From an uncultured Acidimicrobiaceae bacterium (lineage in GTDB: Bacteria > Actinomycetota > Acidimicrobiia > Acidimicrobiales > Bog-793): 64,000 nt of DNA. Of the stretch, positions 1-64,000 are shown piece after piece. The notes beneath the pieces were generated by a model. The model was not told where the DNA came from. It saw only the letters and a list, made by a program, of their open reading frames with translations, and did not search any database. Position numbers and translations under genes: made by a program. The DNA lies in contig CAWKGD010000005.1 in assembly GCA_963849105.1 (NCBI GenBank), forward strand, positions 360,145-424,144, in the 5' to 3' direction. How positions within the stretch are numbered: position 1 is the first letter of the stretch; every line of letters begins with the position of its first letter.

Positions 1-20
1 GGCGCGACCAGGAAGTACGA

Positions 21-317
21 CTAGGCGCGCTCGGCTTGTTCTTGTTCTTCTGGGATGCCGAGGTCCCATTCCAACAAAATGTTCTCCCGCTCGGCGTCGC
101 GCACGACCCGCTCGCGATTGCGACGGAACTGCGGGTCGTGGGGAGGGAGAAGCACCAACCGGGCGAGCGCACGTTCGCGGAACGCCTCGACGACGGCGCG
201 CTCGCCGAACTCCGATTCCACCTCCCAATGGGGCGCGACCGGTCCGAGGTAGACGATGCGCACATGCGCCCGTGGCGGTTCCGGAGTCGCGTTGTCCTGC
301 GGCATCGCCATGGTCAT
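21..317 (-). CDS. hypothetical small protein (98 aa)
   Basis: Complete ATG..TAG ORF with G/C-rich third codon positions like the confident genes here. No domain recognised. The overlapping + strand ORFs are Arg/His-rich noise. Confidence 0.55.
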   Translation of the reverse strand: MTMAMPQDNATPEPPRAHVRIVYLGPVAPHWEVESEFGERAVVEAFRERALARLVLLPPHDPQFRRNRERVVRDAERENILLEWDLGIPEEQEQAERA

Positions 318-549
318 CGTCTGCTCCTTCGATCTGCAGCCGAAGTTTAGGACCGGATCGTCGAGGGTAAATGCGAGTATCTCGGCGGCAAATTGGTCAC
401 TTCGATGCGCAAGTTATGAGGGTCCTGTGAATTCGCTGCCAATTGCTGGACAAAGCGAACACCGGGAGTAAGTTGCGAAAGAAGGTCCCGTTGAGCCGCC
501 AGGCGGAGCATTCGATACCCGAGACGGACGACGCGAAGGGAGGTGGGCG

Positions 550-795
550 ATGGAAGCGGAGTGGATGTCGCAGGGCAAGTGCCGCTCGCTCCCGCCCGAA
601 ACCTTCTTCCCGAGTGACGGCGTGGGTGTCGAGATCGCTCGACGGCTCTGCGCCGACTGCCCGGTGAAAGAACCCTGCCTCGAGTACGCGATGGCGAACC
701 ACATTGACCATGGCGTCTGGGGCGGGACTTCGGAGCGCGAACGTCGCCGCATCGCCCGCTCCCGGCGGCGGCTCGCGACGCACCCGGTTCACTAG
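550..795 (+). CDS. WhiB-family Fe-S redox-sensing transcription factor
   Basis: 81 aa with Cys pattern C-x22-C-x2-C-x5-C (GKCRS...LCADCPVKEPC), a GVWGG turn and an Arg-rich tail. GGGAGG Shine-Dalgarno lies just upstream of the ATG. Confidence 0.9.
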   Translation: MEAEWMSQGKCRSLPPETFFPSDGVGVEIARRLCADCPVKEPCLEYAMANHIDHGVWGGTSERERRRIARSRRRLATHPVH

Positions 796-825
796 CACGA
801 TCGGCGCGTCCGCGCGCCTCCGGAC

Positions 826-1653
826 ATGCTCGAGTGCGTCGTCAACATCGCCGAGGGTCGCGACCGTGCGACGATCGAAGCACTGACCGTAGCAGCCGGT
901 GAGTGCCTGCTCGACGTGCACGTCGACGCGTCACACCATCGATCGGTGTTCACGCTCGCCGGCGACAACGTCGAAACCGCGACGCGCGACCTCGCGAAGA
1001 GCGCGGTCTCGCGAATCGATCTCACGCACCATCAAGGCGCGCACCCGCGCCTCGGCGTCGTCGACGTCGTCCCCTTCGTCCCACTCGGACCCGACGGGAT
1101 GAAGACTGCGGGGGACCTGTCGGAGGCGATCCGGGCTCGAGACAAATTCTGCGCATGGGCGGCGGCAGAGCTCTCGCTGCCGTGCTTCACGTACGGACCG
1201 GAGCGAACGCTCCCCGACGTCCGCAAACACGCCTTTTCTTCGCTCTCGCCTCAATGCGGTCCGGGCGAGCCGCACCCGACGGCCGGCGCGAGCTGCGTCG
1301 GGGCGCGACCCGTGCTCGTCGCCTACAACCTGTTGCTCGCCGACGCGTCGATCGAGGTGGCAAACGAGGCCGCGCGAGCAATCCGCTCGGCCGAGGTCCG
1401 GGCGCTCGCCTTCGCCGTCGCCGATGGTCTCCAGGTGTCGTGCAATCTCATCGCTCCGTGGAACGTCGGACCGGGTGACGTCTTCGACCGCGTGGCGGCG
1501 TTCGCCCCGATCCGGGCGGCGGAGCTCGTCGGGCTGATCCCGGCGGCGGTGCTGCACGCGGTCGACAAGGCACGCTGGGAAGAGCTTGGGATGTCTGACG
1601 GGGCCACGATCGAGTCCCGGCTCGCGGCGTCGCGCGCCGGGACCGGCGACTAA
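826..1653 (+). CDS. glutamate formimidoyltransferase (stand-alone FTCD N-terminal transferase domain)
   Basis: N-terminus MLECVVNIAEGRD matches the ECVPNFSEGR signature of formiminotransferases. 275 aa covers the transferase domain only, with no cyclodeaminase part. Confidence 0.8.
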   Translation: MLECVVNIAEGRDRATIEALTVAAGECLLDVHVDASHHRSVFTLAGDNVETATRDLAKSAVSRIDLTHHQGAHPRLGVVDVVPFVPLGPDGMKTAGDLSEAIRARDKFCAWAAAELSLPCFTYGPERTLPDVRKHAFSSLSPQCGPGEPHPTAGASCVGARPVLVAYNLLLADASIEVANEAARAIRSAEVRALAFAVADGLQVSCNLIAPWNVGPGDVFDRVAAFAPIRAAELVGLIPAAVLHAVDKARWEELGMSDGATIESRLAASRAGTGD

Positions 1654-1919
1654 GAGGCCGCCTGCCGCTCGAGAACGCGCTGGCGCCGGATGCGGCGCCG
1701 CTCGCGCTCGCTCATCCCGCCCCAGATCCCGAATTTCTCGCTGTTGGCGATGGCAAACTCGAGGCAGTCCTCACGCACCACGCACCCGCGGCACACCTCT
1801 TTCGCCTCCCGTGTTGAAGACCCCCGTTCGGGAAAGAACAAGTCCGGGTCGACACCGAGGCAGTTCGCCCTCGACTGCCACGAGCTTGGCTGCTCACCGA
1901 GCAGAGCTTCGACGTCCAC
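1650..1919 (-). CDS. WhiB-family Fe-S redox-sensing transcription factor (second paralog)
   Basis: 89 aa with C-x22-C-x2-C-x5-C (ANCLGV...VCRGCVVREDC), GIWGG and an RERRRIRRQR tail. Its 3' end overlaps the formimidoyltransferase stop by 4 nt (convergent). Confidence 0.9.
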   Translation of the reverse strand: MDVEALLGEQPSSWQSRANCLGVDPDLFFPERGSSTREAKEVCRGCVVREDCLEFAIANSEKFGIWGGMSERERRRIRRQRVLERQAAS

Positions 1920-1957
1920 GGAACCTCCCTTGCGGCTCCGCCACTCTTCCGAGTCGC

Positions 1958-1977
1958 AACCATGAAATTACATGGTT
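1958..1977. promoter_or_regulatory. perfect inverted repeat AACCATG-N6-CATGGTT, candidate operator
   Basis: Read directly from the sequence. It sits in an AT-rich patch 39-58 nt upstream of the whiB start at 1919, in the divergent whiB/sdhC intergenic region. Confidence 0.35.
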
Positions 1978-2191
1978 CGTATTATGATGACGACCTGGTC
2001 AGCGCATTGCAAGGGGCAATTTCGTTCCGCCCCGGCATCGCTAGCCCGACGAAGCCCAGGTCAAGGGCCCGATCGTCGCTGCGTCCGGTTTCGCCTCGGA
2101 CCGGAGCAGGTGAAAGGATGAAGTAAAGGCAGTTCAGCGATGCAGCAGGCCGCGCCCGGAGGACACGAGACCGCCGGCCCGCCGGAAAGGG

Positions 2192-3058
2192 ATGCGTGAG
2201 TTGACCGTCGTCGAAGAGTCGCGGACGGTTCCGGCTCCGACGCCGGTCGAGATCGGAGGAGTCCGTGCCGGACCGCCCCGGTCGGTCGTGCTTCGACGGG
2301 ATAACTGGCGACTGCAGCCGATCGCCGTCGCGCTCGGGCTACTCGGTTTCATCGCCTACTCGACTTGGGCGGCGTTCCGCAACAACTTCTATTACGCGGG
2401 CAACGTCGGGCGCGACTATCTCTCCCCTCTCTACTCACCGTGCGTCACCGACAATTGCCACGGTTACGTGTGGGGGCCGATCACCGGATCGTGGTGGGCT
2501 GTCTCCCCCGCGCTGATCATCCTGATCTTCCCGCTCGGTTTTCGTCTCACCTGCTACTACTACCGCAAGGCCTACTACCGCTCGTTCTGGCTCTCGCCTC
2601 CCGCCTGCGCCGTCGCCGATGCGGGGTCGACCACACCCGGAGGTCTGCGCGCGCGCTACAGCGGCGAGACGCGCTTCCCTCTCATCCTGCAGAACCTCCA
2701 CCGTTACTTCTTCTACATCGCGGTCGGGTTCGCGGCGGTGCTCACCTGGGACGCGATCGCGTCGTACCGGTTCTCGAACGGCGTCGGCGTCGCGCTCGGC
2801 TCGCTCATCTTGACGGTAAACGCCGTTCTCATCTGGCTGTACACGCTCGGCTGCCACGCCTGCCGGCATCTGTGCGGCGGCGGGTTGAAACAGCTGTCGC
2901 GCGCGCCGGTGCGCAAGTGGTTCTGGACGAACATCGCCGGCAGGCTCAATCCCCACCACCAGCTCTATGCGTGGATGTCGCTCATCTGGATCGCCTTCGC
3001 CGACTTCTACGTCTGGCTCGTCGCCTCGGGGACGATCCATGACCCGAGATTCCTCTGA
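2192..3058 (+). CDS. sdhC: succinate dehydrogenase membrane anchor, Sdh1-type (Rv0249c-like SdhC)
   Basis: 288-aa polytopic membrane protein rich in Trp/Tyr. Its stop overlaps the sdhA ATG (TGATG). Gene order anchor-flavoprotein-FeS matches mycobacterial Sdh1 (Rv0249c-Rv0247c). Contains a CHACRHLC motif. Confidence 0.7.
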   Translation: MRELTVVEESRTVPAPTPVEIGGVRAGPPRSVVLRRDNWRLQPIAVALGLLGFIAYSTWAAFRNNFYYAGNVGRDYLSPLYSPCVTDNCHGYVWGPITGSWWAVSPALIILIFPLGFRLTCYYYRKAYYRSFWLSPPACAVADAGSTTPGGLRARYSGETRFPLILQNLHRYFFYIAVGFAAVLTWDAIASYRFSNGVGVALGSLILTVNAVLIWLYTLGCHACRHLCGGGLKQLSRAPVRKWFWTNIAGRLNPHHQLYAWMSLIWIAFADFYVWLVASGTIHDPRFL

Positions 3059-4857
3059 TGGCCGAGTACGAGACCCACGACCTCGACGTGCTGGTCATCG
3101 GCGCCGGCGGCGCGGGCTTGCGCGCCGCGATCGAGTCGGCATCGCTCGGCGCGCGCACCGGTGTCGTCTGCAAGTCGCTCCTCGGTAAGGCGCACACCGT
3201 GATGGCAGAAGGCGGTGTCGCGGCGGCACTCGGCAACGTCTGGCCGGAGGACAACTGGAAGGTCCATTTCCGCGACACGATGCGCGGCGGCAAGCTGCTG
3301 AACAACTGGCGCATGGCCGAGCTCCATGCGATGGAGGCGCCGGATCGCGTTCTCGAACTCGAAGAGTGGGGAGCGCTATTCGACCGCACGCCCGACGGGA
3401 GGATCCTGCAGCGCGACTTCGGCGGCCACCGCTACGCACGTCTCGCGCACGTCGGCGACCGCACCGGTCTCGAAATGTTGCGCACGGTGCAGAACCGTGC
3501 TGTCGCGCTCGGGATCGAGGTCTTCATGGAATGCAAGATCCTCAGGCTCTTGAAGGCGGCGGACGGATCGGTGCGCGGCGCGGTCGGGCTGTGGCGCGAG
3601 TCGGGGCGCTTCGTCGTCTTCCATGCGAGGGCGGTCATCTTGGCCTCGGGGGGTATCGGCAAGATCTACAAGTTCACCTCGAACTCCTGGGAGTCGACCG
3701 CCGACGGCCACGCGCTCGGGTTGTGGGCGGGGGCGGACCTGATCGAGATGGAGTGCGTGCAGTTCCACCCCACCGGGATGATCTGGCCGGCGTCGGCGCG
3801 GGGGTTGCTCGTCACCGAGGGCGTGCGCGGCGACGGCGGCGTGCTGAAAAACAAGGAGATGGAGCGGTTCATGTTCCGCTACATCCCGGAGTTCTACGCG
3901 AAAGAGACCGCCGACACGACCGAGGAAGCCGACCGCTGGTACGACGACAAGACGGTCCGCCGCCCGCCGGAGCTCCTCCCCCGCGACGAGGTCGCCCGCG
4001 CGATCAACGCCGAGGTGAAGGCCGGGCGGGGCACGCCGCACGGCGGCGTCTACCTGGACATCGCCTCGCGGCGCTCGCCCGAGTACATCCGCCGCCGGCT
4101 GCCCTCGATGTACCACCAGTTCAAGGAGCTCGCCGACGTCGACATCACGACCCAGATGATGGAGATCGGCCCGACGTGCCACTACATGATGGGCGGGATC
4201 CGCGTCGACGCCGAGTCCCAGGCGACCGCGGCGGTCGGGCTCTACGCGGCGGGCGAGGTCGCCGGCGGCATGCACGGCGCGAACCGCCTCGGCGGCAATT
4301 CCCTTTCCGACCTTCTCGTCTTCGGTCAGCGGGCCGGCGAGGCGGCGGGGAAGGTCGCCCGCGGCGAAACGGGCACGGCGCGCGCCAACGGCGCCGAGAT
4401 CGAAGAGATCGCCAACCACGCCCTCAGCTACTTCTCGAACGAGGGCGGCGAGAACCCCTACGCCGTCCACCGCGACCTGCAAGAAACGATGCAGTCGCTC
4501 GTCGGCATCATCCGGACCGAGTCCGAGCTCCAAGAAGCCCTCCGACTCCTCGACGAGTACGACAAACGCGCCGCCGAGGTGAGTGTCGAGGGGCACCGGC
4601 AGTTCAACCCCGGCTGGCACCTCGCCCTCGATCTCGAGTCGATGCTCGCCGTCGCCCGCGCGATCACGCTCGCCGCCATCGAGCGGAAAGAGAGTCGCGG
4701 CGCGCACACCCGCGACGACTACCCGCAGTCTGACCCGGACCACTTCGGAAAGGTGAACATGGTCGTCCGATTCGACGACGGGACGGTCACCGTCCACGAA
4801 GAGCCGCTGCCGCAGATGCCCGACGAGATGCGGGCGCTGATCGACGAGGCGCATTGA
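3058..4857 (+). CDS. sdhA: succinate dehydrogenase / fumarate reductase flavoprotein subunit
   Basis: 599 aa with an FAD-binding N-terminus DVLVIGAGGAGLRAA, plus HPTG, HYMMGGI and RGAHTRDDYP motifs. Confidence 0.96.
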   Translation: MAEYETHDLDVLVIGAGGAGLRAAIESASLGARTGVVCKSLLGKAHTVMAEGGVAAALGNVWPEDNWKVHFRDTMRGGKLLNNWRMAELHAMEAPDRVLELEEWGALFDRTPDGRILQRDFGGHRYARLAHVGDRTGLEMLRTVQNRAVALGIEVFMECKILRLLKAADGSVRGAVGLWRESGRFVVFHARAVILASGGIGKIYKFTSNSWESTADGHALGLWAGADLIEMECVQFHPTGMIWPASARGLLVTEGVRGDGGVLKNKEMERFMFRYIPEFYAKETADTTEEADRWYDDKTVRRPPELLPRDEVARAINAEVKAGRGTPHGGVYLDIASRRSPEYIRRRLPSMYHQFKELADVDITTQMMEIGPTCHYMMGGIRVDAESQATAAVGLYAAGEVAGGMHGANRLGGNSLSDLLVFGQRAGEAAGKVARGETGTARANGAEIEEIANHALSYFSNEGGENPYAVHRDLQETMQSLVGIIRTESELQEALRLLDEYDKRAAEVSVEGHRQFNPGWHLALDLESMLAVARAITLAAIERKESRGAHTRDDYPQSDPDHFGKVNMVVRFDDGTVTVHEEPLPQMPDEMRALIDEAH

Positions 4858-5714
4858 TGGCGGCGGATACCCCGAGAGACGTTGTGATGCGCATCTGGCG
4901 CGGTGACGAATCGGGCGGTGAGTTCCGCGACTACGCGGTACCCGCCGTCGAGGGCGAGGTCGTCCTCGACGTCGTCCACCGGATCCAGGCGGAGCTCGCG
5001 CCCGACCTCGCGGTGCGCTGGAACTGCAAAGCCGGAAAGTGCGGCTCGTGCTCGGCAGAGATCAACGGGAAGCCGCGGCTGATGTGCATGACCCGCATGA
5101 GCACACTCGATGCCTCTGTCCCGATCAGCGTCTCTCCGATGCGGGCGTTCCCGGTGATGCGCGACCTCGTCACCGACGTCTCGTACAACTTCGCCGTCGC
5201 GCGCAAGATCCCGCCGTTCACGCCGCCTCCTCGACCTGCAGGCGGCTACCGGATGGCGCAGTTCGACGTCGATCGGGGGCAGGAATTCCACAAGTGCATC
5301 GAGTGCTTTCTGTGCCAGAACGTCTGCCACGTGATCCGCGACCACGAGGACAACAAGCCGCGGTATGCGGGTCCGCGCTTTTTCGTGAAACTCGCCGAGT
5401 TGGAGATGCACCCGCTCGACACCTTGGACCGACGCGACCTCATCTCCGAAGAGCTCGGGATCGGTCTCTGCAACATCACAAAGTGCTGCACCGACGTCTG
5501 CCCAGAGAGCATCCACATCACCGACAACGCGATCATCCCCTTGAAAGAGCGCGTCGTCGACGCGCGTTACGACCCGATCGCCTGGCTCGGCCGGAAGATC
5601 CTCCGGCGTCCCGATCCGACCCCCGCCGAGGTCGCCGCCGAGTCGTCCCCGGCGGCTCGGACGGGCGAGGTGATCGTCACTTCGCCGGACGGGGTTCGCA
5701 TTCCAAGCTCGTGA
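4857..5714 (+). CDS. sdhB: succinate dehydrogenase iron-sulfur subunit
   Basis: 2Fe-2S motif CKAGKCGSCS and ferredoxin-type cysteine clusters CIECFLCQNVC and CTDVCP. The ATG at 4857 overlaps the sdhA stop (a TTG at 4854 is an alternative). About 35-aa C-terminal extension. Confidence 0.9.
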   Translation: MAADTPRDVVMRIWRGDESGGEFRDYAVPAVEGEVVLDVVHRIQAELAPDLAVRWNCKAGKCGSCSAEINGKPRLMCMTRMSTLDASVPISVSPMRAFPVMRDLVTDVSYNFAVARKIPPFTPPPRPAGGYRMAQFDVDRGQEFHKCIECFLCQNVCHVIRDHEDNKPRYAGPRFFVKLAELEMHPLDTLDRRDLISEELGIGLCNITKCCTDVCPESIHITDNAIIPLKERVVDARYDPIAWLGRKILRRPDPTPAEVAAESSPAARTGEVIVTSPDGVRIPSS

Positions 5715-6094
5715 GCGAGCCATCGTTCTTCACCGACGAGTGGTTCGCCCGACTGTCGGGATCGCTGGCGACGGTGGTACCGAAGGAGGACTGGCCGCGC
5801 CTCGACCTCGGGGTCGCGATCGATGACGCGCCCGGAGGGCCGATCCGCTACACCTTCCACGTCGGTCCCGAGGGTGCGGCGCTCGAAATCGGATCAGTCG
5901 ACTCGGCTGCGGTCACCCTGGTCGAGTCGTTCGACACGGCGCGCTCGATCGACGAAGGCGCATCGGTCTCGCAACTCCTCGCCGAGGGCCGTATCACCGT
6001 GCGCGGCGATGCCTCGGCGCTCGTCGCCGCGCAACATCTCCTCGCCACAATTTCCGCAATCCTCGGTGATCTTGCCGAAGCCGCGCGAAGCTGA
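5711..6094 (+). CDS. SCP2 sterol/lipid-carrier domain protein
   Basis: In-frame GTG at 5711 overlaps the sdhB stop (GTGA). 127 aa ending ...AEGRITVRGDASALVAAQHLL, typical of SCP2 domains. High GC3. Confidence 0.7.
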   Translation: MSEPSFFTDEWFARLSGSLATVVPKEDWPRLDLGVAIDDAPGGPIRYTFHVGPEGAALEIGSVDSAAVTLVESFDTARSIDEGASVSQLLAEGRITVRGDASALVAAQHLLATISAILGDLAEAARS

Positions 6095-6113
6095 ACGCCC
6101 CAGGGAGGCCGAG

Positions 6114-6410
6114 ATGATCTTCGAACACGCCCTCATCAACGTCGCACCGGGCAAGGAGGACGCCTTCGAGGAGGCGTTCCCCTCCGCGCGCGCCGTGATG
6201 GAGAAATCACCGGGATGCCGATCGGTGCAACTGTTCCGTTCGATCGAGTCACCCGACCGATTCCTGCTCTTCGTCGAATGGGACAACGTCGAAGCGCACA
6301 TGGAAGGGTTCCGCAAGTCCGAGGAATTCACGCGCTGGCGCGAGATCGTCGGTCCCTTTTTCGCCTACCTGTCCGACATGGAGCACTTCCGGACAGCTTC
6401 GGAGCGCTGA
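6114..6410 (+). CDS. antibiotic-biosynthesis-monooxygenase (ABM) family protein
   Basis: 98 aa starting MIFEHALINVAPGKEDAFEEAF with ...RFLLFVEWDNVEAHMEGFRKSEEF, a dimeric alpha-beta barrel ABM pattern. GGGAGG SD lies 6 nt upstream of the ATG. Confidence 0.8.
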   Translation: MIFEHALINVAPGKEDAFEEAFPSARAVMEKSPGCRSVQLFRSIESPDRFLLFVEWDNVEAHMEGFRKSEEFTRWREIVGPFFAYLSDMEHFRTASER

Positions 6411-6413
6411 CTT

Positions 6414-7418
6414 CTAAGCGAGCAGCTCCGTCATATCAGCGCGCTCTTCCATCAGCTCTTCGGTCGTCGCAGCGATCCGGGCTCGCGCGAATTCCGAGTG
6501 CTCCAAACCTTCGACGACGCTCCATGACTTCCCGTCGCTTCTCACGGGGTATCCGAACTGGAGGCCCTCTGGGACGCCGTACTCGCCTCTCGAGACGACG
6601 GCCAAGGAACTCCAATCGCCGCTTCTCGTCGGGGTGAGAACGCTTCGCATGGAGTCGATCGCCGCGTTCGCGGCTGACGCCGCAGAAGACGAGCCTCGGG
6701 CATCGATGATCGCCGCGCCGCGCTTTTGGATCGTCTCCAAAAACGCGCCTTGCAACCAGGCGTCGTCACCGATGACCTTCGGGGCGGGATCCCCTTCGAT
6801 CCGCGCGTTCTCAAAGTCCGGGAATTGTGTCGAGGAGTGGTTCCCCCATACGGCGAGGTTCGTCACGGTGGCGACCGGCCGGTTCGACTTCTTCGCGAGC
6901 TGGGTCTTCGCACGGTTCTCGTCGAGGCGGGTCATGGCGAACCACCGCTCGGCGGGAATGTCCGGCGCATTCGAACGGGCGATCAGGCAGTTCGTGTTGC
7001 ACGGGTTGCCGACGACAAGGATCCGCACATCGGATGTCGCGTGGGCGGCGATTGCCTCTCCTTGTGGCTTGAAGATGCCGCCGTTCACACCGAGCAGGTC
7101 CTTGCGTTCCATACCGGCTTTGCGCGGGATCGAGCCGACGAGGAAAACGTAGGACGACCCGTCGAACGCCGCCTTCAGATCCGAGGTGGCGACCACATCT
7201 GTGAGCAGAGGGAAGGCGCTGTCGTCGAGTTCCATGACGACACCCTCGAGGGCCTTCATCGCTGGCTCGATCTCAAGGAGTCGAAGCACGACCGGTTGCT
7301 CCGGTCCGAAAAGTTCGCCAGATGCCAGGCGGAAGAGCAACGCGTAGCCAATATTGCCGGCGGCTCCGGTGACGGTGACCTGGACGGGGGCGCGCCCAAA
7401 GGGCGTCGAAGTCGTCAT
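6414..7418 (-). CDS. mdh: malate dehydrogenase (NAD-dependent)
   Basis: Internal ATG at 7418 gives 334 aa. Motifs: [20 protein letters not shown] Rossmann, [19 protein letters not shown]. The longer tool ORF (to 7829) adds a non-homologous N-extension. Confidence 0.95.
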
Positions 7419-7524
7419 ACCGATCGAGGCTATCCCGCATCCTCGCTGTGCTCGAAGGGGTAGCGGAGCGGTCCCTCCTGAAAAACATCCTCGTCCGACT
7501 ACCCTTTTTCGGCAGATATCGGCG

Positions 7525-10500
7525 ATGGACGGGGATCCGGTGATCTGTTCGAACTGCGCCACGGAGAATCCGATCGAAGCTCGCTTCTGCCTCGAATGTG
7601 GGCAGGGTCTCGTCCAGTCGTGTGCGAACTGCGGAACCGCTCTTCCTCCAGCAGCACGCTTCTGCTTTTCGTGCGGGCAATCCGTAGAGCAGACCTCGCC
7701 GCCTCCCACAGCGCCTGCTGACGGCGCGCAGGCCGCCGCCTCGGTCGCGTCGGCTTTCTCCCGAACGACCGCTGGCGCAACGCAACTCCGCCAGGTTTCC
7801 GTGCTGTTCTGCGATCTCGTTGACTTCACGACCTTGTCAGAGTCACGGGATCCCGAGGAAGTCCGCGAACTCCTGTCCGGTTACTTCGAGCTCGCCCGAT
7901 CGGTCGTCTCCCGCTATGGCGGAACGATCGAGAAGTTCATCGGCGACGCCGTGATGGCGGTGTGGGGCGCGCCCGTCGCAAAGGAAGATGACGCCGAACG
8001 CGCCGTCCGGTCGGCGCTCGACCTCGCCGCGGCGATATCCGCGTACGGCGACGAGCACGGCGTGCCACTCGATGCCCGCATCGGCGTCGCGACCGGCGCG
8101 GCGGCGACGACGACGCCGGAAGAGGGCATCGTCATCGGCGACCGGGTGAACACCGCGGCGCGCATCCAGTCCGTCGCGCCGCCGCGCAGCTGCTTCGTCG
8201 ACGACGCGACGAAGAACTCCACTTCCGCGGCGATCGCCTACCGCGACGCCGGCGAATTCGAATTGAAAGGGAAATCTGAACGCGTCCATCTCAATGAGGC
8301 GATGCGCGTCGTCGCCGGAGTCGGCGGCGCGCTGAAGTCACAGCGGCTCGAGGCACCCTTCGTCGGACGCGACGGCGAATTTCGGCTCGTGAAGGAGCTC
8401 CTCCACACCTCAGCCGAGCAACGTCGCGGCCTCCTCGTATCGATCGTCGGCGTGGCAGGGATCGGCAAGAGTCGGCTCGCCTGGGAGTTCTTCAAATACA
8501 TCGACGGGCTCGCCGACCCCTACTACTGGCACCTCGGACGGTGCCTCGCGTATGGAGACGGCGTCACGTACTGGGCCCTGGCGGAAATGGTGCGCAGCCG
8601 GGCGGGCATCGTGGAAGCTGAGGATCCAGCCTCGGCGAGCGTGAAGCTGCATACGACGGTCGAAACCTACGTCGCCGACGCGGACGAGCGCCGCTGGGTG
8701 GAGGCTCGTCTCGCCCAGCTTCTCGGTCTCGAACCCCGCACGTCGAACGACCGGGAGGACCTCTTTGCCGGGTGGCGCTTGTTCTTTGAGCGCATGGCGG
8801 AGATCAACCCGGTTGTTTTGTCCTTCGAAGACATGCAGTGGGCGGATTCGGCGCTGCTCGACTTCGTCGAATACCTGCTCGACTGGTCACGCAACCACCC
8901 CATCTTCGTGATCACGCTGACCCGTCCCGAGCTGCTCGAACGACAGCCCAACTGGGGCGCCGCGCACCGCAACTTCACCTCGATCGCGCTCGAACCGCTC
9001 GCGCCCCAGGCGATGCGTGCGCTGATCTCTGGACTCGTGCCCGGTCTTCCTGAAGAAGCCCGGGCACGGATCCTCGATCGCGCCGAAGGCATCCCGCTCT
9101 ACGCGGTCGAGACCATTCGCATGCTGATCGACCGCGGCGTGCTCGTGGGAGGCGACGGTGCCTACCGGCCGGCGGGACCGATCGACGCTCTCGAGATACC
9201 CGAGACCCTTCAAGCGCTCATCGCGGCGCGCCTCGACGATTTGAATGCTCTCGAACGCCACGTCATCGAGGACGCCTCCGTTCTCGGCAAGACCTTCACC
9301 CGCAAAGGTCTCTCGCAACTCTCTGGAATCGCGAACGAAGAGCTGTCCGAACCGCTCGAAGCGCTGATCCGCAAGGAACTCGTTTCGCTCCAGGCGGATC
9401 CGCGCTCTCCAGAACGCGGCCATTACATCTTCCTCCAGGACATGGTGCGCATGGTTGCGTACGAGTCGCTCCCGAAGCGGGATCGCAAAGAGAAGCACCT
9501 CGCGGCCGCCTCATATCTTGAAGGTGCCTTCGAGACCGAAGAGGACGAAGTCGTCGAAATCATCGCATCCCACTACCGCAGCGCGTTCGAACTCGCGCCG
9601 GGCGCTGAAGACGCGGGGTCGGTGAAGACACGAGCACGAGAGATGACGATGCGTGCGGGCGAGCGCGCCGCAGCGCTCGCCGACGCCGTTGGCGCGCAAA
9701 GGTATTTCGAACAGGCCATCGGTCTCACCGACGAGGATCTCGAGCGGGCGCACCTTGAAGAGCGCGCCGGTCAAATGGCCCGCCTCGCCGGCCGACCCGA
9801 TGCGGCGAGAACACACTCCGAACGTGCTATCTCGCTTTACGACCTGCTCGGAGAGACGCACCCGAGCGCCCGGGTCTCGGCGCAACTCGGCGAGATCGAC
9901 TTCGACGAGCTTCACATGCAACAAGGGATCGAGAGGATGGAAAGAGCCTTCGCGCTTCTTTCCGAAGACGAACCCGACGCCGATCTCGTGACGCTCGCAG
10001 CACAGCTCGGACGGTTCCATCTCTTTGCCGGGGCACCCGACGTCGGATTCCGGCGCGTCGAGTTCGCGCTCGAGCAAGCCGAAAAGCTCCGACTACGCGA
10101 ACAGTTCGTCCAAGCGCTCAATACGAAGGCGGTGATCCTCGAGTTCAAACGCCGACGCGAGGAGGCAACGCTGCTGCTTCGCCATGCGCTCGCCGTGGCG
10201 CTCTCGGAAGGCCTTTCCCAAGCGGCACTGCGCGCCTACAACAACCTCACCGCATTCCTTTCGGGCGGCGACCAACTCGACGAAATGCTGAAGCTCAGCC
10301 AGCAAGCGATCGAGCTCGCCCAGCGCATCGGTGATCGGGCATGGGAAGCGGGTTTCCTTTTGGGCGATATGAACCTCTGCGTGCTTCTCGGTGAATGGGA
10401 TCGCGCACTTGAGCTCGTATCAGAGATACGCGATCGACCCGGAATCCCGAGCTTCCTGATGACGCGGCTTATGTACGTGCTGCCGGTTCATATCCATCGC

Positions 10501-11079
10501 GGTGACCTCGCCGCGGCTCGCGAGGTGCTCGATTTGTTCGGAAACCTCGAAGATGCCGAAGAGATCCAGACTCGTGCGGCGTACTTGTCCTCGAAGTCCA
10601 TCGTGCTGCACGCCGAAGGAAAGCTCGAGGAAGCCCTCAAGGCGACTAATGAAGCGGCGGAAGCGTTGCACACGGTCGGAACGGGTGAATCGAAGGAGAT
10701 TCTCATCGACTTGCTCAACGTGGCTTTCGACGCCGACCGCGCGCGGGCTGCAGAGGTCGTTCGGGAGGTCGAGATGCTGAATCCAGGCGAGATCGCTCCC
10801 TCCCTGGGCGCGCACATGAGGCGCGTCCGGGCGAAGTTGTCGCCGACTCCGAGAAACGAAGACTTCGAGTACGCGATTGGCGTGTTTCGCGATCTTTCGA
10901 TGCAATTTTGGCTCGCCGTTGGTTTGCTCGAGTACGCGGAGTCGTTGGCCGCCCAGGATAGATATGACCAATCGCGTGCCGCGCTCGATGAAGCGCGAAC
11001 GCTCTTCGAAAAGCTTCGCGCGGCACCCTGGGTCGATCGCGTCACGAGCGCCGCAACGCAGCTTGCTTCCTCGAATTGA
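7525..11079 (+). CDS. multidomain signalling protein: double zinc ribbon + class III adenylate/guanylate cyclase + P-loop STAND ATPase + TPR repeats
   Basis: CSNC..CLEC..CANC..CFSC zinc ribbons. Cyclase motifs [37 protein letters not shown]. Walker [11 protein letters not shown]. Long helical-repeat C-terminus. Start taken at the ATG MDGDPV. Confidence 0.9.
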
Positions 11080-11086
11080 CTACCCC

Positions 11087-11722
11087 GTGCTAACCGCGAC
11101 GCTCAGCTTCGCCGCCGCGGCGTCGTTCATCGTTCTCGCGCCCGGACCCGACACGCTGCTCGTTCTGCGCAACTCGTTGAGCAGAGGTCGAGCCACTGGT
11201 CTCGTCACCATCGGCGGGATCGTGTCCGGGCTCTTGGTGTGGGCGACGATTGCTGCGTTCGGACTTGCGGCGCTGCTGCGGGCGAGCGAGGTCGGTTACA
11301 CGATCGTGCGCGTGGCGGGCGCGACCTACCTCATCGGATTCGGCATTCGACTCTTCATCTCCCGCCACAAAGACCGTGGGAACGAAGCGCTCGACGCACT
11401 CCCGACGCCGCGCAGCGCGAAGAGTGCACCCGCCGCCTACGTCTCGGGACTCGGGACGAACCTGCTCAATCCCAAGGTCGGGGTCTTCTTCGTCAGCTTC
11501 CTTCCGGTCTTCATCCCGAAGGGCGCCTCGGTCGGTTGGACCTCGGCGCTCTTCGCGGCGATCTTCATCATCGAGGGAACGGCATGGCTGCTCGCGATCG
11601 TGTTCTTCGCCTCGCGACTCGGCGAAGCCATCCGGCGACCAAAAATTCGCCGGCGGCTCGAACGGCTTTCGGGCGTCGTGATGATCGGTTTCGGGGTCCG
11701 CCTCGCGACCGAAGCACGCTGA
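11087..11722 (+). CDS. LysE/RhtB family amino-acid efflux translocator
   Basis: About 211 aa from the GTG at 11087 with LAPGPDTLLVL and NLLNPKVGVFF motifs and 5-6 hydrophobic spans. Confidence 0.8.
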   Translation: MLTATLSFAAAASFIVLAPGPDTLLVLRNSLSRGRATGLVTIGGIVSGLLVWATIAAFGLAALLRASEVGYTIVRVAGATYLIGFGIRLFISRHKDRGNEALDALPTPRSAKSAPAAYVSGLGTNLLNPKVGVFFVSFLPVFIPKGASVGWTSALFAAIFIIEGTAWLLAIVFFASRLGEAIRRPKIRRRLERLSGVVMIGFGVRLATEAR

Positions 11723-11728
11723 GCGAAC

Positions 11729-12925
11729 TCAGAGGCGCTCGACGACCGCCTGCGCAAACTCGCTCGTCTTCACCTCGCGCGCACCTTCCATCTGGCGCGC
11801 GAAGTCATAGGTCACGATCTTTTCGGCGATCGTCGCCTCGAGGGCGCGGACGATATCTGCCGCCGCTTTCGTCCAACCGATGTGCTCGAACATCATCACC
11901 CCGGAAAGGATGAGCGATCCCGGATTGACCTTGTCCTGTCCGGCATACTTCGGCGCGGTGCCGTGTGTCGCCTCGAAGACGCCGTGCCCGGTGACGTAGT
12001 TGATGTTGCCCCCGGGCGCGATGCCGATCCCTCCGACCTGCGCAGCGAGGGCGTCTGAGAGATAGTCACCGTTCAGGTTCGTCGTCGCGATGACGTCGAA
12101 TTCATCGGGTCGCGTGAGGACTTGCTGCAAAGTGATGTCGGCGATCGCGTCCTTCACCAGGATCTTGTCGCCGGGGTTGCCGCCGCAGTCGTCCCACGAG
12201 ACGGCGATGTCGGCGAACTCCTCTTTGACGAGTTCGTAGCCCCAGGCACGAAAGGCGCCCTCGGTGAACTTCTGGATGTTGCCCTTGTGGACGAGCGTCA
12301 CGCTCTGGCGGCCGTGGGTCTTCGCGTACTGGATCGCGGCGCGCACGAGACGCTTCGAACCGGTGATCGAGACGGGCTTGATGCCGACGCCGGAGTCCAG
12401 CCGGATGTTCCAGCCGTACTCTGTTCGCAAGAACTTGAGGAGCTTCTTCGCGTCTTCGGTACCCTCTTCGACCTCGAAGCCGGCATAGACGTCCTCGGTG
12501 TTCTCGCGGAAGATCACCATGTCGACCTTGCCGGGCCAGCGGACCGGTGAGGGCACACCCGGGAACCAGCGCACCGGCCGCAGGCAGACGTACAGGTCGA
12601 GTTGCTGGCGTAGCGCCACGTTCAAGGATCGGATGCCGCCACCGACGGGCGTCGTGAGCGGGCCCTTGATCCCGATCAGGTGTTCCCGGAAGGCGTCGAC
12701 CGTCTCTTCGGGCAGCCAGCTGCCGGTTCGCTCGTGCGCCTTCTCGCCTGCGAGGACTTCCTTCCACTTGATGCGCTTGTTGTGCTTCGCCGACGCGGCA
12801 TCAAAGACCAACTGCGCGGCAGGCCAGATATCCACCCCGGTTCCGTCCCCCTCGATGTAAGGGATGATCGGCTCATCGGGGACGGAGAGCTCACCGGAGG
12901 GCGACATCGTGATCTTTTCGGGCAT
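11729..12925 (-). CDS. icd: isocitrate dehydrogenase (NADP), prokaryotic homodimeric type
   Basis: Near-colinear match to E. coli Icd by eye: [75 protein letters not shown]. Confidence 0.97.
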
Positions 12926-12985
12926 GAAGCGAGCCTACCGGTGGGCACCGAGAGGGCAATTTGGCCGCGACTCGGCGCCGGAGCG

Positions 12986-13867
12986 TTAGACGCGCGGTTC
13001 TTTCCTACGCGCCAATCCGAGGTTGTTGCAGATCGCGACGGTCGCAGAGACCTGGTTCATCGTGTAGAAGTGCAGGCCCGGCGCACCAGCCGTGCGGAGT
13101 TTCTCGCAGAGCTCGGTTGCGAGCTCGATGCCGACCGCCCGAACCGTGTCGGCGTCGTCCGCGACCGCGTCAATCGCTTCGATGACCGAAGTGGGCACCG
13201 TCGACCCAGAGAGGTCTGCCATCCGCGTGACCGATCGGACACTTGTGATCGGCATAACGCCCGGAAGGATCGGCTTTTCAACGCCGAGCGCCGCGAGGTC
13301 GTCGACGAGGCGGAGATACTCGCCGAGCTCGAAAAAGATCTGAGTGATCGCGAAGTCGGCGAGGGCGAGCTTCTCGGCGACATATCGCCGGTCTGTCGCG
13401 ACATCCTGCGCGGCGGGATGACCGGACGGATACGCGGCGACGGCGACGCAAAAGGGCGCGACCGACTGCGCGAGCTTGACGAGCTCGATCGCGTGGACGA
13501 GCTCCCCTGGCGGAAGCGGGCCGTCGGAACCTGACGGCGGGTCGCCGAGCAGGGCCAGCACGTTGCCGATCCCCGCTTCGGCGTAGCGGCGGAGGATCGC
13601 TTCGAGCTCCTCGCGGCGGTGCGCGGCGCAAGTGAGATGCGCCATCGGCTCGGTGCGGCCATCCTGTTCGATCTCGACAACGAGCTCGTGCGTTCGCTCG
13701 CGCGTCGAACCCCCTGCGCCATAGGTGATCGACGCAAAATCCGGCTCGAGCGCGTACAGATCCTTGAGCACGCGCTCGAGGTGTTCCTTTGCTTCGTCGG
13801 TGCGTGGCGGCCACAGCTCGATGGAAAGTGTCCGGCGCTGCGCAAGCATCGCGTCGATCCGTGCCAT
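12986..13867 (-). CDS. metF: methylenetetrahydrofolate reductase
   Basis: 293 aa with LSIELWPPRT, ITYGAGGSTRERT and an HLTC-type core, typical MetF. Confidence 0.9.
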   Translation of the reverse strand: MARIDAMLAQRRTLSIELWPPRTDEAKEHLERVLKDLYALEPDFASITYGAGGSTRERTHELVVEIEQDGRTEPMAHLTCAAHRREELEAILRRYAEAGIGNVLALLGDPPSGSDGPLPPGELVHAIELVKLAQSVAPFCVAVAAYPSGHPAAQDVATDRRYVAEKLALADFAITQIFFELGEYLRLVDDLAALGVEKPILPGVMPITSVRSVTRMADLSGSTVPTSVIEAIDAVADDADTVRAVGIELATELCEKLRTAGAPGLHFYTMNQVSATVAICNNLGLARRKEPRV

Positions 13868-13940
13868 TCCGATGACAGTTTGACAGCCGCCGCACTCGGT
13901 CCGGACAGACCGTCACACGGCTCGGTTAGGTTCGCCCGAC

Positions 13941-15215
13941 GTGCCCCGGTTGCCGAGCGTGTTCCGTCATCGGGACTTCGCACTTCTTTGGAGCGGTCAA
14001 ACGACCTCGGTCCTCGGAGACGGGATCTTCTCCGTCGCGCTCGCGCTCGAGACGTTGAAGGTGAGCAATCACGCCTCGACGCTCTCGTACGTGATGGCGG
14101 CGCGCATCGCGCCGAGCGCGGTGTTGCTGTTGTTCGCGGGTGCCCTCGTCGACCGCCTTCCCCGTCGCCTCGTCGTCCTCGGTGCCGATCTGTCCCGCGG
14201 ACTCGGGATTGCCGCGCTCACCGGGCTCGTCGCCGCGCACGCGCTGACCGTCGTTGAACTCGTCGTGATCTCGATCATTGTCGGCGTCGGGGACGCCTTC
14301 TTCTACCCCGCTTATTTGGCGATCATCCCCGAGCTGCTTCCGACTGACTTGCTCGCAGAGGGCAACGCCTTCAACAGCGGCAGCCAGGTTCTCGGCCAGT
14401 CCCTCGCCGGCCCGGCGATCGGCGGAGTCCTCGTCGCCGCGTTCGGCACCTCCTCGGCGTTCGCAGTCGACGCGGCGAGCTTCATCGTCAGCGCCGGCTG
14501 CCTGCTCGCGATGCGCGCCATCCCGCCACCAGCGGCGACGGGCAAGTCGATCCTCGCCGACGTCCATGTCGGGCTTCGCTGGACGATGCGACAACGCTGG
14601 CTCTGGTACGGGATCCTGGCGGCGAGCATCGCGAACTTCGCCGGCTTTTCCCCGATCTCGATCCTGATACCGCTGATCGTGCGCGACGTTCTCCACCAGG
14701 GGGCAGTCGCGTACGGGGCCGTGTTCGCCGTTTCCGGTGCCGGAGGTGCGCTCGCCTCGGTCGCCGTGGGCCGCTTCGGCACACCGCGGCGACGGACGAC
14801 CGTCATCTGGACGGTCTGGGCGGTGGCCTCGGCGTGTCTGCTCGGAGTCGGGCTCGCGCCCGACGTTTTCGTCCTCGCCGCCTTCGGCGCCATCGCCGTC
14901 GGGGGGCTCGTCTATGGGAACTTGATCTGGCAGACGATGTCCCAACAGCTCATTCCAGCCGAAATGCTCGGCAGGGTCTCATCGGTCGACTGGCTGTTTT
15001 CGATCTGCCTGTCGCCGCTCGGCATTCTCGTCGCCGGCGTGCTCGCCACGTCGATCGGTGCCCGCGACACGATGGTCGCCGGCGCACTCGTTTCGCTCGC
15101 CGCCGCCGGGGTCGCGTTCGTGCCCGGGGTGCGCGATCCCGACCGGCCGGACTTTCGGTCGATCCCGCTCGAGCCGCCGGAGCTCCCCGGCGAAGAGGCC
15201 GCGTCGTTCAGCTGA
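13941..15215 (+). CDS. MFS transporter
   Basis: 424 aa, about 12 hydrophobic spans. N-terminal FRHRDFALLWSGQTTSVLGDG is typical of MFS_3/EntS-like exporters. Confidence 0.85.
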   Translation: MPRLPSVFRHRDFALLWSGQTTSVLGDGIFSVALALETLKVSNHASTLSYVMAARIAPSAVLLLFAGALVDRLPRRLVVLGADLSRGLGIAALTGLVAAHALTVVELVVISIIVGVGDAFFYPAYLAIIPELLPTDLLAEGNAFNSGSQVLGQSLAGPAIGGVLVAAFGTSSAFAVDAASFIVSAGCLLAMRAIPPPAATGKSILADVHVGLRWTMRQRWLWYGILAASIANFAGFSPISILIPLIVRDVLHQGAVAYGAVFAVSGAGGALASVAVGRFGTPRRRTTVIWTVWAVASACLLGVGLAPDVFVLAAFGAIAVGGLVYGNLIWQTMSQQLIPAEMLGRVSSVDWLFSICLSPLGILVAGVLATSIGARDTMVAGALVSLAAAGVAFVPGVRDPDRPDFRSIPLEPPELPGEEAASFS

Positions 15216-16389
15216 ACGCGTCGAGACCGGTGAGCGCTCGGCCGATCGCAAGCTGGTGGACCTCGGCTGTCCCCTCGTAGGTGAGGACGGATTCGAGGTT
15301 CACGGAGTGGCGGATGGCGGGGTATTCCAGCGTGATCCCGTTCGCGCCGAGGATCGTGCGGCACTCGCGGGCGATGGCGAGCGCCTCTCTCGTGTTGTTC
15401 AGCTTTGCGACGCTCACCTGCTCGGGGCGGAGCGCTCCGGCAGCCTTCAGCAGCGCGAGCCGGTACGCGAGCAAGAGGCCCTTTGTGTATTCGAGCGCCA
15501 TGTCCGCAAGCTTCGCCTGGGTGAGCTGGAAGCTCCCGATCGCGCGACCGAACTGCTCGCGCGAGGTCGCGTATTCGAGCGCGGATTCAAGACAGCTGCG
15601 CGCCGCTCCCATGACGCCCCAGGCGATGCCGTAGCGCGCCTCATTCAGACACGAGAGTGGTCCCCGCAACCCCTTCACGCCAGGAAGGATCGCCGCGTCA
15701 GGGACGCGCACCGCGTCGAAGGTGAGCTCGCTCGTGACGCTCGCCCGCAACGACAACTTGTGGTGCACGTCGCGCGTCGTGAACCCAGGAGAGCCCTTCT
15801 CGACGAGGAACCCCCGGATACCGTCGTCGGTCTTCGCCCAGACGACGGCGACATCGGCGAGGCTCCCGTTGGTGATCCACATCTTCGAACCCGAGATCAC
15901 CCAATCGGACCCTTCCATACGGGCGTGGGTGCGCATCGAGGCGGGGTCACTTCCCGAGTCGGGTTCGGTCAAACCGAAACAGCCGATCGCCTCGCCACTC
16001 GCCATCATCGGCAGCCAGCGTTTCTTCTGCTCGTCGGTTCCGTACCTCTGGATCGGGTACATGCACAGCGAGCTCTGCACCGAACAGAACGAGCGGAAAC
16101 CGCTGTCGATCGCCTCGAGCTCCATCATCACGAGGCCGTAGGAAACGGGGTCCATGCCCGGCGTCCCGTCGAGCTCGGCGTACATCCCGAACAATCCGAG
16201 CGCACCGAGCTCCTTCGCGATCTCCACGGGGAACGCACCCTCCTCGAACCATGCCGCGATGTCGGGAAGGAGGCGCTTTCTCGCGAAGGATCGGACGGTG
16301 CGTTGCACCTCACTTTGCGCGTCGTCAAACAGATCGTCGACGGCGAGCAGATCGGGTGGTCCAAGTCTCGGCTGCGATCCGGCCGTCAT
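15208..16389 (-). CDS. acyl-CoA dehydrogenase, glutaryl-CoA dehydrogenase-like
   Basis: ATG at 16389 gives 393 aa. Motifs: GCFGLTEPDSGSDPASM, WITNG, ARYGIAWG, TYEGTAEVH. Convergent 8-nt overlap with the MFS gene. Confidence 0.9.
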   Translation of the reverse strand: MTAGSQPRLGPPDLLAVDDLFDDAQSEVQRTVRSFARKRLLPDIAAWFEEGAFPVEIAKELGALGLFGMYAELDGTPGMDPVSYGLVMMELEAIDSGFRSFCSVQSSLCMYPIQRYGTDEQKKRWLPMMASGEAIGCFGLTEPDSGSDPASMRTHARMEGSDWVISGSKMWITNGSLADVAVVWAKTDDGIRGFLVEKGSPGFTTRDVHHKLSLRASVTSELTFDAVRVPDAAILPGVKGLRGPLSCLNEARYGIAWGVMGAARSCLESALEYATSREQFGRAIGSFQLTQAKLADMALEYTKGLLLAYRLALLKAAGALRPEQVSVAKLNNTREALAIARECRTILGANGITLEYPAIRHSVNLESVLTYEGTAEVHQLAIGRALTGLDAFS

Positions 16390-16539
16390 GGCAACGACCG
16401 CCCAATCGGCTTTTCGAGGAGCAAGACGGCGTCCACGGCTCCATCCTCGCGAAACGCGGCGCCGCGTCACGAATCGGGCCACGCCGCGTTCTCCCCCGGC
16501 ACCGCCGAGCGGACGAGCGGGCGGCGACAATGTCGCCTC

Positions 16540-17781
16540 GTGGACTCGTGGCTCGCCCGCCTTCCTTTCCGCTCACGATCCGGCCCCCGGCCGGCCGGCC
16601 TTCCACGGCCGTTCTGGTTCATCTGGGCGGGGACCCTCGTCAACCGGATCTGCTACTTCGTCGAGCCTTTCCTGGCGATCTACCTCGCCCGATCGGTCCA
16701 TCTGCGCACGTCGACGATCGGGCTCGTGCTGACGAGCTTCGGGGCAGGGTCGTTCATCTCCCAGCCGATCGGCGGGTTCCTCGCCGATCGCGTCGGACGA
16801 CGCCGCACGCTCGTCGCGGGAATGGTCGCCACCGCCGCCTCGTACGGGTTCCTCGTCAGCGCACGTGGCGTCCTTGTGATCAGCCTCGCCGCGTTCACGG
16901 CGGGGCTGGCGATCGACCTCTACCGACCAGCGGTGAGCGCGCTGATCGCCGACCTCGTCGAACCCGACCAGCGCCGCCGCGCCTACGGCCTCAACTACTG
17001 GGCGCTCAACCTCGGGGTCTCCTTCGCTGGCGTGCTGGGTGGCTACTTCGCGAGCCGCAACTTCCATCTGCTCTTCGCGCTCGACGGCGCGACCTGTCTC
17101 GGTTTCGCGGTGCTCATCGCGCGGGGAGTCCCCGAGCTCGGCGTGCCCCAAGCGCCGGCGGCGGAGAGTTCCGGGTACTCGGTCGCGCTGCACGACGCGC
17201 TGCTCGTCGCCCTTACCGGTGCGACGATGCTCACGGCGACGGTGTACATCCAGTCGTTCGCGACTCTGCCGCTCGCGATGCGCGCCGATCACCTCAGTCC
17301 GCTCGACTACGGAATCGCATACACCGTCAATCCGGTCGCGGTGATCGTGCTGCAACCGATCGCGATCCGCGTTCTCGCCCGCCGCTCCGCACCCGGCGTT
17401 CTCGTCGCCTCGTCTCTCCTCGTCGGCGGCGGGTTCGGCCTCGACGTCTTCGCGCACTCGCTGCTCGCGTACGCGGCGACGGTGCTCGTGTGGACCTTGG
17501 GCGAGATCGCCGGAAGCGTCGTCGGTTCAGCGCTGATTGCCGATCTCGCACCGGCGCACCAGCGTGGTCGCTACAACGGCGTCTACTCGGCGGCCTTCGG
17601 TGGGTCGGCGATCCTCGGACCGCTCACCGGGACGATGGCGCTCGGCCACCTCGGCCGGACGACCTTGTGGACGTCGTGCCTGGTCCTCGGTTTTGTGGCA
17701 GCGTTGCTCGTCGCGACCACCGGGCCGGCGATCAGGCGGCGCACGACGGCCCCGGGGATCGCCGCAACGGCGTCCGCGTGA
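16540..17781 (+). CDS. MFS transporter
   Basis: This is the 3' third of a 907-aa tool ORF. The hydrophobic 12-span part begins ...FWFIWAGTLVNRICYF, with an LADRVGRRR loop motif. Start provisionally set at the in-frame GTG at 16540. Confidence 0.78.
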   Translation: MDSWLARLPFRSRSGPRPAGLPRPFWFIWAGTLVNRICYFVEPFLAIYLARSVHLRTSTIGLVLTSFGAGSFISQPIGGFLADRVGRRRTLVAGMVATAASYGFLVSARGVLVISLAAFTAGLAIDLYRPAVSALIADLVEPDQRRRAYGLNYWALNLGVSFAGVLGGYFASRNFHLLFALDGATCLGFAVLIARGVPELGVPQAPAAESSGYSVALHDALLVALTGATMLTATVYIQSFATLPLAMRADHLSPLDYGIAYTVNPVAVIVLQPIAIRVLARRSAPGVLVASSLLVGGGFGLDVFAHSLLAYAATVLVWTLGEIAGSVVGSALIADLAPAHQRGRYNGVYSAAFGGSAILGPLTGTMALGHLGRTTLWTSCLVLGFVAALLVATTGPAIRRRTTAPGIAATASA

Positions 17782-17785
17782 TCCG

Positions 17786-18643
17786 TCAGCGAAGGCGACG
17801 GCGCGCGGCGCGCACGGCGTTTTTGAGCAGCATCGCCCGCGTCATCGGTCCGACACCGCCGATGCGCGGCGTGATGTAGCCCGCCACCTCGGCGACGCTC
17901 TCTTCGACGTCGGAGAGCAGCCGCCGACCCTCGAAGGACGTCCCCGCGCCGACGACGGCGGCTCCGGGCTTCACCATCTCCTTCGTCACGATACCCGCCC
18001 GCCCGACCGCCGCGACAATGACATCCGCCCGCCGCGTGTACGCACCGAGATCGGCCACCCCGGTGTGAAGGGCGGTGACCGCGGCGTTGCAGTATGGTCG
18101 CTTCGACGACATCAGCAGGGCGAGCGGTCGTCCGATGGTGAGGCCGCGCCCCAAGATGACGACGTTGCGGCCTTCGACGGGCACGTCGTGATGAGCGAGC
18201 AACTCAACGATCCCGGCCGGCGTGCAGGGGAGCGGGCCATCGACCCCGATCACGAGCCGGCCGAGATTGACGGGATGGAGCCCGTCGACGTCTTTTTGCG
18301 GATCGATCGCGACGAGCGCCGCAAAGTCGTCGAGGTGTGAGGGAAGCGGGACCTGCACCAAGAAGGCGTCGATCGCTGGATCGTCGTTGAAGCGGCGCAC
18401 GACCGCCAAGACGTCGTCGATCGACGAGTCCTCGGCGAGGTGCTCCCCGAACGACGCGATGCCGACGGAGGCCGAGTCCTCGTGCTTCAGTTCGACGTAG
18501 CGCGCGCTCGCCGGGTCGTCCCCGACGAGGATCGTGCCGAGCCCCGGTACGACGCCGCGCGCCCGCATCTCGGCGACCTCGGCCGTGACCTCGACGCGGA
18601 TCTGCTCGGCGAGCGCCGCGCCGTCCAAGATGACAGCACTCAT
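17786..18643 (-). CDS. folD: bifunctional methylene-THF dehydrogenase / methenyl-THF cyclohydrolase
   Basis: 285 aa with PGLGTILVGDDPAS..YV..K, TPAGIVELL, GRGLTIGRP and PGGVGPMT-like motifs. Confidence 0.95.
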   Translation of the reverse strand: MSAVILDGAALAEQIRVEVTAEVAEMRARGVVPGLGTILVGDDPASARYVELKHEDSASVGIASFGEHLAEDSSIDDVLAVVRRFNDDPAIDAFLVQVPLPSHLDDFAALVAIDPQKDVDGLHPVNLGRLVIGVDGPLPCTPAGIVELLAHHDVPVEGRNVVILGRGLTIGRPLALLMSSKRPYCNAAVTALHTGVADLGAYTRRADVIVAAVGRAGIVTKEMVKPGAAVVGAGTSFEGRRLLSDVEESVAEVAGYITPRIGGVGPMTRAMLLKNAVRAARRRLR

Positions 18644-18656
18644 CGTGCGCCGGCGC

Positions 18657-20171
18657 TCAATGGCGGAAGTGGCGTTCGCCGGTCATGACGAGCGCGACGT
18701 TACGTTCGTCGGCGGCGGCGATCACCTCGTCGTCGCGCAGCGATCCGCCGGGCTCGACGACGACACCGACGCCGGCGTCGCAGACGGCGTCGAGGCCGTC
18801 GCGGAACGGGAAGAACGCGTCGCTCGCCCCCGCGCCTCCGAGCGCCCTCCCGGCTGCCTTTTCCTCAGCGAGGCGCGCCGCATCGCGACGATTCTGCTGT
18901 CCACAGCCGACGCCGACGACGACGCCCTCCTTCGCGAGGACGATCGCGTTCGATCCCGTCGCCGCGCAGACACGCCAGGCGAGTTCGGCGTCGAGCCACT
19001 CCGGATCCGTCGGCAGCCGCTTGGTGACGACCCGCCAGGAGTCGGTGCGCGGAGAGACGACATCGCGGTCTTGGACGAGGAATCCCTCGGCGAACTCGCG
19101 CAAAGCCAGTGCCGATTTCGACGGCAGGGGCGCCTCGAGGACCCGCATGTTCCTTCGCTTCTCGGAAAAGAGCGCCAGGGCGCCGGGAAGGAACCCCGGC
19201 GCGATGAGCACGTCGGCGAGCGGGTTCTTCACGACCACCTCGGCGAGCGCGTCGTCGACCACAGCCGAGATCGCGACGATCCCGCCGAACGCCGAAATCT
19301 CGTCCGCCGCGAACGCCTTTTGGTAGACGTCGGCCGCCTCGGTGCCGATCGCGACGCCGCATGGGTTGGCGTGCTTCACGATCACCGCGGCGGTGGTCGC
19401 GTCGCCGATGCCGATGACGCTGTGACAGATCGTCCAGGCCGCCTCGGCATCGACGAGGTTGAGAAACGAGAGCTCGCGTCCGGAGTGCTGGATCACGCCG
19501 TCCCACCAGCTCGTCGCGCCGGTCGGTGTGTACCGTGCGCCGCGTTGATGCGGGTTCTCACCGTGGCGGAGGAGCTCTCTTTGTGCCAGCGCGACGTGGA
19601 TCACCGGCGGAAGACCATCGGGCGAGCCAGCGTAGAACCAGTTGGCGATCGCCGCGTCGTACGACGCGACGTGTGAGAACGCCGTCGCCGCCAGCTTTGT
19701 CCTTGTCTCGTCCGTCAGCCGCCCCTCTCGGCGGAGCTCGTCGATGACGACCGCGTAGTCCTTCGGGTCGACGACGACGCCGACATGGGCGTGGTTCTTC
19801 GCCGCGGCGCGCACCATCGTCGGCCCGCCGATGTCGATCAGCTCGATCGACGGGTCGCTCTCGAACGGGTAGAGGTTGCAGATGACAAGGTCGATCGCCT
19901 CCACGCCCTCGCGTTCGAGCTCGGCGAGATGCGCCTTGTTCTGCCGGTCGGCGAGGATGCCGGCGTGGATCGCCGGGTGGAGCGTCTTCACCCGGCCGTC
20001 GAGCATCTCTTTCTGACCGGTGATTTCGTCGACGCGGCGGTGCGCGATCCCCTCGGCTGCGAGCGTCTCGGCCGTGCCGCCGCTCGCCACGATCTCAACG
20101 CCGAGTTTTTCGAGTTCGCGCGCGAACGGGGCGAGCGCGGTTTTGTCGGAAACGGAGATGAGCGCCCTCAT
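18657..20171 (-). CDS. purH: bifunctional AICAR transformylase / IMP cyclohydrolase
   Basis: 504 aa starting [11 protein letters not shown], with SGGTA, VKTLHP.IH.GIL, NLYPF and SDAFFPFRD motifs. Confidence 0.97.
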   Translation of the reverse strand: MRALISVSDKTALAPFARELEKLGVEIVASGGTAETLAAEGIAHRRVDEITGQKEMLDGRVKTLHPAIHAGILADRQNKAHLAELEREGVEAIDLVICNLYPFESDPSIELIDIGGPTMVRAAAKNHAHVGVVVDPKDYAVVIDELRREGRLTDETRTKLAATAFSHVASYDAAIANWFYAGSPDGLPPVIHVALAQRELLRHGENPHQRGARYTPTGATSWWDGVIQHSGRELSFLNLVDAEAAWTICHSVIGIGDATTAAVIVKHANPCGVAIGTEAADVYQKAFAADEISAFGGIVAISAVVDDALAEVVVKNPLADVLIAPGFLPGALALFSEKRRNMRVLEAPLPSKSALALREFAEGFLVQDRDVVSPRTDSWRVVTKRLPTDPEWLDAELAWRVCAATGSNAIVLAKEGVVVGVGCGQQNRRDAARLAEEKAAGRALGGAGASDAFFPFRDGLDAVCDAGVGVVVEPGGSLRDDEVIAAADERNVALVMTGERHFRH

Positions 20172-20794
20172 CTCGCCACCCGCTGTTCGATGGAGCTTGA
20201 TCGCACCAAGGAGAGATAGGCGCGGATCGTCGCCGGGTACAGCACCCGTTCGACCGATTTGATCCGCTCATGCAGCGTCGTTTCGTCGTCGGACTGCAGG
20301 ATCGGAACGCGCTCTTGCGCGAGCACCGGTCCCTCGTCCACTGCCTCGGTGACGAGGTGGACCGTGCACCCCGTCTCTGCGATTCCCGCCGCGAGCGCCG
20401 CGTCGACGGCGTGCCACCCGCGGAACGCCGGCAGGAGCGACGGGTGCGTGTTCAACACCTGGCCCGAGAACGCGGTGACGAATTCACCGCTCAGTACCGT
20501 CCCGAAGCCGGCCATCGCGACAACATCGACGCGATGACCGCGCAGCGCGGCGATCAGCTCGCGCGTGTAGCCCTCCCGATCGAAGCCCGGGGAGAACTCG
20601 CGTCGCTCGACACGCTCGAGGGCGACCCCGGCGTCGGTGGCGATCTTCTCGGCAGCACAGGGACGGTCCGTGGCGACGACGACGATCGGCAGTCGATCAG
20701 CGATCAGTGCCGCGAGGATCGAACCGGTTCCGGACGCAAGGACGCCCAGACGCGGCGGCACGCCGGCATCCTCAGCCAAGGGAGCGGACGACAT
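20168..20794 (-). CDS. purN: phosphoribosylglycinamide formyltransferase
   Basis: 208 aa with [21 protein letters not shown] and TGCTVHLV motifs. 4-nt overlap with purH. Confidence 0.93.
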
Positions 20795-21659
20795 CCACCA
20801 TCAGCTCGCCGGCTTCCGACGGACTACGTCCGACCTTCGCCCCGGCAGCCGTGAGCGCGTCGATCTTCACCTGCGCCGTTCCAGACGACCCAGAGATGAT
20901 CGCGCCGGCGTGGCCCATCGTCCGCCCGGGTGGCGCCGTGACACCGGCGATGTAGGCGACGACGGGCTTTGACATCTTGTCGGCGATGAACGTCGCGGCG
21001 CGTTCTTCCTCCGCCCCGCCGATCTCGCCGATGAGCATCACCGCTTGGGTGTCGGAGTCGGCCTCGAACGCTTCGAGGACATCGACGAAACTCGTCCCGG
21101 GCACCCGGTCACCACCGATTCCGATACACGTCGTCTGGCCGACGCCTTGTTGGGTGAGCTCGTGCAGCGCCTGATAGGTGAGCGTCCCCGAGCGGCTGAC
21201 GATGCCGACCGGTCCACCGGGGAGCGCGATCTCGCCGGCGGTGATGCCGATGTTGCACTTGCCCGGGGAGATGACCCCGGGGCAGTTCGGCCCGATGAGA
21301 CGGGTGGCGGGGTATTCGCGACGCAGTCGGTTGAAGACGAGCGCCTCGTCCTTCGCCGGAATGTGCTCGGTGATGCAGACGACGAGTCCGATTCGAGCCG
21401 CGGCCGCCTCAAGGATCGCGGCGGGCGCGCCCTTCGGAGGCACGGCAACGAAGCTCGCGTTGGCGCCGGTCGCCGCCACCGCCTCGGCGACGGTGTCGTA
21501 GACCGGGATCCCCTCGACGGATTCCCCGCCTTTGCCCGGGGTGACACCGGCGACGACCTTCGTGCCGTAGGCGCGATTGCGCAGGCCGTGGAAGCGCCCC
21601 TGGCTGCCGGTGAGGCCCTGGACGACGACGCGGGTCGTCTCGTCGGCGAAGATGCTCAT
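20772..21659 (-). CDS. sucD: succinyl-CoA ligase subunit alpha
   Basis: 295 aa with [23 protein letters not shown] and the phosphohistidine loop MGHAGAI. Confidence 0.97.
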
Positions 21660-22801
21660 CGGCTCTTCGCGATCGCGACGGCTCGACGCGCCGCGTCGAG
21701 CATCGTCTCTTCTCGCATCAGCGTGTCGGAAAGGTGCGGTTCGAGCAGCGCCCGCGCCTGTTCGGCGTGGGTGCCGTCGAGCCGGACGACGATCGGGGAG
21801 GAAAGCTGCACCCGTTCGCGAGCCGCAAGGATGCCCCGTGCGACGTCGTCGCAGTGGACGATGCCTCCGAAAATGTTGACGAGGATGGCGTGGACCTTCC
21901 CGTCAGAGTTGATCACTTCGAGCGCGTTCGCCATCACATCGGCGTTCGCTCCCCCGCCGATGTCCAAGAAGTTCGCTGCCGAACCGCCGACCTGGTTGAC
22001 GACATCGAGCGTGCTCATCGCAAGCCCAGCACCATTGGCGATGATGCCGACGGTTCCTTCGAGGCCGACGTAGCTGAGACCCTTTTCGCGCGCGAAGCGC
22101 TCGCGCGGATCGTCGGGGTCCGCCTCAGCGAACTCCGACCAATCCGGATGGCGGTAGGCGGCGTCGTCGTCGAGGGTCACTTTCGCGTCGAGCGCGTGCA
22201 CCGCACCCGTGGGCGTGAGGATCAGCGGATTGATCTCGACCAGGTCGGCATCGCCCTCGACGTAGCAGCGGTAGAGCTTCAGGAGGACCTCGACGACGCC
22301 GTCGACGGCTTGCGCGTCGATCCCGCCGTCGACGACTGCGTCGCGCAGCGCCACTTCGTCGATTCCGTCGATCGGGTTGACCCAGACCCTGGCGATCGCG
22401 TCGGGGTCTTCTTCGGCGACCTGCTCGATCTCGACACCGCCCTTTGACGAGATCATCGCCAGGTGGAGCTTCGCGACGCGATCGAGCGTGAAGCTGACGT
22501 AGTACTCGCGCGCGATGTCGGAAGTCGTCTCGACCCACAGCCGCTTCACGACGTGACCTTTGATGTCGAGGCCAAGGATCGACCGCGCGTGACGTTCGGC
22601 CTGCTCGCGGTCTTGCGCGATCTTCACGCCACCCGCCTTGCCCCGACCGCCGACTTTCACCTGTGCCTTGATCGTCACGGGGTAACCGAACTTCTCCGCG
22701 GCGGCGATCGCCTCTTCGACGGAGTCGGCGACAGCTCCAGGTGAGACGGGGATCCCGTACCGGGCGAGGTACTGCTTGCCCTGGTACTCGTAGAGATCCA
22801 A
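21656..22801 (-). CDS. sucC: succinyl-CoA ligase subunit beta
   Basis: 381 aa starting [10 protein letters not shown], with an ATP-grasp [16 protein letters not shown] and NIFGGIV. 4-nt overlap with sucD. Confidence 0.97.
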
Positions 22802-22951
22802 CGTCTCGTCCTTCCTCTCCGATGCCGCGCGCCCACAAGAACCTGGCTGATCGACGTTGCCCGGTCACAGAACCGAGCGCTGCGATCCTAAGGGGCGATC
22901 CTTCGTCTGGGCGACCCCGGGCCGCGTCGCGGAGTGTCCCGCTCGGCCAGC

Positions 22952-25234
22952 TCAGGCGCGCTTCAGGGGCGTCGCTGAGAGCAGGAAGCGCTTCTCGCCG
23001 CGGCGCTCGAAGCGGATCACCGCTTCTTGTTTTTCGCCCTCGCCTGCGACCGAAACGACCACGCCTTCGCCCCAACGGGCGTGGACGATCTTGTCACCGG
23101 CAGCGAGGCCCAGTTCCTCCGCTCCCGTCGATCGGACCGGCATGGCGCGCCGCCTCGTCAACACGCCGGACCGGCCGTAGGACGGCGGCCCGTCGAACTC
23201 CGGCGCTTCCCGCCGGAAGCCCGCCCAGGCGCCCGCCGGTCCCTCGCCGAGGTCGACCACGAGGTGATCGGGGATCTCCTTCAGGAATCGACTCTGCAAA
23301 CTCTCACGGGTCTGGCCGTAGAGCGTCCGCTGCCAGGTGTGCGTGAGGTAGAGCCTCTTGCGCGCCCGGGTGATGCCGACGTACGCAAGCCGCCGCTCCT
23401 CTTCGAGGCTCGCCGGATCCGACAGCGAGCGATCCCACGGAAACACCCCTTCTTCCATCCCTGTCAAGAACACGACATCGAACTCGAGTCCCTTCGCGGC
23501 GTGCAGCGTCAGAAGGCAAACGCGCCCGCCCGAGTCGTCAAAGTCGTCGGTCGAGGCGACGAGGGCGATTGCTTGCAGGAAGGTCTCGACGTCCTCGTGG
23601 CTCGCTGTCACGCTGCGGAGCTCGTCGAGGTTCTCGAGCCGACCCTCGGCGTCGATCGCTCCAGGTCCGCCGAACTCTGTTTCCGACTCGAGGGATTCGC
23701 TGTACCCGGTCCGCTCCAAGATCGTGTCGATGACCTCGAGGGGCGGGCGTCCCTTCAACGCCGCGAGCTCGCGCACGAGCCGCAGGAACCCGCCGATCGC
23801 CGAAAGCGACCGACCCGAGACACCGGCGTCCTTCGCGTGCGCGATCGCGTCGGCAAACGACATCTTGTGGTTGGCCGCGTAAGCACCGATCTTCGTCAGG
23901 GTCGTGTCGCCGATTCCTCGCTTCGGCACGTTGATCACGCGCCGCAGCGACACCTCGTCGAAGGGGTTTACGACGAGGCGGAGGTAAGCGAGAACGTCGC
24001 GCACCTCGCGCCGGTCGTAAAAGCGCGCCCCGCCGATCACCTGGTACGGGATACCACGATCCGCCAGAGCCTGTTCGATCGCCCGGCTCTGCGCATTCGC
24101 GCGGTAAAAGACGGCGATCTCGCCCCGACGGATGTGACCCTTCGTCGTGAGCTCGGCGATCGCATTCGCGACGAAGGTCGCCTCGTCGCGTTCGGTGCCG
24201 CCTCGGTATCGGTAGATCCTCTCCCCCTCGCCGAGGGCAGACCAAAGTTTCTTTTTCTGGCGCATGATGTTGTTCCCGATGACCGCATTGGCTGCGTCGA
24301 GAATCGTTTGGGTCGAGCGATAGTTCTGGTCGAGAACGATCGTCGTTGCATCCGGAAACGCTCGTTCGAAGTCCAATAGGTTGCGGAATTCCGCGCCCCT
24401 GAATGCGTAGATGCTCTGATCGGTGTCGCCGACGACGCAGACGTTGCGATTTTTCGCGCCGATCAACTTCACGATCTCGTTCTGCGCGTAGTTGGTGTCT
24501 TGATATTCATCAACGAGCAGGTGCTCGAAACGATCCTGGTAGTGCTCGAGGACCTCCGCGTCGGATCGGAACAGTCGAACGACGTAGGACAACAGGTCGT
24601 CGAAGTCCATCGCCTGAGCGGTGCGCAGTCGGCGCTCGTACTCGGCGAAGGCGGCCGCGATCTTCTCTTCGGGAAACGTCCGCGCCCGGTCTGCGTAGTC
24701 CTTCGCATCGAGAAGTTCCGACTTCGCTTGGCTGATCGCGCCCACGACCGACCGCGCTGAGAATCGCTTCGCATCGATTCCGAGGTCATCGAGGATGTGT
24801 TCGACGAGGCGCCGCGTATCTCCCTCGTCGTAGATCGAGAACCCTGACGTGTAGCCGATCCGCTCCGATTGCCGGCGCAGGATCCGCACACAGGCCGAGT
24901 GGAACGTCGAGAGCCACATCTTCTCGGCGTCCTGTCCGACGAGCTCGACGACGCGCCGACGAATCTCGGCGGCTGCCTTGTTCGTGAAGGTGATGGCGAG
25001 GATGTGCCACGGTTTCACGCCCGTCGCCACAAGGCGCGCGACCCGACGGGTGAGCACGCGCGTCTTGCCCGAGCCTGCGCCGGCAACGACGACGAGCGGA
25101 CCCCCGTCGTAGAGCACCGCCTCGCGCTGGGACGGGTTGAGGTCGGAAAGGATCGACTCCAGGTCGATTTCTTGATCAGACCCGGGCGTGAACGGTCCGA
25201 CCTCGTCGAGGTCGGAGAAGTCATTCAACGACAC
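22952..25234 (-). CDS. pcrA: ATP-dependent DNA helicase PcrA/UvrD family
   Basis: 760 aa. Walker A AGAGSGKT, DEYQDTN, motif VGDTDQSIY, TLHAAKGLEF, VGITRA. Confidence 0.95.
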   Translation of the reverse strand: MSLNDFSDLDEVGPFTPGSDQEIDLESILSDLNPSQREAVLYDGGPLVVVAGAGSGKTRVLTRRVARLVATGVKPWHILAITFTNKAAAEIRRRVVELVGQDAEKMWLSTFHSACVRILRRQSERIGYTSGFSIYDEGDTRRLVEHILDDLGIDAKRFSARSVVGAISQAKSELLDAKDYADRARTFPEEKIAAAFAEYERRLRTAQAMDFDDLLSYVVRLFRSDAEVLEHYQDRFEHLLVDEYQDTNYAQNEIVKLIGAKNRNVCVVGDTDQSIYAFRGAEFRNLLDFERAFPDATTIVLDQNYRSTQTILDAANAVIGNNIMRQKKKLWSALGEGERIYRYRGGTERDEATFVANAIAELTTKGHIRRGEIAVFYRANAQSRAIEQALADRGIPYQVIGGARFYDRREVRDVLAYLRLVVNPFDEVSLRRVINVPKRGIGDTTLTKIGAYAANHKMSFADAIAHAKDAGVSGRSLSAIGGFLRLVRELAALKGRPPLEVIDTILERTGYSESLESETEFGGPGAIDAEGRLENLDELRSVTASHEDVETFLQAIALVASTDDFDDSGGRVCLLTLHAAKGLEFDVVFLTGMEEGVFPWDRSLSDPASLEEERRLAYVGITRARKRLYLTHTWQRTLYGQTRESLQSRFLKEIPDHLVVDLGEGPAGAWAGFRREAPEFDGPPSYGRSGVLTRRRAMPVRSTGAEELGLAAGDKIVHARWGEGVVVSVAGEGEKQEAVIRFERRGEKRFLLSATPLKRA

Positions 25235-25241
25235 GCGATGG

Positions 25242-26783
25242 TCACTCCCATTCGATCGTGCCCGGTGGCTTCGACGTGATGTCGTAGACGACGCGGTTCA
25301 CCCCTGGAACCTCGTTGATGATCCGGCTCGAACAGCGCTCCAGCAGATCGAACGGCAAGCGCGCCCAGTCAGCCGTCATCGCGTCGTCGCTCGTCACCGC
25401 GCGCACGACGATCGGGTACGCGTAGGTTCTCTCGTCACCCATCACCCCGACTGATCGCACGACCGGCAACACGGCGAACGCCTGCCAGACCGATCGGGAA
25501 AGCTCGGCCTTTTCGACCTCGTCGGCGACGATCGCGTCGGCGGCTCGCACGATCTCGGCTCGCTCGCGGGTCACCTCACCGACGATGCGCACGGCGAGAC
25601 CGGGTCCGGGGAAGGGCTGGCGCCAGACGATCTCTTCTGGCAGGCCGAGTTCGACCCCGATCTGGCGGACCTCGTCTTTGAACAACAGTCGTAGAGGCTC
25701 GACGAGTCCGAGCTCCATCTGCTCGGGAAGGCCGCCGACGTTGTGGTGCGACTTGATCGTCGCCGCCTGCGACGTCCCCGACTCGATGACGTCGGGATAG
25801 AGCGTCCCCTGCGCGAGGAAGCGCACGCCGGGTAGATCGGACGCCACCTCTTCGAAGATCTCGATGAACAGCGCGCCAATGAGCTTCCGCTTCTCCTCGG
25901 GATCGAGGACCCCCGACAGCGCCTCGAAAAAGCGGTCCGCCGCCTTCACGTGATGGAGGTCGATGCCGAACTGCGCGCGGAAGGTCCGCTCGACCTGTTC
26001 GGGCTCACCCTCGCGCAAAAGCCCGGTGTCGACGAAGACACAGCTGAGTTGATCGCCGACCGCCTTGTGCACGAGCGCGGCGGTCACCGCGGAATCGACT
26101 CCACCCGACAACGCGCAGAGGACGCGCTCGTTTCCGACCGAGGCGCGAATCTCCCGAACGGCGCTTTCGATCACCGACGTATGGGTCCACGTCGGACGGC
26201 ACCCGCAGACTTCGAACAAGAAGCGCTTCAAGAGCTCCTGTCCCCGCGGAGTGTGCGCGACTTCGGGGTGGAACTGCACGCCGTACAGGCGGCGGTCGGT
26301 GCTCTCGAACGCGGCGACCGACACCTCTTTGGTCGACGCCGTCGTCGTGAACCCCGGCGGCGGGGCCGTGATCGAGTCCGCGTGGCTCATCCAGACGTCG
26401 GACAGCTCGGGCCACCCGAAGAAAAGCACCGATCCGGTGCCAAGGCGGAGGTCGGTCCGCCCGTACTCGCCCGATCCCGTCCGTCCCACCGCACCGCCGA
26501 GCTGCTGTGAGAGCAGCTGCGCTCCGTAACAGATCCCGAGGACGGGGGCACCCGCCGAGTACACCTCGGCGTCGAGGCCGGGGGCGTTGTCGGCGTAGAC
26601 CGATTTCGGCCCGCCGGAAAGGATGACGCCCTTCGGGTGTCGGGCGCGGATCTCGGCGGCAGTGATCGTGTGGGGGACGATCTCGGAATAGACGTGCGCT
26701 TCGCGCACCCGACGCGCGATGAGCTGGGCGTACTGCGCTCCGAAGTCGACGACGAGGATCGTGTCGAACTGCGGGGCCACCAA
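25242..26783 (-). CDS. guaA: GMP synthase (glutamine-hydrolysing)
   Basis: 513 aa with GATase ICYGAQL and HPE, ATP-PPase SGGVDS, and C-terminal KPPGTIEWE. Confidence 0.97.
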
Positions 26784-26839
26784 GCGAGGCTACCAGCGCG
26801 CTGTCGCGGCTCCGGGTGACTCGCAACACCGCGAGCAGG

Positions 26840-27943
26840 TCAATCGCGCAGCTTTTCGAAGGACGGAAGCGCGTAACCGAAGGCGGCGACGACGGCCCCG
26901 ATCAACATCACGGCCATGCCGACCAAGCGGAGTGGGTCCGACGCCGCGAGCAAACCCCCGAGGCCGGCGAGCGTGACGCCGCTCATCCCGATCCACCCCG
27001 TGAGCCGCGAGATACGCGAGGCGTGCAGAGTCCGGGCGAGCAGGACGAGCCCACCGACGACGAGCGGCAGGCCGAGCGCGGCGTGTGCGACGTAGATGCC
27101 GCGTTGTTCGGACGGGAGAAAGCCCGTCTGCCGGTGGAGCGGTAACAAAGCGATGGCGCCGATTCCGAAGGCGACGTCGAGGCCGACGAGGACCAACAAC
27201 ACGCGTGAAAGGTTGGCGATCGCCTTGCGCACGGTGAGCTGAACGAGGGTGTCGGCTGTGTGACTGTCTCCCTCCACGCTTCGATCGCGTCGGCGAAGCC
27301 AGCGGCGCGCCGCGTAAACCTCGGGATCTTCGTGGATGAGGTACCACCATCCCCAAATCGCGAGGATCGCGAAGACCGGCCACTCGACCGAGTAGAACCA
27401 GCTGAGGCCGTTACCGGCTAGCGCCCGCGTCGCTTGCCACCAACCGGCGACCGCACACCCCGGCGCCAGAATCAACACTTCGAGATCCAAAAGGTATGCG
27501 CGCCGCGAGAACCACCGTCGACGGAAGTCTGCGCGGTGCACTTCGATCGTTGACCGATCGTCGTGGACACTTTGGGCATCGAGGCGATTGGCCACTTCGA
27601 AGCGGTGGGTCATCTTCCGTTCGGCAACGAACGCGGCGAACGGCACGGTGCCAGCGAGCAGCACCAGCGCCATCTGCCATTTCGGGATCCCAAGGCGGCG
27701 CGTGAGTCCGAACGCGACGAACAGGTAGACGATGTAGAGGAGACCGTGCACCGTTCCGACGTCGTTCACGACCGCGGGTCGATTCGCTGCGACTTGGAGC
27801 GGGACGCCGACGAAGACCAACACGATGAGCAAGCTCGCCGTCGCAAAGGCCAAGATCCGATAGCGGATCAGGTAGCGGCGCGGGACGCGCTCTGAACTCG
27901 CGGCGAGCTCTTCGGCGGTCGGCTCGACCGCGGACGTGCTCAC
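26840..27943 (-). CDS. integral membrane protein with N-terminal DUF3817-like module plus extra C-terminal membrane domain
   Basis: 367 aa. The N-part YRILAFATASLLIVLVF...VHGLLYIVYL...GTVPFAAFVAERK resembles DUF3817. It is followed by a Trp-rich segment and 4-5 further hydrophobic spans. Confidence 0.72.
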   Translation of the reverse strand: MSTSAVEPTAEELAASSERVPRRYLIRYRILAFATASLLIVLVFVGVPLQVAANRPAVVNDVGTVHGLLYIVYLFVAFGLTRRLGIPKWQMALVLLAGTVPFAAFVAERKMTHRFEVANRLDAQSVHDDRSTIEVHRADFRRRWFSRRAYLLDLEVLILAPGCAVAGWWQATRALAGNGLSWFYSVEWPVFAILAIWGWWYLIHEDPEVYAARRWLRRRDRSVEGDSHTADTLVQLTVRKAIANLSRVLLVLVGLDVAFGIGAIALLPLHRQTGFLPSEQRGIYVAHAALGLPLVVGGLVLLARTLHASRISRLTGWIGMSGVTLAGLGGLLAASDPLRLVGMAVMLIGAVVAAFGYALPSFEKLRD

Positions 27944-27979
27944 CTCACGAGCGTCGCCGTGAAACGCGTGTGGCCGTTG

Positions 27980-28615
27980 TCACAAGGCGAACGTCAGCTC
28001 CGGCTCGCTCGCCTTGATGACGTCGTCCTCGCTCACGCCCGGTGCGAGCTCGCGCACGACGAGCCCCTCGTCGGTGATGTCGAGCACACAGAGATCGGTG
28101 ATCACCCGGTCGACGACCTCCGTGCCGGTCAGCGGAAGCGAGCAATCGCGGACGATCTTGTGGGAGCCGTCCTTCGCCACATGTTCCATGAGCACGATGA
28201 CGCGCTTCGCCCCGTTCACGAGATCCATCGCGCCGCCCATTCCCTTCACGAGCTTTCCGGGAACGACCCAGTTCGCGAGATCGCCTTTCTTCGAAACCTG
28301 CATTCCACCGAGGATCGCGACGTCGAGATGGCCGCCACGAATGATCCCGAACGACGTCGCCGAGTCGAAGAACGACGCGCCGGGCAGCACCGTGACCGTC
28401 TCCTTGCTCGCGTTGATCAGGTCGGGGTCCTCTTCACCTTCATACGGGAACGGCCCCACCCCCAAGATGCCGTTCTCGGAATGCAGCATCACTTCGACGC
28501 CTGCTGGCGCGTAGTTCGGCACGAGCGTCGGCAACCCGATGCCGACGTTCACGTACTGCCCGTCGTGCAACTCAAGCGCTGCGCGAGCCGCCATCTCTTC
28601 TTTCGACCACGGCAT
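27980..28615 (-). CDS. scoB: 3-oxoacid CoA-transferase subunit B
   Basis: 211 aa with [15 protein letters not shown] and GGAMDLV motifs. Adjacent to subunit A with a 1-nt overlap. Confidence 0.93.
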
Positions 28616-29382
28616 CAGGCTGCTGCTCCCTCTCGTTTTCGCAGCGTGTGTCTCTCGATCGTCTTCTCCGTGCCTTCTGGCACCTTCACAAGGCGCTGCA
28701 CGAAGAGCCCTGGCAGGTGCACGGAATCGGGGTCGAGTGCGCCAGTTGGCACGATCTGTTCCGCCTCGACGATCGTCACCTTCCCCGCCATCGCGGCGAG
28801 CGGGTTGAAGTTGCGCGAGGACTCTCGAAAAATGAGGTTGCCGGTCTCGTCGGCTCGGTAGGCGTGGACGAGCGCGAAGTCAACGACGATCGCGTGCTCG
28901 AGCACGTAGGTGCGCCCCTCGAACACGCGCGTTTCGCGCGGCTCGGAACCTTTCACGATCGAGCCGTCCGGACCGTAGCGAAGCGGCAAGCCGCCGTCGC
29001 CGACGAGGGTGCCGACGCCCGTCGGCGTGTAGAAGGCGGGGATTCCGCTCCCCCCCGCCCGCAGGCGCTCGGCGATCGTCCCCTGCGGACACAACTCGAC
29101 CTCGATCTCTCCGCTCAAGTACTGCCGGGCGAACTCAGCGTTCTCGCCGATGTACGAGCTCGTCATCTTCGAGATCTTCTTCGCTTTCAGCAGGATCCCG
29201 AGTCCGTATTCGTCGGTGCCGCAGTTGTTCGAGACGGCCCGCAAGTCCGAAACGTCGGTGGCGGCGAGCGCTTTGATCAGGGTGACCGGGATTCCCGAAA
29301 GTCCGAATCCCCCGACCGCCAGCGTCGCCCCGCTCGGGATGTCGGCAACCGCCTCAGCTGCGGACTCGTAGACCTTGCGCAT
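28615..29382 (-). CDS. scoA: 3-oxoacid CoA-transferase subunit A
   Basis: Internal ATG at 29382 gives 255 aa starting [32 protein letters not shown]. The upstream part of the 392-aa tool ORF has no homology pattern. Confidence 0.92.
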
Positions 29383-29524
29383 CGCGTCCTTCTGCCTCCT
29401 CGGTGAATCGACCGCTTCGGTTCGGCGACGCGGCGGCACGACTCGCACTCGCTGTCCGGGGCGAACTAAACGTAACCGACCAGTCCGAACACAATTCTCC
29501 GTCGACCAGTCGAGGTGGCCAGCC

Positions 29525-30106
29525 ATGAGCGAGGATCCGGGCGCGCACCTCGTCACTGCTTGGTTCGGTCCGCTCCTCGTCGAGGTCACGACGGGCGATA
29601 TTGCCGACCAGCCTGGTTTCGACGCCGTCGTGAACGCCGCCAACGCGCAGTTGCTTCCGGGGGCGGGCGTCGCCGGCGCGATCCACCGTGCCGCGGGCCC
29701 CGAACTCGCGACCGAGTGCCGACCGCTCGCGCCGATCCGCTCGGGCGAATGCGTCATCACGTCGGGGCACCGCTTGGCGAACCCCTTTGTCATCCACTGC
29801 CTCGGTCCGGTCTACGCCGACGACGACGACCCGAAGGGTCATCTCGCCTCCTGCTTTCGACGCGCGCTCGAGCTCGCCGACGCGCAAGGACTGGCCTCTG
29901 TCTGTTTCCCGGCGATCTCGACGGGGGTGTTTGGCTACCCACTCGATCAGGCGGCGGACGTCGCCGTCGCAGCCGTTGCCGAGTGCGCGCCGTCACTTTC
30001 GGCCGTCCGTCGAGTCCGTTTCGCTCTCTTCGGGGACGCGGCCCTCTCCGCCTTCGCTCGTGCCCTGGGACGCGTCGCTCGCGAACGCAACGGAGACCCC
30101 GACTAG
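29525..30106 (+). CDS. macro domain protein (ADP-ribose / O-acetyl-ADP-ribose hydrolase type)
   Basis: 193 aa from the ATG at 29525. AVVNAANAQLLPGAGVAGAIHRAAGP and FPAISTGVFGYP are classic MacroD/YmdB motifs. Confidence 0.85.
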   Translation: MSEDPGAHLVTAWFGPLLVEVTTGDIADQPGFDAVVNAANAQLLPGAGVAGAIHRAAGPELATECRPLAPIRSGECVITSGHRLANPFVIHCLGPVYADDDDPKGHLASCFRRALELADAQGLASVCFPAISTGVFGYPLDQAADVAVAAVAECAPSLSAVRRVRFALFGDAALSAFARALGRVARERNGDPD

Positions 30107-30109
30107 CGC

Positions 30110-31243
30110 ATGTTCCGTCGCCTCTCGATTCCCTACGTCGTCGCGCTCGTCGGCGCGCTGTCGAGCGTGCTCGCCGCGGCCTTGGATCCTTCGGCAGCCG
30201 ACGCCGCGGCCCACCAAGACTGGTCGCCGTTCGTCTTGGTTGCCGGTCTCATCCTCGCCGGCTTCGCCGCCGAACGCGATGGCATCTTCGCCTTTCTCGG
30301 CCGGGTGCTCGCCGGCGCGTCGCGTAGCGAGTTCGGCTTCTTCGTCGGCACCGTCGTGCTCACCGTCGTCGTGACGGCGCCGCTCAATCTCGACACCTCG
30401 GTCGCCTTCCTGACGCCGGTCTTCGTGCACGCCGCGCGACAGCGCGGCAGCGACGAGGCACCGGCAATGTACGGATGCCTCTTCCTCGCCAACGCCGGCT
30501 CGCTGTTGCTGCCCGGCTCGAACCTCACAAATCTCATTGTTCTCGGCCATCTCCACCTGGCTGGCACGACCTTCGTCCAAAAGATGTGGCCAGCGTGGGC
30601 GGCATCGGTGGTGGTCACCGCGGTCGTGCTCGGGCTCGCGTACCGCCGCAGCCTCACTGGCAGGCGACGGTCAGATGGCGCGCGCGTCGACGCGCAGGTC
30701 GGCGTCGGCGCGGCAGCGATCGTCGCGGTCACCGCGATCGTCTTGTTGGCGCGCTCACCGGCGATCCCCGTCTTCGGCGTCGGACTCGCCGCCGCACTCG
30801 TCACCACGATGAGGCATCGCAGTCGCCTTGAGAAGATGATTCGGGTACTCGGGCCGGCGATCCTCGTCGGCTTGTTCGGGATCGCCGTCGGGCTCGGCAC
30901 CGCCGGGCGAGCGTGGGACGGTCCCGCCGTTGCGCTTGCGCACTTCGATCGGTGGGCGACCGCCGCCTTTGCGGCGGCGGCGAGCGTGGTCGTGAACAAT
31001 CTCCCGGCGGCTTCGTTGCTGTCGGCGAGGGTCCCGCCGCACCCGTACTCGTTGCTCATCGGCCTCGATGTTGGGCCGAATCTCGCCGTAACCGGCTCGC
31101 TCGCTTGGCTCTTGTGGCTGCGTGCGGCTCGCCAGGCAGGAGCCCGCCCCTCCCTCGTGAGGGCGAGCGCCCTCGGCGCAGTCGTCGCGCCGCTCGCGAT
31201 CATCGCTGCCATCGGAGCGATCACCCTTTCGGGACTCGCGTGA
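30110..31243 (+). CDS. ArsB/NhaD-superfamily (CitMHS-like) anion permease
   Basis: 377 aa with 10 or more hydrophobic spans and the motif ANAGSLLLPGSNLTNLIV, typical of this permease superfamily. Starts 4 nt after the macro-domain stop. Confidence 0.72.
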   Translation: MFRRLSIPYVVALVGALSSVLAAALDPSAADAAAHQDWSPFVLVAGLILAGFAAERDGIFAFLGRVLAGASRSEFGFFVGTVVLTVVVTAPLNLDTSVAFLTPVFVHAARQRGSDEAPAMYGCLFLANAGSLLLPGSNLTNLIVLGHLHLAGTTFVQKMWPAWAASVVVTAVVLGLAYRRSLTGRRRSDGARVDAQVGVGAAAIVAVTAIVLLARSPAIPVFGVGLAAALVTTMRHRSRLEKMIRVLGPAILVGLFGIAVGLGTAGRAWDGPAVALAHFDRWATAAFAAAASVVVNNLPAASLLSARVPPHPYSLLIGLDVGPNLAVTGSLAWLLWLRAARQAGARPSLVRASALGAVVAPLAIIAAIGAITLSGLA

Positions 31244-31293
31244 ACCTTCGACGGGCCGTCGCGGACACCGTTGCAATCTGAGAACATGCGCCC

Positions 31294-31779
31294 ATGGCCA
31301 CGATGGAAATCGCCCTAGAAGACGTCGCGTACTACGTCGATCACGCGCTCGACGCGATGCTCGAGATCCTGATCGTGCTCGGCGACGAACTTGCAAACGA
31401 CAAGCCGGCGCTGCCGGGCGCGAACTCGCCGTTCCAGATCGTCACCCACAGTCTCGGTGTGATGGAGTTCTGGGGAGGTCAAAGCGTCGCCGGTCGCGAC
31501 GTGCACCGCGACCGTATGGCGGAGTTCCAGGCGACAGGCCGCGTCGACGAGCTCGTCGCACGGGTCGCCGACCAGCGGGCGCGATTCGTCGCCGATCTCG
31601 ACTCGCTCGACTCGCTCGCGTCGCCGCGCGGGCCAGCGAATCCAAAGTTCGCCGATCTCCCGCTCGGGAGGAGCCAGGCAGGCGTGGTGCTCCACGTCGT
31701 CGAGGAGCTCTACCAGCACCTCGGCCATCTCGAGATCACGCGCGACCTCCTCGTCTCGGTCGCGGGCCAGGCGACCTAG
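31294..31779 (+). CDS. DinB-family (DinB_2 / mycothiol transferase-like) protein
   Basis: 161 aa with four-helix-bundle His pattern (YVDHALDAM ... IVTHSLGV ... LYQHLGHL). Confidence 0.72.
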   Translation: MATMEIALEDVAYYVDHALDAMLEILIVLGDELANDKPALPGANSPFQIVTHSLGVMEFWGGQSVAGRDVHRDRMAEFQATGRVDELVARVADQRARFVADLDSLDSLASPRGPANPKFADLPLGRSQAGVVLHVVEELYQHLGHLEITRDLLVSVAGQAT

Positions 31780-31852
31780 GAACCGCCGGCCCCGAAGTCG
31801 GGAAGAGGAGCAGGTCCCAACCTTCGGCAACAGAGAAGTGCTGGCACGAGGT

Positions 31853-31876
31853 GGGAGCGGTGGTCCGCCCCCTTTT
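31853..31876 (+). terminator. candidate intrinsic terminator after the DinB-family gene
   Basis: GGGAGCGG-TGGT-CCGCCCCC stem (8 bp, one mismatch) followed by TTTT. Located 74 nt after the stop codon. Confidence 0.4.
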
Positions 31877-31971
31877 CCACTCCTTCGATGCCGACCACAC
31901 TTAGCTTCTGACCGGCGCTCCGCGCCGCCTGGGGGGTCTCGATTGAGCGTTCCGATGCCGGCGGCAGCGCC

Positions 31972-34500
31972 GTGAACCTCGACTCTTGGCGCGTCATCAC
32001 CTACCGGGCTCGGCGAACCCTCGCCCACCGCTTTCGGTCGTACCTCGCGATCACGCTCGTCCTCGGCGCGCTCGGCGGCTTGGCGCTCGGATCGATCGCC
32101 GCCGCACGGAGGACACAGTCCGCCTACCCGCAGTTTCTCGAGAGCACGAATCCCTCGACGCTCCAGGTGACCGTGTGGGAGTACACGACGTCCACCGGCG
32201 CCGTCCCACTTCGCCAACAGGATGCGATGGCGGGCGAGCTCAGCCGGCTGCGGAACGTCCGGCACGTCGAGCGCTTCGTCTACCCGCTCACGGCGCCGAT
32301 CAACGCGAAAGGACAGCTCGAGCGCGATGCGGCGATCTCACCCGTCGCGAGCGTCGCCGGGGATTTCTTCAACGAGGATCGACCGGCCGTCGTCGCAGGA
32401 CGCATGCCGAACCCGGACTCCCCCGGTGAGTTCGCAACAACCCCGCTGGCGGCACGTAGCCAGGGATGGCACGTCGGCGAATCCATCAACTGGGCGGTTT
32501 TTCGCCCGAGCCAGTTCAGTGCAAGTGGCGCGACCCCCGAACACCCCGCGCGAATCGTGCGCGAGAGGCTCGTCGGCCTCGTCGAGTTCAACACGTCGGT
32601 TCTGCAAGACCAGGCGGACGCCAAGACATCGCTCGCCCTCTTCACTCCTGCCTTCGCGCGGGCGGATGCGTTCGGAGGCGGGGGTACAAACTTCGCGATC
32701 CAGCTGCGAAGGCGCGGGTCGGTCGCCGCGACCGAGAAACAGGTCATCGAACTCCTTCCGCCGGGCGCCGTCTATGAGTTCGCGGTCACCGCCGATGCGG
32801 TCGCCAAGGTCGAACGTTCGATCCGTCCTGAGTCAATCGCGCTCGCCGCCTTCGGAGGTGTCGTCGCGATCGCGGCGCTGGCGATCGCGGCGATGGCGAT
32901 TGCGCGATTGATTCGATCCAACGAAGACGACCGTGAGGTGCTGCGCGCGCTCGGGGCAACCCCGCTCGTGCAGATCGGTGACGTCGAGATGGGAGTGCTG
33001 GCGTCGATCCTCGCTGGATGCGCGCTCGCGGTCGGCGTGGCGGTTGCGCTGTCACCGATCGCGCCGCTTGGTTCGGTGCGCGTCGTCTACCCGTTCAAGG
33101 GCTTTGTGTTCGACGGCGCCCCGCTCGGCTTCGGGGTTCTCGCTCTTCTCGTCGTCCTCGTGTCGGTCGCGATCGTGATCGGATGGCGTTTCGCCTCGGC
33201 CAAGCGCTCCGCGGCCTACGTTCCACCGTCCGGATTGGGGACGTGGTCGACACGATTCGCGCGCGCCCTTCGACTGCCGATGCCAGCGGTTCTCGGCGTG
33301 CGGGGGGCGGTGCAGTCGACTCCGGTGCGCACCGCGGCGCCGGCGCGTTCGACGATCTTCGGTGCGACGCTGGCGATCGTCCTCCTCGTGACGACCCTGA
33401 CGTTCGGCGCCAGCCTTTCGACCCTCGTCTCCCATCCCCGCCTGTACGGCTGGAACTGGACGTTCGCGCTCGCGGGCAGCGACGACGTGCCACCCCAGGC
33501 GCTGTCTGCGTTGCACCACGATCGAGACGTGGCCTCATTCAGCGGGTGGAGCACCGGCGCGAACGTCCAAGTCGACGGGCTCACGGTCCCCTCGATGATC
33601 AGCGGTTCGGATCCGACGGTCGCGATGCCCATACTCACCGGCCACCCTGTACGCGCAGCAAATCAGGTCGTCCTCGGTCCGACGACACTCGCCGAAATCC
33701 ACAAGCGCGTCGGCGACACCGTCGTGCTCTCGTACGGAACGAAGGCCGATTACCCGATCTACGTCCCGGCGGAGCGCATGGAGATCGTCGGGACGGCGAC
33801 GTTCCCAGCCGTCGGCGGCATCGGCGGCGCGGCAGTCCTGCACCCTTCGATGGGGACGGGGATGTGGTTCGAGTGGCAGGCGGCGTCGCGCCTACACCGC
33901 TTGGTGATGGGATCCATCTACACGCTCTCCGGACCGAATTTGGCACTGATCCGGATGCGGCCAGGGGTCTCCGCGTCTGCGGCGCGAGCGAATCTCGATC
34001 GGATCGTCTCGTTTTCCGACCGGGTGCTGGCGAAGTACCAGGATGAAGTCTTGTTGCTCAGCGTTCAGCGGCCGGCGGAGATCGTCAACTACCGCTCGAT
34101 GGGCGCCACACCCTCGTACCTCGCATTGGGGGTCGTGCTCGGTGCCGTCATCGCGCTCGCGGCAGCGCTGACGGCTTCGGTCAGAACGCGCCGTCGCGAG
34201 CTCGCTTTGTTGAAGGCGCTCGGCTTCACCGGGCGACAGCTCGCTTGGACGATCGTGTGGCAGGCGACCGTGATCGCGTTGATCGGGATCATCATCGGTG
34301 TCCCGATCGGCATCGCCGTCGGCAGGTGGCTGTGGATCCTGTTCGCTCGCAGCATCGCGGCGGTGCCCGAGCCAGCCGTCCCGGTCCTGAGCATCGTCCT
34401 CGTCGGCATCGGTGCGCTCGTCATCGCCAACTTCGTTGCCGCGATCCCCGGTCGCGTCGCGCGGCGCACGCCGCCCGCTCTCGTGTTGCGAACCGAATGA
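31972..34500 (+). CDS. ABC transporter permease with two FtsX domains (MacB/YbbP-like); no adjacent ATPase
   Basis: 842 aa. TM1 is followed by a large extracytoplasmic domain and a TM bundle, and the unit is repeated. The C-terminal repeat reads RRRELALLKALGFTGRQL..., characteristic of FtsX permeases. Confidence 0.85.
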   Translation: MNLDSWRVITYRARRTLAHRFRSYLAITLVLGALGGLALGSIAAARRTQSAYPQFLESTNPSTLQVTVWEYTTSTGAVPLRQQDAMAGELSRLRNVRHVERFVYPLTAPINAKGQLERDAAISPVASVAGDFFNEDRPAVVAGRMPNPDSPGEFATTPLAARSQGWHVGESINWAVFRPSQFSASGATPEHPARIVRERLVGLVEFNTSVLQDQADAKTSLALFTPAFARADAFGGGGTNFAIQLRRRGSVAATEKQVIELLPPGAVYEFAVTADAVAKVERSIRPESIALAAFGGVVAIAALAIAAMAIARLIRSNEDDREVLRALGATPLVQIGDVEMGVLASILAGCALAVGVAVALSPIAPLGSVRVVYPFKGFVFDGAPLGFGVLALLVVLVSVAIVIGWRFASAKRSAAYVPPSGLGTWSTRFARALRLPMPAVLGVRGAVQSTPVRTAAPARSTIFGATLAIVLLVTTLTFGASLSTLVSHPRLYGWNWTFALAGSDDVPPQALSALHHDRDVASFSGWSTGANVQVDGLTVPSMISGSDPTVAMPILTGHPVRAANQVVLGPTTLAEIHKRVGDTVVLSYGTKADYPIYVPAERMEIVGTATFPAVGGIGGAAVLHPSMGTGMWFEWQAASRLHRLVMGSIYTLSGPNLALIRMRPGVSASAARANLDRIVSFSDRVLAKYQDEVLLLSVQRPAEIVNYRSMGATPSYLALGVVLGAVIALAAALTASVRTRRRELALLKALGFTGRQLAWTIVWQATVIALIGIIIGVPIGIAVGRWLWILFARSIAAVPEPAVPVLSIVLVGIGALVIANFVAAIPGRVARRTPPALVLRTE

Positions 34501-34510
34501 TCGGGGTTCG

Positions 34511-35278
34511 TCACACCACCCAATAGCGGATCGCAACGCCGATGCCGACCACGACAACAATCGCCCGCAACGCGCCAGCCGGAACTCTGCGAACGAGCTT
34601 GCCACCTAGCGCACCGCCGACCACGGCGCTCGGCGCGAGCACGGCGACGTAGCCCCACGAGACGTGCGCGGCGGCTGCTAGGAAAATCGCCGCGACGAGG
34701 CTGATCACGAAGGACAGCGCCTGCTTCAGCGCGTTGAGACGAATGAGACTCTCCGAGGAGAACAGGCCCATCACCGCGAGCAGCAAGATGCCGAGTCCGG
34801 CGCCGAAGTACCCGCCATAGACGGCAGAGACAAACGTGCTCAGTGCGAGCGGACCTCGCCGGACTGAAGTCTCAGCGCCAATCGAGTCCTTCTGCGAGAT
34901 GCGAGCTTTCAGGCGTTGTGGTGCGGCGAGCAGCGCCGCCGAGAAGACGAGCAGATACGGCACCGCATCGCGAAATGCCGACGCCGGGGTGTTGACAAGG
35001 ATGATCGAACCGACGAGGCCGCCCGCCGCGGCGACGAGGAGGAGCGTCCGTAACGTTCGCGACTGACCTTCGAGGTCGGCGCGTTGCGCGGCCGTGCCGG
35101 CGATGTAGCCGGGGGTCAGCGCGATGAGGTTCGTGACGTTCGCTCGCACTGCCGGCAGACCGAGCCCGACGAGGACGGGAAAACTGATCAGCGTCCCGCC
35201 GCCGGCGAGTGCGTTCACCCCGCCCGCGGCGATACCCGCCAATCCGGCTAGCACGTACGACCATGCGCCGAGTCCCAT
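34511..35278 (-). CDS. TauE/SafE family sulfite/anion exporter
   Basis: 255 aa with 7-8 Gly-rich hydrophobic spans (GGVNALAGGGTLISFPVL). Confidence 0.83.
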   Translation of the reverse strand: MGLGAWSYVLAGLAGIAAGGVNALAGGGTLISFPVLVGLGLPAVRANVTNLIALTPGYIAGTAAQRADLEGQSRTLRTLLLVAAAGGLVGSIILVNTPASAFRDAVPYLLVFSAALLAAPQRLKARISQKDSIGAETSVRRGPLALSTFVSAVYGGYFGAGLGILLLAVMGLFSSESLIRLNALKQALSFVISLVAAIFLAAAAHVSWGYVAVLAPSAVVGGALGGKLVRRVPAGALRAIVVVVGIGVAIRYWVV

Positions 35279-35304
35279 CGGCGCGTGGCGTCAGATCGGC
35301 GCGC

Positions 35305-36483
35305 TCAGAGCGTGCGAAGGATCAGCGCGTCGCCCTGTCCCCCGCCGCCACACAGCGCCGCCGCGCCCGTGCCGCCGCCGCGGCGACGGAGCTCGTAGGC
35401 GAGCGTCAGCGCGAGGCGCGTTCCGGACATGCCGATCGGGTGGCCGAGGGCGATCGCACCGCCGTTCACGTTGACGACCTCGTCTGTGACACCGAGATCG
35501 TCGATCGACGCCGCCGAGACCGCGGCGAAGGCCTCGTTGATCTCGAAGAGATCAATCTCCGAAAGCGACGACCCGCCGCGTTTTACCGCGTCGAGGATCG
35601 CCCGCGAGGGCTGGGTGAGGAGCGACTCGTCGGGCCCGGCGACCTGTCCGTACGCGACGAGCTCGGCGAGCGGCTCGACGCCGAGGTCCTCGGCACGCTG
35701 GCGCGAGGTGACGACGACTGCCGCGGCGCCGTCGGAGATCTGGCTCGCGTTGCCGGCGGTGACCGTGCCGTTTTTGACGAAGGCGGGTTTCAGCGCGGCG
35801 AGGCCCTCGGCGGTCGTGTTCGGCCGCACGCCCTCATCGGTTTCAACGACGACGGATCCGCGCCGGTCGGTGACCGTCACCGGCACGATCTCCTCTTTGA
35901 AGCGACCGGACGCGGCGGCGTCGGCGGCGCGCAGGTTCGACTTCAGCGCGAGGTCGTCTTGGCGCTGACGGGACACGCCGGCGGCCTCGGCATCGCGGTC
36001 GGTTCCCTCGCCCATGATGAAGTGCTCGAAGGAAGAGACGAGCCCGTCGACCTGGATGACGTCCAAAAGGGCCTGGTCACCGAAACGGAAGCCGGCGCGC
36101 GCGCCGGGCAGCACGTAGGGGGCGTTCGTCATCGACTCCATCCCGCCGGCGACAACGATGTCGGCATCGCCGGATCGCACCATCAGATCGGCGAGGTGGA
36201 TGGCGTTCAACCCGGAGAGGCAGACCTTGTTGACCGTCGTCGCCGGCGTCGACATCGGGATGCCGGCTTTCACGGCCGCCTGGCGCGCCGTGTCCTGGCC
36301 CTGTCCCGCCTGGAGCACGTGGCCCATGACGACGTAGTCGCAGGCCGCGGGGTCGACGCCCGCACGGGCGAGCGACTCGGCGATCGCGATCGCGCCCAGG
36401 TCGACCGCCCGAAGCGGGGTCAGGGCGCCCAGCATCTTGCCGATCGGCGTCCGGGCTCCGGCGATGATGACGTTCCCGGTCAT
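35305..36483 (-). CDS. acetyl-CoA C-acetyltransferase (thiolase II)
   Basis: 392 aa with the active-site Cys context VNKVCLSGL, plus NVNGGAIALGHPIG and CGGGGQG. Confidence 0.95.
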   Translation of the reverse strand: MTGNVIIAGARTPIGKMLGALTPLRAVDLGAIAIAESLARAGVDPAACDYVVMGHVLQAGQGQDTARQAAVKAGIPMSTPATTVNKVCLSGLNAIHLADLMVRSGDADIVVAGGMESMTNAPYVLPGARAGFRFGDQALLDVIQVDGLVSSFEHFIMGEGTDRDAEAAGVSRQRQDDLALKSNLRAADAAASGRFKEEIVPVTVTDRRGSVVVETDEGVRPNTTAEGLAALKPAFVKNGTVTAGNASQISDGAAAVVVTSRQRAEDLGVEPLAELVAYGQVAGPDESLLTQPSRAILDAVKRGGSSLSEIDLFEINEAFAAVSAASIDDLGVTDEVVNVNGGAIALGHPIGMSGTRLALTLAYELRRRGGGTGAAALCGGGGQGDALILRTL

Positions 36484-36522
36484 CGCTCCTCCTCGAGAAG
36501 ATTCACCTTGTAGGAGGTCAAA

Positions 36523-39237
36523 CTACTTGCCGCGCTCTGAGGATCCGGCTCCGTCGGGGGGTAGGGCTGAATCGCCCGCCCCCGCCTTTCCAGACGGCAC
36601 CTCGGCTCTGCCACCTCGTCTGCGACGAACGGTGCCGACGATCGACCCGCCGGCCGAGACGAGCAGCGGCAGCGCCGGCCACAACCCGAGACCGACGAGG
36701 CCCGCCGCGGCGAGCACGATCCCCTCGGTGAAGGTCCGCGGCCAATAGTGCGCCGTGATGCGTGTCGTCCCCGCCGGGACGCGGACCTCGAACATGCCTT
36801 CGTACGGCTCGACGCGCAGGGGATGGCCGTTCGCGCTGACGTGCCAGCCGGAGAAATACGTGACGTGCAAAACGAGTGTCGAACTCGTCGGGACGTCGAC
36901 GTCGAGGACGTAGGTCGCGTCATTGGTCTGGGTGTACGACAAGACGGTCGCCGGATATGACGCGTGCGAATCGACAAACGCGAAGCGCGACGAGTCTGGC
37001 ACCGTCGCGACTTCGATCTTGTTCTTGTCCCCGACCGGCACCTCGGCGACAAGGTTCATGCCCTTTGGCAGCGGGTAGCCGGGCGGCAAGAGAACGGTCG
37101 TGACGCCGTATCTACGCGCGAGCGCGACCGAGGTGATCGACGGTGAGAAGACGCCGACGTTGCCCTTGAACACCTGACCGGCGTTCGGCACCGGCCAGGC
37201 GGCAAAGTAGCGCTGCGGGATGATCGGGTCGTGCATCGCGAGCTCGTCGATGTCGTAGCCACCCTGCACGTTCGGGATGAAGCCGTAACCCGCCCACAAC
37301 CGCACCCCGCACGGCTTGTTCACCCGCGCTGGCGGCAAGTTGAGACAGCTCTCGTTGATCGGCGTGTCCGAGGCGAACATTCCGGTGCCGACGATGCGCT
37401 GCACCGTCTTCACCGCCGCGTTCGTCGGGAACGGGTTCTTGAAGTAGCTGTTGATCCCGACGCCGGCGATGACCAAGAACGCGCCCTGTGCGCCAACAAA
37501 CAGCGCCGCGACCGCCCGTCTGATCCACCGCCGCACCGTTTCGGACCGCTTCGGCGCGACGATCAACGCCAACGCGACGACGATGAGCATCCCCGTCGTC
37601 CACGTCGGCCAGACGAGGCTCGACCGGCGAAGTGCCCGATCGAGCGAATCGAGCGCCGGGAGGTCGACCCACCTCCACAACTCGACCATCTCGAAGGACA
37701 CTGCGGCGAGGATGACAACGAGCGCGATTTGCACCTTCCGCTCTGCAAAACGGCGCAACAACGCGTCGAAACCGAGGCCGGCGACGACGGCGACGCAGAA
37801 TTCGAAGACCGGCAGTCCACGGTGCACCGCCACCGCTCCGAGTCCGAGATCGCTGAAGATCGTCTTGCCGATCCCGCCGAAGATGTCGTAACAGGCGATG
37901 AGCGTCCCAAGGCCGGCGAGCGCCAGCCCGATCACGATTGGGCGGCGGTAACAGAGCGCCAACCCGAGCGCAGCGCAGACGATGGCGACGATTCCAAGGT
38001 ACGCCGCGGACTCGTAGTAGTTGCTCAGGTGCGTGAACCAAAAGCTGCCTTTGATCGGCAGGCCGTAATAGCCCTGCACGAAGGCGAGGTTCAAAAGTGA
38101 CGGCACGAGTCCCCCGTCGAGGTGCTTGCTCGAGCGCGCCGAGTGCGCGACGACAGAGATGCCGGGAAGCCACAGCGGTGCCGATAAGGCGAAGCCGGCG
38201 GCCGAGCCGACGAGCACGCGCCCGAGCCCGCGCCACACGAGCTTGCGGTCGCGCACGAGCATCACGAGCGCGGCGACTCCCGCCGCGCCGAGGAGTGCCG
38301 GTCCCATGATGACGTACATCTCGGGGAATCCGCCATAGATCGCGAACGCCACCGACACGGCGAGCAGCCAGAGGTCGCGGGCACGTCGGCGGGACCGGTA
38401 GGCGAGCGCCACCCCGGCGAGGATGAAGCCCGACCAGGCGACGGGTCCAGAGATCGACCATCCGAGCCATCCGGCAAAGCTCCCCGACAACATGAACGAG
38501 ATCCCGCCCAAAGTGGCACCGGCCGCTCTCGTTCGAAGGACACGACAACAGACGTACGTGCCGATCCCGGCGATCAGCAGCTTGCCGAGCACCGTCACGA
38601 GGAACGAGGCGGAGAGCGGGAGCAGGTAGGCGAGGAGTGTCGGCAGCGCCAGCGCCGCGGACTCGAAATTGAACAGCTGCGGCAGTCCGGTTCCCGCCGT
38701 CGAGTTCCACAGCGGGATCGAGCCGTCATGGACGATGCGCCAGTCGATGGCGTTCCACGGCACGCCCTGGTCGCCGACATCGCCCGCCAGGTGATTGTGC
38801 GCCGCAACCAGAGCTCCCAGCGTGACGCTTTCAGACGCCGCGTTCCCGGTGGCGTCGTTCGTCATCACCGCGACCGAGGGCGACGTAATGCTGAGAATCG
38901 TCGTACCAGAAGGGACGAGCCGGTCTGCGTCGTCGACCTTCCGCCCGATGTCGTTTGCCGTGAAAGCGCCGGTCGAGCTGGTCAGGTTCGGTGACCCGCT
39001 CGAGACCGACGCGGCGCTGAGGGTGCGACCCGCCGTGGTGAACAGCGGCTGGGTCAGCACGGAGGCGCCCGAGACGAGGTCGGTCGGCCCGAAGCTGAAG
39101 CCGTCCTTCACCGACGGCGACAAGTACAGCAGCGCCACGACGACGACGATGAACAGGCCGAGCACGTCGGTCCGATAGCGCCACGAGAAGAACGCCCCGA
39201 GACCGCGTCGTCTCGAGAGGGCTTCGACTTCGGTCAT
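36523..39237 (-). CDS. large polytopic membrane protein, possibly YfhO/GT-C-like glycosyltransferase
   Basis: 904 aa. An N-terminal TM is followed by a Ser/Thr-rich loop of about 110 aa, about 13 hydrophobic spans and a C-terminal soluble beta-rich domain plus a final TM. Its ATG overlaps the guaB3 stop (ATGA). The functional call is weak. Confidence 0.8.
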   Translation of the reverse strand: MTEVEALSRRRGLGAFFSWRYRTDVLGLFIVVVVALLYLSPSVKDGFSFGPTDLVSGASVLTQPLFTTAGRTLSAASVSSGSPNLTSSTGAFTANDIGRKVDDADRLVPSGTTILSITSPSVAVMTNDATGNAASESVTLGALVAAHNHLAGDVGDQGVPWNAIDWRIVHDGSIPLWNSTAGTGLPQLFNFESAALALPTLLAYLLPLSASFLVTVLGKLLIAGIGTYVCCRVLRTRAAGATLGGISFMLSGSFAGWLGWSISGPVAWSGFILAGVALAYRSRRRARDLWLLAVSVAFAIYGGFPEMYVIMGPALLGAAGVAALVMLVRDRKLVWRGLGRVLVGSAAGFALSAPLWLPGISVVAHSARSSKHLDGGLVPSLLNLAFVQGYYGLPIKGSFWFTHLSNYYESAAYLGIVAIVCAALGLALCYRRPIVIGLALAGLGTLIACYDIFGGIGKTIFSDLGLGAVAVHRGLPVFEFCVAVVAGLGFDALLRRFAERKVQIALVVILAAVSFEMVELWRWVDLPALDSLDRALRRSSLVWPTWTTGMLIVVALALIVAPKRSETVRRWIRRAVAALFVGAQGAFLVIAGVGINSYFKNPFPTNAAVKTVQRIVGTGMFASDTPINESCLNLPPARVNKPCGVRLWAGYGFIPNVQGGYDIDELAMHDPIIPQRYFAAWPVPNAGQVFKGNVGVFSPSITSVALARRYGVTTVLLPPGYPLPKGMNLVAEVPVGDKNKIEVATVPDSSRFAFVDSHASYPATVLSYTQTNDATYVLDVDVPTSSTLVLHVTYFSGWHVSANGHPLRVEPYEGMFEVRVPAGTTRITAHYWPRTFTEGIVLAAAGLVGLGLWPALPLLVSAGGSIVGTVRRRRGGRAEVPSGKAGAGDSALPPDGAGSSERGK

Positions 39238-40367
39238 GTCGTCGACGGGCTCCAGGGGCGCGAAGAGACGACGACCGACGCCTTGTGGAACTCGCGGATT
39301 TTCTCGTAACCAGAAAGCGCCATCGCCGCCCGCAACGCCCCGAAGAGGTTCGTCCGCCCGCTCGCATCGTGGGCCGGACCGGTGAGGATCTCCGAGAGCG
39401 ATCCGAGCACGGGGACCTCGACGACGCCGCTGCGCGGCAAGCTCGGATGGCTCGCCGCCGCCGCGACGTAGCGACCGCCCCCTGGGGCCTCCTCGGCTGC
39501 TGCGAGCGGCGTCGCCAGCATCACCGCGTCGGCTCCGCAGGCGAACGCGGCGGCAAGGTCGCCACTTTCTGCGATCGGCGCGTCCGCGATCACTTGGACG
39601 TAAAAGCCCGTCTCTTCGAGATGTCGGCTGCGTGCACCCGCGGCGTCCGCGATCGCGGTCGCGATCGGCGCACCGACACCAAGGACGCGCCGCGAGTCGT
39701 AGGCGGACTCACCGGGCCCGACACCGACCAAGACGCCCATCGCGCCGGTGCGCATCAGGTGCAACGCCGCGGCATAGGACGAACAGCCGCCGACGATCAC
39801 GGGCAGATCGAGCGCGCGAACGAACTTTTCGAGATCGAGCGTGACATTCGAGCGCGAAACGTGCTCCGCAGAGACCGTGATTCCGGCGATCACCAACACG
39901 TCGAGTCCGCCATCGATCGCCGCGGGAACGAGCTCTTCGGCGCGCTGCGGCGTCACCGCACCGCAAGCCACCGCGCCCTGCGTCGATATCGCGCGCACGC
40001 GCTCGGTGACGAACTCGGCGCGGACGGGTTGCGCATATGCCTCCTGGACACGCCGCGTCGCTTCGGACGGATGCGCATGGGCGATGTTTTCGAATACCGG
40101 CAGCGGATCCTCATAGCGTGTCCACAGACCTTCCAAATCGAGGCAGGACAAGCCGCCGATCGTGTCGATCGCGACGGCGGTTTTTGGCCCGACAATTCCG
40201 TCGCGTGGCGCGGCGACAAATGGCAGCGCGAAGCGGAACGCCTCGAATTGCCAGGAGATGTCGACGTCGTTCGCGTCCCGGGTCCGCCGCGAGGGCACGA
40301 TGGCGATCTCGTCAAGGCCGAATGCGCGCCGGGCGCTCTTGCCGATGCCGATTTCGACGTCTGCCAC
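39234..40367 (-). CDS. guaB3: GuaB3-type IMP dehydrogenase-related protein
   Basis: 377 aa starting MADVEIGIGKSARRAFGLDEIAIVPSRRTRD. TIM-barrel IMPDH family without the CBS insert, the typical GuaB3 layout. Confidence 0.9.
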   Translation of the reverse strand: MADVEIGIGKSARRAFGLDEIAIVPSRRTRDANDVDISWQFEAFRFALPFVAAPRDGIVGPKTAVAIDTIGGLSCLDLEGLWTRYEDPLPVFENIAHAHPSEATRRVQEAYAQPVRAEFVTERVRAISTQGAVACGAVTPQRAEELVPAAIDGGLDVLVIAGITVSAEHVSRSNVTLDLEKFVRALDLPVIVGGCSSYAAALHLMRTGAMGVLVGVGPGESAYDSRRVLGVGAPIATAIADAAGARSRHLEETGFYVQVIADAPIAESGDLAAAFACGADAVMLATPLAAAEEAPGGGRYVAAAASHPSLPRSGVVEVPVLGSLSEILTGPAHDASGRTNLFGALRAAMALSGYEKIREFHKASVVVSSRPWSPSTT

Positions 40368-40430
40368 CCGATTCCGCCCCCAGCTGAGAGGTGTCTGCCC
40401 GCTCCGACCTCGGCGCGCGCCGCGGCGAGG

Positions 40431-41117
40431 CTACACGGTGGGCTTTTGTTCTCCGAGAAGGATGCGGGTGAGCAACAACGAGAGGATCCGCGCCGAGAGT
40501 CCCCAGACGAGCTCCGAGCCGAGCTCGGGGATCCCGGCGAAAAACGTCATTTCAGAGTCCTCTGCCCCTGCGGTCCAGACCTCCTGCCACGACGCCCCGT
40601 CCGCGGCCAGCGCGCAAAGCGGCACTTGGAGGATTTCGGCGACCTCGACGCGGTCGCGCTCGAGCGGCGGTCGGCCCCGGACGAGGCCGACGAACGGCAC
40701 GACGCGCGCGTCGCCGCGGCTTCGCCCGAGTGCCGGGAACGCCCCGATCATCTCGATGTCGGCGCGCTTGAGCCCGATCTCTTCCTCAGACTCGCGCAAG
40801 GCGGCCTCGAGCGGCGTCTCACCGGATTCGACGTGTCCCCCGGGAAAGGCGATGTGGGTCGGGTCGACGAGGAGGTCGTCGGCGCGCCGGATGAGCACGA
40901 CGTTCGCCTCCTCGTCGATCTCTTCCATCGCGACGAGGACGGCGGCTTCTGCGGATCGGTCGGCGAACTCCGGCGAGCGAACGGACGCGAACGCCTTGTA
41001 GACACGATCCACGGGAATGTGCGCGCGTGCCGCGGCGTCGATTTCGGTCCAACGCGGACGGACGCCGACACGGGCGTCTTCCGGACGCGGGACGTGCTGG
41101 CGATAAGACGCCGTCAT
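40431..41117 (-). CDS. NUDIX hydrolase (CoA pyrophosphatase-like)
   Basis: 228 aa with Nudix box GGHVESGETPLEAALRESEEEIGL. Confidence 0.85.
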   Translation of the reverse strand: MTASYRQHVPRPEDARVGVRPRWTEIDAAARAHIPVDRVYKAFASVRSPEFADRSAEAAVLVAMEEIDEEANVVLIRRADDLLVDPTHIAFPGGHVESGETPLEAALRESEEEIGLKRADIEMIGAFPALGRSRGDARVVPFVGLVRGRPPLERDRVEVAEILQVPLCALAADGASWQEVWTAGAEDSEMTFFAGIPELGSELVWGLSARILSLLLTRILLGEQKPTV

Positions 41118-41152
41118 CTGATCGACACGACGGCTGACCTTATCGAGACACC

Positions 41153-41180
41153 GACGGGGGCCGGATTACCGGCCCCCGTC
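41153..41180 (-). terminator. strong hairpin downstream of groEL
   Basis: Perfect 12-bp stem GACGGGGGCCGG / CCGGCCCCCGTC with loop ATTA, 24 nt past the groEL stop. No U-tract, as is common in high-GC actinobacterial terminators. Confidence 0.6.
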
Positions 41181-41203
41181 CCAGGTCGTGATCGCGTGTT
41201 GCC

Positions 41204-43122
<1,919 letters not shown>

Positions 43123-43145
43123 CTTGGGCGGCCTCCTTGGGCTCA

Positions 43146-43172
43146 TTAGCACTCTCTTGATTCGAGTGCCAA
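43146..43172. promoter_or_regulatory. CIRCE operator (HrcA binding site)
   Basis: TTAGCACTC-N9-GAGTGCCAA matches consensus TTAGCACTC-N9-GAGTGCTAA at 17 of 18 arm positions. Located 24 nt upstream of the groES ATG. Confidence 0.85.
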
Positions 43173-43193
43173 CGATACCGCCGCCGAGGTTGA

Positions 43194-43220
43194 CTAGCAA
43201 ACGCCGCGCAGGAGTGCTGG
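43194..43220. promoter_or_regulatory. second, degenerate CIRCE-like element
   Basis: CTAGCAAAC-N9-GAGTGCTGG (13 of 18 arm positions) with correct 9-nt spacing, 21 nt distal to the first element. Confidence 0.4.
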
Positions 43221-43621
43221 AGCCCGCGAAAGCCCTGATGAGCCGCGCGGCCGGTCGTCGGTCCCGATCAGGAATAGCTGGGTGTACGGCTGGACAGGAG
43301 ACCGACGAGCCGCCGATCGAGGACCAGCGCCCCTCGACGAGCTCGCGCTCCGACGTCGAGATATCCGAGAGGGAGAAACCCGATCTGACCGTCATCCGCA
43401 CTGTGGGGGTCTCGGTGCCTGCCTGGCAGGTGCCGGTGACCGCGACCGGCACCGCCTTCGGGCGCGGACTGACGGGATTCGGCGCGCGACTTTGGTTGTG
43501 CCGTCGTCGCGGCACGCGTTGCGTATGGTGTGGCGGGAGGTGTCCGAGTGATCCGAGCGAGAAATACCGTGAGATCGGCGCGCGCACGGCGCCGGCGGCC
43601 CTCTAGGCAACACCCAGGTTG

Positions 43622-44455
43622 ATGCGGATCCACATCTTCGGCACGCGGGGCTCGACGCCCACGCCAGGTCGCGACTTCGTCCGCTACGGCGGCCACACCT
43701 CCTGCCTCGGGGTGGCCTTCGACGGCGGCCTGCCGAGCCTCTTCGTCGACGCCGGCACCGGGATTCGTGGCGCCGACGCCGTCTTTGATGGCCAGCCCTT
43801 TCGCGGGTCGGTCCTTTTCGGCCACCTTCACTGGGACCACACCCAGGGCTTGCCGTTCTTTTCCTCGGCGGACCGAGAGGACGCCCGCGTCGACGCCTAC
43901 CTTCCCGCGCAGGGCGGCGGCGAAGCCGTCTTCGAACGCTTCATGTCGCCGCCCAACTTCCCGATCACGCCGGCCGGCCTGCGCGGGGCGTGGAACTTCC
44001 ATGCCCTCGAGCCCGGCGAGCACGAAGTGGAAGGATTCTCCGTGCTCGCGCTCGACATCCCCCACGGGGGCGGCAGAACCTTCGGCTACCGGATCTCCGA
44101 CGGCCGCTCCGCTTTCGCCTACCTGTCGGACCACTGCCCGACCAGCCTCGGCCCCGGTGCGGACGGCTTCGGCGAGTATCACGACACGGCGCTGGCCCTC
44201 ACCGATGGTTGCGACCTCGTGTTCCACGACTCGCAATACACGCCGGAGGAGCTGCCGGCAAAGGCGCACTACGGCCACGCCGCCTATCCGTACGCGGTGG
44301 GCCTCGCCGCCGCGGCGAAGGCCCGCGAGGTCGTGTTGTTCCACCACGATCCGTCGCGCACCGACGACGAGGTCGACGCGATCTTGAAGGAGTGCGCGGA
44401 CGCTCCCCTGCCCGTGCGCGCCGCCGTTCAGGACACGGTGATCACGCTCGGCTGA
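43622..44455 (+). CDS. MBL-fold metallo-hydrolase (PhnP / class II phosphodiesterase-like)
   Basis: About 277 aa. HLHWDH (HxHxDH) zinc motif, a downstream His (DIPHGG), an Asp/His-rich C-terminal half and LFHHDP. The ATG at 43622 is preceded by an in-frame TTG at 43619. Confidence 0.85.
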   Translation: MRIHIFGTRGSTPTPGRDFVRYGGHTSCLGVAFDGGLPSLFVDAGTGIRGADAVFDGQPFRGSVLFGHLHWDHTQGLPFFSSADREDARVDAYLPAQGGGEAVFERFMSPPNFPITPAGLRGAWNFHALEPGEHEVEGFSVLALDIPHGGGRTFGYRISDGRSAFAYLSDHCPTSLGPGADGFGEYHDTALALTDGCDLVFHDSQYTPEELPAKAHYGHAAYPYAVGLAAAAKAREVVLFHHDPSRTDDEVDAILKECADAPLPVRAAVQDTVITLG

Positions 44456-44511
44456 ATCAGGCGGCCGCATGGGGCACGACCGCCGGGGATTACGTCACGT
44501 AGCCTGTCGCT

Positions 44512-45174
44512 ATGTCGATCCGCGTCGTCCTCGCCGAGGACGACTACCTCGTTCGCGAAGGAGTCGCGCGACTGATCGCCACTGAAGACGACCTCGAGTT
44601 GGTCGCGACGTGTGCCGACTACGCGTCGCTGCTCGAAAGCGTCGACAGCGAACAGCCCGACGTCTTGGTGACCGACATCCGCATGCCGCCGACCGGGACC
44701 GACGAGGGGATCCGCGCGGCGAACGAGTTGCACACGCGCAATCCCGACGTCGGCGTCGTCGTCTTGAGCCAGTACGCCGAACCGAGCTACGCGCTCGCGT
44801 TCTTGGAGAACGGATCGCGCGGACGCGCTTACCTGCTGAAAGAGCGGGTCTCGGATATCAAACAGCTCGCCGACGCGATCAGGCAGACGGCCCAGGGCGG
44901 CTCGGTGATCGATCCGATCGTCGTCGACGCGCTCGTGGCGGCGAGATCGCGGGCGCAGAATTCGCCGTTGCGCCTGCTCACCCCGCGCGAGACCGAGATC
45001 CTCGCCGAGATGGCGACTGGCAAGAACAACGCTGCCGTCGCCGCGGCGCTCGTGCTGTCGGAGCGGGCGGTGGAAAAGCACATCAACTCGATCTTCTCCA
45101 AGCTCGGGCTCTCCCAGGAGCTCGACGTCCATCGCCGGGTGAAGGCCGTCCTGCTCTTTTTGTCCGACCGCTGA
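44512..45174 (+). CDS. NarL/LuxR-family response regulator
   Basis: 220 aa. Receiver motifs LAEDD, LVTDIRMPP and YLLK. C-terminal GerE/LuxR HTH LTPRETEILAEMATGKNNAAVAAALVLSERAVEKHINSIFSKLG. Confidence 0.92.
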   Translation: MSIRVVLAEDDYLVREGVARLIATEDDLELVATCADYASLLESVDSEQPDVLVTDIRMPPTGTDEGIRAANELHTRNPDVGVVVLSQYAEPSYALAFLENGSRGRAYLLKERVSDIKQLADAIRQTAQGGSVIDPIVVDALVAARSRAQNSPLRLLTPRETEILAEMATGKNNAAVAAALVLSERAVEKHINSIFSKLGLSQELDVHRRVKAVLLFLSDR

Positions 45175-45203
45175 GCGGGGACCGTGGTGGTGCCACTCCC
45201 CGC
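45175..45203 (+). terminator. stem-loop directly after the response-regulator stop
   Basis: GCGGGGA..(GTGG-TGGTG-CCAC)..TCCCCGC nested hairpin starting 1 nt after the TGA. No T-tract. Confidence 0.3.
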
Positions 45204-45256
45204 GCCCTCGTGCTGGCAACGTCCGATCTTCCTGCGCAATTTGCAAAAATGGTCCC

Positions 45257-45649
45257 GTGAGCGACGAGAAGGTCGGTGTCCTGATCGTTGACGATCAGGC
45301 GCCGTTCCGCATGGCCGCTGCAGCGGTCGTTCGTGCAACAAAGGGATTCGTCGTGATCGGCGAGGCGCGATCTGGAGAGGAAGCCGTCGAGCTCGCCGCG
45401 GCCCTCGAGCCGCAGCTCGTGCTGATGGACATCAACATGGAGGGCATCGGCGGCATCGAAGCGACGCGACGCATCGTCGACGCCCACCCGTCGGTGCGAG
45501 TCGTTCTTCTTTCGACCTACGACGTCGACAGCCTCCCCGCCGACGCGGCGACGAGCGGCGCGGTCGCGTACGTGCACAAGGAACAGTTCGGTCCTGATGT
45601 TCTGGCGAGCGCCTGGGCGGGAAAGCTCCCACTCACTTTCTCACCCTGA
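45257..45649 (+). CDS. stand-alone receiver (REC-only response regulator)
   Basis: 130 aa from a GTG start. Motifs LIVDDQ, LVLMDINMEG and a VHK lysine. No output domain. The 3' end overlaps the kinase 3' end by 17 nt. Confidence 0.85.
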   Translation: MSDEKVGVLIVDDQAPFRMAAAAVVRATKGFVVIGEARSGEEAVELAAALEPQLVLMDINMEGIGGIEATRRIVDAHPSVRVVLLSTYDVDSLPADAATSGAVAYVHKEQFGPDVLASAWAGKLPLTFSP

Positions 45650-47852
45650 GAGCGGACGGCGCGCTCTGCGCCGCGCCGTTCCCCGATGCCGCCGCCTGAT
45701 CGCTCAACGGCAGACGCCCGGAGATCTTCGTCCCTTTTCCGGGCGACGACTCGACGGTCACCGAGCCACCGATCGCGCCGACGCGGTCGCGCATGTTGAC
45801 GAAGCCCGCGCCGAGCCCTTTCGCGCTCTGCAGATCGAAGCCGGCACCGTCATCGGTGACTTCGAAAAACAACGTCCCTTCGCGTTCGTGGACCCGGACG
45901 ATTGCGCTCGCCCCATCGCCGGCGTGCTTGCCCGCGTTCTGCAACGCCTCCACGCAGCAGAAGTAGACGGCCGCCTCCTCCTCGGGTGAGTAGCGGCCGA
46001 GCCCTTCGGCCTCGACGTCGGTCGGGATCGCGGCGCGGCCCGCCGCGGATCGCAACGCCTCTTCGATACCGCGATCGATGAGCAACGGCGGGTAGATGCC
46101 GTGCGCGAGCGCGCGCAACTCTTGAACCGCGTCCTGCAGCTCGCCGCCGAGCTGATCGAGGATCTCCGCGGATCCTGTCGGGTCGGTCTCGACCAACTGG
46201 CGCGCCAGGCGGACGTTGACGGCCAGCGCGACGAGGTGCTGCTGTGCCCCGTCGTGCAGGTTGCGCTCGATCTGGCGGCGCGCGGCGTCCGACGCGGCAA
46301 CGATGCGCGCCCTCGATGCGCGCAGTTCGTCCGCCTGGCGCCGGACTTCGTCCAAGGACTCCTGCAGCGCCGAGTCCAACTCGACATTGTGGAGCGCCAG
46401 TCCGAGTTGGCGGGCGAGCTCGACAAGCGTCGTGTCATCGTTCTCGGTGAAGCGCTCACCGTCGGACTTGCGCGTCGCGACGACGAGGCCGAGGACGCGC
46501 CCCGAATGCGTCGTCGGCGCGACGCGAAGAGAAAGACCTTCGCGGCCCTCGAGGAGCTTCGGCATCCAGATCTCGAGCCAGGCGTTGCCCGAAACCCCGG
46601 CGCGGGCGACGACCGACTCCTCACTCGAGGAGAGCACGATTCGCTGCGGCGGCGCATCGGGTACCGACACCGCGCGCTCGAGCACCCCACCGGATCCGGT
46701 CCAGATCTCCGCAGAAGAGAGCGCCAGCGTCTTGCGCAGCGACTCGACCACCTGCAGCAAGAGCTCTTCGAGCGGCATCGCCCGGGTGAGGCGGGTCGCG
46801 AAGGTGCGCAGGACGGTGTCGGGCGCCTCGCGCTCGCCGTAGACGACGCGGTTGGCGAACGCGTTCAAGCGCGTCCGTGCCGGGCCGTAAACGAGCGCCG
46901 AGACCGCGGCGGCGATCATCGAAAGGATGAGTAGCGTGCGCTCCGCCTTCGTCGGCGCGTGTCCGATCCCCAAGATGACGATCAAGTAGACGACGACGAC
47001 CACCCCGGTCAGCCCGGCGACCGACACCGACCAGGCGAGCAGCCGGTCGATGCGTGCTGCGAGGCTCGTTAACGCGCCGGCGGCGACGGCGACGGCGATC
47101 GGCACGGTCGCGACGGTGACGACGAGCGCCTCGCGCGTCGGCCAGCCCCAAAAGAGGCGCAACGCCTCCGCGAGCACCACCAGTTCGAGGCCGACCGACA
47201 CGGCCCAGCCGAACCACTGCATCCGCTGGCGCTCGAGTCCCGCCGATCGGCGGTAGCGGCGGCGGGCGCCGACGAGCCCGATCGGCACCGCGACGAGCAG
47301 TTCGACCCCGATCGGCCACAGCGGCAGCGTGGGGCGATCGCTCCAGACGCCGAAACCGACGCCGACGGCGACGAGATAGCCGGCCCCGATCGCGAACCGA
47401 CTCAGCCGGCAGGTGCCGTCCGGCAGTCCGAGCAGGACGTGCATCGTCGACACCGGCAAGATGCAGAGCGCGAGCGGCTCGACGAGGCGGGCCGCCGTGA
47501 CGAGGCCACCCGGGACCGCCGTCCCGTGGGCGTGCGCCTCGACAAGCGCCGCGGAGACGACGGCGGCCGACGCGAAGAGCGTCGCGGACAGAACAAGCAG
47601 TGGCTGGCGTTCCTTCGGCTTCAGCGCGAGGGCGGATCCTCCGGCGAGCGCGAAGCAGCCGACGACGACCGCCCGCACGATCTGGGTCAGCAGATCGCCG
47701 CGATGGTCGACGACTGGAGCCGCGACCGCGCCGGCGAGCGCCGCCACGGCGAGTAGGAGCCCCGGCCCGAAGACGAGTTGCCGCCGCGCCACCGGCGCGG
47801 CCGTCTCGCGGCGCACGCCCAACTGGCTGACGACGATCGGCGCGTCCATCAC
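45633..47852 (-). CDS. sensor histidine kinase: about 10 TM segments + GAF + HisKA_3 + HATPase
   Basis: 739 aa. The N-terminal roughly 330 aa has about ten hydrophobic spans. A GAF-like region follows (LLLQVVESLRKTL...VLGLVVATR). H-box ERNLHDGAQQHLVAL, plus N/G boxes NAGKHA and DDGAGFD..GLG. The start overlaps the ABC ATPase stop. Confidence 0.92.
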   Translation of the reverse strand: MMDAPIVVSQLGVRRETAAPVARRQLVFGPGLLLAVAALAGAVAAPVVDHRGDLLTQIVRAVVVGCFALAGGSALALKPKERQPLLVLSATLFASAAVVSAALVEAHAHGTAVPGGLVTAARLVEPLALCILPVSTMHVLLGLPDGTCRLSRFAIGAGYLVAVGVGFGVWSDRPTLPLWPIGVELLVAVPIGLVGARRRYRRSAGLERQRMQWFGWAVSVGLELVVLAEALRLFWGWPTREALVVTVATVPIAVAVAAGALTSLAARIDRLLAWSVSVAGLTGVVVVVYLIVILGIGHAPTKAERTLLILSMIAAAVSALVYGPARTRLNAFANRVVYGEREAPDTVLRTFATRLTRAMPLEELLLQVVESLRKTLALSSAEIWTGSGGVLERAVSVPDAPPQRIVLSSSEESVVARAGVSGNAWLEIWMPKLLEGREGLSLRVAPTTHSGRVLGLVVATRKSDGERFTENDDTTLVELARQLGLALHNVELDSALQESLDEVRRQADELRASRARIVAASDAARRQIERNLHDGAQQHLVALAVNVRLARQLVETDPTGSAEILDQLGGELQDAVQELRALAHGIYPPLLIDRGIEEALRSAAGRAAIPTDVEAEGLGRYSPEEEAAVYFCCVEALQNAGKHAGDGASAIVRVHEREGTLFFEVTDDGAGFDLQSAKGLGAGFVNMRDRVGAIGGSVTVESSPGKGTKISGRLPLSDQAAASGNGAAQSAPSALRVRK

Positions 47853-48577
47853 TCGACGATCGCGACGTCGATCTCCGCTTCGATCACACGCGCAGTGTGC
47901 TGCTCGACGTCGGATTCGACGCGACCGTCGCGCATATGAACGAGGCGAGACGCCGGGGCTGCGACGTCCTCGTCGTGGGTGACCAAAAGGATCGACTGAC
48001 CACCGGCGTGCAGGCGCCGGAACAGTTCGAGGACTTCGAAGCCGCCTTCGGAGTCGAGGGCGCCGGTCGGTTCGTCGGCGAGAAGGAGCGTCGGCGCGTT
48101 GGCGAGCGCACGCGCGATCGCGAGCCGTTGGCGTTCGCCGCCAGAAAGCAACCCGGGCGCGGCGCGCGCCTTGTCGGCGAGGCCGAGCAGATCGAGAAGG
48201 TCGCGCGCCCGACTCTCTGCTTGCCGCCGCCGCAAACCGGCGACCACGGCGGGGAGCGTCGCGTTCTCAAGGACGGTCATTCCTTCCAAGAGGTTGAAGA
48301 ACTGAAAGACGATGCCGATGTGTCGTCGGCGCATCAATGCGAGTTCGTCCTCGTCCATGCCGGACAATGCTTCGCCGGCGACGAAGATCTCTCCGTCGGT
48401 CGGCACGTCGAGTCCCGCGACGAGATTGAGAAGCGTCGATTTGCCGCATCCTGACGGTCCCATGATCGCGACGAACTCCCCGTCGTCGATCGACAGATCG
48501 AGTCCCCGCAGCGCCCGCACCGGCGCGCCTTCTGTTTCGTAGGTCTTGCGCAACCCGCGCGCCTGCATCACGGTCAT
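47849..48577 (-). CDS. ABC transporter ATP-binding protein (MacB/LolD/FtsE-like), no cognate permease adjacent
   Basis: 242 aa. Walker A GPSGCGKST, Q-loop, signature LSGGERQR, Walker B LLLADEPTGALD, H-loop THD. ATGA overlap with the upstream cyclase gene. Confidence 0.95.
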   Translation of the reverse strand: MTVMQARGLRKTYETEGAPVRALRGLDLSIDDGEFVAIMGPSGCGKSTLLNLVAGLDVPTDGEIFVAGEALSGMDEDELALMRRRHIGIVFQFFNLLEGMTVLENATLPAVVAGLRRRQAESRARDLLDLLGLADKARAAPGLLSGGERQRLAIARALANAPTLLLADEPTGALDSEGGFEVLELFRRLHAGGQSILLVTHDEDVAAPASRLVHMRDGRVESDVEQHTARVIEAEIDVAIVE

Positions 48578-49947
48578 CGATCCGCCCCCGCCACTTGAGC
48601 CGCCACCTTCCAGGCGCCGACCATTCCCGAGCGTCCCTTAACCGTCGACGGCGGGATCGGCTCCGCCACGACCGGATCCTGCAGCGCGGCGTGCGTCGCT
48701 TCGGAGACCACGGTTTCTCCGGGTTCTGCCCACTGCTGAATGCGCTGCGCGAGGTTCACGGTGTCGCCGACGACCGTGTACTCCAAGTGCTCATCCGATC
48801 CGAGCAGCGCCGCCGCCACCTCGCCAGTCGTGATGCCGATGCCGAGGCCGAATTCCGGCAGACCTTCGTCGCGCCAGTGCTCGTTGACCGCGCCTTGTGC
48901 GCGGTGCATCGCCAGCGCGGCGCGCAGCGCCTTGTCGGCGTGGTCTTCGATCGGAACCGGCGCGCCGAAGACGGCCATCACCGCGTCACCGACGAACTGC
49001 ATGACGGTGCCACCTTGCGCGATCACTGCCCTGTTCATCTCGCCGCGGTGCACGTTCAACTGCCCGGCGAGCGCGCTCGGATCGGCGTGTTCGGCGATCG
49101 TCGAGTAGCCGCGGATGTCCGACATCAAGACGCTGACGTTGAGCTGCACCGTCTCGCCCGGACGGCACCCCTCGTCACGAAGCATCCGCGCGACACCGCC
49201 CGGGAGCAGCCGGCTGAGCGTCTCTCCTTGTTCTTCGCGGTCAACGATCGCTTCGTGCAGTCTGCGCAACTGCCGCAGCGACTGGCGCCCGCCGCTGCTC
49301 GCGTCCTTCGCCAGGCGGAGGAACAGCCGCTCGACTGCCTCCGCCGTCGCCGCCGGGGTCGTGTTCGTGGCGACGGCGATCGCCTTGATCGGGCGACCCT
49401 CGGCGACGAGCTTCAAGAGCTGTTCGTCGGATTCGTCGAGCCCGCCCGAATCGGTGACGGGATGGACCATCGACTCGACGATCGCCGGATCGAGCACCGA
49501 ACCCCCCGTGGCCACGGCTCGCACGGCCCGAGCGAGCTGGTCTCCCTCCGCGACGCGGTCCTTCAAGAGGTACGCGTAGCCGGCCGACCCTTCGGCGAGC
49601 AGCGAGATCGCGTACTCGGGATCGTCGAATTGGGAGAGGACGACGATCCCCGTCCCGGGATGGCGCTTGCGGATCTCGTGCGCCGCGTCGATGCCTTCTT
49701 GTTGGAAGTTCGGCGGCATCCTGATGTCGGTGACCACGACTTGCGGCGCGAGACGCTCCGATTCCGACACGAGTTCGTCGTAGTCACCGGCGGTGCCGAC
49801 GAGTTCGAAGTCGCGCTCCAGCCCGAGTAGCGCCTTCACGCCTTCTCTGACGATCAAATTGTCGTCCGCGAGAAAGACGGTGATCGTCGGCCCCCCAACG
49901 CCTCGATCGCGTCCCGCGATCTGCCGTTCCTCCTCGAGCGTAGACAC
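48574..49947 (-). CDS. response regulator with receiver + degenerate LuxR-like HTH + class III nucleotide cyclase output
   Basis: 457 aa. Receiver LADDN, VVTDIRMPP, AYLLKDRV. The middle segment LLKLVAEGRPIKAIA...AEAVERLFLRLAK aligns to the LuxR HTH. Cyclase motifs VLMSDIRGYS, MQFVGDAVMAVFGAP, GDTVNLAQRIQ. Confidence 0.9.
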   Translation of the reverse strand: MSTLEEERQIAGRDRGVGGPTITVFLADDNLIVREGVKALLGLERDFELVGTAGDYDELVSESERLAPQVVVTDIRMPPNFQQEGIDAAHEIRKRHPGTGIVVLSQFDDPEYAISLLAEGSAGYAYLLKDRVAEGDQLARAVRAVATGGSVLDPAIVESMVHPVTDSGGLDESDEQLLKLVAEGRPIKAIAVATNTTPAATAEAVERLFLRLAKDASSGGRQSLRQLRRLHEAIVDREEQGETLSRLLPGGVARMLRDEGCRPGETVQLNVSVLMSDIRGYSTIAEHADPSALAGQLNVHRGEMNRAVIAQGGTVMQFVGDAVMAVFGAPVPIEDHADKALRAALAMHRAQGAVNEHWRDEGLPEFGLGIGITTGEVAAALLGSDEHLEYTVVGDTVNLAQRIQQWAEPGETVVSEATHAALQDPVVAEPIPPSTVKGRSGMVGAWKVAAQVAGADR

Positions 49948-49948
49948 G

Positions 49949-51007
49949 TCAGCTCTGTTCCCGCCGGTGCCCGCTCGCGAGTTCCCTCAGGACGTCGCTG
50001 TCGAACTGGTCGGCCGACGCGAAGGCGAGCTTGCACTTCGTTACTGCTCGCACTGTCGCGGTGCGCTTGCCGCCTTCGAGCGCGGCGCGCTCGCCGTGGA
50101 TCGACCCAGGACCGCACTCGACGAGCGGCTTGCCGTCGACCTCGACGCGCACGACACCGTCGAGGACCAAGAACAGATCGCGGCCGGCGTCTCCTTGCTC
50201 GAGGATCGTTGAGCCTTCCTTCACCGTCGCGACGCGTGGACGCTCGCCGCCACGCATCAGCTCGCCCGACATCTCGCGTTCGAGCGCGGTCTCGATCGCC
50301 GTCGTGAGCGCCCGCGAATCGCGGTCGCCCCATGGACTGTGAACGCCAAACGCGCGGCGGTACCAATTCGAGAAGTCGATCAGTCCGGACTTCTGGGCGA
50401 GCTTGCCGTCCGGCCCGTAGATCCAGTGCCGCGGGAACGAACTCGCGCCGCGCACGTCAATGTGCGTACGCCCGTCAACAAAGATCGTCAGGGCGAGCGT
50501 CGTCCATACCAAGGGCGCCGACAACTGGATGAACGGCGCCCGCCGGACGCGCCGCGGCGCGGGAATGCCCGTCCGCCCGCCGGCCGTCTGGACGAACGTC
50601 ACGCTGCGATCGGTGACGATCGGCTCGGGGCGGATGTCGGGAAGCGGCACCGCCTGGAAGGTCTTCTCGATGCCGGCGAGCCGCACCGTCGTCGAACCGA
50701 TCACCCCACCACCGGACTGTCCGTGGTCGACGATCCGGCCGTTCTCGGTTTCGATGAAGCCGCGCAGTTCATTGGCGAAACGGAAACGGTCCGCCAGGCG
50801 CAGCTCCTCGAGGTCCCTCACGACCTCCGGCGGTGCGTTGTCGTAATGGGTGATCCCGATGTCGAAGGGCGCACGCACCGCGACGCCGCTGATCGCCTCC
50901 GACGGGATCCAAGAGATCGAAGTGACCGAAGCCTCGGTGCGCATCATCGCCCCCCAGGCGGGCTGTCGCCCGCTCCGCCCGCGTCGGACGCGCGGGTTCT
51001 CGTGCAT
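49949..51007 (-). CDS. cyclic-nucleotide-binding (CNB) domain protein with uncharacterised N-terminal domain of about 230 aa
   Basis: 352 aa. The C-terminal roughly 95 aa has a CNB beta-barrel and phosphate-binding cassette (LFLVLDGVVRV...GPGSIHGERAALEGGKRTATVRA). The N-domain is not recognised. The start could be M21/M22 rather than M1. Confidence 0.85.
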   Translation of the reverse strand: MHENPRVRRGRSGRQPAWGAMMRTEASVTSISWIPSEAISGVAVRAPFDIGITHYDNAPPEVVRDLEELRLADRFRFANELRGFIETENGRIVDHGQSGGGVIGSTTVRLAGIEKTFQAVPLPDIRPEPIVTDRSVTFVQTAGGRTGIPAPRRVRRAPFIQLSAPLVWTTLALTIFVDGRTHIDVRGASSFPRHWIYGPDGKLAQKSGLIDFSNWYRRAFGVHSPWGDRDSRALTTAIETALEREMSGELMRGGERPRVATVKEGSTILEQGDAGRDLFLVLDGVVRVEVDGKPLVECGPGSIHGERAALEGGKRTATVRAVTKCKLAFASADQFDSDVLRELASGHRREQS

Positions 51008-51075
51008 TCAGTGTGCTGCCAAACGGCGACTTCGCAAAGGGTGAGAACCGGTGTTCGCGATGGAGGCAGACACCC

Positions 51076-51106
51076 CCAGCTCACCGGGCCCTCCCGCCCC
51101 GGCTGG
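51076..51106 (-). terminator. GC-rich stem-loop just after the oxidoreductase stop, upstream of the cNMP operon
   Basis: CCAG-(c tca)-CCGGG-N9-CCCGG-CTGG read directly from the sequence. No U-tract. Confidence 0.25.
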
Positions 51107-51108
51107 CT

Positions 51109-52590
51109 TCACAGGTCGCGTCGGAGTCGGCCCCGTCCGAGGTCAAAAAGCGCCGTCTCGGCGGCGTGCACCCCGCACATGCCGTGGACGCCGCCGCCCG
51201 GCGGAGTCGACGCGGAGCAGAGGTAGACGCCTTTCAGCGGCGTGCGGTACGGATTCCACCGCACGACGGGCCGGAACAGGGTCTGGAGAAGGCTCGCCGA
51301 GCCACCGGCGATGTCGCCGCCGATGTCGTTCGGGTTCTCCTCCTCCAGTAGCGCTGGACCCCGCACCGCTCTTGTCGCGACGACGTCGCGGAAGCCGGGG
51401 GCGAAGCGCTCGATTTGGGCTTCAATGCGTCCTGTCATGTCGAGGTAAGACCCGTTCGGGACGTGGCAGTACGCCCACAACGTCGCGCGTCCGACGGGCG
51501 CTCGCGACGGATCGATCACGCCCGGTTGCACGACGATGCAGAACGGCCGGTCGGGATGGCGACCCTCGGCGACGTCGGACTCCGACCGCGCGACCTCCTC
51601 GAAGGAGCCACCGACGTGCACCGTTCCCGCCACGCGGCAAGCGGGAGACGTCCAGGGGACGGCCCCATTCAGCGCGTAGTCGACCTTGAAGACGCCGGGT
51701 CCGTATCGGAAGTGCTCGAGCGCGCGCCGGTAGCGCCGCGGAAAAGCGTCACCGACGATCCGGGAAAGAGCGCGAGGTGCGACATCGAAAAGCACGATCT
51801 CGGCGTTGCCCACGTCGGACAACCCGCGCACCCACGACCCGCACGACACCTTCCCGCCGAGCCCTTCCAGCTCTCGTACGAGCGCATCAACAACCTTCGA
51901 GCTCCCGCCGCGCACGACCGGCCATCCGGTCGAGTGCGCGAGCGTCGTGAGCAGCAGTGCGAACGATGCCGTCAAGGGTTGATCGAGCGAGAGCATCGAG
52001 TGCGCAGCGACGCCTGCAATGAGTCCGCGCCCCTCGTCGGAAGAGAACCGTTGTGCAAGATGGCGAGCGGAACGGAGACCGAGCGCGCCAAAGCGCGCCA
52101 TCGTCAACGGATGCGCAGGCGGTTTGCGGATCGGTGCGAGCACCGTCGGCAGGAACTGATCGCGGTGGCGCACCATCCACGAAAAGAGTCGCCGGTACGG
52201 ATCACGATCCGCGCCGAGCGATTCCGCAGTGTCGGCGACGCTCCCCCGCACCGCGCCAGCCCGTCCACCGTCGAGCGGATGGGCGACCGCAACCTCGGGC
52301 ACCAAGAGTTCGACGCCGAGTGCCGGCCAGTCCTCGGCACGGAAGAACGGCGACTCGGCCAATAGCCCATGCACTGCCGAGCAGAGGTCGTGAACGAAGC
52401 CCGGTTCGGTCACCTCGGCGCTGCGACACCCACCACCGGGCTTCGACGACCCCTCGAGGACCTCGACGTCCAGGCCGTGTCGGGCGAGCTCGATCGCCGC
52501 CGCGAGCCCGTTCGGGCCGGATCCGACGACGACCACCCGGTTCGGCTTCGTTCCGATGCTTCGCCTAGGAAGCGCCGATGGTGATCCCAC
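51109..52590 (-). CDS. phytoene-desaturase-family NAD(P)/FAD-dependent oxidoreductase (CrtI-like)
   Basis: 493 aa with dinucleotide fold VVVVGSGPNGLAAAIELARHGLDVEVLE and a C-terminal GGGVHG motif. Confidence 0.88.
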   Translation of the reverse strand: MGSPSALPRRSIGTKPNRVVVVGSGPNGLAAAIELARHGLDVEVLEGSSKPGGGCRSAEVTEPGFVHDLCSAVHGLLAESPFFRAEDWPALGVELLVPEVAVAHPLDGGRAGAVRGSVADTAESLGADRDPYRRLFSWMVRHRDQFLPTVLAPIRKPPAHPLTMARFGALGLRSARHLAQRFSSDEGRGLIAGVAAHSMLSLDQPLTASFALLLTTLAHSTGWPVVRGGSSKVVDALVRELEGLGGKVSCGSWVRGLSDVGNAEIVLFDVAPRALSRIVGDAFPRRYRRALEHFRYGPGVFKVDYALNGAVPWTSPACRVAGTVHVGGSFEEVARSESDVAEGRHPDRPFCIVVQPGVIDPSRAPVGRATLWAYCHVPNGSYLDMTGRIEAQIERFAPGFRDVVATRAVRGPALLEEENPNDIGGDIAGGSASLLQTLFRPVVRWNPYRTPLKGVYLCSASTPPGGGVHGMCGVHAAETALFDLGRGRLRRDL

Positions 52591-52623
52591 AATCGACGCG
52601 TTAGGAGCGGCGCTCGGTTGCGC

Positions 52624-53376
52624 TCACTCGAACTTCACACTCCGCCACGCTTCGGCGACACTGCGATCGCCATCGATTGCAATGGAATCCCCATCTCCGT
52701 TATCGCGGTGGAGGATCCATCGATACAGATCTGACGCGGCACCTTGCACCGTTGCGTCGACGTCTCCGGCGATGACCTCGAGCCGATTCGGCTCGAGGTC
52801 AAGTCGCCATTCCCCCTCGACGTCGGTCGCGCGAAAGGCGATCGCGCCATGGAGTCCTTCGACCGGCTCTGCTGGTATATAGCGCTCCACGAGACCGAGG
52901 AATTCGTCGATTCCGTCGGCAGCGAGCGCGGCATCGATCGGAGAAACAGACCCCGCGCCGAGCTCCGCGTCGACGCGGTGGATCGCCGTTTCCTGCGCCA
53001 TGCGGCGGAACCAAAAGCGCGCCGGGGCAGGTGCGCGATCCGACCAGTTCCAGACCATCTCGTCCTCGGCCGTCGCGCCCAGCGCGGTGACGAGGCGAGC
53101 GAGATTGGTGTCGTATTCGGCCGCAATGGCGTCGAAGCCACCGATCAGTTCATCGACCCGTCGCAGGTGAGGTCGCGTTTGGAGGTGGTTTTCCAATACG
53201 TTCGCCACCCAGGCGTGCACTGATGTTGCGTGGCCGACGAGTGCTCGCATGTCCCAGCCTGGACAGCTCGGGATCTCAGCAGACGGCGATGTGCGCGCGA
53301 CCTTGACGAGACGCCATCCGTCGTCGCGAACGTGTTCGAGGTACGTCTCCGGATCCATCTGAAGCGAGTCTGACAC
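52624..53376 (-). CDS. maleylpyruvate-isomerase-family mycothiol-dependent enzyme (DinB superfamily)
   Basis: 250 aa. N-terminal DinB-like bundle with W..R.LVGH and H..V motifs and a C-terminal MDMPI_C-like region. Confidence 0.78.
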   Translation of the reverse strand: MSDSLQMDPETYLEHVRDDGWRLVKVARTSPSAEIPSCPGWDMRALVGHATSVHAWVANVLENHLQTRPHLRRVDELIGGFDAIAAEYDTNLARLVTALGATAEDEMVWNWSDRAPAPARFWFRRMAQETAIHRVDAELGAGSVSPIDAALAADGIDEFLGLVERYIPAEPVEGLHGAIAFRATDVEGEWRLDLEPNRLEVIAGDVDATVQGAASDLYRWILHRDNGDGDSIAIDGDRSVAEAWRSVKFE

Positions 53377-53385
53377 GTCGATCCG

Positions 53386-54417
53386 TCAGCCAGTCGCTGT
53401 CTCGATCCGACGACGCGTCGGCATCCGCAATCCCGGAATGGCACCGGTTGCAAGATCGGTCGGACCGGAGTTCGCGAGGCTGACCATCGCCGCTGCGGCG
53501 ATCATCGCCGCGTTGTCGGTGCACATCTGCGGGCTCGGCAGGTGGACCCCGAGCCCCGCTTCGCCTGCCGTCGATGAAAGCGCCCGACGCAAAGGCCCAT
53601 TTGCTGCTACACCGCCTGCGAGGCAGATCGAACGCGCGCCGACCTGTTTGGCGGCGCGAACGGCTTTCGAAACGAGGATGTCGACGACCGCCTCTTGGAA
53701 CGCCGCAGCGACATCGGCACCGTCGATCTCGGGGTGCGCTTTCACGTGACGGACGACAGCCGTCTTCAAGCCGGAGAACGAAAAGGTGAACTCGTCGTCG
53801 ATCATCGGCCGCGGGAATCGAACGCTCGTCGGGTCACCCGAGGCCGCGAGGCGCTCGATCGCCGGACCTCCGGGGTACGGCAGGCCCAAAAAACGCGCCA
53901 CCTTGTCGAACGCTTCGCCCGCCGCGTCGTCGACCGTCTCCCCGAGCACCTCGTAGCTGCCCGGAGCGGACATCTCGACGAGCAGGGTGTGACCGCCCGA
54001 TACGAGCAGCACGACCGCCGGCATCTCGACGCCGGGATCCTCGAGCATCGAGGCGAACAGGTGGCCCTCGAGGTGATTCACCCCGGCGAAAGGGATCTCC
54101 CACGCGAGCGCGAGCGCCTTCGCGTACGAGACGCCGACGAGCAACGCCCCGATCAGGCCGGGACCGGTCGTCGCGGCCACGGCCCCGAGCGATGGCTCCT
54201 CCGGCGAAAGCCCCGCGCCTTCGAGCGCTTCGAGCACGACCGGTGTGATCCGCTCGAGATGGGCGCGTCCCGCGAGTTCGGGGACGACGCCGCCAAAGCG
54301 CGCGTGCAAGTCGACCTGGCTCGAGACGATCGATGACCGAATGACGCGGCCGTCTTCCACAACGGCCGCCGCCGTTTCGTCACAGGACGTTTCAATGCCG
54401 AGGACGAGCGTGCTCAT
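53386..54417 (-). CDS. tsaD: tRNA N6-adenosine threonylcarbamoyltransferase
   Basis: 343 aa starting LVLGIETSCDETAAAV, with VNHLEGH, SGGHT and a CTDNAAMIA-like motif. Confidence 0.96.
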   Translation of the reverse strand: MSTLVLGIETSCDETAAAVVEDGRVIRSSIVSSQVDLHARFGGVVPELAGRAHLERITPVVLEALEGAGLSPEEPSLGAVAATTGPGLIGALLVGVSYAKALALAWEIPFAGVNHLEGHLFASMLEDPGVEMPAVVLLVSGGHTLLVEMSAPGSYEVLGETVDDAAGEAFDKVARFLGLPYPGGPAIERLAASGDPTSVRFPRPMIDDEFTFSFSGLKTAVVRHVKAHPEIDGADVAAAFQEAVVDILVSKAVRAAKQVGARSICLAGGVAANGPLRRALSSTAGEAGLGVHLPSPQMCTDNAAMIAAAAMVSLANSGPTDLATGAIPGLRMPTRRRIETATG

Positions 54418-54998
54418 TTTGAGGTCCGTTCTTCGACGCTTTCGCCGAGTGCACGAGCGATCGAACGAAGCCGCTCGCCGTACTCAACGGAATCGGCATC
54501 GCCGAGGTGCATGACGAGGCCGTCCTCGCCCGTCGCGACGTAGTAGTTCTTCCGGACACCGACTGGGGCGAATCCGAACCACTCGTACAGACGCTGGGCG
54601 GGGGCGTTCGACATCCGCACTTCGAGGGTGATCGATTCGGCTCCCCACTCGCACGCGTCGGCGACGAATCGGTAGAGCAGTCGGGCACCGATCTTGCGCT
54701 TCTGCCAGGACGGCGCGACCCCGATCGTCGTCACGTGCGCCTCGCCGGCGACGAGAATCCCCCCCGCGTAGCCGACGACGTTTCCGCCCGCGATGGCGAC
54801 GTAGTAGCGCCGCGTCGAGCGTTGCGCGAGCTCGGAGAGGTACAGGCCCTGCGACCACGGCTCGGCGAAGATCTCACGTTCGATCGCGACGACGGCCTGG
54901 ATGTCGCGCCGACGCATCTCGACGATGTGGACAACTTCGCCGTTGCGAGGCGGAAGCGGCAGCCCGATCCTGCGCCGCCCTGGTCGATGAAAGGTCAA
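54414..54998 (-). CDS. rimI: ribosomal-protein-alanine N-acetyltransferase
   Basis: GNAT fold (RKIGARLL, EVRMSNAPAQRLYEWFGF). A TTG start at 54998 overlaps the tsaB stop (TTGA). An alternative ATG at 54917 (MRRRDIQAV) would give a more typical length. Confidence 0.85.
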   Translation of the reverse strand: MTFHRPGRRRIGLPLPPRNGEVVHIVEMRRRDIQAVVAIEREIFAEPWSQGLYLSELAQRSTRRYYVAIAGGNVVGYAGGILVAGEAHVTTIGVAPSWQKRKIGARLLYRFVADACEWGAESITLEVRMSNAPAQRLYEWFGFAPVGVRKNYYVATGEDGLVMHLGDADSVEYGERLRSIARALGESVEERTSK

Positions 54999-55750
54999 CG
55001 GTGCGTCCGCGAAATCGTGGTCGTCCGCGTCTCGAAATTCGCCACGGCGTCAGCCTGGCGAAGGTAGACGGGTGCGACCGACAACGCGTCCTCGACGGCG
55101 CCCCGACAGAACCTGGCGAAGCCGACGCGACCGACGGCTCCGACCGACGGTGCGAAGAGCATCTCGTCATCGATGATCCGCGCGTCGATGGATCGGTCAA
55201 GGTGGCCCGAAAGACGCCTGGTGCCGTCGCCGACGAGCACAACCGGAGCTGATTTCAAAAGACGCGAGACGAGCGTTCCTGCGGTACCGATCTCGAGCGA
55301 GCCGTCTTCGAATTCCCAAGCGACCTCGTTTCGGCGCATATCGACCACCGGGACGATCGCGACGCCGTCACCGAGGGCCTGCCTCGCCATCTCCCGTAGC
55401 GCTTGGGTGCTCCGCACAGCGACGACTGGGATTGCAAGCGCCAAGGCGAAGGCTTTGGCCGCTGCGATCCCGACGCGCAATCCGGTGAACAGACCCGGTC
55501 CCACGTCTACGGCGATCGCGCCGAGCGCCCGTGCGGGCGTGCTCGACTCGACGAGAACCCGCTCGATTGCCGGATGGAGGGTCTCGACGTGCAGCCGCCC
55601 CGGTCGGGTCGATGACGACACCAAGACGCGATCGTCCGCGAAAACCGCCGCGCCGACTTCGAGCGTCGCCGTCTCCAGCGCAAGGAGCCTCAAGCGGACC
55701 GCCTCTTCACGACGTCCCGCTCGATACGCCGGACACAGCCCGTTCGACAC
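54995..55750 (-). CDS. tsaB: tRNA threonylcarbamoyladenosine biosynthesis protein TsaB
   Basis: LLALETAT...VDVGPGLFTGLRVGIAAAKAF pattern. The start is uncertain: GTG at 55750 overlaps tsaE by 44 nt, while TTG at 55693 avoids the overlap. Confidence 0.85.
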   Translation of the reverse strand: MSNGLCPAYRAGRREEAVRLRLLALETATLEVGAAVFADDRVLVSSSTRPGRLHVETLHPAIERVLVESSTPARALGAIAVDVGPGLFTGLRVGIAAAKAFALALAIPVVAVRSTQALREMARQALGDGVAIVPVVDMRRNEVAWEFEDGSLEIGTAGTLVSRLLKSAPVVLVGDGTRRLSGHLDRSIDARIIDDEMLFAPSVGAVGRVGFARFCRGAVEDALSVAPVYLRQADAVANFETRTTTISRTHR

Positions 55751-56228
55751 GATCGTTCAAGGTGTCAAAGCGCGACAACCAATTCGCGTCCTCGCAGCGG
55801 AAGGTGACCTGGCGCTGGTCGATGTCATCGTCCGCTTCCTGAGTGAGGGAGCATTCCAGCGCGTCCTGTCCGAGCCGGGCGCGCAAGCGCTCACCCCACT
55901 CGACGATCACGACGCAGCCGTCATCGAGCATCTCATTGAGCGCGAGGTCCGCCAGGTCGTCCTCGTCGTCGATTCGGTAACAGTCGACGTGCGCGACCGG
56001 CGGATCGCAGTCGTAGCGGTGGCACAGCGTGAACGTGGGGCTCGTGACCCCCGACGCGCCGAGCGCTTCGACTATCGCCTTCGTGAGGGTGGTCTTTCCC
56101 GCCCCGAGCTCGCCGACGAGCAGGACGACGTCGCCAGGGACAAGCAGCGACGCGACCGCCGCGCCGACGCGCTTCGTCTCTTCGACCGCACGCGACGTGA
56201 CCGCGAAGGTGGAAGTGACTTCGCTCAT
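55707..56228 (-). CDS. tsaE: tRNA threonylcarbamoyladenosine biosynthesis ATPase TsaE
   Basis: 173 aa with Walker [21 protein letters not shown] and HVDCYR motifs. Confidence 0.9.
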
Positions 56229-56791
56229 GCCTCGCCTTTGTCCGTCAATACCCGCTTTGCCCGTACGAAGTCGGCGCGCATCTGCGCGAGCACCACCCCG
56301 CCTCCGCGCAACGCCGCCGCAGGATGAAACGTCGGCACGAGCACGCCGCGACCGAACGGGTACGTGCGTCCCCTCAACCTGGTGACCCCGTCGGTCGCGC
56401 CGAGCAACGCCCGGGCGGCGAAATTGCCGAGGGTGACGACGACACCCGGATCGACGGCCTCGATCTGGCCGTCGAGGAAGTGCCGGCAGGCGGCGACCTC
56501 TTCAGGATGTGGGTCGCGATTGTTCGGCGGCCGGCATTTCACGACGTTCGCGATGTAGCACTCGGCGCGAGTCAATCCAATTTCCTCTTCGATCAGTCGA
56601 TCAAGCAGCTTGCCGGAACGCCCGACGAACGGCTCGCCCTCGAGGTCTTCATCTCGCCCCGGTCCCTCGCCGACGAACATCAGTCGCGCGCGCGGCGACC
56701 CGGCGGCGAAAACGACGTTCGTGCGTCCGTCGGCGAGTGGGCACGCGACACAGGCCTTCGCGGCTCGCTCGAGCTCCGCGAGCGAGACCAC
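56225..56791 (-). CDS. uracil-DNA glycosylase, family 4
   Basis: The in-frame GTG at 56791 gives 188 aa. Motifs: [35 protein letters not shown]. The longer tool ORF would overlap alr by about 200 nt. Confidence 0.85.
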
Positions 56792-56834
56792 CCTTCCATC
56801 GTAACCCCCTGACCAGGAGGTTCCTTCCGGCGCC

Positions 56835-58043
56835 CTAAGGACCGGTGGCGACTGAGTCCTTGTCAGCGGCTTCTTCGCTGGCGGGGATCCAGCGACCGGA
56901 GACCCGCGGCACGCGTGGCCCGATCCCACAGAGCACTTCGTAGGAGATCGTCCCGAGCCGCCGCGCCCACTCATCGGCGGTGATCTCCTCGTCTCCCTGG
57001 CGGCCGATGAGGACCACGCGGTCGCCGACACGGACGTCGTCGCGACCGCAGTCGACCATGAGCTGGTCCATCGTCACCGTGCCGCAGATCGGCCGCCGCT
57101 TCCCCCGGATCAGCACTTCGCCCCCCTCGGATCCGAGGCAACGGGTGACGCCGTCGGCGTACCCGAGCGGGACGACGGCGACCCGGCTGTCCTTCGGCAA
57201 CGGAATGGTGCGGCCGTAACTCACGCGTTCGCCGGCATCGAGATCCCGCACGAGGTGCACCCGCGCGGTCAAGGAGAGCACCGGTACCAAAGAATCGCGA
57301 TCGCCGACGCGGCGGACCTCGTCCTCAAGGATCGCCGCGACCTTCGCCGAGGGTGGGTACCCATACGACGCGATGCCGCAGCGGACGAGGTCGAATCGGC
57401 TGCTCGGATGGGCGATCGCCGCGGCGGAATTCGCGGCGTGCAACACGGGAGGCCTGATGCCCGCCTCGCGCAGGAGTGCAGTGACACGACCGAATCGATC
57501 GAGTTGTTCTTCCGTGAAGCCGTCGTCGGGGTCGTCGGCGACGGCGAAGTGCGTCCACAGCCCTTCGAGCCGGAGCCCCGGTGCGTCGACGACCGACTCG
57601 CAAAGCGCAAGGGCATCGGTGGGATCGGCGCCCACTCGGTGCATCCCGGTGTCGATCTTGACGTGCACCGGCACCGTGCTCTGAAGTCGGCGCGCCGCCC
57701 GATCCGCGGCGGCGATCGCGTGCGGTCGATAGAGCGACAGCATCACGCCGGCCGCTACGAGCGGTTCCATCGCGTCCTCGGACGGCTCCATGAAGATGAG
57801 GATCGGCGCATCGATTCCCGCTTCGCGGAGGGCGACCGCTTCCTCAGCGAGCGCGACACCGACCGACTGTGCGCCGCCCAAAAGAGCCGCGCGCGCGATG
57901 TCGATGGCGCCATGGCCGTAGCCGTCGGCCTTCACGACTGTGCAGAGCTTCGCGGGCGCGACGATTCGGGCAAGTAGCGCCGCGTTGTGTTGCACGCGGC
58001 CGAGATCAACTTCCGCCCACGCCTGCCGGTATGTCGTGTTCAT
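56835..58043 (-). CDS. alr: alanine racemase
   Basis: 402 aa with the PLP lysine context [10 protein letters not shown] and a YGYP... motif. C-terminal extension of about 25 aa. Confidence 0.95.
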
Positions 58044-59422
58044 TCCTCCTCGGCCGCTTCGGAGTAGCTCGACAGCGTCGAAGCGATGAGCAGCGGGAGG
58101 TCCGATGCTTCCAGTCCTTCAATAAATCCGAGCGACGCGGCCAGTCCGTGAACGTGCGCGCCCAGCGCGGCGGCATAGAACGGCTCCGTCCCGCGGGCGA
58201 TGAACGCGCCGATCACCCCCGAGAGGATGTCGCCGGTCCCCGCCGTCGCGAGCCGAGGCGATCCGGACGTCGCGAACAAAACTTCGCCAGAAGGCGCGGC
58301 GACAATCGTGGTCGACCCTTTCAACAGCACGATCGCTCCGAGTTTCCGAGCGAGACCTCTCGTCGCCGCCACCCGATCGACTCCGGGAGCTTGTCCCGTG
58401 AGTCGAGCGAATTCGCCGTCGTGCGGAGTGAGGATCGTCGCCGCGTGCCGACGGCCGAGGATCTTCGCCGCGTCCGTGGCAGCACCGAAGGCGATCAAGC
58501 CGTCGGCGTCGATCACCACCGGCACGTCGACTCGCTCGACGAACTCGGCGACCTCTCGGCCGGTCGACTCTTTGCGTCCGAGTCCGGGACCGATCACGAC
58601 GGACTTGCAGCGCGCGCACCCGTCGAGAGCCGCCTGCACCCAGTTCTCGGCGGGGAGCTCGAATTCCACGGCTTCGAGCACCGGGATCGTCCCCAGCGAC
58701 CCGCCCGGCGACGCCAGTCGCACCATTCCCGCCCCTGCGCGCACTGCGGCCGAGGCGGCGAACGCCGCGGACCCGTACATCCCGGGCGAACCGGCGACGA
58801 TCCCGAGCGCGGTCTTCCACTTGTTTGCATCGCGATCACGAACGGGAAGCGACCCGATGTCGGCGGTTTCGACGAGATGGATTTGTGCCGAGCTCGCGTC
58901 GAGCCCGATCTCTTCGGTGACGACGATTCCGCTTCGCACGACGCCCTCGCCGAGAAGCAGCCCGGGTTTCAGCGCCCCAAAGGTGACCGTGAGGTCCGCG
59001 TCGACGGCGTACTCGGCCGCGGCCCCCGTGTCGGCGACGACGCCAGAGGGGATGTCGACGGCGACGACGATCGAATCTGTCGCCGGTCGAGGGGCGCGGT
59101 ACTCGCCGCGGAAGCCCGTGCCGAAAGCTGCATCGATCACGAGGTCGCATTCGGGCAGGTGCCAGGGAGCTTCGTCTGCCGGGATGACGGTGACGCGCCC
59201 GCCCCGTCGTGCGAGATGGCGCGCCGCCGTGCGCCCGTCGTCGCCGTTGTGCCCCTTTCCGGCGACGACCACGACCCGGCGCCCGTACGTGCCGCCCATC
59301 GCCGCAATCGAGAATCTCGCCACTTGGAATCCGGCTCTGGCGATCAAGGTGTCGAGACCGACCGTCGCCTGCGTCTTGCGGTCGACTTCCGCCATCTCTT
59401 CCGCGGTGAGCACTGGCTTCAC
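58040..59422 (-). CDS. nnr: bifunctional NAD(P)H-hydrate epimerase / ADP-dependent dehydratase
   Basis: 460 aa. N-terminal YjeF_N (GKGHNGDDG) and C-terminal carbohydrate-kinase domain (GPGLG, TPH.GE, GTGD.LSG). Confidence 0.93.
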   Translation of the reverse strand: MKPVLTAEEMAEVDRKTQATVGLDTLIARAGFQVARFSIAAMGGTYGRRVVVVAGKGHNGDDGRTAARHLARRGGRVTVIPADEAPWHLPECDLVIDAAFGTGFRGEYRAPRPATDSIVVAVDIPSGVVADTGAAAEYAVDADLTVTFGALKPGLLLGEGVVRSGIVVTEEIGLDASSAQIHLVETADIGSLPVRDRDANKWKTALGIVAGSPGMYGSAAFAASAAVRAGAGMVRLASPGGSLGTIPVLEAVEFELPAENWVQAALDGCARCKSVVIGPGLGRKESTGREVAEFVERVDVPVVIDADGLIAFGAATDAAKILGRRHAATILTPHDGEFARLTGQAPGVDRVAATRGLARKLGAIVLLKGSTTIVAAPSGEVLFATSGSPRLATAGTGDILSGVIGAFIARGTEPFYAAALGAHVHGLAASLGFIEGLEASDLPLLIASTLSSYSEAAEEE

Positions 59423-59446
59423 CTCAGCACCTCGCGTTCGAGGAAT

Positions 59447-59818
59447 TCACTCGGCGACGACGACCGCACCTGCGTGCGTGTCGGTGTGGGTGAGCGATAC
59501 CCGGAGTTCGGAGATGCCTAACTCGGATGCTCTCTTTGCCGCATTTCCGGAGAGCTCGAGTGACGGCGCTCCCGTCGGCGCCCGCACAATTCCGATTTCG
59601 GAGAAGCGAATCGACCCGATGCCGATTCCAAGCGCCTTCATCGTCGCTTCCTTCGCCGCGAAACGTGCCGCCAGGCCGGGAACGGGGTCGTGTCGACCCG
59701 CCATGTCCCCTCGTTCGCGCGTGGTGAACACCCGATCGGCGAGTCGCGGTCGTCGCTCGAGAACCTTTCGAAAACGATCAACGTCGACCGCGTCGATGCC
59801 GATTCCGATCACTGACAT
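59447..59818 (-). CDS. acpS: holo-[acyl-carrier-protein] synthase
   Basis: 123 aa starting IGIGIDAVDVDRF, with FAAKEA..KA and SLTH motifs. Confidence 0.92.
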   Translation of the reverse strand: MSVIGIGIDAVDVDRFRKVLERRPRLADRVFTTRERGDMAGRHDPVPGLAARFAAKEATMKALGIGIGSIRFSEIGIVRAPTGAPSLELSGNAAKRASELGISELRVSLTHTDTHAGAVVVAE

Positions 59819-59846
59819 AAAGCCCGGTTCTTCTCCGCCGGCAATC

Positions 59847-61694
59847 TCACTCGACAGTGACGACCTTCGCTAGGTTGCGGGGACGATCGACATTCCTTCC
59901 TCGCGCGCTGGCGATCTCGTAGGCAAAGGACTGTGTTGCCACCGCGGCGACAACGGGTGTAAGGAGCTCCGTCGTCGGCGGGATCGAGAGCGTTGCATCG
60001 ACGAGTCCCCTCGTCTGTTCGTCATCGTCGTCGCATATCGCGACGATCGTCGCGCCTCGGGCACGCATCTCCTCCACGTTCGCCATCACCTTTTCCCACA
60101 TTGGACTGCGTGTGGCCGCGACGACGACGACGGCGCCTGGCTCGATCAACGAAATCGGACCGTGCTTCATCTCGCCTGCCGGGTACGCCTCTGCGCGCAC
60201 GTACGCGAGTTCCTTCAGTTTCAGCGCGCCCTCCATCGCGATCGGAAGTCCTGAACGACGCCCGAGGAAGTACACGTCGTTGAAACCCGCGAACTCCCTC
60301 GCGACGTGCCGGTAGGCATCGAAGCGATCGACCGCAATCTCAACGAGATCCGGCAGCGCGTTCAACCTTTCGGCAAACTCCCTCGCCGCAGCATCGCTGA
60401 TTGTGCCTCGCGAGTGTGCGAGGTGCAGGGCCATGACTTGCAACAGCGCGAGCTGCGCCACGTGACTCTTCGTCGAAGCGACTCCTATTTCCGGACCGGC
60501 GTGGGTGTAGCAAGCGCCGTCCGACTCCCGTGTCATCACCGAATCGACGACGTTCGACACTGTGATGACGGCAGAACCACGAGAGCGCGCCTCGCGGATC
60601 GCGTGCAGCGAGTCGACGGTTTCCCCCGACTGGCTGATCGCGATCACGAGCGTCTCGGAACCGACGCTCGAGTTCCGATACCGGAACTCGCTCGAGATGT
60701 CGGCGTCGGCGTGGATGTTCGCCAGCGCCTCAATCGATTGTCGACCAGCAAGCGCCGCGTGATAGCTCGAGCCGCAGCCGAGGAGGAGGACGCGTGAGTA
60801 CGTCGCGAGTTGCGATGGTGTGATCGAAAGCTCCTCGATTTCGGTCGACCCGTCAGTCGAGACGCGTCCGAGCAGCGTCTGTTCGACGGCTGCGGGCTGC
60901 TCGTGAATCTCCTTCGACATGAAGTCGGGGAAACCCTCTCGACGAGCGTCCTCCACCGACCACCTCACCTCGAGCGGTCGCAACGTGATCTTGTTGCCTG
61001 CCAAGTCGATCGCATCGACGCGGCCAGGGGCGACTTCGGCGATCTGGTCGTCATCGAGCACAAAGAGTTGCCGGGTTGTCTCGAGCAGCGCAGAGATGTC
61101 GGAGGCGACGAGCCCGAGACCTTCAGTCAGTCCGACGATCAACGGAGAAGTCCGCCGGGCCGCGACGATCGTGTCGGGCTCACCGAGCGCGACCACGGCG
61201 ATCGCGAAGTCGCCGTGCAGCAGGGCGACGGTGTTACGTACCGCCTCTACAAGCCGCGAGCCCTTTTTGAGTCCTGATTCGATCAGGTGCGCGATGACCT
61301 CGGTGTCCGTCTCGGATCGAAATCGGTGACCGCTCTGCACCAGCTCCGACGCGAGCTGGCGGTGGTTTTCGATGATGCCGTTGTGGACAACGGCGACTGA
61401 GACGTCGCAGTCGACTTGCGGGTGCGCATTCATCTCGACCGGGGCGCCGTGCGTCGCCCACCTCGTGTGGCCGATCCCGGCCGATGACGTCTGCGGGGCA
61501 CTCGAAACCTTCGCCACGAGCTTTTCCACCGATCGCGTCTGCTCGGCGGACCTCTCGACGTAGAGCTCACCGGCGGCCATGTCGACGAGGGCGACACCAG
61601 CCGAGTCGTAGCCGCGATACTCGAGCGCCTCGAGTCCCTTCAGTAGCAGCGCAAGCGGGTCTTGCGACCCCGTGACGCCGATGATGCCGCACAT
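59847..61694 (-). CDS. glmS: glutamine--fructose-6-phosphate aminotransferase (isomerising)
   Basis: The internal ATG at 61694 gives MCGIIG (Ntn Cys2) and 615 aa. Two SIS domains and the C-terminal ...NLAKVVTVE. Confidence 0.97.
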   Translation of the reverse strand: MCGIIGVTGSQDPLALLLKGLEALEYRGYDSAGVALVDMAAGELYVERSAEQTRSVEKLVAKVSSAPQTSSAGIGHTRWATHGAPVEMNAHPQVDCDVSVAVVHNGIIENHRQLASELVQSGHRFRSETDTEVIAHLIESGLKKGSRLVEAVRNTVALLHGDFAIAVVALGEPDTIVAARRTSPLIVGLTEGLGLVASDISALLETTRQLFVLDDDQIAEVAPGRVDAIDLAGNKITLRPLEVRWSVEDARREGFPDFMSKEIHEQPAAVEQTLLGRVSTDGSTEIEELSITPSQLATYSRVLLLGCGSSYHAALAGRQSIEALANIHADADISSEFRYRNSSVGSETLVIAISQSGETVDSLHAIREARSRGSAVITVSNVVDSVMTRESDGACYTHAGPEIGVASTKSHVAQLALLQVMALHLAHSRGTISDAAAREFAERLNALPDLVEIAVDRFDAYRHVAREFAGFNDVYFLGRRSGLPIAMEGALKLKELAYVRAEAYPAGEMKHGPISLIEPGAVVVVAATRSPMWEKVMANVEEMRARGATIVAICDDDDEQTRGLVDATLSIPPTTELLTPVVAAVATQSFAYEIASARGRNVDRPRNLAKVVTVE

Positions 61695-61831
61695 GAGCCC
61701 CCAGGCTACGGGCGCAAGCGCCCTTCCTGCGTGCCGTACCAAATCTGGCTCGCATTCGAGGGCGAAATGGCGACTCTGGTCGCAAATCGAACAGAAGTCG
61801 CGACCGCCTTCGTGCCCGGTCAATCAGGCGT

Positions 61832-61865
61832 TCGAACGTCGCAACCCGGGAGCGGGGACGTTCGA
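61832..61865. promoter_or_regulatory. 9-bp perfect inverted repeat TCGAACGTC-N16-GACGTTCGA in the glmS / peptidase divergent region
   Basis: Read directly from the sequence. The left arm is itself part of the palindrome CGTTCGAACG, and the spacer contains CCCGGG. It could be an operator pair or a leader hairpin. Confidence 0.3.
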
Positions 61866-61950
61866 GACCCCGTAGGCTTGAATCGCGGTACGAACTTACG
61901 TCTGTAAATACGCGTCGACGTCTACTTAGTCGAGAATCCAATTTTCATCG

Positions 61951-63756
61951 ATGAGCGAAGCGTTTCTAACGAGGGGGGCAATGCGCGCCTGGGCGGTCGT
62001 GATGATCGTCGCGGGCGCCGGCCTTTTTTTCACGCCCGATCTCGGCTCCACCGCGTCTGGTGTTGCGACTGCGCCTCGGGTAATAGACACGCATCAAATC
62101 GTGGGATTTGCGACTGCCGTTCGACCGCGCAAGGCGGTGCGCATTTTGCGATTCACGGCTGAACCGAACGCCCTCACTTCTGCCGGTGGCGAGGTAGCCC
62201 TCGTCGTTGAAGTCGATGGAACCGGCACATGTCACTTCAATTCGAATCGTCCGCGATTTGCGCAAAGTCGATCGTGCTCAGCCGGGATTCGACGAGTCTC
62301 GGTACATGTTCCCGCCAATTCGACGACTTCGGTCCAGCAATTCAAGTTCTTTGTTGTCGCGTACAGCAGAGCGGGGAGCAAAGAACGCAGATCGGTCTCC
62401 GTCGTAGAACAGGGCCTCGCAGTTTCGCCCATCGGATCGATTCCTAGTGGATCGTCAAGTGGGACGACGTCGGGATCTTCCTCCGTCGGGACGTCGTCGG
62501 GCTCGTCTGGTACTGGATCGTCTTCAACTGCGCCAACAATCACACAACAGCCGTTATCACAATCGGTGCAGAGCGGTTCGATAGCCACCTTCCAAGCGGC
62601 AGCGTCCGGATCACCGACCCCATCGGTGCAGTGGGCAGTCTCGACCGATGCCGGCGCCACATGGACTGCGATCGGAGGCGCGACGTCGACCTCATACTCA
62701 TTCACCACGTCGCCCGTCCAATCCGGGAATGAATACGAGGCAGTCTTCACCAACATCGCCGGGTCGGCGTCGACGAGCTCCGCAGTATTGACCGTCGGTT
62801 CGGCGCCGACGATCACCTCTTCTCCGACCAACGAAACGACGCAACAAGGTTCCACTGCAATGTTCGAGGCGCAGGCGACGGGAAATCCGTCACCCTCGAT
62901 CCAGTGGATGCTCTCCACGGGCGGAGGTTCGTTCAACCCGGTTGAAGGGGCAACGTCTTCGTGCTATTCGTTCGAGGCTTCGAGTGCGGCGAACAATGAC
63001 GAGATCGAAGCCGTCTTCACCAACACGTACGGCTCCGTTACGTCCAGCCCTGCGACGTTGACGGTAGCGAGCTCGATCGGTTGGCTCTCGAGTAACTGGT
63101 CCGGGTTCGCAGACATCGACCCATGCGCAAAGTTCACCTCTGTCAGCGCCGAGTGGTCTGTACCGACGGTCTCGTGTCTGTCTGGGAGCCAGTATTCGTC
63201 TGCCTGGGTCGGCATCGACGGGTTTTCGGATTCATCAACGGTCGAACAGGACGGAACTGAATCGGATTGCAGCGGTGACAAGTCATCGTATTACGCCTGG
63301 TACGAGATGTACGGCGATTCAGCCGTGGACAACGGCTATGAGGTCGAGCTGAATCCCGCCGACTATCCGGTGCAGCCGGGTGATGTCATCGCGGCCTCAG
63401 TTCAGGAATCGAGCGATGCGTGGACACTCTCGTTGCACGACTCAACGGAGGCGTGGAGTTATGCGACGACGATCGACTTCGACGGAGGCTCACAATCATC
63501 AGCTGAATGGGTCCTCGAGCGTCCGGAGATTTGCAGCTCGTCCTGCGCGTTTCCTCAGCTTGCCGACTTCGGGTCTGTCACCTTTGCAAACGCCCTGGCG
63601 ACAGCCAACAGCGGTTCTGAGTCGCCGATCACTGCGTTCAGCTCAACTGGTATCGAGATGCTGAACGACGCGGGCACTTCATTGCTCGACGAAGTCGACG
63701 ATCCCTACTCGTTGGGAGAAAGCTTCGACGTGACATGGCGAGCCTTCGGGCCGTAA
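61951..63756 (+). CDS. secreted/anchored multidomain protein: N-terminal TM or signal, beta domain, Ser/Gly linker, two Ig-like repeats, C-terminal peptidase G1 (eqolisin, glutamic peptidase) domain
   Basis: The C-terminal roughly 225 aa align by eye with scytalidoglutamic peptidase: NWSG, WSVP, SSAWVGIDG, VEQDG (catalytic Gln), YYAWYEMY, SAEWVLE (catalytic Glu), LADFGSVTF. Confidence 0.85.
   Translation: MSEAFLTRGAMRAWAVVMIVAGAGLFFTPDLGSTASGVATAPRVIDTHQIVGFATAVRPRKAVRILRFTAEPNALTSAGGEVALVVEVDGTGTCHFNSNRPRFAQSRSCSAGIRRVSVHVPANSTTSVQQFKFFVVAYSRAGSKERRSVSVVEQGLAVSPIGSIPSGSSSGTTSGSSSVGTSSGSSGTGSSSTAPTITQQPLSQSVQSGSIATFQAAASGSPTPSVQWAVSTDAGATWTAIGGATSTSYSFTTSPVQSGNEYEAVFTNIAGSASTSSAVLTVGSAPTITSSPTNETTQQGSTAMFEAQATGNPSPSIQWMLSTGGGSFNPVEGATSSCYSFEASSAANNDEIEAVFTNTYGSVTSSPATLTVASSIGWLSSNWSGFADIDPCAKFTSVSAEWSVPTVSCLSGSQYSSAWVGIDGFSDSSTVEQDGTESDCSGDKSSYYAWYEMYGDSAVDNGYEVELNPADYPVQPGDVIAASVQESSDAWTLSLHDSTEAWSYATTIDFDGGSQSSAEWVLERPEICSSSCAFPQLADFGSVTFANALATANSGSESPITAFSSTGIEMLNDAGTSLLDEVDDPYSLGESFDVTWRAFGP
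62530..63066 (+). repeat. tandem protein-level repeat: two Ig-like modules of about 88 aa inside the peptidase gene
   Basis: APTITQQP..FQAAASGSPTPSVQWAVS..YEAVFTNIAGSASTSSAVLTV versus APTITSSP..FEAQATGNPSPSIQWMLS..IEAVFTNTYGSVTSSPATLTV. Confidence 0.6.
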
Positions 63757-63765
63757 GGGTCGGTC

Positions 63766-64000
63766 CTAGAGGCTGACTCGCCCTAGATCCCGTTCTACGG
63801 CCTCGACGATCGCGGTCAGAGCCTGATCAACCATCGCCGCGTCATCGGCTTCGACCATGACTCGCACCGCCGATTCGGTTCCGCTCGGACGAATGACGAC
63901 CCGCCCAGAGTGGCCGAGCTGGGCTTCGACCTCCGCGACCACCTCCCATACGCCCGCGGCCGACTCCAGACGGTCCGGGGACATGACCTTCACGTTGCGC
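63766..64000 (-). CDS. glmM: phosphoglucosamine mutase, C-terminal part (gene runs off the window)
   Basis: GRVVIRPSGTESAVRVMVEA is the conserved C-terminal domain-4 motif of GlmM. The reading frame stays open to position 64000. Confidence 0.85.
   Translation of the reverse strand, partial: RNVKVMSPDRLESAAGVWEVVAEVEAQLGHSGRVVIRPSGTESAVRVMVEADDAAMVDQALTAIVEAVERDLGRVSL

Follow-up and report, generated by a model that had tools for sequence, protein, structure and literature searches.

Probable control of a cyclic-nucleotide synthase by a membrane sensor kinase in a conserved gene cluster of uncultured soil bacteria

Pathways in which a two-component system acts through a receiver-cyclase and a cyclic mononucleotide (cNMP) on a CNB protein are a known kind of signalling. 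Fusions of a receiver (REC) to a class III cyclase exist among cyanobacterial CyaC-type and myxobacterial enzymes, which carry an N-terminal receiver on the class III domain and are presumed to be controlled via phosphorylation-driven dimerisation. In BceAB-BceRS, a MacB/FtsX-family ABC transporter is genetically coupled to BceS, an intramembrane-sensing kinase of 2 TM segments that is paired with an OmpR-type regulator. The mycobacterial DosS/DosT-DosR (DevR) system has two GAF-containing HisKA_3 kinases that signal to a NarL/LuxR regulator; these kinases are soluble haem sensors with tandem GAF domains. In Pycsar, a class III-like cyclase adjoins a CNB sensor-effector fusion, either CNB-TIR or CNB-TM (PMC11224242). 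In Mycobacterium tuberculosis, Rv0386 has been reported as a LuxR-family class III cyclase whose substrate selection relies on Gln/Asn (Castro et al. 2005, cited in PMC3466318).

The locus described here is a so far undescribed variant of such signalling. No description of the cluster was found in the searchable literature, and an earlier sequence-only reading knew of no characterised system with this combination, although the logic of two-component input, REC-cyclase, cNMP and CNB protein is itself known. The locus lies in a 64-kb window, the whole stretch of DNA that was analysed, and comprises the following genes, together with a permease gene elsewhere in the window:

31972..34500, + strand: duplicated FtsX-family permease, 842 aa (Pfam FtsX, E 5e-19)
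43619..44455, + strand: MBL-fold phosphodiesterase-like hydrolase (Pfam Lactamase_B_2)
44512..45174, + strand: NarL/LuxR-type response regulator (Pfam Response_reg and GerE)
45257..45649, + strand: REC-only protein, a single-domain receiver (Pfam Response_reg alone, E 1e-21)
45633..47852, - strand: sensor histidine kinase (Pfam GAF, HisKA_3 and HATPase_c)
47849..48577, - strand: MacB/LolD/FtsE-type ABC ATPase (Pfam ABC_tran, E 4e-35)
48574..49947, - strand: REC-HTH relic-class III cyclase (Pfam Response_reg and Guanylate_cyc, E 9e-24)
49949..50947, - strand: CNB protein, cNMP receptor/effector (C-terminal Pfam cNMP_binding, E 5e-16)
51109..52590, - strand: CrtI/CrtO-family FAD oxidoreductase, FADox (Pfam NAD_binding_8 and Amino_oxidase)

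The sequence-only reading had delimited positions 43619-51007 as a self-contained module. Its seven open reading frames were each found where it had placed them, every one of its domain assignments was confirmed by Pfam, and its three tight junctions proved exact. The TGA of the CNB gene (49951-49949) is separated by a single C from the GTG of the cyclase gene (49947-49945), the cyclase and ATPase genes share ATGA (48577-48574), and the ATPase and kinase genes share GTGA (47852-47849), the ATPase gene being translationally coupled to both of its neighbours. The REC-only and kinase genes are convergent, with 3' ends overlapping by 17 nt. The description as self-contained did not survive: the ATPase has a likely FtsX permease outside these limits. 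The CrtI-family flavoprotein and dedicated cis-elements, which that reading had missed, also belong to the conserved set, and the conserved block reaches past 51007 to the oxidoreductase gene at 51109-52590.

The gene cluster is real and is conserved in uncultured soil Acidimicrobiia and Dormibacterota, its carriers being nearly all uncultured MAGs. Linkage was scored by counting orthologs within 10 kb of the CNB gene, in those 44 related species-level loci that have 8 kb or more of sequence on each side. The cyclase was present in 40 of these 44 loci, the REC-only protein in 34, the LuxR-type regulator in 33, the ABC ATPase in 31, the CrtI-family flavoprotein in 30, the histidine kinase in 29 and the MBL hydrolase in 28. 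Recurrence of the same gene set, in two or more gene orders, across dozens of species-level genomes puts the arrangement far outside what chance would produce and clearly contradicts the possibility that these families are co-localised in no other genome. Conservation is confined to the block from MBL to FADox; the flanking genes are common only to the three closest relatives. Tight junctions also recur: with a statistic that takes the in-frame start closest to the upstream stop, and so is biased towards small gaps, 21 of 22 loci had 0-2 nt between the CNB and cyclase genes, 24 of 39 showed a 4-nt overlap of the ATPase and kinase genes, and in all 11 loci where the MBL gene lies directly downstream of the CNB gene the gap between them was at most 5 nt. 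This recurrence of gene set and junctions bears out the earlier argument that the parts form a functional unit and are not chance neighbours.

From this gene content we favour, with fair though not strong confidence, a branched two-component pathway whose main non-transcriptional output would be a cyclic mononucleotide, the membrane sensor kinase probably controlling the cyclic-nucleotide synthase. The phosphoryl group would pass from the kinase to three receivers, those of the LuxR-type regulator, the single-domain REC protein and the cyclase. Phospho-acceptor residues are intact in the cluster's receivers, and the acidic pocket and the Asp, Ser/Thr and Lys residues are readable in the REC-only protein, which might serve as a phosphate sink or modulator.

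In the cyclase, a degenerate LuxR-type HTH links the receiver to the class III nucleotidyl cyclase domain. The HTH of the sequence-only reading is there, in that NarL-family profiles and DevR align to residues ~200-217, but it is degenerate and gives no Pfam GerE match; DevR (PDB 3c3w) aligns with residues 22-217 (E 2e-16). Whereas CyaC-type and myxobacterial enzymes share the N-terminal receiver, the receiver portion here is a complete NarL-type regulator with its decayed LuxR HTH as linker, and the cyclase gene shares its operon with the genes for the kinase, the MacB-type ATPase and a dedicated CNB receptor. As in those enzymes, both metal-binding Asp residues and the Asn and Arg of the transition state are intact. 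None of the 64 orthologs that were scored at all six positions has lost any of them, and a 65th, which is truncated, keeps both Asp and the Gln. Phosphorylation would dimerise the NarL-type receiver and so allow the obligately dimeric class III domain to assemble and cNMP synthesis to begin.

In the same 64 orthologs the specificity pair is Gln/Thr(Ser), with neither Lys (ATP) nor Glu (GTP), and differs from the Lys/Thr or Lys/Asp of CyaC-type and myxobacterial enzymes; the product is therefore not readable from the sequence. Rv0386 likewise has Gln at the usual ATP-specifying Lys position and associates its cyclase with a LuxR-type module, but its second specificity residue is Asn instead of Thr or Ser, and its order is cyclase, ATPase and a C-terminal functional LuxR HTH, with no receiver, as opposed to REC, HTH relic and cyclase here. 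No orthology is implied. Distant CNB-protein homologs also adjoin a class III cyclase, one of them in Aquipuribacter nitratireducens, a cultured organism whose cyclase carries the canonical Lys that specifies ATP; this favours cAMP as the ligand of the CNB-protein family. The product of the present cyclase would most likely be cAMP, though the invariant Gln/Thr pair does not fix the nucleotide.

The cyclase receiver is, as the earlier reading had it, a close paralog of the LuxR receiver (51% identity over 141 residues, E 2e-45), which argues for a shared kinase. This bears on another reading, in which two independent systems share an operon: a Bce/MacB-like envelope-stress or export module (ABC ATPase, FtsX permease, kinase, LuxR-type regulator and REC-only protein) and a separate cAMP module (cyclase and CNB protein, possibly with the MBL hydrolase), the cyclase receiver being served by another kinase or acting independently of phosphorylation. 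It is common to find an FtsX/ABC transporter together with a HisKA_3 kinase and a LuxR regulator as a module in its own right. The Dormibacterota versions, which have different kinases, contain the cyclase/CNB pair without ABC ATPase, MBL or FADox genes, indicating that these three are accessory and not integral, and more distant homologs retain only the cyclase and CNB protein, without any two-component genes; this pair is the deepest conserved unit and looks like an ancient core. However, the ABC-less Dormibacterota loci still keep HisKA_3 kinases, REC and LuxR regulator beside the pair, and here the cyclase gene sits tightly between the CNB gene on one side and the ATPase-kinase pair on the other, with junctions of 1-4 nt that recur in relatives. 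With the receiver paralogy, these observations make two independent systems unlikely. The Dormibacterota loci carry two kinases, as does the Dos system, which lacks the cyclase, CNB and ABC components found here.

The kinase has a membrane domain of ~10 TM segments followed by GAF, HisKA_3 and HATPase_c; a crude hydropathy scan gave 9-10 hydrophobic segments in residues 25-325, in line with the earlier estimate of roughly ten. The membrane domain is unannotated and lineage-restricted as judged by sequence comparison: Pfam gave nothing at E<=1 save a spurious sub-threshold PAF-AH_p_II match (E 0.24, 10 bits), and the 26 detectable homologs, where their source is named, all come from Acidimicrobiales/Actinomycetota MAGs. 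A relationship to FtsX permeases was rejected (hhalign probability 1%). The kinase would autophosphorylate upon a membrane or envelope cue.

The ATPase sequence displays Walker A, signature, Walker B and H-loop motifs and matches the NCBIfam MacB, LolD and FtsE profiles at E 1e-65 to 3e-61. The sequence-only reading took it for an ATPase motor without a permease. The latter is true within the operon, but the window contains an FtsX permease gene at 31972-34500 and some relatives have permeases inside the cluster, so that the ATPase is not a free-standing motor but a MacB/LolD/FtsE-type subunit whose likely permease is encoded 13 kb away. The window has no other FtsX permease, and no ABC ATPase gene adjoins this one; the cluster's ATPase is the only ABC ATPase there, and the two are likely partners. 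In related loci, homologous FtsX permeases occurred in 20 of 47 with the ATPase ortholog versus 2 of 33 without it, and in two of the loci, L080 and L052, the permease gene separates the ATPase gene from the kinase gene.

The kinase would probably act together with the MacB-type transporter formed by the operon ATPase and the remote permease, a partnership resembling that of Bce-type transporters, which report their activity to a kinase. As in BceAB-BceRS, the ATPase gene adjoins the kinase gene; unlike BceS, the kinase has ~10 TM segments and a GAF domain and is of the HisKA_3/LuxR class, and here the permease gene has moved away and the pathway also has a cNMP branch. It is conceivable that the ATPase instead acts directly on the 10-TM domain without any FtsX protein, which would make a new ABC-energised sensor kinase and leave the remote permease unrelated. 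The 4-nt overlap of the two genes, here and in 24 of 39 relatives, the unannotated membrane domain and the lack of a visible permease within 10 kb in most related loci are compatible with this. MacB/FtsE-type ATPases, however, partner FtsX-fold membrane domains, to which the kinase domain is unrelated. The presence in the window of exactly one orphan ATPase and one orphan FtsX permease, the permease enrichment and the gene order in L080 and L052 also speak for a transporter, and we regard direct action on the kinase as quite improbable.

The CNB protein has an N-terminal domain of ~220 aa fused to the C-terminal cNMP-binding domain, in which the phosphate-binding cassette G-E-R-A...R-T-A is invariant across homologs. 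Binding of the cNMP by this co-translated receptor would control the conserved N-terminal domain. More than 7,900 homologs of the protein were found, and the N-domain alone matches 1,211 50%-identity clusters; it had no Pfam, NCBIfam or PDB sequence match, and sequence and structure searches detected no homolog of known function. An AF2 model (pLDDT 77) is beta-rich, with 3c5p, a protein of unknown function, as its top Foldseek match (TM ~0.46-0.51). In the N-domain, a glycine-rich loop (QTxGGRTG) and numerous invariant Arg, His and Asp residues suggest an enzyme or an anionic-ligand binder.

A cyclase next to a CNB-effector recalls Pycsar, and the two genes could belong to an abortive-infection system in which infection triggers cyclic nucleotide synthesis and the effector arrests or kills the cell. 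Among PADLOC models, those for PycC match the cyclase at E 3e-21 and those for PycTIR match the CNB domain at E 8e-11, but no more strongly than generic Pfam domain homology. The -4 specificity residue of the cyclase is non-canonical, as in pyrimidine cyclases (PMC11224242), and a distant locus (L082) encodes a DUF4062-cyclase with STAND-like and Tle1-like neighbours. The effector domain here, in contrast to that of Pycsar, is neither TIR nor TM, and the input is a housekeeping-style two-component system. The cluster is also flanked by housekeeping genes (groES/EL, tsaD, IMPDH-like) with even GC content, and its orthologs are 55-95% identical, with synteny and promoter conserved across dozens of species in a core-like manner, unlike patchy, fast-evolving defence islands. 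An anti-phage role thus appears very unlikely.

The branched pathway would include transcriptional feedback through predicted promoter elements:

51039..51054, - strand: element M1 (ACACCGGTTCTCACCC), upstream of the CNB gene
51063..51077, - strand: element M2 (GGGGGTGTCTGCCTC), a GC-rich imperfect palindrome, upstream of M1
45186..45200, + strand: M2-like element (GGTGGTGCCACTCCC), LuxR-REC intergenic, upstream of the REC-only gene

M1 abuts a -35-like TTTGCG (51038-51033), from which 17 nt lead to a -10 CACACT (51015-51010). This predicted -10 leaves no room for the CNB start at 51007, the longest open reading frame, which the sequence-only reading had adopted; the start is most likely at 50947 or 50944, judging also from a GGGGGG Shine-Dalgarno-like run before these ATGs and from homologs of 331-332 aa with the N-terminus MRxE. 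M1 has one perfect match in the whole window, at 51039..51054. Across 1.33 Mb of related loci it matches 34 times, and 32 of these sites lie 48-119 nt upstream of a CNB start (29 loci). The M2 site in the window was found using the pattern GGGGRTGYCWSCCYC. Its consensus GKGRTGCYNSCMMC, from which the window's copies each deviate, had 72 matches in related loci versus ~17 in shuffles; 34 of the 72 are upstream of CNB genes, in 30 loci. Upstream of REC orthologs the element has 19 matches, in 17 loci. The regions used for these counts are also those from which M2 was defined. The copy at 45186..45200 departs from the search pattern at two positions and does not reach significance on window statistics alone. 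M1 and M2 are thus conserved candidate promoter elements upstream of the CNB gene, M2 also upstream of the REC gene, and the LuxR-type regulator may bind M2 and/or M1, placing the CNB operon and the REC gene under feedback control.

In the MBL protein (Lactamase_B_2, E 6e-15) the HxHxDH motif is intact. A profile built from 33 orthologs matched RNase Z/ElaC at E 1e-11 and Apyc1 at E 0.25, which places the protein, by profile similarity, closest to RNase Z/ElaC-type phosphodiesterases and not to proven cNMP phosphodiesterases. Its earlier description as a possible degrading enzyme is a plausible guess, but models of known cNMP phosphodiesterases score the protein far under their thresholds; with the NCBIfam 'cyclic nucleotide-degrading phosphodiesterase', whose cutoff is 400, it reaches 24 bits. 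It would nevertheless be the best candidate for signal termination. FADox matched NCBIfam CrtO-like (E 2e-29) and also crtI_fam, both far under cutoff. In loci of the L056 type, the CNB, MBL and FADox genes are packed as one run.

All seven open reading frames that a sequence-only reading had assigned to a signalling module at 43619-51007 lie where it had placed them, and every one of its domain calls was returned by Pfam. The three junctions that it described also agree exactly with the sequence: TGA-C-GTG between the genes for the CNB protein and the cyclase, ATGA between those for the cyclase and the ABC ATPase, and GTGA between those for the ATPase and the kinase. The G+C content is 60-71% across the whole window. 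The genes that bear on the analysis are as follows.

43619-44455, + strand: MBL protein (Pfam Lactamase_B_2)
44512-45174, + strand: LuxR-type regulator (Pfam REC plus GerE)
45257-45649, + strand: REC-only protein (Pfam Response_reg)
45633-47852, - strand: kinase (Pfam GAF, HisKA_3 and HATPase_c, with 9-10 hydrophobic segments ahead of them)
47849-48577, - strand: ABC ATPase (Pfam ABC_tran)
48574-49947, - strand: cyclase (Pfam REC plus Guanylate_cyc, E 9e-24)
49949-51007, - strand: CNB protein, longest ORF (Pfam cNMP_binding, C-terminal)
51109-52590, - strand: CrtI/CrtO-family FAD oxidoreductase, a member of the conserved block just upstream of the CNB gene
31972-34500, + strand: FtsX-family permease of 842 aa, orphan and duplicated

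The observation behind the proposed module is confirmed, and its interpretation is supported in part. The concern that these families might not be co-localised in other genomes is clearly dispelled, as the same gene set recurs in dozens of loci. Homologs of the CNB protein number more than 7,900. The top 120 show at least 63% identity, and all of those with a named source come from Acidimicrobiales MAGs. When one genome per species was scanned, at least 469 contained a relative. The best 80 of these loci, which by their record titles comprise 54 of Acidimicrobiia type, 14 from Dormibacterota, 9 from unspecified Actinomycetota or Actinomycetes and 3 others, were searched by tblastn with each window protein. 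For linkage, orthologs within 10 kb were counted in those 44 loci in which the CNB gene has 8 kb or more of sequence on either side. By this count, the CNB gene is accompanied by the cyclase in 40 of 44 loci, the REC-only protein in 34, the LuxR-type regulator in 33, the ABC ATPase in 31, the CrtI-family oxidoreductase in 30, the kinase in 29 and the MBL protein in 28.

When all window ORFs from position 30000 onward were screened, the widely conserved part proved to be the block from the MBL gene to the oxidoreductase gene (43619-52590) only; the flanks (groES/EL, tsaD and others) are common to the three closest relatives only. Since conservation is limited to the block and the flanks differ, the block stays together as it moves between genomic settings. 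The same genes occur in at least two orders, that of the window and that of the related locus L056, which reads [LuxR REC]> <[kinase ABC cyclase] [CNB MBL FADox]> <[FtsX permease], where FADox is the oxidoreductase. With the in-frame start nearest to the upstream stop chosen, which biases the gaps towards small values, the CNB/cyclase gap is 0-2 nt in 21 of 22 co-directional loci, the ABC and kinase genes overlap by 4 nt in 24 of 39 loci, and the CNB/MBL gap is at most 5 nt in all 11 loci with this junction.

The two main questions raised by the cluster are the product of the cyclase and the role of the N-terminal domain of the CNB protein (N-domain). Key residues of the cyclase were located by alignment to Pseudomonas aeruginosa CyaB (3r5g) and Synechocystis Cya2 (2w01). 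The metal-binding Asp pair lies in SDIRG and FVGDA, and the transition-state Asn and Arg lie in TVNLAQR. The first substrate-selecting position is occupied by Gln, as compared to Lys in CyaB and Glu in the guanylyl cyclase Cya2, and the second by Thr, a residue shared with class IIIb cyclases. Of 65 orthologs, 52 read D-Q-D-T-N-R at the six key positions, 12 read D-Q-D-S-N-R and one is truncated; D, D, N and R are present wherever all six positions could be scored (64 orthologs), and Gln is invariant in 65. Because the catalytic residues are kept, the cyclase should be active. Neither canonical pair (Lys with Asp/Thr for ATP, Glu with Cys/Ser/Gly for GTP) is present, and the Gln/Thr(Ser) pair does not allow the substrate to be read from sequence; on these residues, the protein is a class III cyclase that cannot be filed as adenylyl or guanylyl. 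We know of a single precedent for Gln at the first selecting position, Rv0386. For this Mycobacterium tuberculosis protein the source is Castro et al. 2005, as cited in PMC3466318. Base selection by the same residue neighbourhood is also known from pyrimidine cyclases (PMC11224242). The clade, in which the main substrate-selecting position is always Gln, provides a handle for further work. The helix-turn-helix (HTH) proposed between the receiver and the cyclase domain holds in a decayed form: NarL-family profiles and the DevR structure align to approximately residue 200-217, but Pfam GerE no longer detects the LuxR-type HTH, and its recognition-helix positions are Ala and Glu.

The homologs of the CNB protein are 331-332 aa long and start at the second or third Met of the long ORF, which places the start of the gene at 50947 or 50944. 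The phosphate-binding cassette of its CNB domain (G-E...R-T-A) is invariant. No HTH was detected anywhere in the protein, and its CNB domain is C-terminal; without an HTH after this domain, a CRP/FNR-type transcription factor was rejected. The N-domain, of approximately 220 residues, is very strongly conserved (SWIPSEA, HYD, RFRFAN, QTxGGRTGxPxPRR, FPRHW and PWG). It has no match in Pfam even at E 10 and none in NCBIfam, and searches of the PDB with phmmer and with a profile returned only noise such as antibody chains. An AF2 model shows a beta-rich, soluble fold (pLDDT 77), for which the sole Foldseek match in the PDB with E<0.001 is 3c5p, a structural-genomics protein of unknown function (TM ~0.5, rmsd >10 A). 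Faint matches to a lipid-binding fold (E~1) were unusable, Foldseek found nothing among viral structures, and the full-length model gave PDB matches that were swamped by the CNB domain and did not identify the N-domain. Its glycine-rich loop, together with many invariant Arg, His and Asp residues, would fit an enzyme or a protein that binds an anionic ligand.

An exhaustive HMMER scan found the N-domain in 1,211 clusters at 50% identity, so that it represents a new domain family of more than 1,200 such clusters. Pfam detected a CNB domain in 37 of 150 representatives, and other architectures were sporadic single cases. The count of 37 reflects fragments, as the CNB domain is present in 6 of 8 full-length members. 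Since the N-domain is fused to a cyclic nucleotide sensor in nearly all full-length members checked, its activity is very likely under cyclic nucleotide control. Even if the effector is ordinary, thousands of proteins now called 'hypothetical' or 'cyclic nucleotide-binding domain-containing' would gain an annotation.

The pairing of the cyclase and CNB genes recurs in more distant lineages. Homologs of the CNB protein at 40-45% identity still adjoin a class III cyclase, although the cyclase N-termini differ: in locus L082 a DUF4062-cyclase gene overlaps the CNB gene, and in cultured Aquipuribacter nitratireducens (locus L084) a membrane-anchored cyclase is divergently transcribed from it. The A. 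nitratireducens cyclase has the canonical ATP-selecting Lys, and this pair with a canonical adenylyl cyclase is a mild argument for cAMP as the ligand of the family. As a cultured carrier of the two-gene core, this organism makes genetics feasible. In a Georgenia homolog the CNB domain is sub-threshold and no cyclase is linked, and thus linkage is lost where the sensor decays. A further reading, which we put forward as a long shot, is that the cyclase and the N-domain-CNB protein form an ancient, widespread two-gene cassette in which the N-domain would be a new cyclic nucleotide-controlled enzyme or effector, and that the Gln/Thr(Ser) cyclase of Acidimicrobiia and Dormibacterota would make a pyrimidine or mixed-specificity cyclic nucleotide instead of plain cAMP or cGMP. 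If true, the cluster would parallel Pycsar-type signalling, but in a housekeeping role and driven by a two-component system.

Pycsar systems resemble the cluster in that a cyclase gene adjoins a gene for a CNB effector. Pycsar effectors bear a killing domain of TIR or transmembrane type, whereas the N-domain here matches nothing in Pfam and its model is soluble and without a TIR match. Pycsar loci are also sporadic and spread in defence islands, whereas here synteny, promoter and 55-95% identity are kept over 80 loci with housekeeping flanks. Matches to the PADLOC defence models PycC and PycTIR reflected generic domain homology. Effector type, input, conservation and genomic context all speak against a Pycsar-type defence role. 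Two distant loci, L082 (2343-10629) and L083 (6792-11011), have the CNB gene near a DUF4062-cyclase, a Tle1-like lipase-fold protein and large BTAD-AAA_16-TPR (STAND-like) regulators, a context that looks more conflict- or defence-like than that of the window.

Comparative alignment of CNB upstream regions revealed a conserved promoter architecture with two elements, M2 and M1. In 5' to 3' order it consists of M2, 7-9 nt, M1, an abutting -35-like TTGG, 17 nt and a TAnnnT-type -10. From this architecture, the CNB operon is predicted to have its own promoter, with the -10 at 51015-51010, and the oxidoreductase is probably a separate transcript. M1 (RCACCNGTYNTCACCC) occurs in the window as a single perfect copy, at 51039-51054 (-). 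Related loci totalling 1.33 Mb contain 34 matches to it, of which 32, in 29 loci, precede a CNB start by 48-119 nt. M2 is a GC-rich imperfect palindrome (consensus GKGRTGCYNSCMMC), with these copies in the window.

51063-51077, - strand: M2 copy upstream of the CNB gene
45186-45200, + strand: M2 copy upstream of the REC-only gene

In the related loci M2 has 72 matches, as compared to approximately 17 in shuffled sequence; 34 are upstream of CNB genes and 19 upstream of REC-only genes, and those elsewhere are at about chance level. M2 was derived from the same regions in which it was counted, and the observation is its sharing by two transcription units, not raw enrichment. The LuxR-type regulator would be a natural candidate to bind this palindrome. 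A search of the window for further copies of M1 or M2, for example near the permease, gave none that was convincing. A generic sigma-70 and terminator scan was uninformative, with 0 promoters and 9 terminator-like sites against 5.2 +/- 2.6 expected, and Rfam matched no family over the whole length of the window. The cluster thus offers a defined promoter/operator architecture that is open to in vitro work. Upstream of the REC-only gene (45175-45256 in the window), relatives L005-L028 have a G(T/G)GCTG(C/T)CA box repeated two or three times ahead of a CAGGAT-type -10. This -10 lies approximately 6-7 nt before the GTG start, a spacing that suggests a leaderless mRNA. Many CNB genes of the relatives look leaderless too, because M1 is just 48 nt from the start codon.

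On the input side, the kinase matches Pfam HisKA_3 (E 4e-14) and HATPase_c (E 4e-11), with a readable H-box, LHDGAQQ. Response_reg matches the LuxR-type regulator, the REC-only protein and the cyclase; the phosphorylation-site residues read DD...D(IRMPP)...S...K in the regulator and cyclase receivers and DD...D(INM)...S/T...K in the REC-only receiver. By these features, the kinase and all three receivers would belong to the HisKA_3/NarL-LuxR class. The regulator and cyclase receivers, proposed to be close paralogs, are indeed 51% identical over 141 residues, and the REC-only protein is a more distant relative at 28% identity. A kinase with roughly 10 TM segments had also been proposed, in accordance with the 9-10 hydrophobic segments found. 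For this membrane domain, which is unannotated and lineage-restricted, only 26 homologs were detectable, those with a named source coming from Acidimicrobiales or Actinomycetota MAGs; in Pfam it matched no family above threshold and gave one spurious sub-threshold match. The name that ranks first in NCBIfam, MctRS, belongs to a rhizobial system that is unrelated and whose match is confined to transmitter and receiver domains. The REC-only and kinase genes converge, with their 3' ends overlapping by 17 nt (45633-45649); overlap or near-abutment is also seen in L001 and L016, and could give rise to transcriptional interference or supply a shared terminator.

By NCBIfam (E 1e-65 to 3e-61), the ATPase is a subunit of the MacB/LolD/FtsE type, and its Walker A, signature, Walker B and H-loop motifs are intact. 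Such ATPases operate with FtsX-fold permeases. The description of an ATPase without a permease holds for its immediate neighbourhood, but within the 64-kb window there are one ABC ATPase and one FtsX permease, 13 kb apart and with no ATPase adjoining the permease, and in relatives the permease is in the cluster. Its gene lies between those of the ATPase and kinase in L080 and L052 and beyond the oxidoreductase in L008, L009, L022, L028, L056 and others. An FtsX permease is found in 20 of 47 loci with an ATPase ortholog versus 2 of 33 without. This co-occurrence suggests that the permease at 31972-34500, which has two large extracytoplasmic loops, is probably the partner of the cluster ATPase. 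The 10-TM region of the kinase is not itself a fused FtsX permease (hhalign of the N-termini of 35 kinases with 20 permeases, probability 1%). A MacB-type transporter that has had its permease gene move off, with the ATPase still translationally coupled to the kinase, is the simplest reading; a direct action of the ATPase on the kinase, to which the same coupling might point, is possible but less likely. This arrangement recalls the transporter-kinase sensory complexes of Bce type, in which a MacB/FtsX-family ATPase goes with a 10-TM permease bearing a large extracytoplasmic domain. Here the ATPase is MacB/LolD/FtsE-like, and its putative pairing with the FtsX permease spans 13 kb and is drawn from co-occurrence. 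Bce-type systems use a 2-TM intramembrane-sensing kinase and an OmpR regulator, unlike the 9-10 TM segments, GAF and HisKA_3 domains and LuxR/GerE regulator of the cluster. The MacB-type transporter reading would make this a possible second case, outside Firmicutes, of such a transporter wired to a histidine kinase.

The MBL protein had been suggested as a possible cyclic nucleotide-degrading enzyme. Its metal-binding motif HxHxDH is invariant as HLHWDH in 33 orthologs, and phosphodiesterase chemistry is likely. Family-level similarity to proven cyclic nucleotide phosphodiesterases is lacking, and the specific assignment is unsupported: the profile of the 33 orthologs matched RNase Z/ElaC at E 1e-11 versus Apyc1 (7u2s) at E 0.25, and NCBIfam NF041851 ('cyclic nucleotide-degrading phosphodiesterase') scored 24 bits against a cutoff of 400. 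The oxidoreductase, of the CrtI/CrtO family, is far below every equivalog cutoff. Given the packed genes of the L056-type order, the CNB protein, MBL protein and oxidoreductase may act on a single pathway. The approximately 450 nt that separate the MBL gene from the groES promoter region (43173-43618) contain shadow ORFs only; parts of this spacer (GTTGCGTATGGTGTGGCGGGAGGTG...) are conserved in L001, and a promoter or leader for the MBL-LuxR-REC unit may lie there. Just upstream of groES, at 43146-43172, is the near-perfect operator TTAGCACTC-N9-GAGTGCCAA, which we take to be a CIRCE/HrcA site with one mismatch to the consensus. Translation of groES probably begins at the ATG at 43122, which has a GGAGG ribosome-binding site, and the 252-aa ORF at 42829-43587 therefore overextends a gene of approximately 98 aa.

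The system had been called undescribed. The gene combination, the Gln/Thr cyclase clade, the N-domain family and the promoter elements have no description in the searchable literature, but signalling from kinase to REC-cyclase to cyclic nucleotide to CNB protein is of a known kind, and none of the catalytic families is unusual. Both Acidimicrobiia and Dormibacterota abound in soil and peat and are nearly all uncultured. To our knowledge, essentially nothing is known of their signal transduction, for which the cluster provides a well-delimited, strongly conserved pathway. The Dormibacterota loci have two HisKA_3 kinases, a REC protein, a LuxR regulator, a REC-cyclase and the CNB protein; those retrieved have no ABC, MBL or oxidoreductase gene. 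The history that fits best has three layers: an ancient pair of cyclase and N-domain-CNB protein came first, was taken over by a NarL-type two-component system in the branch of Acidimicrobiia and Dormibacterota, and in Acidimicrobiia later gained the MacB-type transporter, MBL protein and flavoprotein. In one closed Dormibacterota MAG chromosome (L077, 8559-9864, - strand), two overlapping ORFs, 8559-9416 and 9184-9864, take the place of an intact REC-cyclase ortholog, either through an assembly frameshift or because the gene is a pseudogene.

Follow-up and report, generated by a model that had tools for sequence, protein, structure and literature searches.

A putative receiver-controlled class III cyclase of NarL/LuxR-type ancestry with a glutamine at the adenine-selecting position

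A gene in a 64,000-nucleotide stretch of DNA from an uncultured Acidimicrobiaceae bacterium (the whole stretch is called the window below) probably encodes a phosphorylation-controlled class III cyclase of the IIIb type that descends from a NarL/LuxR-type response regulator, and whose product is most likely cAMP. As judged from the sequence, the gene is supported as a response regulator gene of this type with a decayed DNA-binding end and an intact cyclase output. The reading frame starts with GTG, ends with TGA and encodes 457 amino acids, with the following features.

48574..49947, minus strand: whole gene, comprising receiver, vestigial HTH, linker and class III cyclase (open reading frame list, Pfam, codon check)
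49465..49887, minus strand: NarL-type receiver, residues 21-161
49861-49866, minus strand: receiver acidic pair D28/D29 (codon positions)
49726-49728, minus strand: receiver phospho-acceptor D74 (codon position)
49633-49635, minus strand: receiver S105 (codon position)
49561-49563, minus strand: receiver K129 (codon position)
49309..49452, minus strand: vestigial LuxR/GerE helix-turn-helix, residues 166-213 (segment-only profiles, hhalign)
49156..49308, minus strand: helical linker into the cyclase, residues 214-264, including LSRLLPGGVARML (model helices, alignment starts)
48598..49155, minus strand: class III cyclase catalytic domain, residues 265-450 (Guanylate_cyc, CyaB match, Foldseek)
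49117-49119, minus strand: metal Asp D277 (alignment to solved cyclases)
48997..48999, minus strand: Gln317 (CAG), first base-specifying position (sequence, alignment to CyaB/Cya2)
48985-48987, minus strand: metal Asp D321 (alignment to solved cyclases)
48775..48777, minus strand: Thr391 (ACG), second base-specifying position, class IIIb type (aligned to the Thr of CyaB)
48754-48756, minus strand: transition-state N398 (alignment to solved cyclases)
48742-48744, minus strand: transition-state R402 (alignment to solved cyclases)

The first-pass annotation, made by eye, had described this gene as a fusion of a receiver, a degenerate HTH and a cyclase, and this description is borne out. Of the three Pfam domains whose boundaries it had left to a profile search, two were recovered: Response_reg covers residues 24-124 (E 3.6e-14) and Guanylate_cyc covers residues 270-442 (E 9e-24). 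An HTH that is detectable at the profile level lies between them. The receiver motifs LADDN, VVTDIRMPP and AYLLK were also found as read there, and the receiver identity to the LuxR regulator at 44512-45174, which had been estimated as about half, was measured as 51% over 141 amino acids (E 3e-45). The acidic pocket, phospho-acceptor Asp, Ser/Thr and Lys of NarL/FixJ response regulators are all present, and D28, D29, D74, S105 and K129 are unchanged in an alignment of 51 relatives. NCBIfam NarL-type profiles match the present protein at E 1e-19 to 3e-24, which is below their equivalog cut-offs.

The catalytic domain has the profile, the fold, the metal Asp pair and the Asn and Arg of class III cyclases, whose active sites form across a dimer interface. 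It scores 84.5 bits against Guanylate_cyc (PF00211; cut-off 21.9), matches Pseudomonas aeruginosa CyaB (3r5g) with E 2.6e-27, and its model superimposes on Synechocystis Cya2 and CyaB with a Foldseek TM-score of 0.86; D277, D321, N398 and R402 are unchanged in 120 relatives. The class IIIb cyclases CyaB, Spirulina CyaC (1wc0) and Cya2 (2w01) have the same fold (TM-score about 0.85, 28-33% identity) and share the metal Asp pair and the Asn/Arg pair, and CyaB also shares the Thr; none of the three, however, has a NarL-type receiver and an HTH remnant in front. Receiver-gated class III cyclases are known, as are cyclases with non-canonical base reading, and the two properties are joined here.

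The base-reading pair differs from that of the solved enzymes. On the minus strand, ggt ggc acc gtc atg cag ttc gtc ggt gac encodes GGTVMQFVGD, and the column of Gln317 contains Lys in CyaB (GGTIDKFVGD) and Glu in the guanylyl cyclase Cya2 (GGTIDEFMGD). The residue before Gln317 is Met316 instead of the canonical Asp; CyaB and CyaC have Asp-Lys and Cya2 has Asp-Glu, whereas the present protein has Met-Gln. The replacement of the adenine-selecting Lys by Gln had already been noticed in the first reading of the sequence, and both the codon and the alignment to solved cyclases agree with it. The Thr proposed at the second specificity position is likewise confirmed, as Thr391 aligns with the Thr of CyaB and is unchanged in 120 relatives. 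Of the canonical adenylyl cyclase pair, the Lys is therefore replaced (Gln317) and the second member, Asp or Thr, is present (Thr391); the guanylyl cyclase pair of Glu with Cys, Gly or Ser is absent, since Gln/Thr stands opposite Glu/Gly of Cya2.

Met-Gln is found in all 120 orthologues; among 71 cluster representatives at greater distance, 60 have it too, with Thr or Ser at the second position. In the tree, the Gln-type domains group together with support 0.80, and their sister group is a Lys-type clade with the same architecture (0.998 for the two together); Met-Gln appears to have arisen once and then to have been kept through wide diversification. The count of species genomes with full-length relatives (65% identity or more) is at least 576, and most of these belong to Acidimicrobiia; the family is very large, strongly conserved and without a studied member. 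The Lys-type sister family (P0129 and relatives, from Actinomycetota metagenome genomes) is likewise uncharacterised. It shares the arrangement of receiver, HTH-like segment and cyclase at 45-48% identity, has the same receiver residues, and has a NarL regulator and HisKA_3 kinases as neighbours, like the Gln-type gene; however, 118 of 120 of its sequences carry the canonical Asp-Lys/Thr rather than Met-Gln/Thr, and its HTH is better preserved, with weak GerE and Sigma70_r4_2 matches. The two sister clades amount to a natural experiment, in which the same architecture carries Asp-Lys or Met-Gln at the base-reading pair, and they bear on whether Gln alters nucleotide choice.

The genes around the cyclase, and the other cyclase of the window, are as follows.

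49949..51007, minus strand: upstream partner with a beta-rich N-terminal domain (about residues 21-240) and a C-terminal cNMP-binding (CNB) domain (cNMP_binding E 5e-16)
47849..48577, minus strand: MacB/LolD-type ABC ATPase (ABC_tran E 4e-35; NCBIfam MacB/LolD)
45633..47852, minus strand: multi-pass membrane GAF/HisKA_3/HATPase histidine kinase (Pfam; hydrophobic stretches, residues 25-326)
45257..45649, plus strand: receiver-only protein, convergent with the kinase (Response_reg E 1.3e-21)
44512..45174, plus strand: NarL/LuxR-type response regulator whose receiver is paralogous to that of the cyclase (Response_reg and GerE)
43619..44455, plus strand: MBL-fold hydrolase, candidate cyclic-nucleotide phosphodiesterase (weak NF041851 match)
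7348-11076, plus strand: other cyclase in the window (motif region read in translation)

The genes on the minus strand are tightly packed: the CNB partner's stop codon and the start of the cyclase are 1 nt apart, the start of the ABC ATPase overlaps the cyclase stop (ATGA), and the start of the kinase overlaps the ATPase stop (GTGA). The module of CNB protein, ABC ATPase, HisKA_3 kinase, lone receiver, LuxR regulator and MBL hydrolase is conserved. Among 46 fully flanked loci, on which the neighbourhood counts are based, a whole-length homologue of the CNB partner lies within 6 kb in 38 (it is directly adjacent in 45 of 75), the histidine kinase is present in 36, the receiver-only gene in 38 and the LuxR regulator in 33. 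The MBL hydrolase is linked in 29, in many cases as the next gene downstream of the CNB partner; it matches NF041851, a family of cyclic nucleotide-degrading phosphodiesterases, over the full length at E 1.7e-5, which is far below the cut-off, and its motif GHLHWDH has Gly where Rv1339-type enzymes, with the signature [T/S]HxHxDH (PMC9293780), have Thr or Ser. The model of the CNB partner (pLDDT 78.8) has a soluble-looking, beta-rich N-terminal domain. Foldseek and PDB profile searches with this protein matched the CNB part only, and outside that domain neither a TIR domain nor any other Pfam family was matched. Taken together, these genes suggest a candidate module for synthesising, sensing and possibly degrading a cyclic nucleotide in abundant soil Actinomycetota.

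The most likely product is cAMP, possibly with appreciable turnover of GTP, that is, with relaxed purine specificity. The first-pass annotation had proposed that the product may not be plain cAMP. The observation behind this proposal, Gln in the column of Lys and Glu, holds; it does not establish another product, given that 12 of the 15 cyclase domains in the source genome are without Lys at the specificity site and that Mycobacterium tuberculosis Rv0386 offers a precedent. Rv0386 (Castro et al. 2005, FEBS J, cited in PMC3466318) is reported as a class III cyclase with an alternative mode of substrate binding and selection, and it joins a LuxR-type HTH to a cyclase within one protein (PMC3466318). 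By Thr391 and by its receiver-first arrangement, the present protein is set apart from Rv0386 as described, in which a Gln/Asn pair goes with a cyclase-ATPase-LuxR order. With Gln at the Lys position and Asn at the second, Rv0386 is reportedly an adenylyl cyclase with a guanylyl side-activity, and it is a precedent for Gln at the first specificity site of an active adenylyl cyclase. Its C-terminal LuxR domain, after the ATPase, is functional, and it has no receiver. The Rv0386-like long cyclases of the source genome have Lys or Asn at the specificity site.

The main rival, which we consider unlikely, is that cGMP is the product of the Met-Gln clade, or that the clade is deliberately a dual ATP/GTP cyclase, and so supplies a messenger apart from the general cAMP pool. 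Gln317 lies exactly at the site where Lys selects adenine and Glu guanine, and its amide side chain is able to serve as hydrogen-bond donor or acceptor, as in the glutamine switch of phosphodiesterases; the pair is unchanged and of single origin, next to a sister family with Asp-Lys. On the other hand, Thr391 is the ordinary partner residue of adenylyl IIIb enzymes, and the characterised non-Lys mycobacterial cyclases, Rv0386 (Gln/Asn) and Rv1900c (Asn/Asp), are mainly adenylyl cyclases. The Gln-type gene is also tightly linked to a CNB protein of its own, a receptor so far seen in the Gln clade only (it was absent at the one Lys-type sister locus examined), and the 15 cyclase and 7 CNB domains of the genome would make insulation of signals useful. 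However, the phosphate-binding cassette of this CNB protein, GERAAL...KRTATVRA (Arg-Thr-Ala), fits cAMP and cGMP alike; receptors of both kinds carry the motif, and the cassette is therefore uninformative on this choice. Of five membrane-type Gln cyclases, one adjoins a CRP-type regulator, which also speaks against cGMP, and the neighbourhoods of the other four are uninformative on the nucleotide. We likewise consider it unlikely that the clade physiologically makes cGMP, or a purine mixture by design, for sensing by the dedicated CNB protein. If the product did prove to be other than cAMP, Acidimicrobiia and related Actinomycetota would share a conserved private signalling channel, gated by a kinase, beside the ordinary cAMP network, and its dedicated CNB reader would have a previously unseen N-terminal domain.

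Under the preferred reading, a cAMP-forming enzyme derived from a response regulator, the segment between receiver and cyclase would be what is left of the DNA-binding end. Pfam GerE (PF00196) did not match it at E up to 1, and since the family threshold was missed, segment-only profiles were used. These match the NarL DNA-binding domain at E about 1e-3, with GerE-type HTH domains making up 13 of the 18 listed matches, and hhalign aligns the segment to the GerE domain found in orthologues of the neighbouring regulator, in 48 ungapped columns (probability 92.9%, E 3.6e-7). The similarity to a LuxR HTH that had been claimed for this segment is thus seen in profile tests and not in the Pfam family search. 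The specific pairing of AEAVER with ERAVEK in that claim has to be given up, because in the best, ungapped alignment the recognition helix is 3 residues out of register with it. Helices are predicted at residues 172-182, 187-193 and from 198 onward in the monomer model used with Foldseek (mean pLDDT 70.7; about 60-74 in the HTH remnant). NarL (1a04), DevR (3c3w), VraR and DesR align throughout the receiver and linker and through the HTH to about NarL 193-197. In contrast to these NarL/FixJ regulators, the cyclase protein has no GerE/LuxR HTH output at the family threshold; its HTH is degenerate, its last helix is replaced, and its output is an enzyme.

The conversion of a LuxR regulator by gain of a cyclase output, as first proposed, finds support in the paralogous receiver, the adjacent HisKA_3 kinase and the GerE-like middle segment, and also in the sister family of the same architecture with its more recognisable HTH. 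The gene thus seems to record a transcription factor becoming a signalling enzyme, with the old DNA-binding domain kept as a structural part. It is very improbable that the cyclase has also remained a transcription factor, with the remnant binding DNA and phosphorylation controlling both outputs. The segment is strongly conserved among relatives, under strong purifying selection, and aligns without gaps to GerE-type domains, which speaks for such a protein; but it falls below Pfam GerE detection, the recognition-helix positions TVKVHVKH of NarL correspond to an Ala/Asp/Glu-rich AAADAVEK, and the fourth GerE helix, which mediates dimerisation on DNA, is supplanted by the linker to the cyclase in both alignment and model. 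From these residue changes, the remnant would no longer bind DNA. The linker region contains model helices at 198-217, 221-235 and 250-258, alignments to the soluble domains of mycobacterial cyclases begin at residues 224-236, and in shape it may resemble a cyclase transducer element.

We give almost no credence to a Pycsar-like anti-phage pair making a pyrimidine cyclic nucleotide: the genes are adjacent, and PADLOC PycC and Pycsar effector profiles match the cyclase (best E 3e-21) and the neighbour's CNB domain, but these matches are limited to generic domains, a two-component receiver gates the cyclase, and a chromosomal module conserved in hundreds of genomes is taken to be unlike a patchy defence island. 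Pycsar was rejected also on the partner, with its beta-rich N-terminus and no TIR or other Pfam match beyond CNB, and on the context, a conserved two-component module.

For the preferred phosphorylation-controlled cyclase, gene linkage makes the GAF/HisKA_3 kinase the likely phosphodonor, and HisKA_3 kinases partner NarL-family regulators. This co-transcribed membrane kinase would phosphorylate D74, the receivers would dimerise, and the HTH remnant, off DNA, would act as a rigid coupler that, with the linker, brings two catalytic domains into register; the coupling is inferred, because the model is of moderate confidence (pLDDT 70.7) and a monomer. The CNB protein of the upstream gene would then sense the cyclic nucleotide, and the linked MBL hydrolase might break it down. 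Probably the kinase serves the lone receiver and the paralogous LuxR regulator as well; shared in this way by three receivers, it would turn a single stimulus into both a transcriptional response and a second-messenger signal. The FtsX gene nearest to the MacB/LolD-type ABC ATPase lies about 13 kb from it.

The 457-aa protein encoded at 48574-49947 is probably best explained, as a whole, as a phosphorylation-gated cyclase that derives from a NarL/LuxR-type regulator and most likely produces cAMP, perhaps with relaxed purine specificity. This gene (the target) and its principal neighbors are as follows.

43619-44455, forward strand: MBL-fold hydrolase
44512-45174, forward strand: LuxR regulator
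47849-48577, reverse strand: MacB/LolD-type ABC ATPase
48574-49947, reverse strand: target, 457 aa (from the ORF list)
49949-51007, reverse strand: cNMP-binding (CNB) protein

The domain boundaries proposed in the first-pass annotation are recovered in part: Pfam places a receiver match (E 3.6e-14) over residues 24-124 and a class III cyclase match (E 9e-24) over 270-442, but it gives no significant match between them, and GerE is not detected. The receiver is of the NarL type. NCBIfam whole-regulator profiles (MadR, MctR, NarL, UhpA, and UvrY) are aligned from residue 22 to about 190-212, and solved NarL-family regulators are aligned over residues 22-217 (DevR), 22-208 (NarL), and 21-209 (VraR). 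The identity to the receiver of the LuxR regulator, estimated earlier by eye as about one half, is 51% over 141 aa (E 3e-45). Residues D28, D29, D74, S105, and K129 are invariant across relatives, and their codons were confirmed in the DNA.

Since the Pfam GerE model misses the middle segment, this segment was tested apart from the receiver. A profile built from residues 160-236 of 26 family members was searched against 177,635 sequences; it matches the isolated NarL DNA-binding domain without gaps over 46 residues (E 0.001-0.006), and GerE/LuxR-type HTH domains (NarL, VraR, DesR, DevR, and others) make up 13 of the 18 matches listed. When profiles are compared with each other, the segment matches the GerE domain of the LuxR regulator's orthologues with a probability of 92.9% (E 3.6e-7, 48 ungapped columns). 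In the predicted model, helices at 172-182, 187-193, and 198-217 correspond to the first three GerE helices, and the third extends into a long helical linker, which stands where the fourth would be. The similarity to a LuxR HTH noticed by eye is thus borne out by the segment-only profiles, although the recognition helix lies three residues off the register of the original pairing. In the profile alignment, the NarL recognition-helix positions TVKVHVKH become AAADAVEK in the target, a substitution from which we infer that DNA binding has been lost. The segment is among the best conserved stretches of the protein, so it should have a role, most plausibly as a structural coupler joining the receiver to the linker. 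The earlier reading of the protein as a LuxR regulator turned cyclase is supported both by these matches and by the receiver's paralogy to the adjacent regulator.

The cyclase domain aligns unambiguously to solved enzymes, and therefore Gln317 falls in the column of the adenine-selecting Lys or guanine-selecting Glu (first site) and Thr391 in that of the class IIIb Thr (second site).

Base-specifying sites of the target and solved cyclases.
Target: first site GGTVMQFVGD; second site LEYTVVGDTVN
P. aeruginosa CyaB: first site GGTIDKFVGD; second site MDYTIIGREVN
Spirulina CyaC: first site GTVDKFVGD
Cya2 (guanylyl cyclase): first site GGTIDEFMGD; second site TKYGVVGAQVN

Both residues had been assigned to these sites in the first-pass annotation; the comparison with CyaB and Cya2 at both sites, and with CyaC at the first, agrees, and the Gln317 codon is indeed CAG (48997-48999, reverse strand). 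The target has both metal Asp residues (D277 and D321) and the transition-state Asn398 and Arg402, and its predicted fold matches those of Cya2 and CyaB at a TM-score of about 0.85; nothing in these residues or in the predicted fold suggests an inactive enzyme.

The non-canonical residue is real, but less unusual than had been implied. The 2.6-Mb source genome contains 15 class III cyclase domains (and seven cNMP-binding domains), 12 of which lack Lys at the first site; the target carries the sole Gln, and the others have Asn, Asp, Ser, or Ala. Six of the 15 domains are on proteins of about 1170-1280 aa, three of which have Asn at this position, in the sequence V[ED]NFIGD. A second cyclase within the window is encoded at 7348-11076 (forward strand). 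M. tuberculosis Rv0386 is said to be an adenylyl cyclase with a Gln/Asn pair and guanylyl side-activity. An alternative mode of substrate selection has been reported for this enzyme (Castro et al. 2005, as cited in PMC3466318).

The target belongs to a very large, uncharacterised family. A word-indexed search found at least 7,638 proteins at E <=1e-10, the best 120 of which are 73-100% identical over nearly full length, come exclusively from Acidimicrobiales metagenome genomes, and without exception retain Met316, Gln317, and Thr391. An exhaustive search of 50%-identity representatives gave 999 clusters at E <=1e-30; among the best 150 of these, 71 cover the first site, which is Gln in 60, Lys in 5, Glu in 1, and Arg in 5, the Arg readings coming from gene calls that look frameshifted. 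Other Gln-type domains are found on receiver-less proteins of about 600 aa, whose N-terminus differs and is apparently embedded in the membrane. One Gln-type protein, P0121 (561 aa), has a second receiver after the cyclase (Response_reg, 446-555), so that its domains run receiver, HTH-like segment, cyclase, receiver. In a scan of one genome per species, relatives were present in at least 576 genomes; the best 80 of these hold relatives 64-94% identical, labeled Acidimicrobiia, Egibacteraceae, or Nitriliruptorales, with some metagenome bins labeled, possibly wrongly, Dormibacterota or Chloroflexi.

A second large family comprises the most distant relatives that share this architecture (45-48% identity); 118 of 120 of its sequences carry the canonical Asp-Lys/Thr, and its HTH is better preserved (weak GerE and Sigma70_r4_2 matches; hhalign probability 95%). 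In the catalytic-domain tree, all 42 Gln-type sequences fall into one clade (support 0.80), sister to the Lys-type receiver-cyclases (joint support 0.998). By this topology the architecture is common to both clades, which fits a single fusion predating their split. Gln is characteristic of one clade, where it has persisted, receiver-less proteins included; the tree, whose outgroup cyclases have Lys, leaves the direction of the Lys/Gln change unpolarised.

The CNB protein, cyclase, ABC ATPase, and kinase genes form a co-directional set, with a 1-nt gap at the first junction and ATGA and GTGA overlaps at the next two. The kinase has many hydrophobic spans over residues 25-326, followed by GAF, HisKA_3, and HATPase domains; HisKA_3 kinases are the type that partners NarL-family receivers. 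Convergent to this set are genes for a receiver-only protein, the LuxR regulator, and the MBL-fold hydrolase; the 3' ends of the receiver-only (forward) and kinase (reverse) genes share 17 nt (45633-45649). A relative sharing 74% identity has the whole gene set as well. For the 46 loci whose 6-kb flanks are complete, linkage counts are 38 for the CNB protein and the lone receiver alike, 36 for the kinase, 33 for the LuxR regulator, 32 for the ATPase, and 29 for the MBL hydrolase. Of 75 loci with sufficient flank, 45 have the CNB gene directly beside the cyclase; in more distant genomes the CNB gene is usually divergent. The MBL gene often comes directly after the CNB gene. The one Lys-type sister locus inspected has a regulator and two HisKA_3 kinases, and no CNB gene.

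The model of the CNB partner is confident (pLDDT 78.8): a beta-rich N-terminal domain (about 21-240) is followed by a CNB barrel at the C-terminus, whose phosphate-binding cassette is intact. Only the CNB part was recognised in searches by fold and profile, the N-terminal domain matching no Pfam family and no solved structure; this domain is highly conserved, for example in an invariant FPRHW motif.

The analysis shows the domain order, the HTH remnant, the operon coupling, and that receiver and catalytic residues are intact, and the linkage of the cyclase with the kinase, CNB protein, and paralogous regulator is conserved. We propose that the kinase would phosphorylate D74, and that the dimerising receivers would, acting through the HTH remnant and the linker helices, place two catalytic domains in alignment. 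The CNB partner would sense the cyclic nucleotide, which the MBL hydrolase might remove, and the same kinase probably also feeds the LuxR regulator and the lone receiver. From the Gln, the first-pass annotation suggested a product other than plain cAMP; such a product, or a deliberately dual purine product, appears rather unlikely to us, and we consider a pyrimidine product, like a role in defence, very improbable. The most likely product is cAMP, with purine specificity perhaps relaxed. The target joins two known kinds of enzyme, the receiver-gated class III cyclases and the cyclases with a non-canonical base reader.

The MBL-fold hydrolase matches a cyclic-nucleotide phosphodiesterase model weakly over its full length, and its GHLHWDH motif is near the Rv1339-type signature; we regard it as a candidate for the enzyme that degrades the messenger of the cyclase/CNB module. 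A membrane-anchored Gln-type cyclase, P0155 (L099:1148-3746), is convergent to a CRP/FNR-type regulator (cNMP_binding and HTH_Crp_2), a neighbor found at none of four other membrane-type Gln members. The ABC ATPase gene, translationally coupled between the cyclase and kinase genes, has no permease gene in its operon, and about 13 kb separate it from the nearest FtsX-type gene (about 32848-34476, forward strand). At a relative's locus (L001), a double-FtsX protein is encoded divergently, adjoining the CNB gene.
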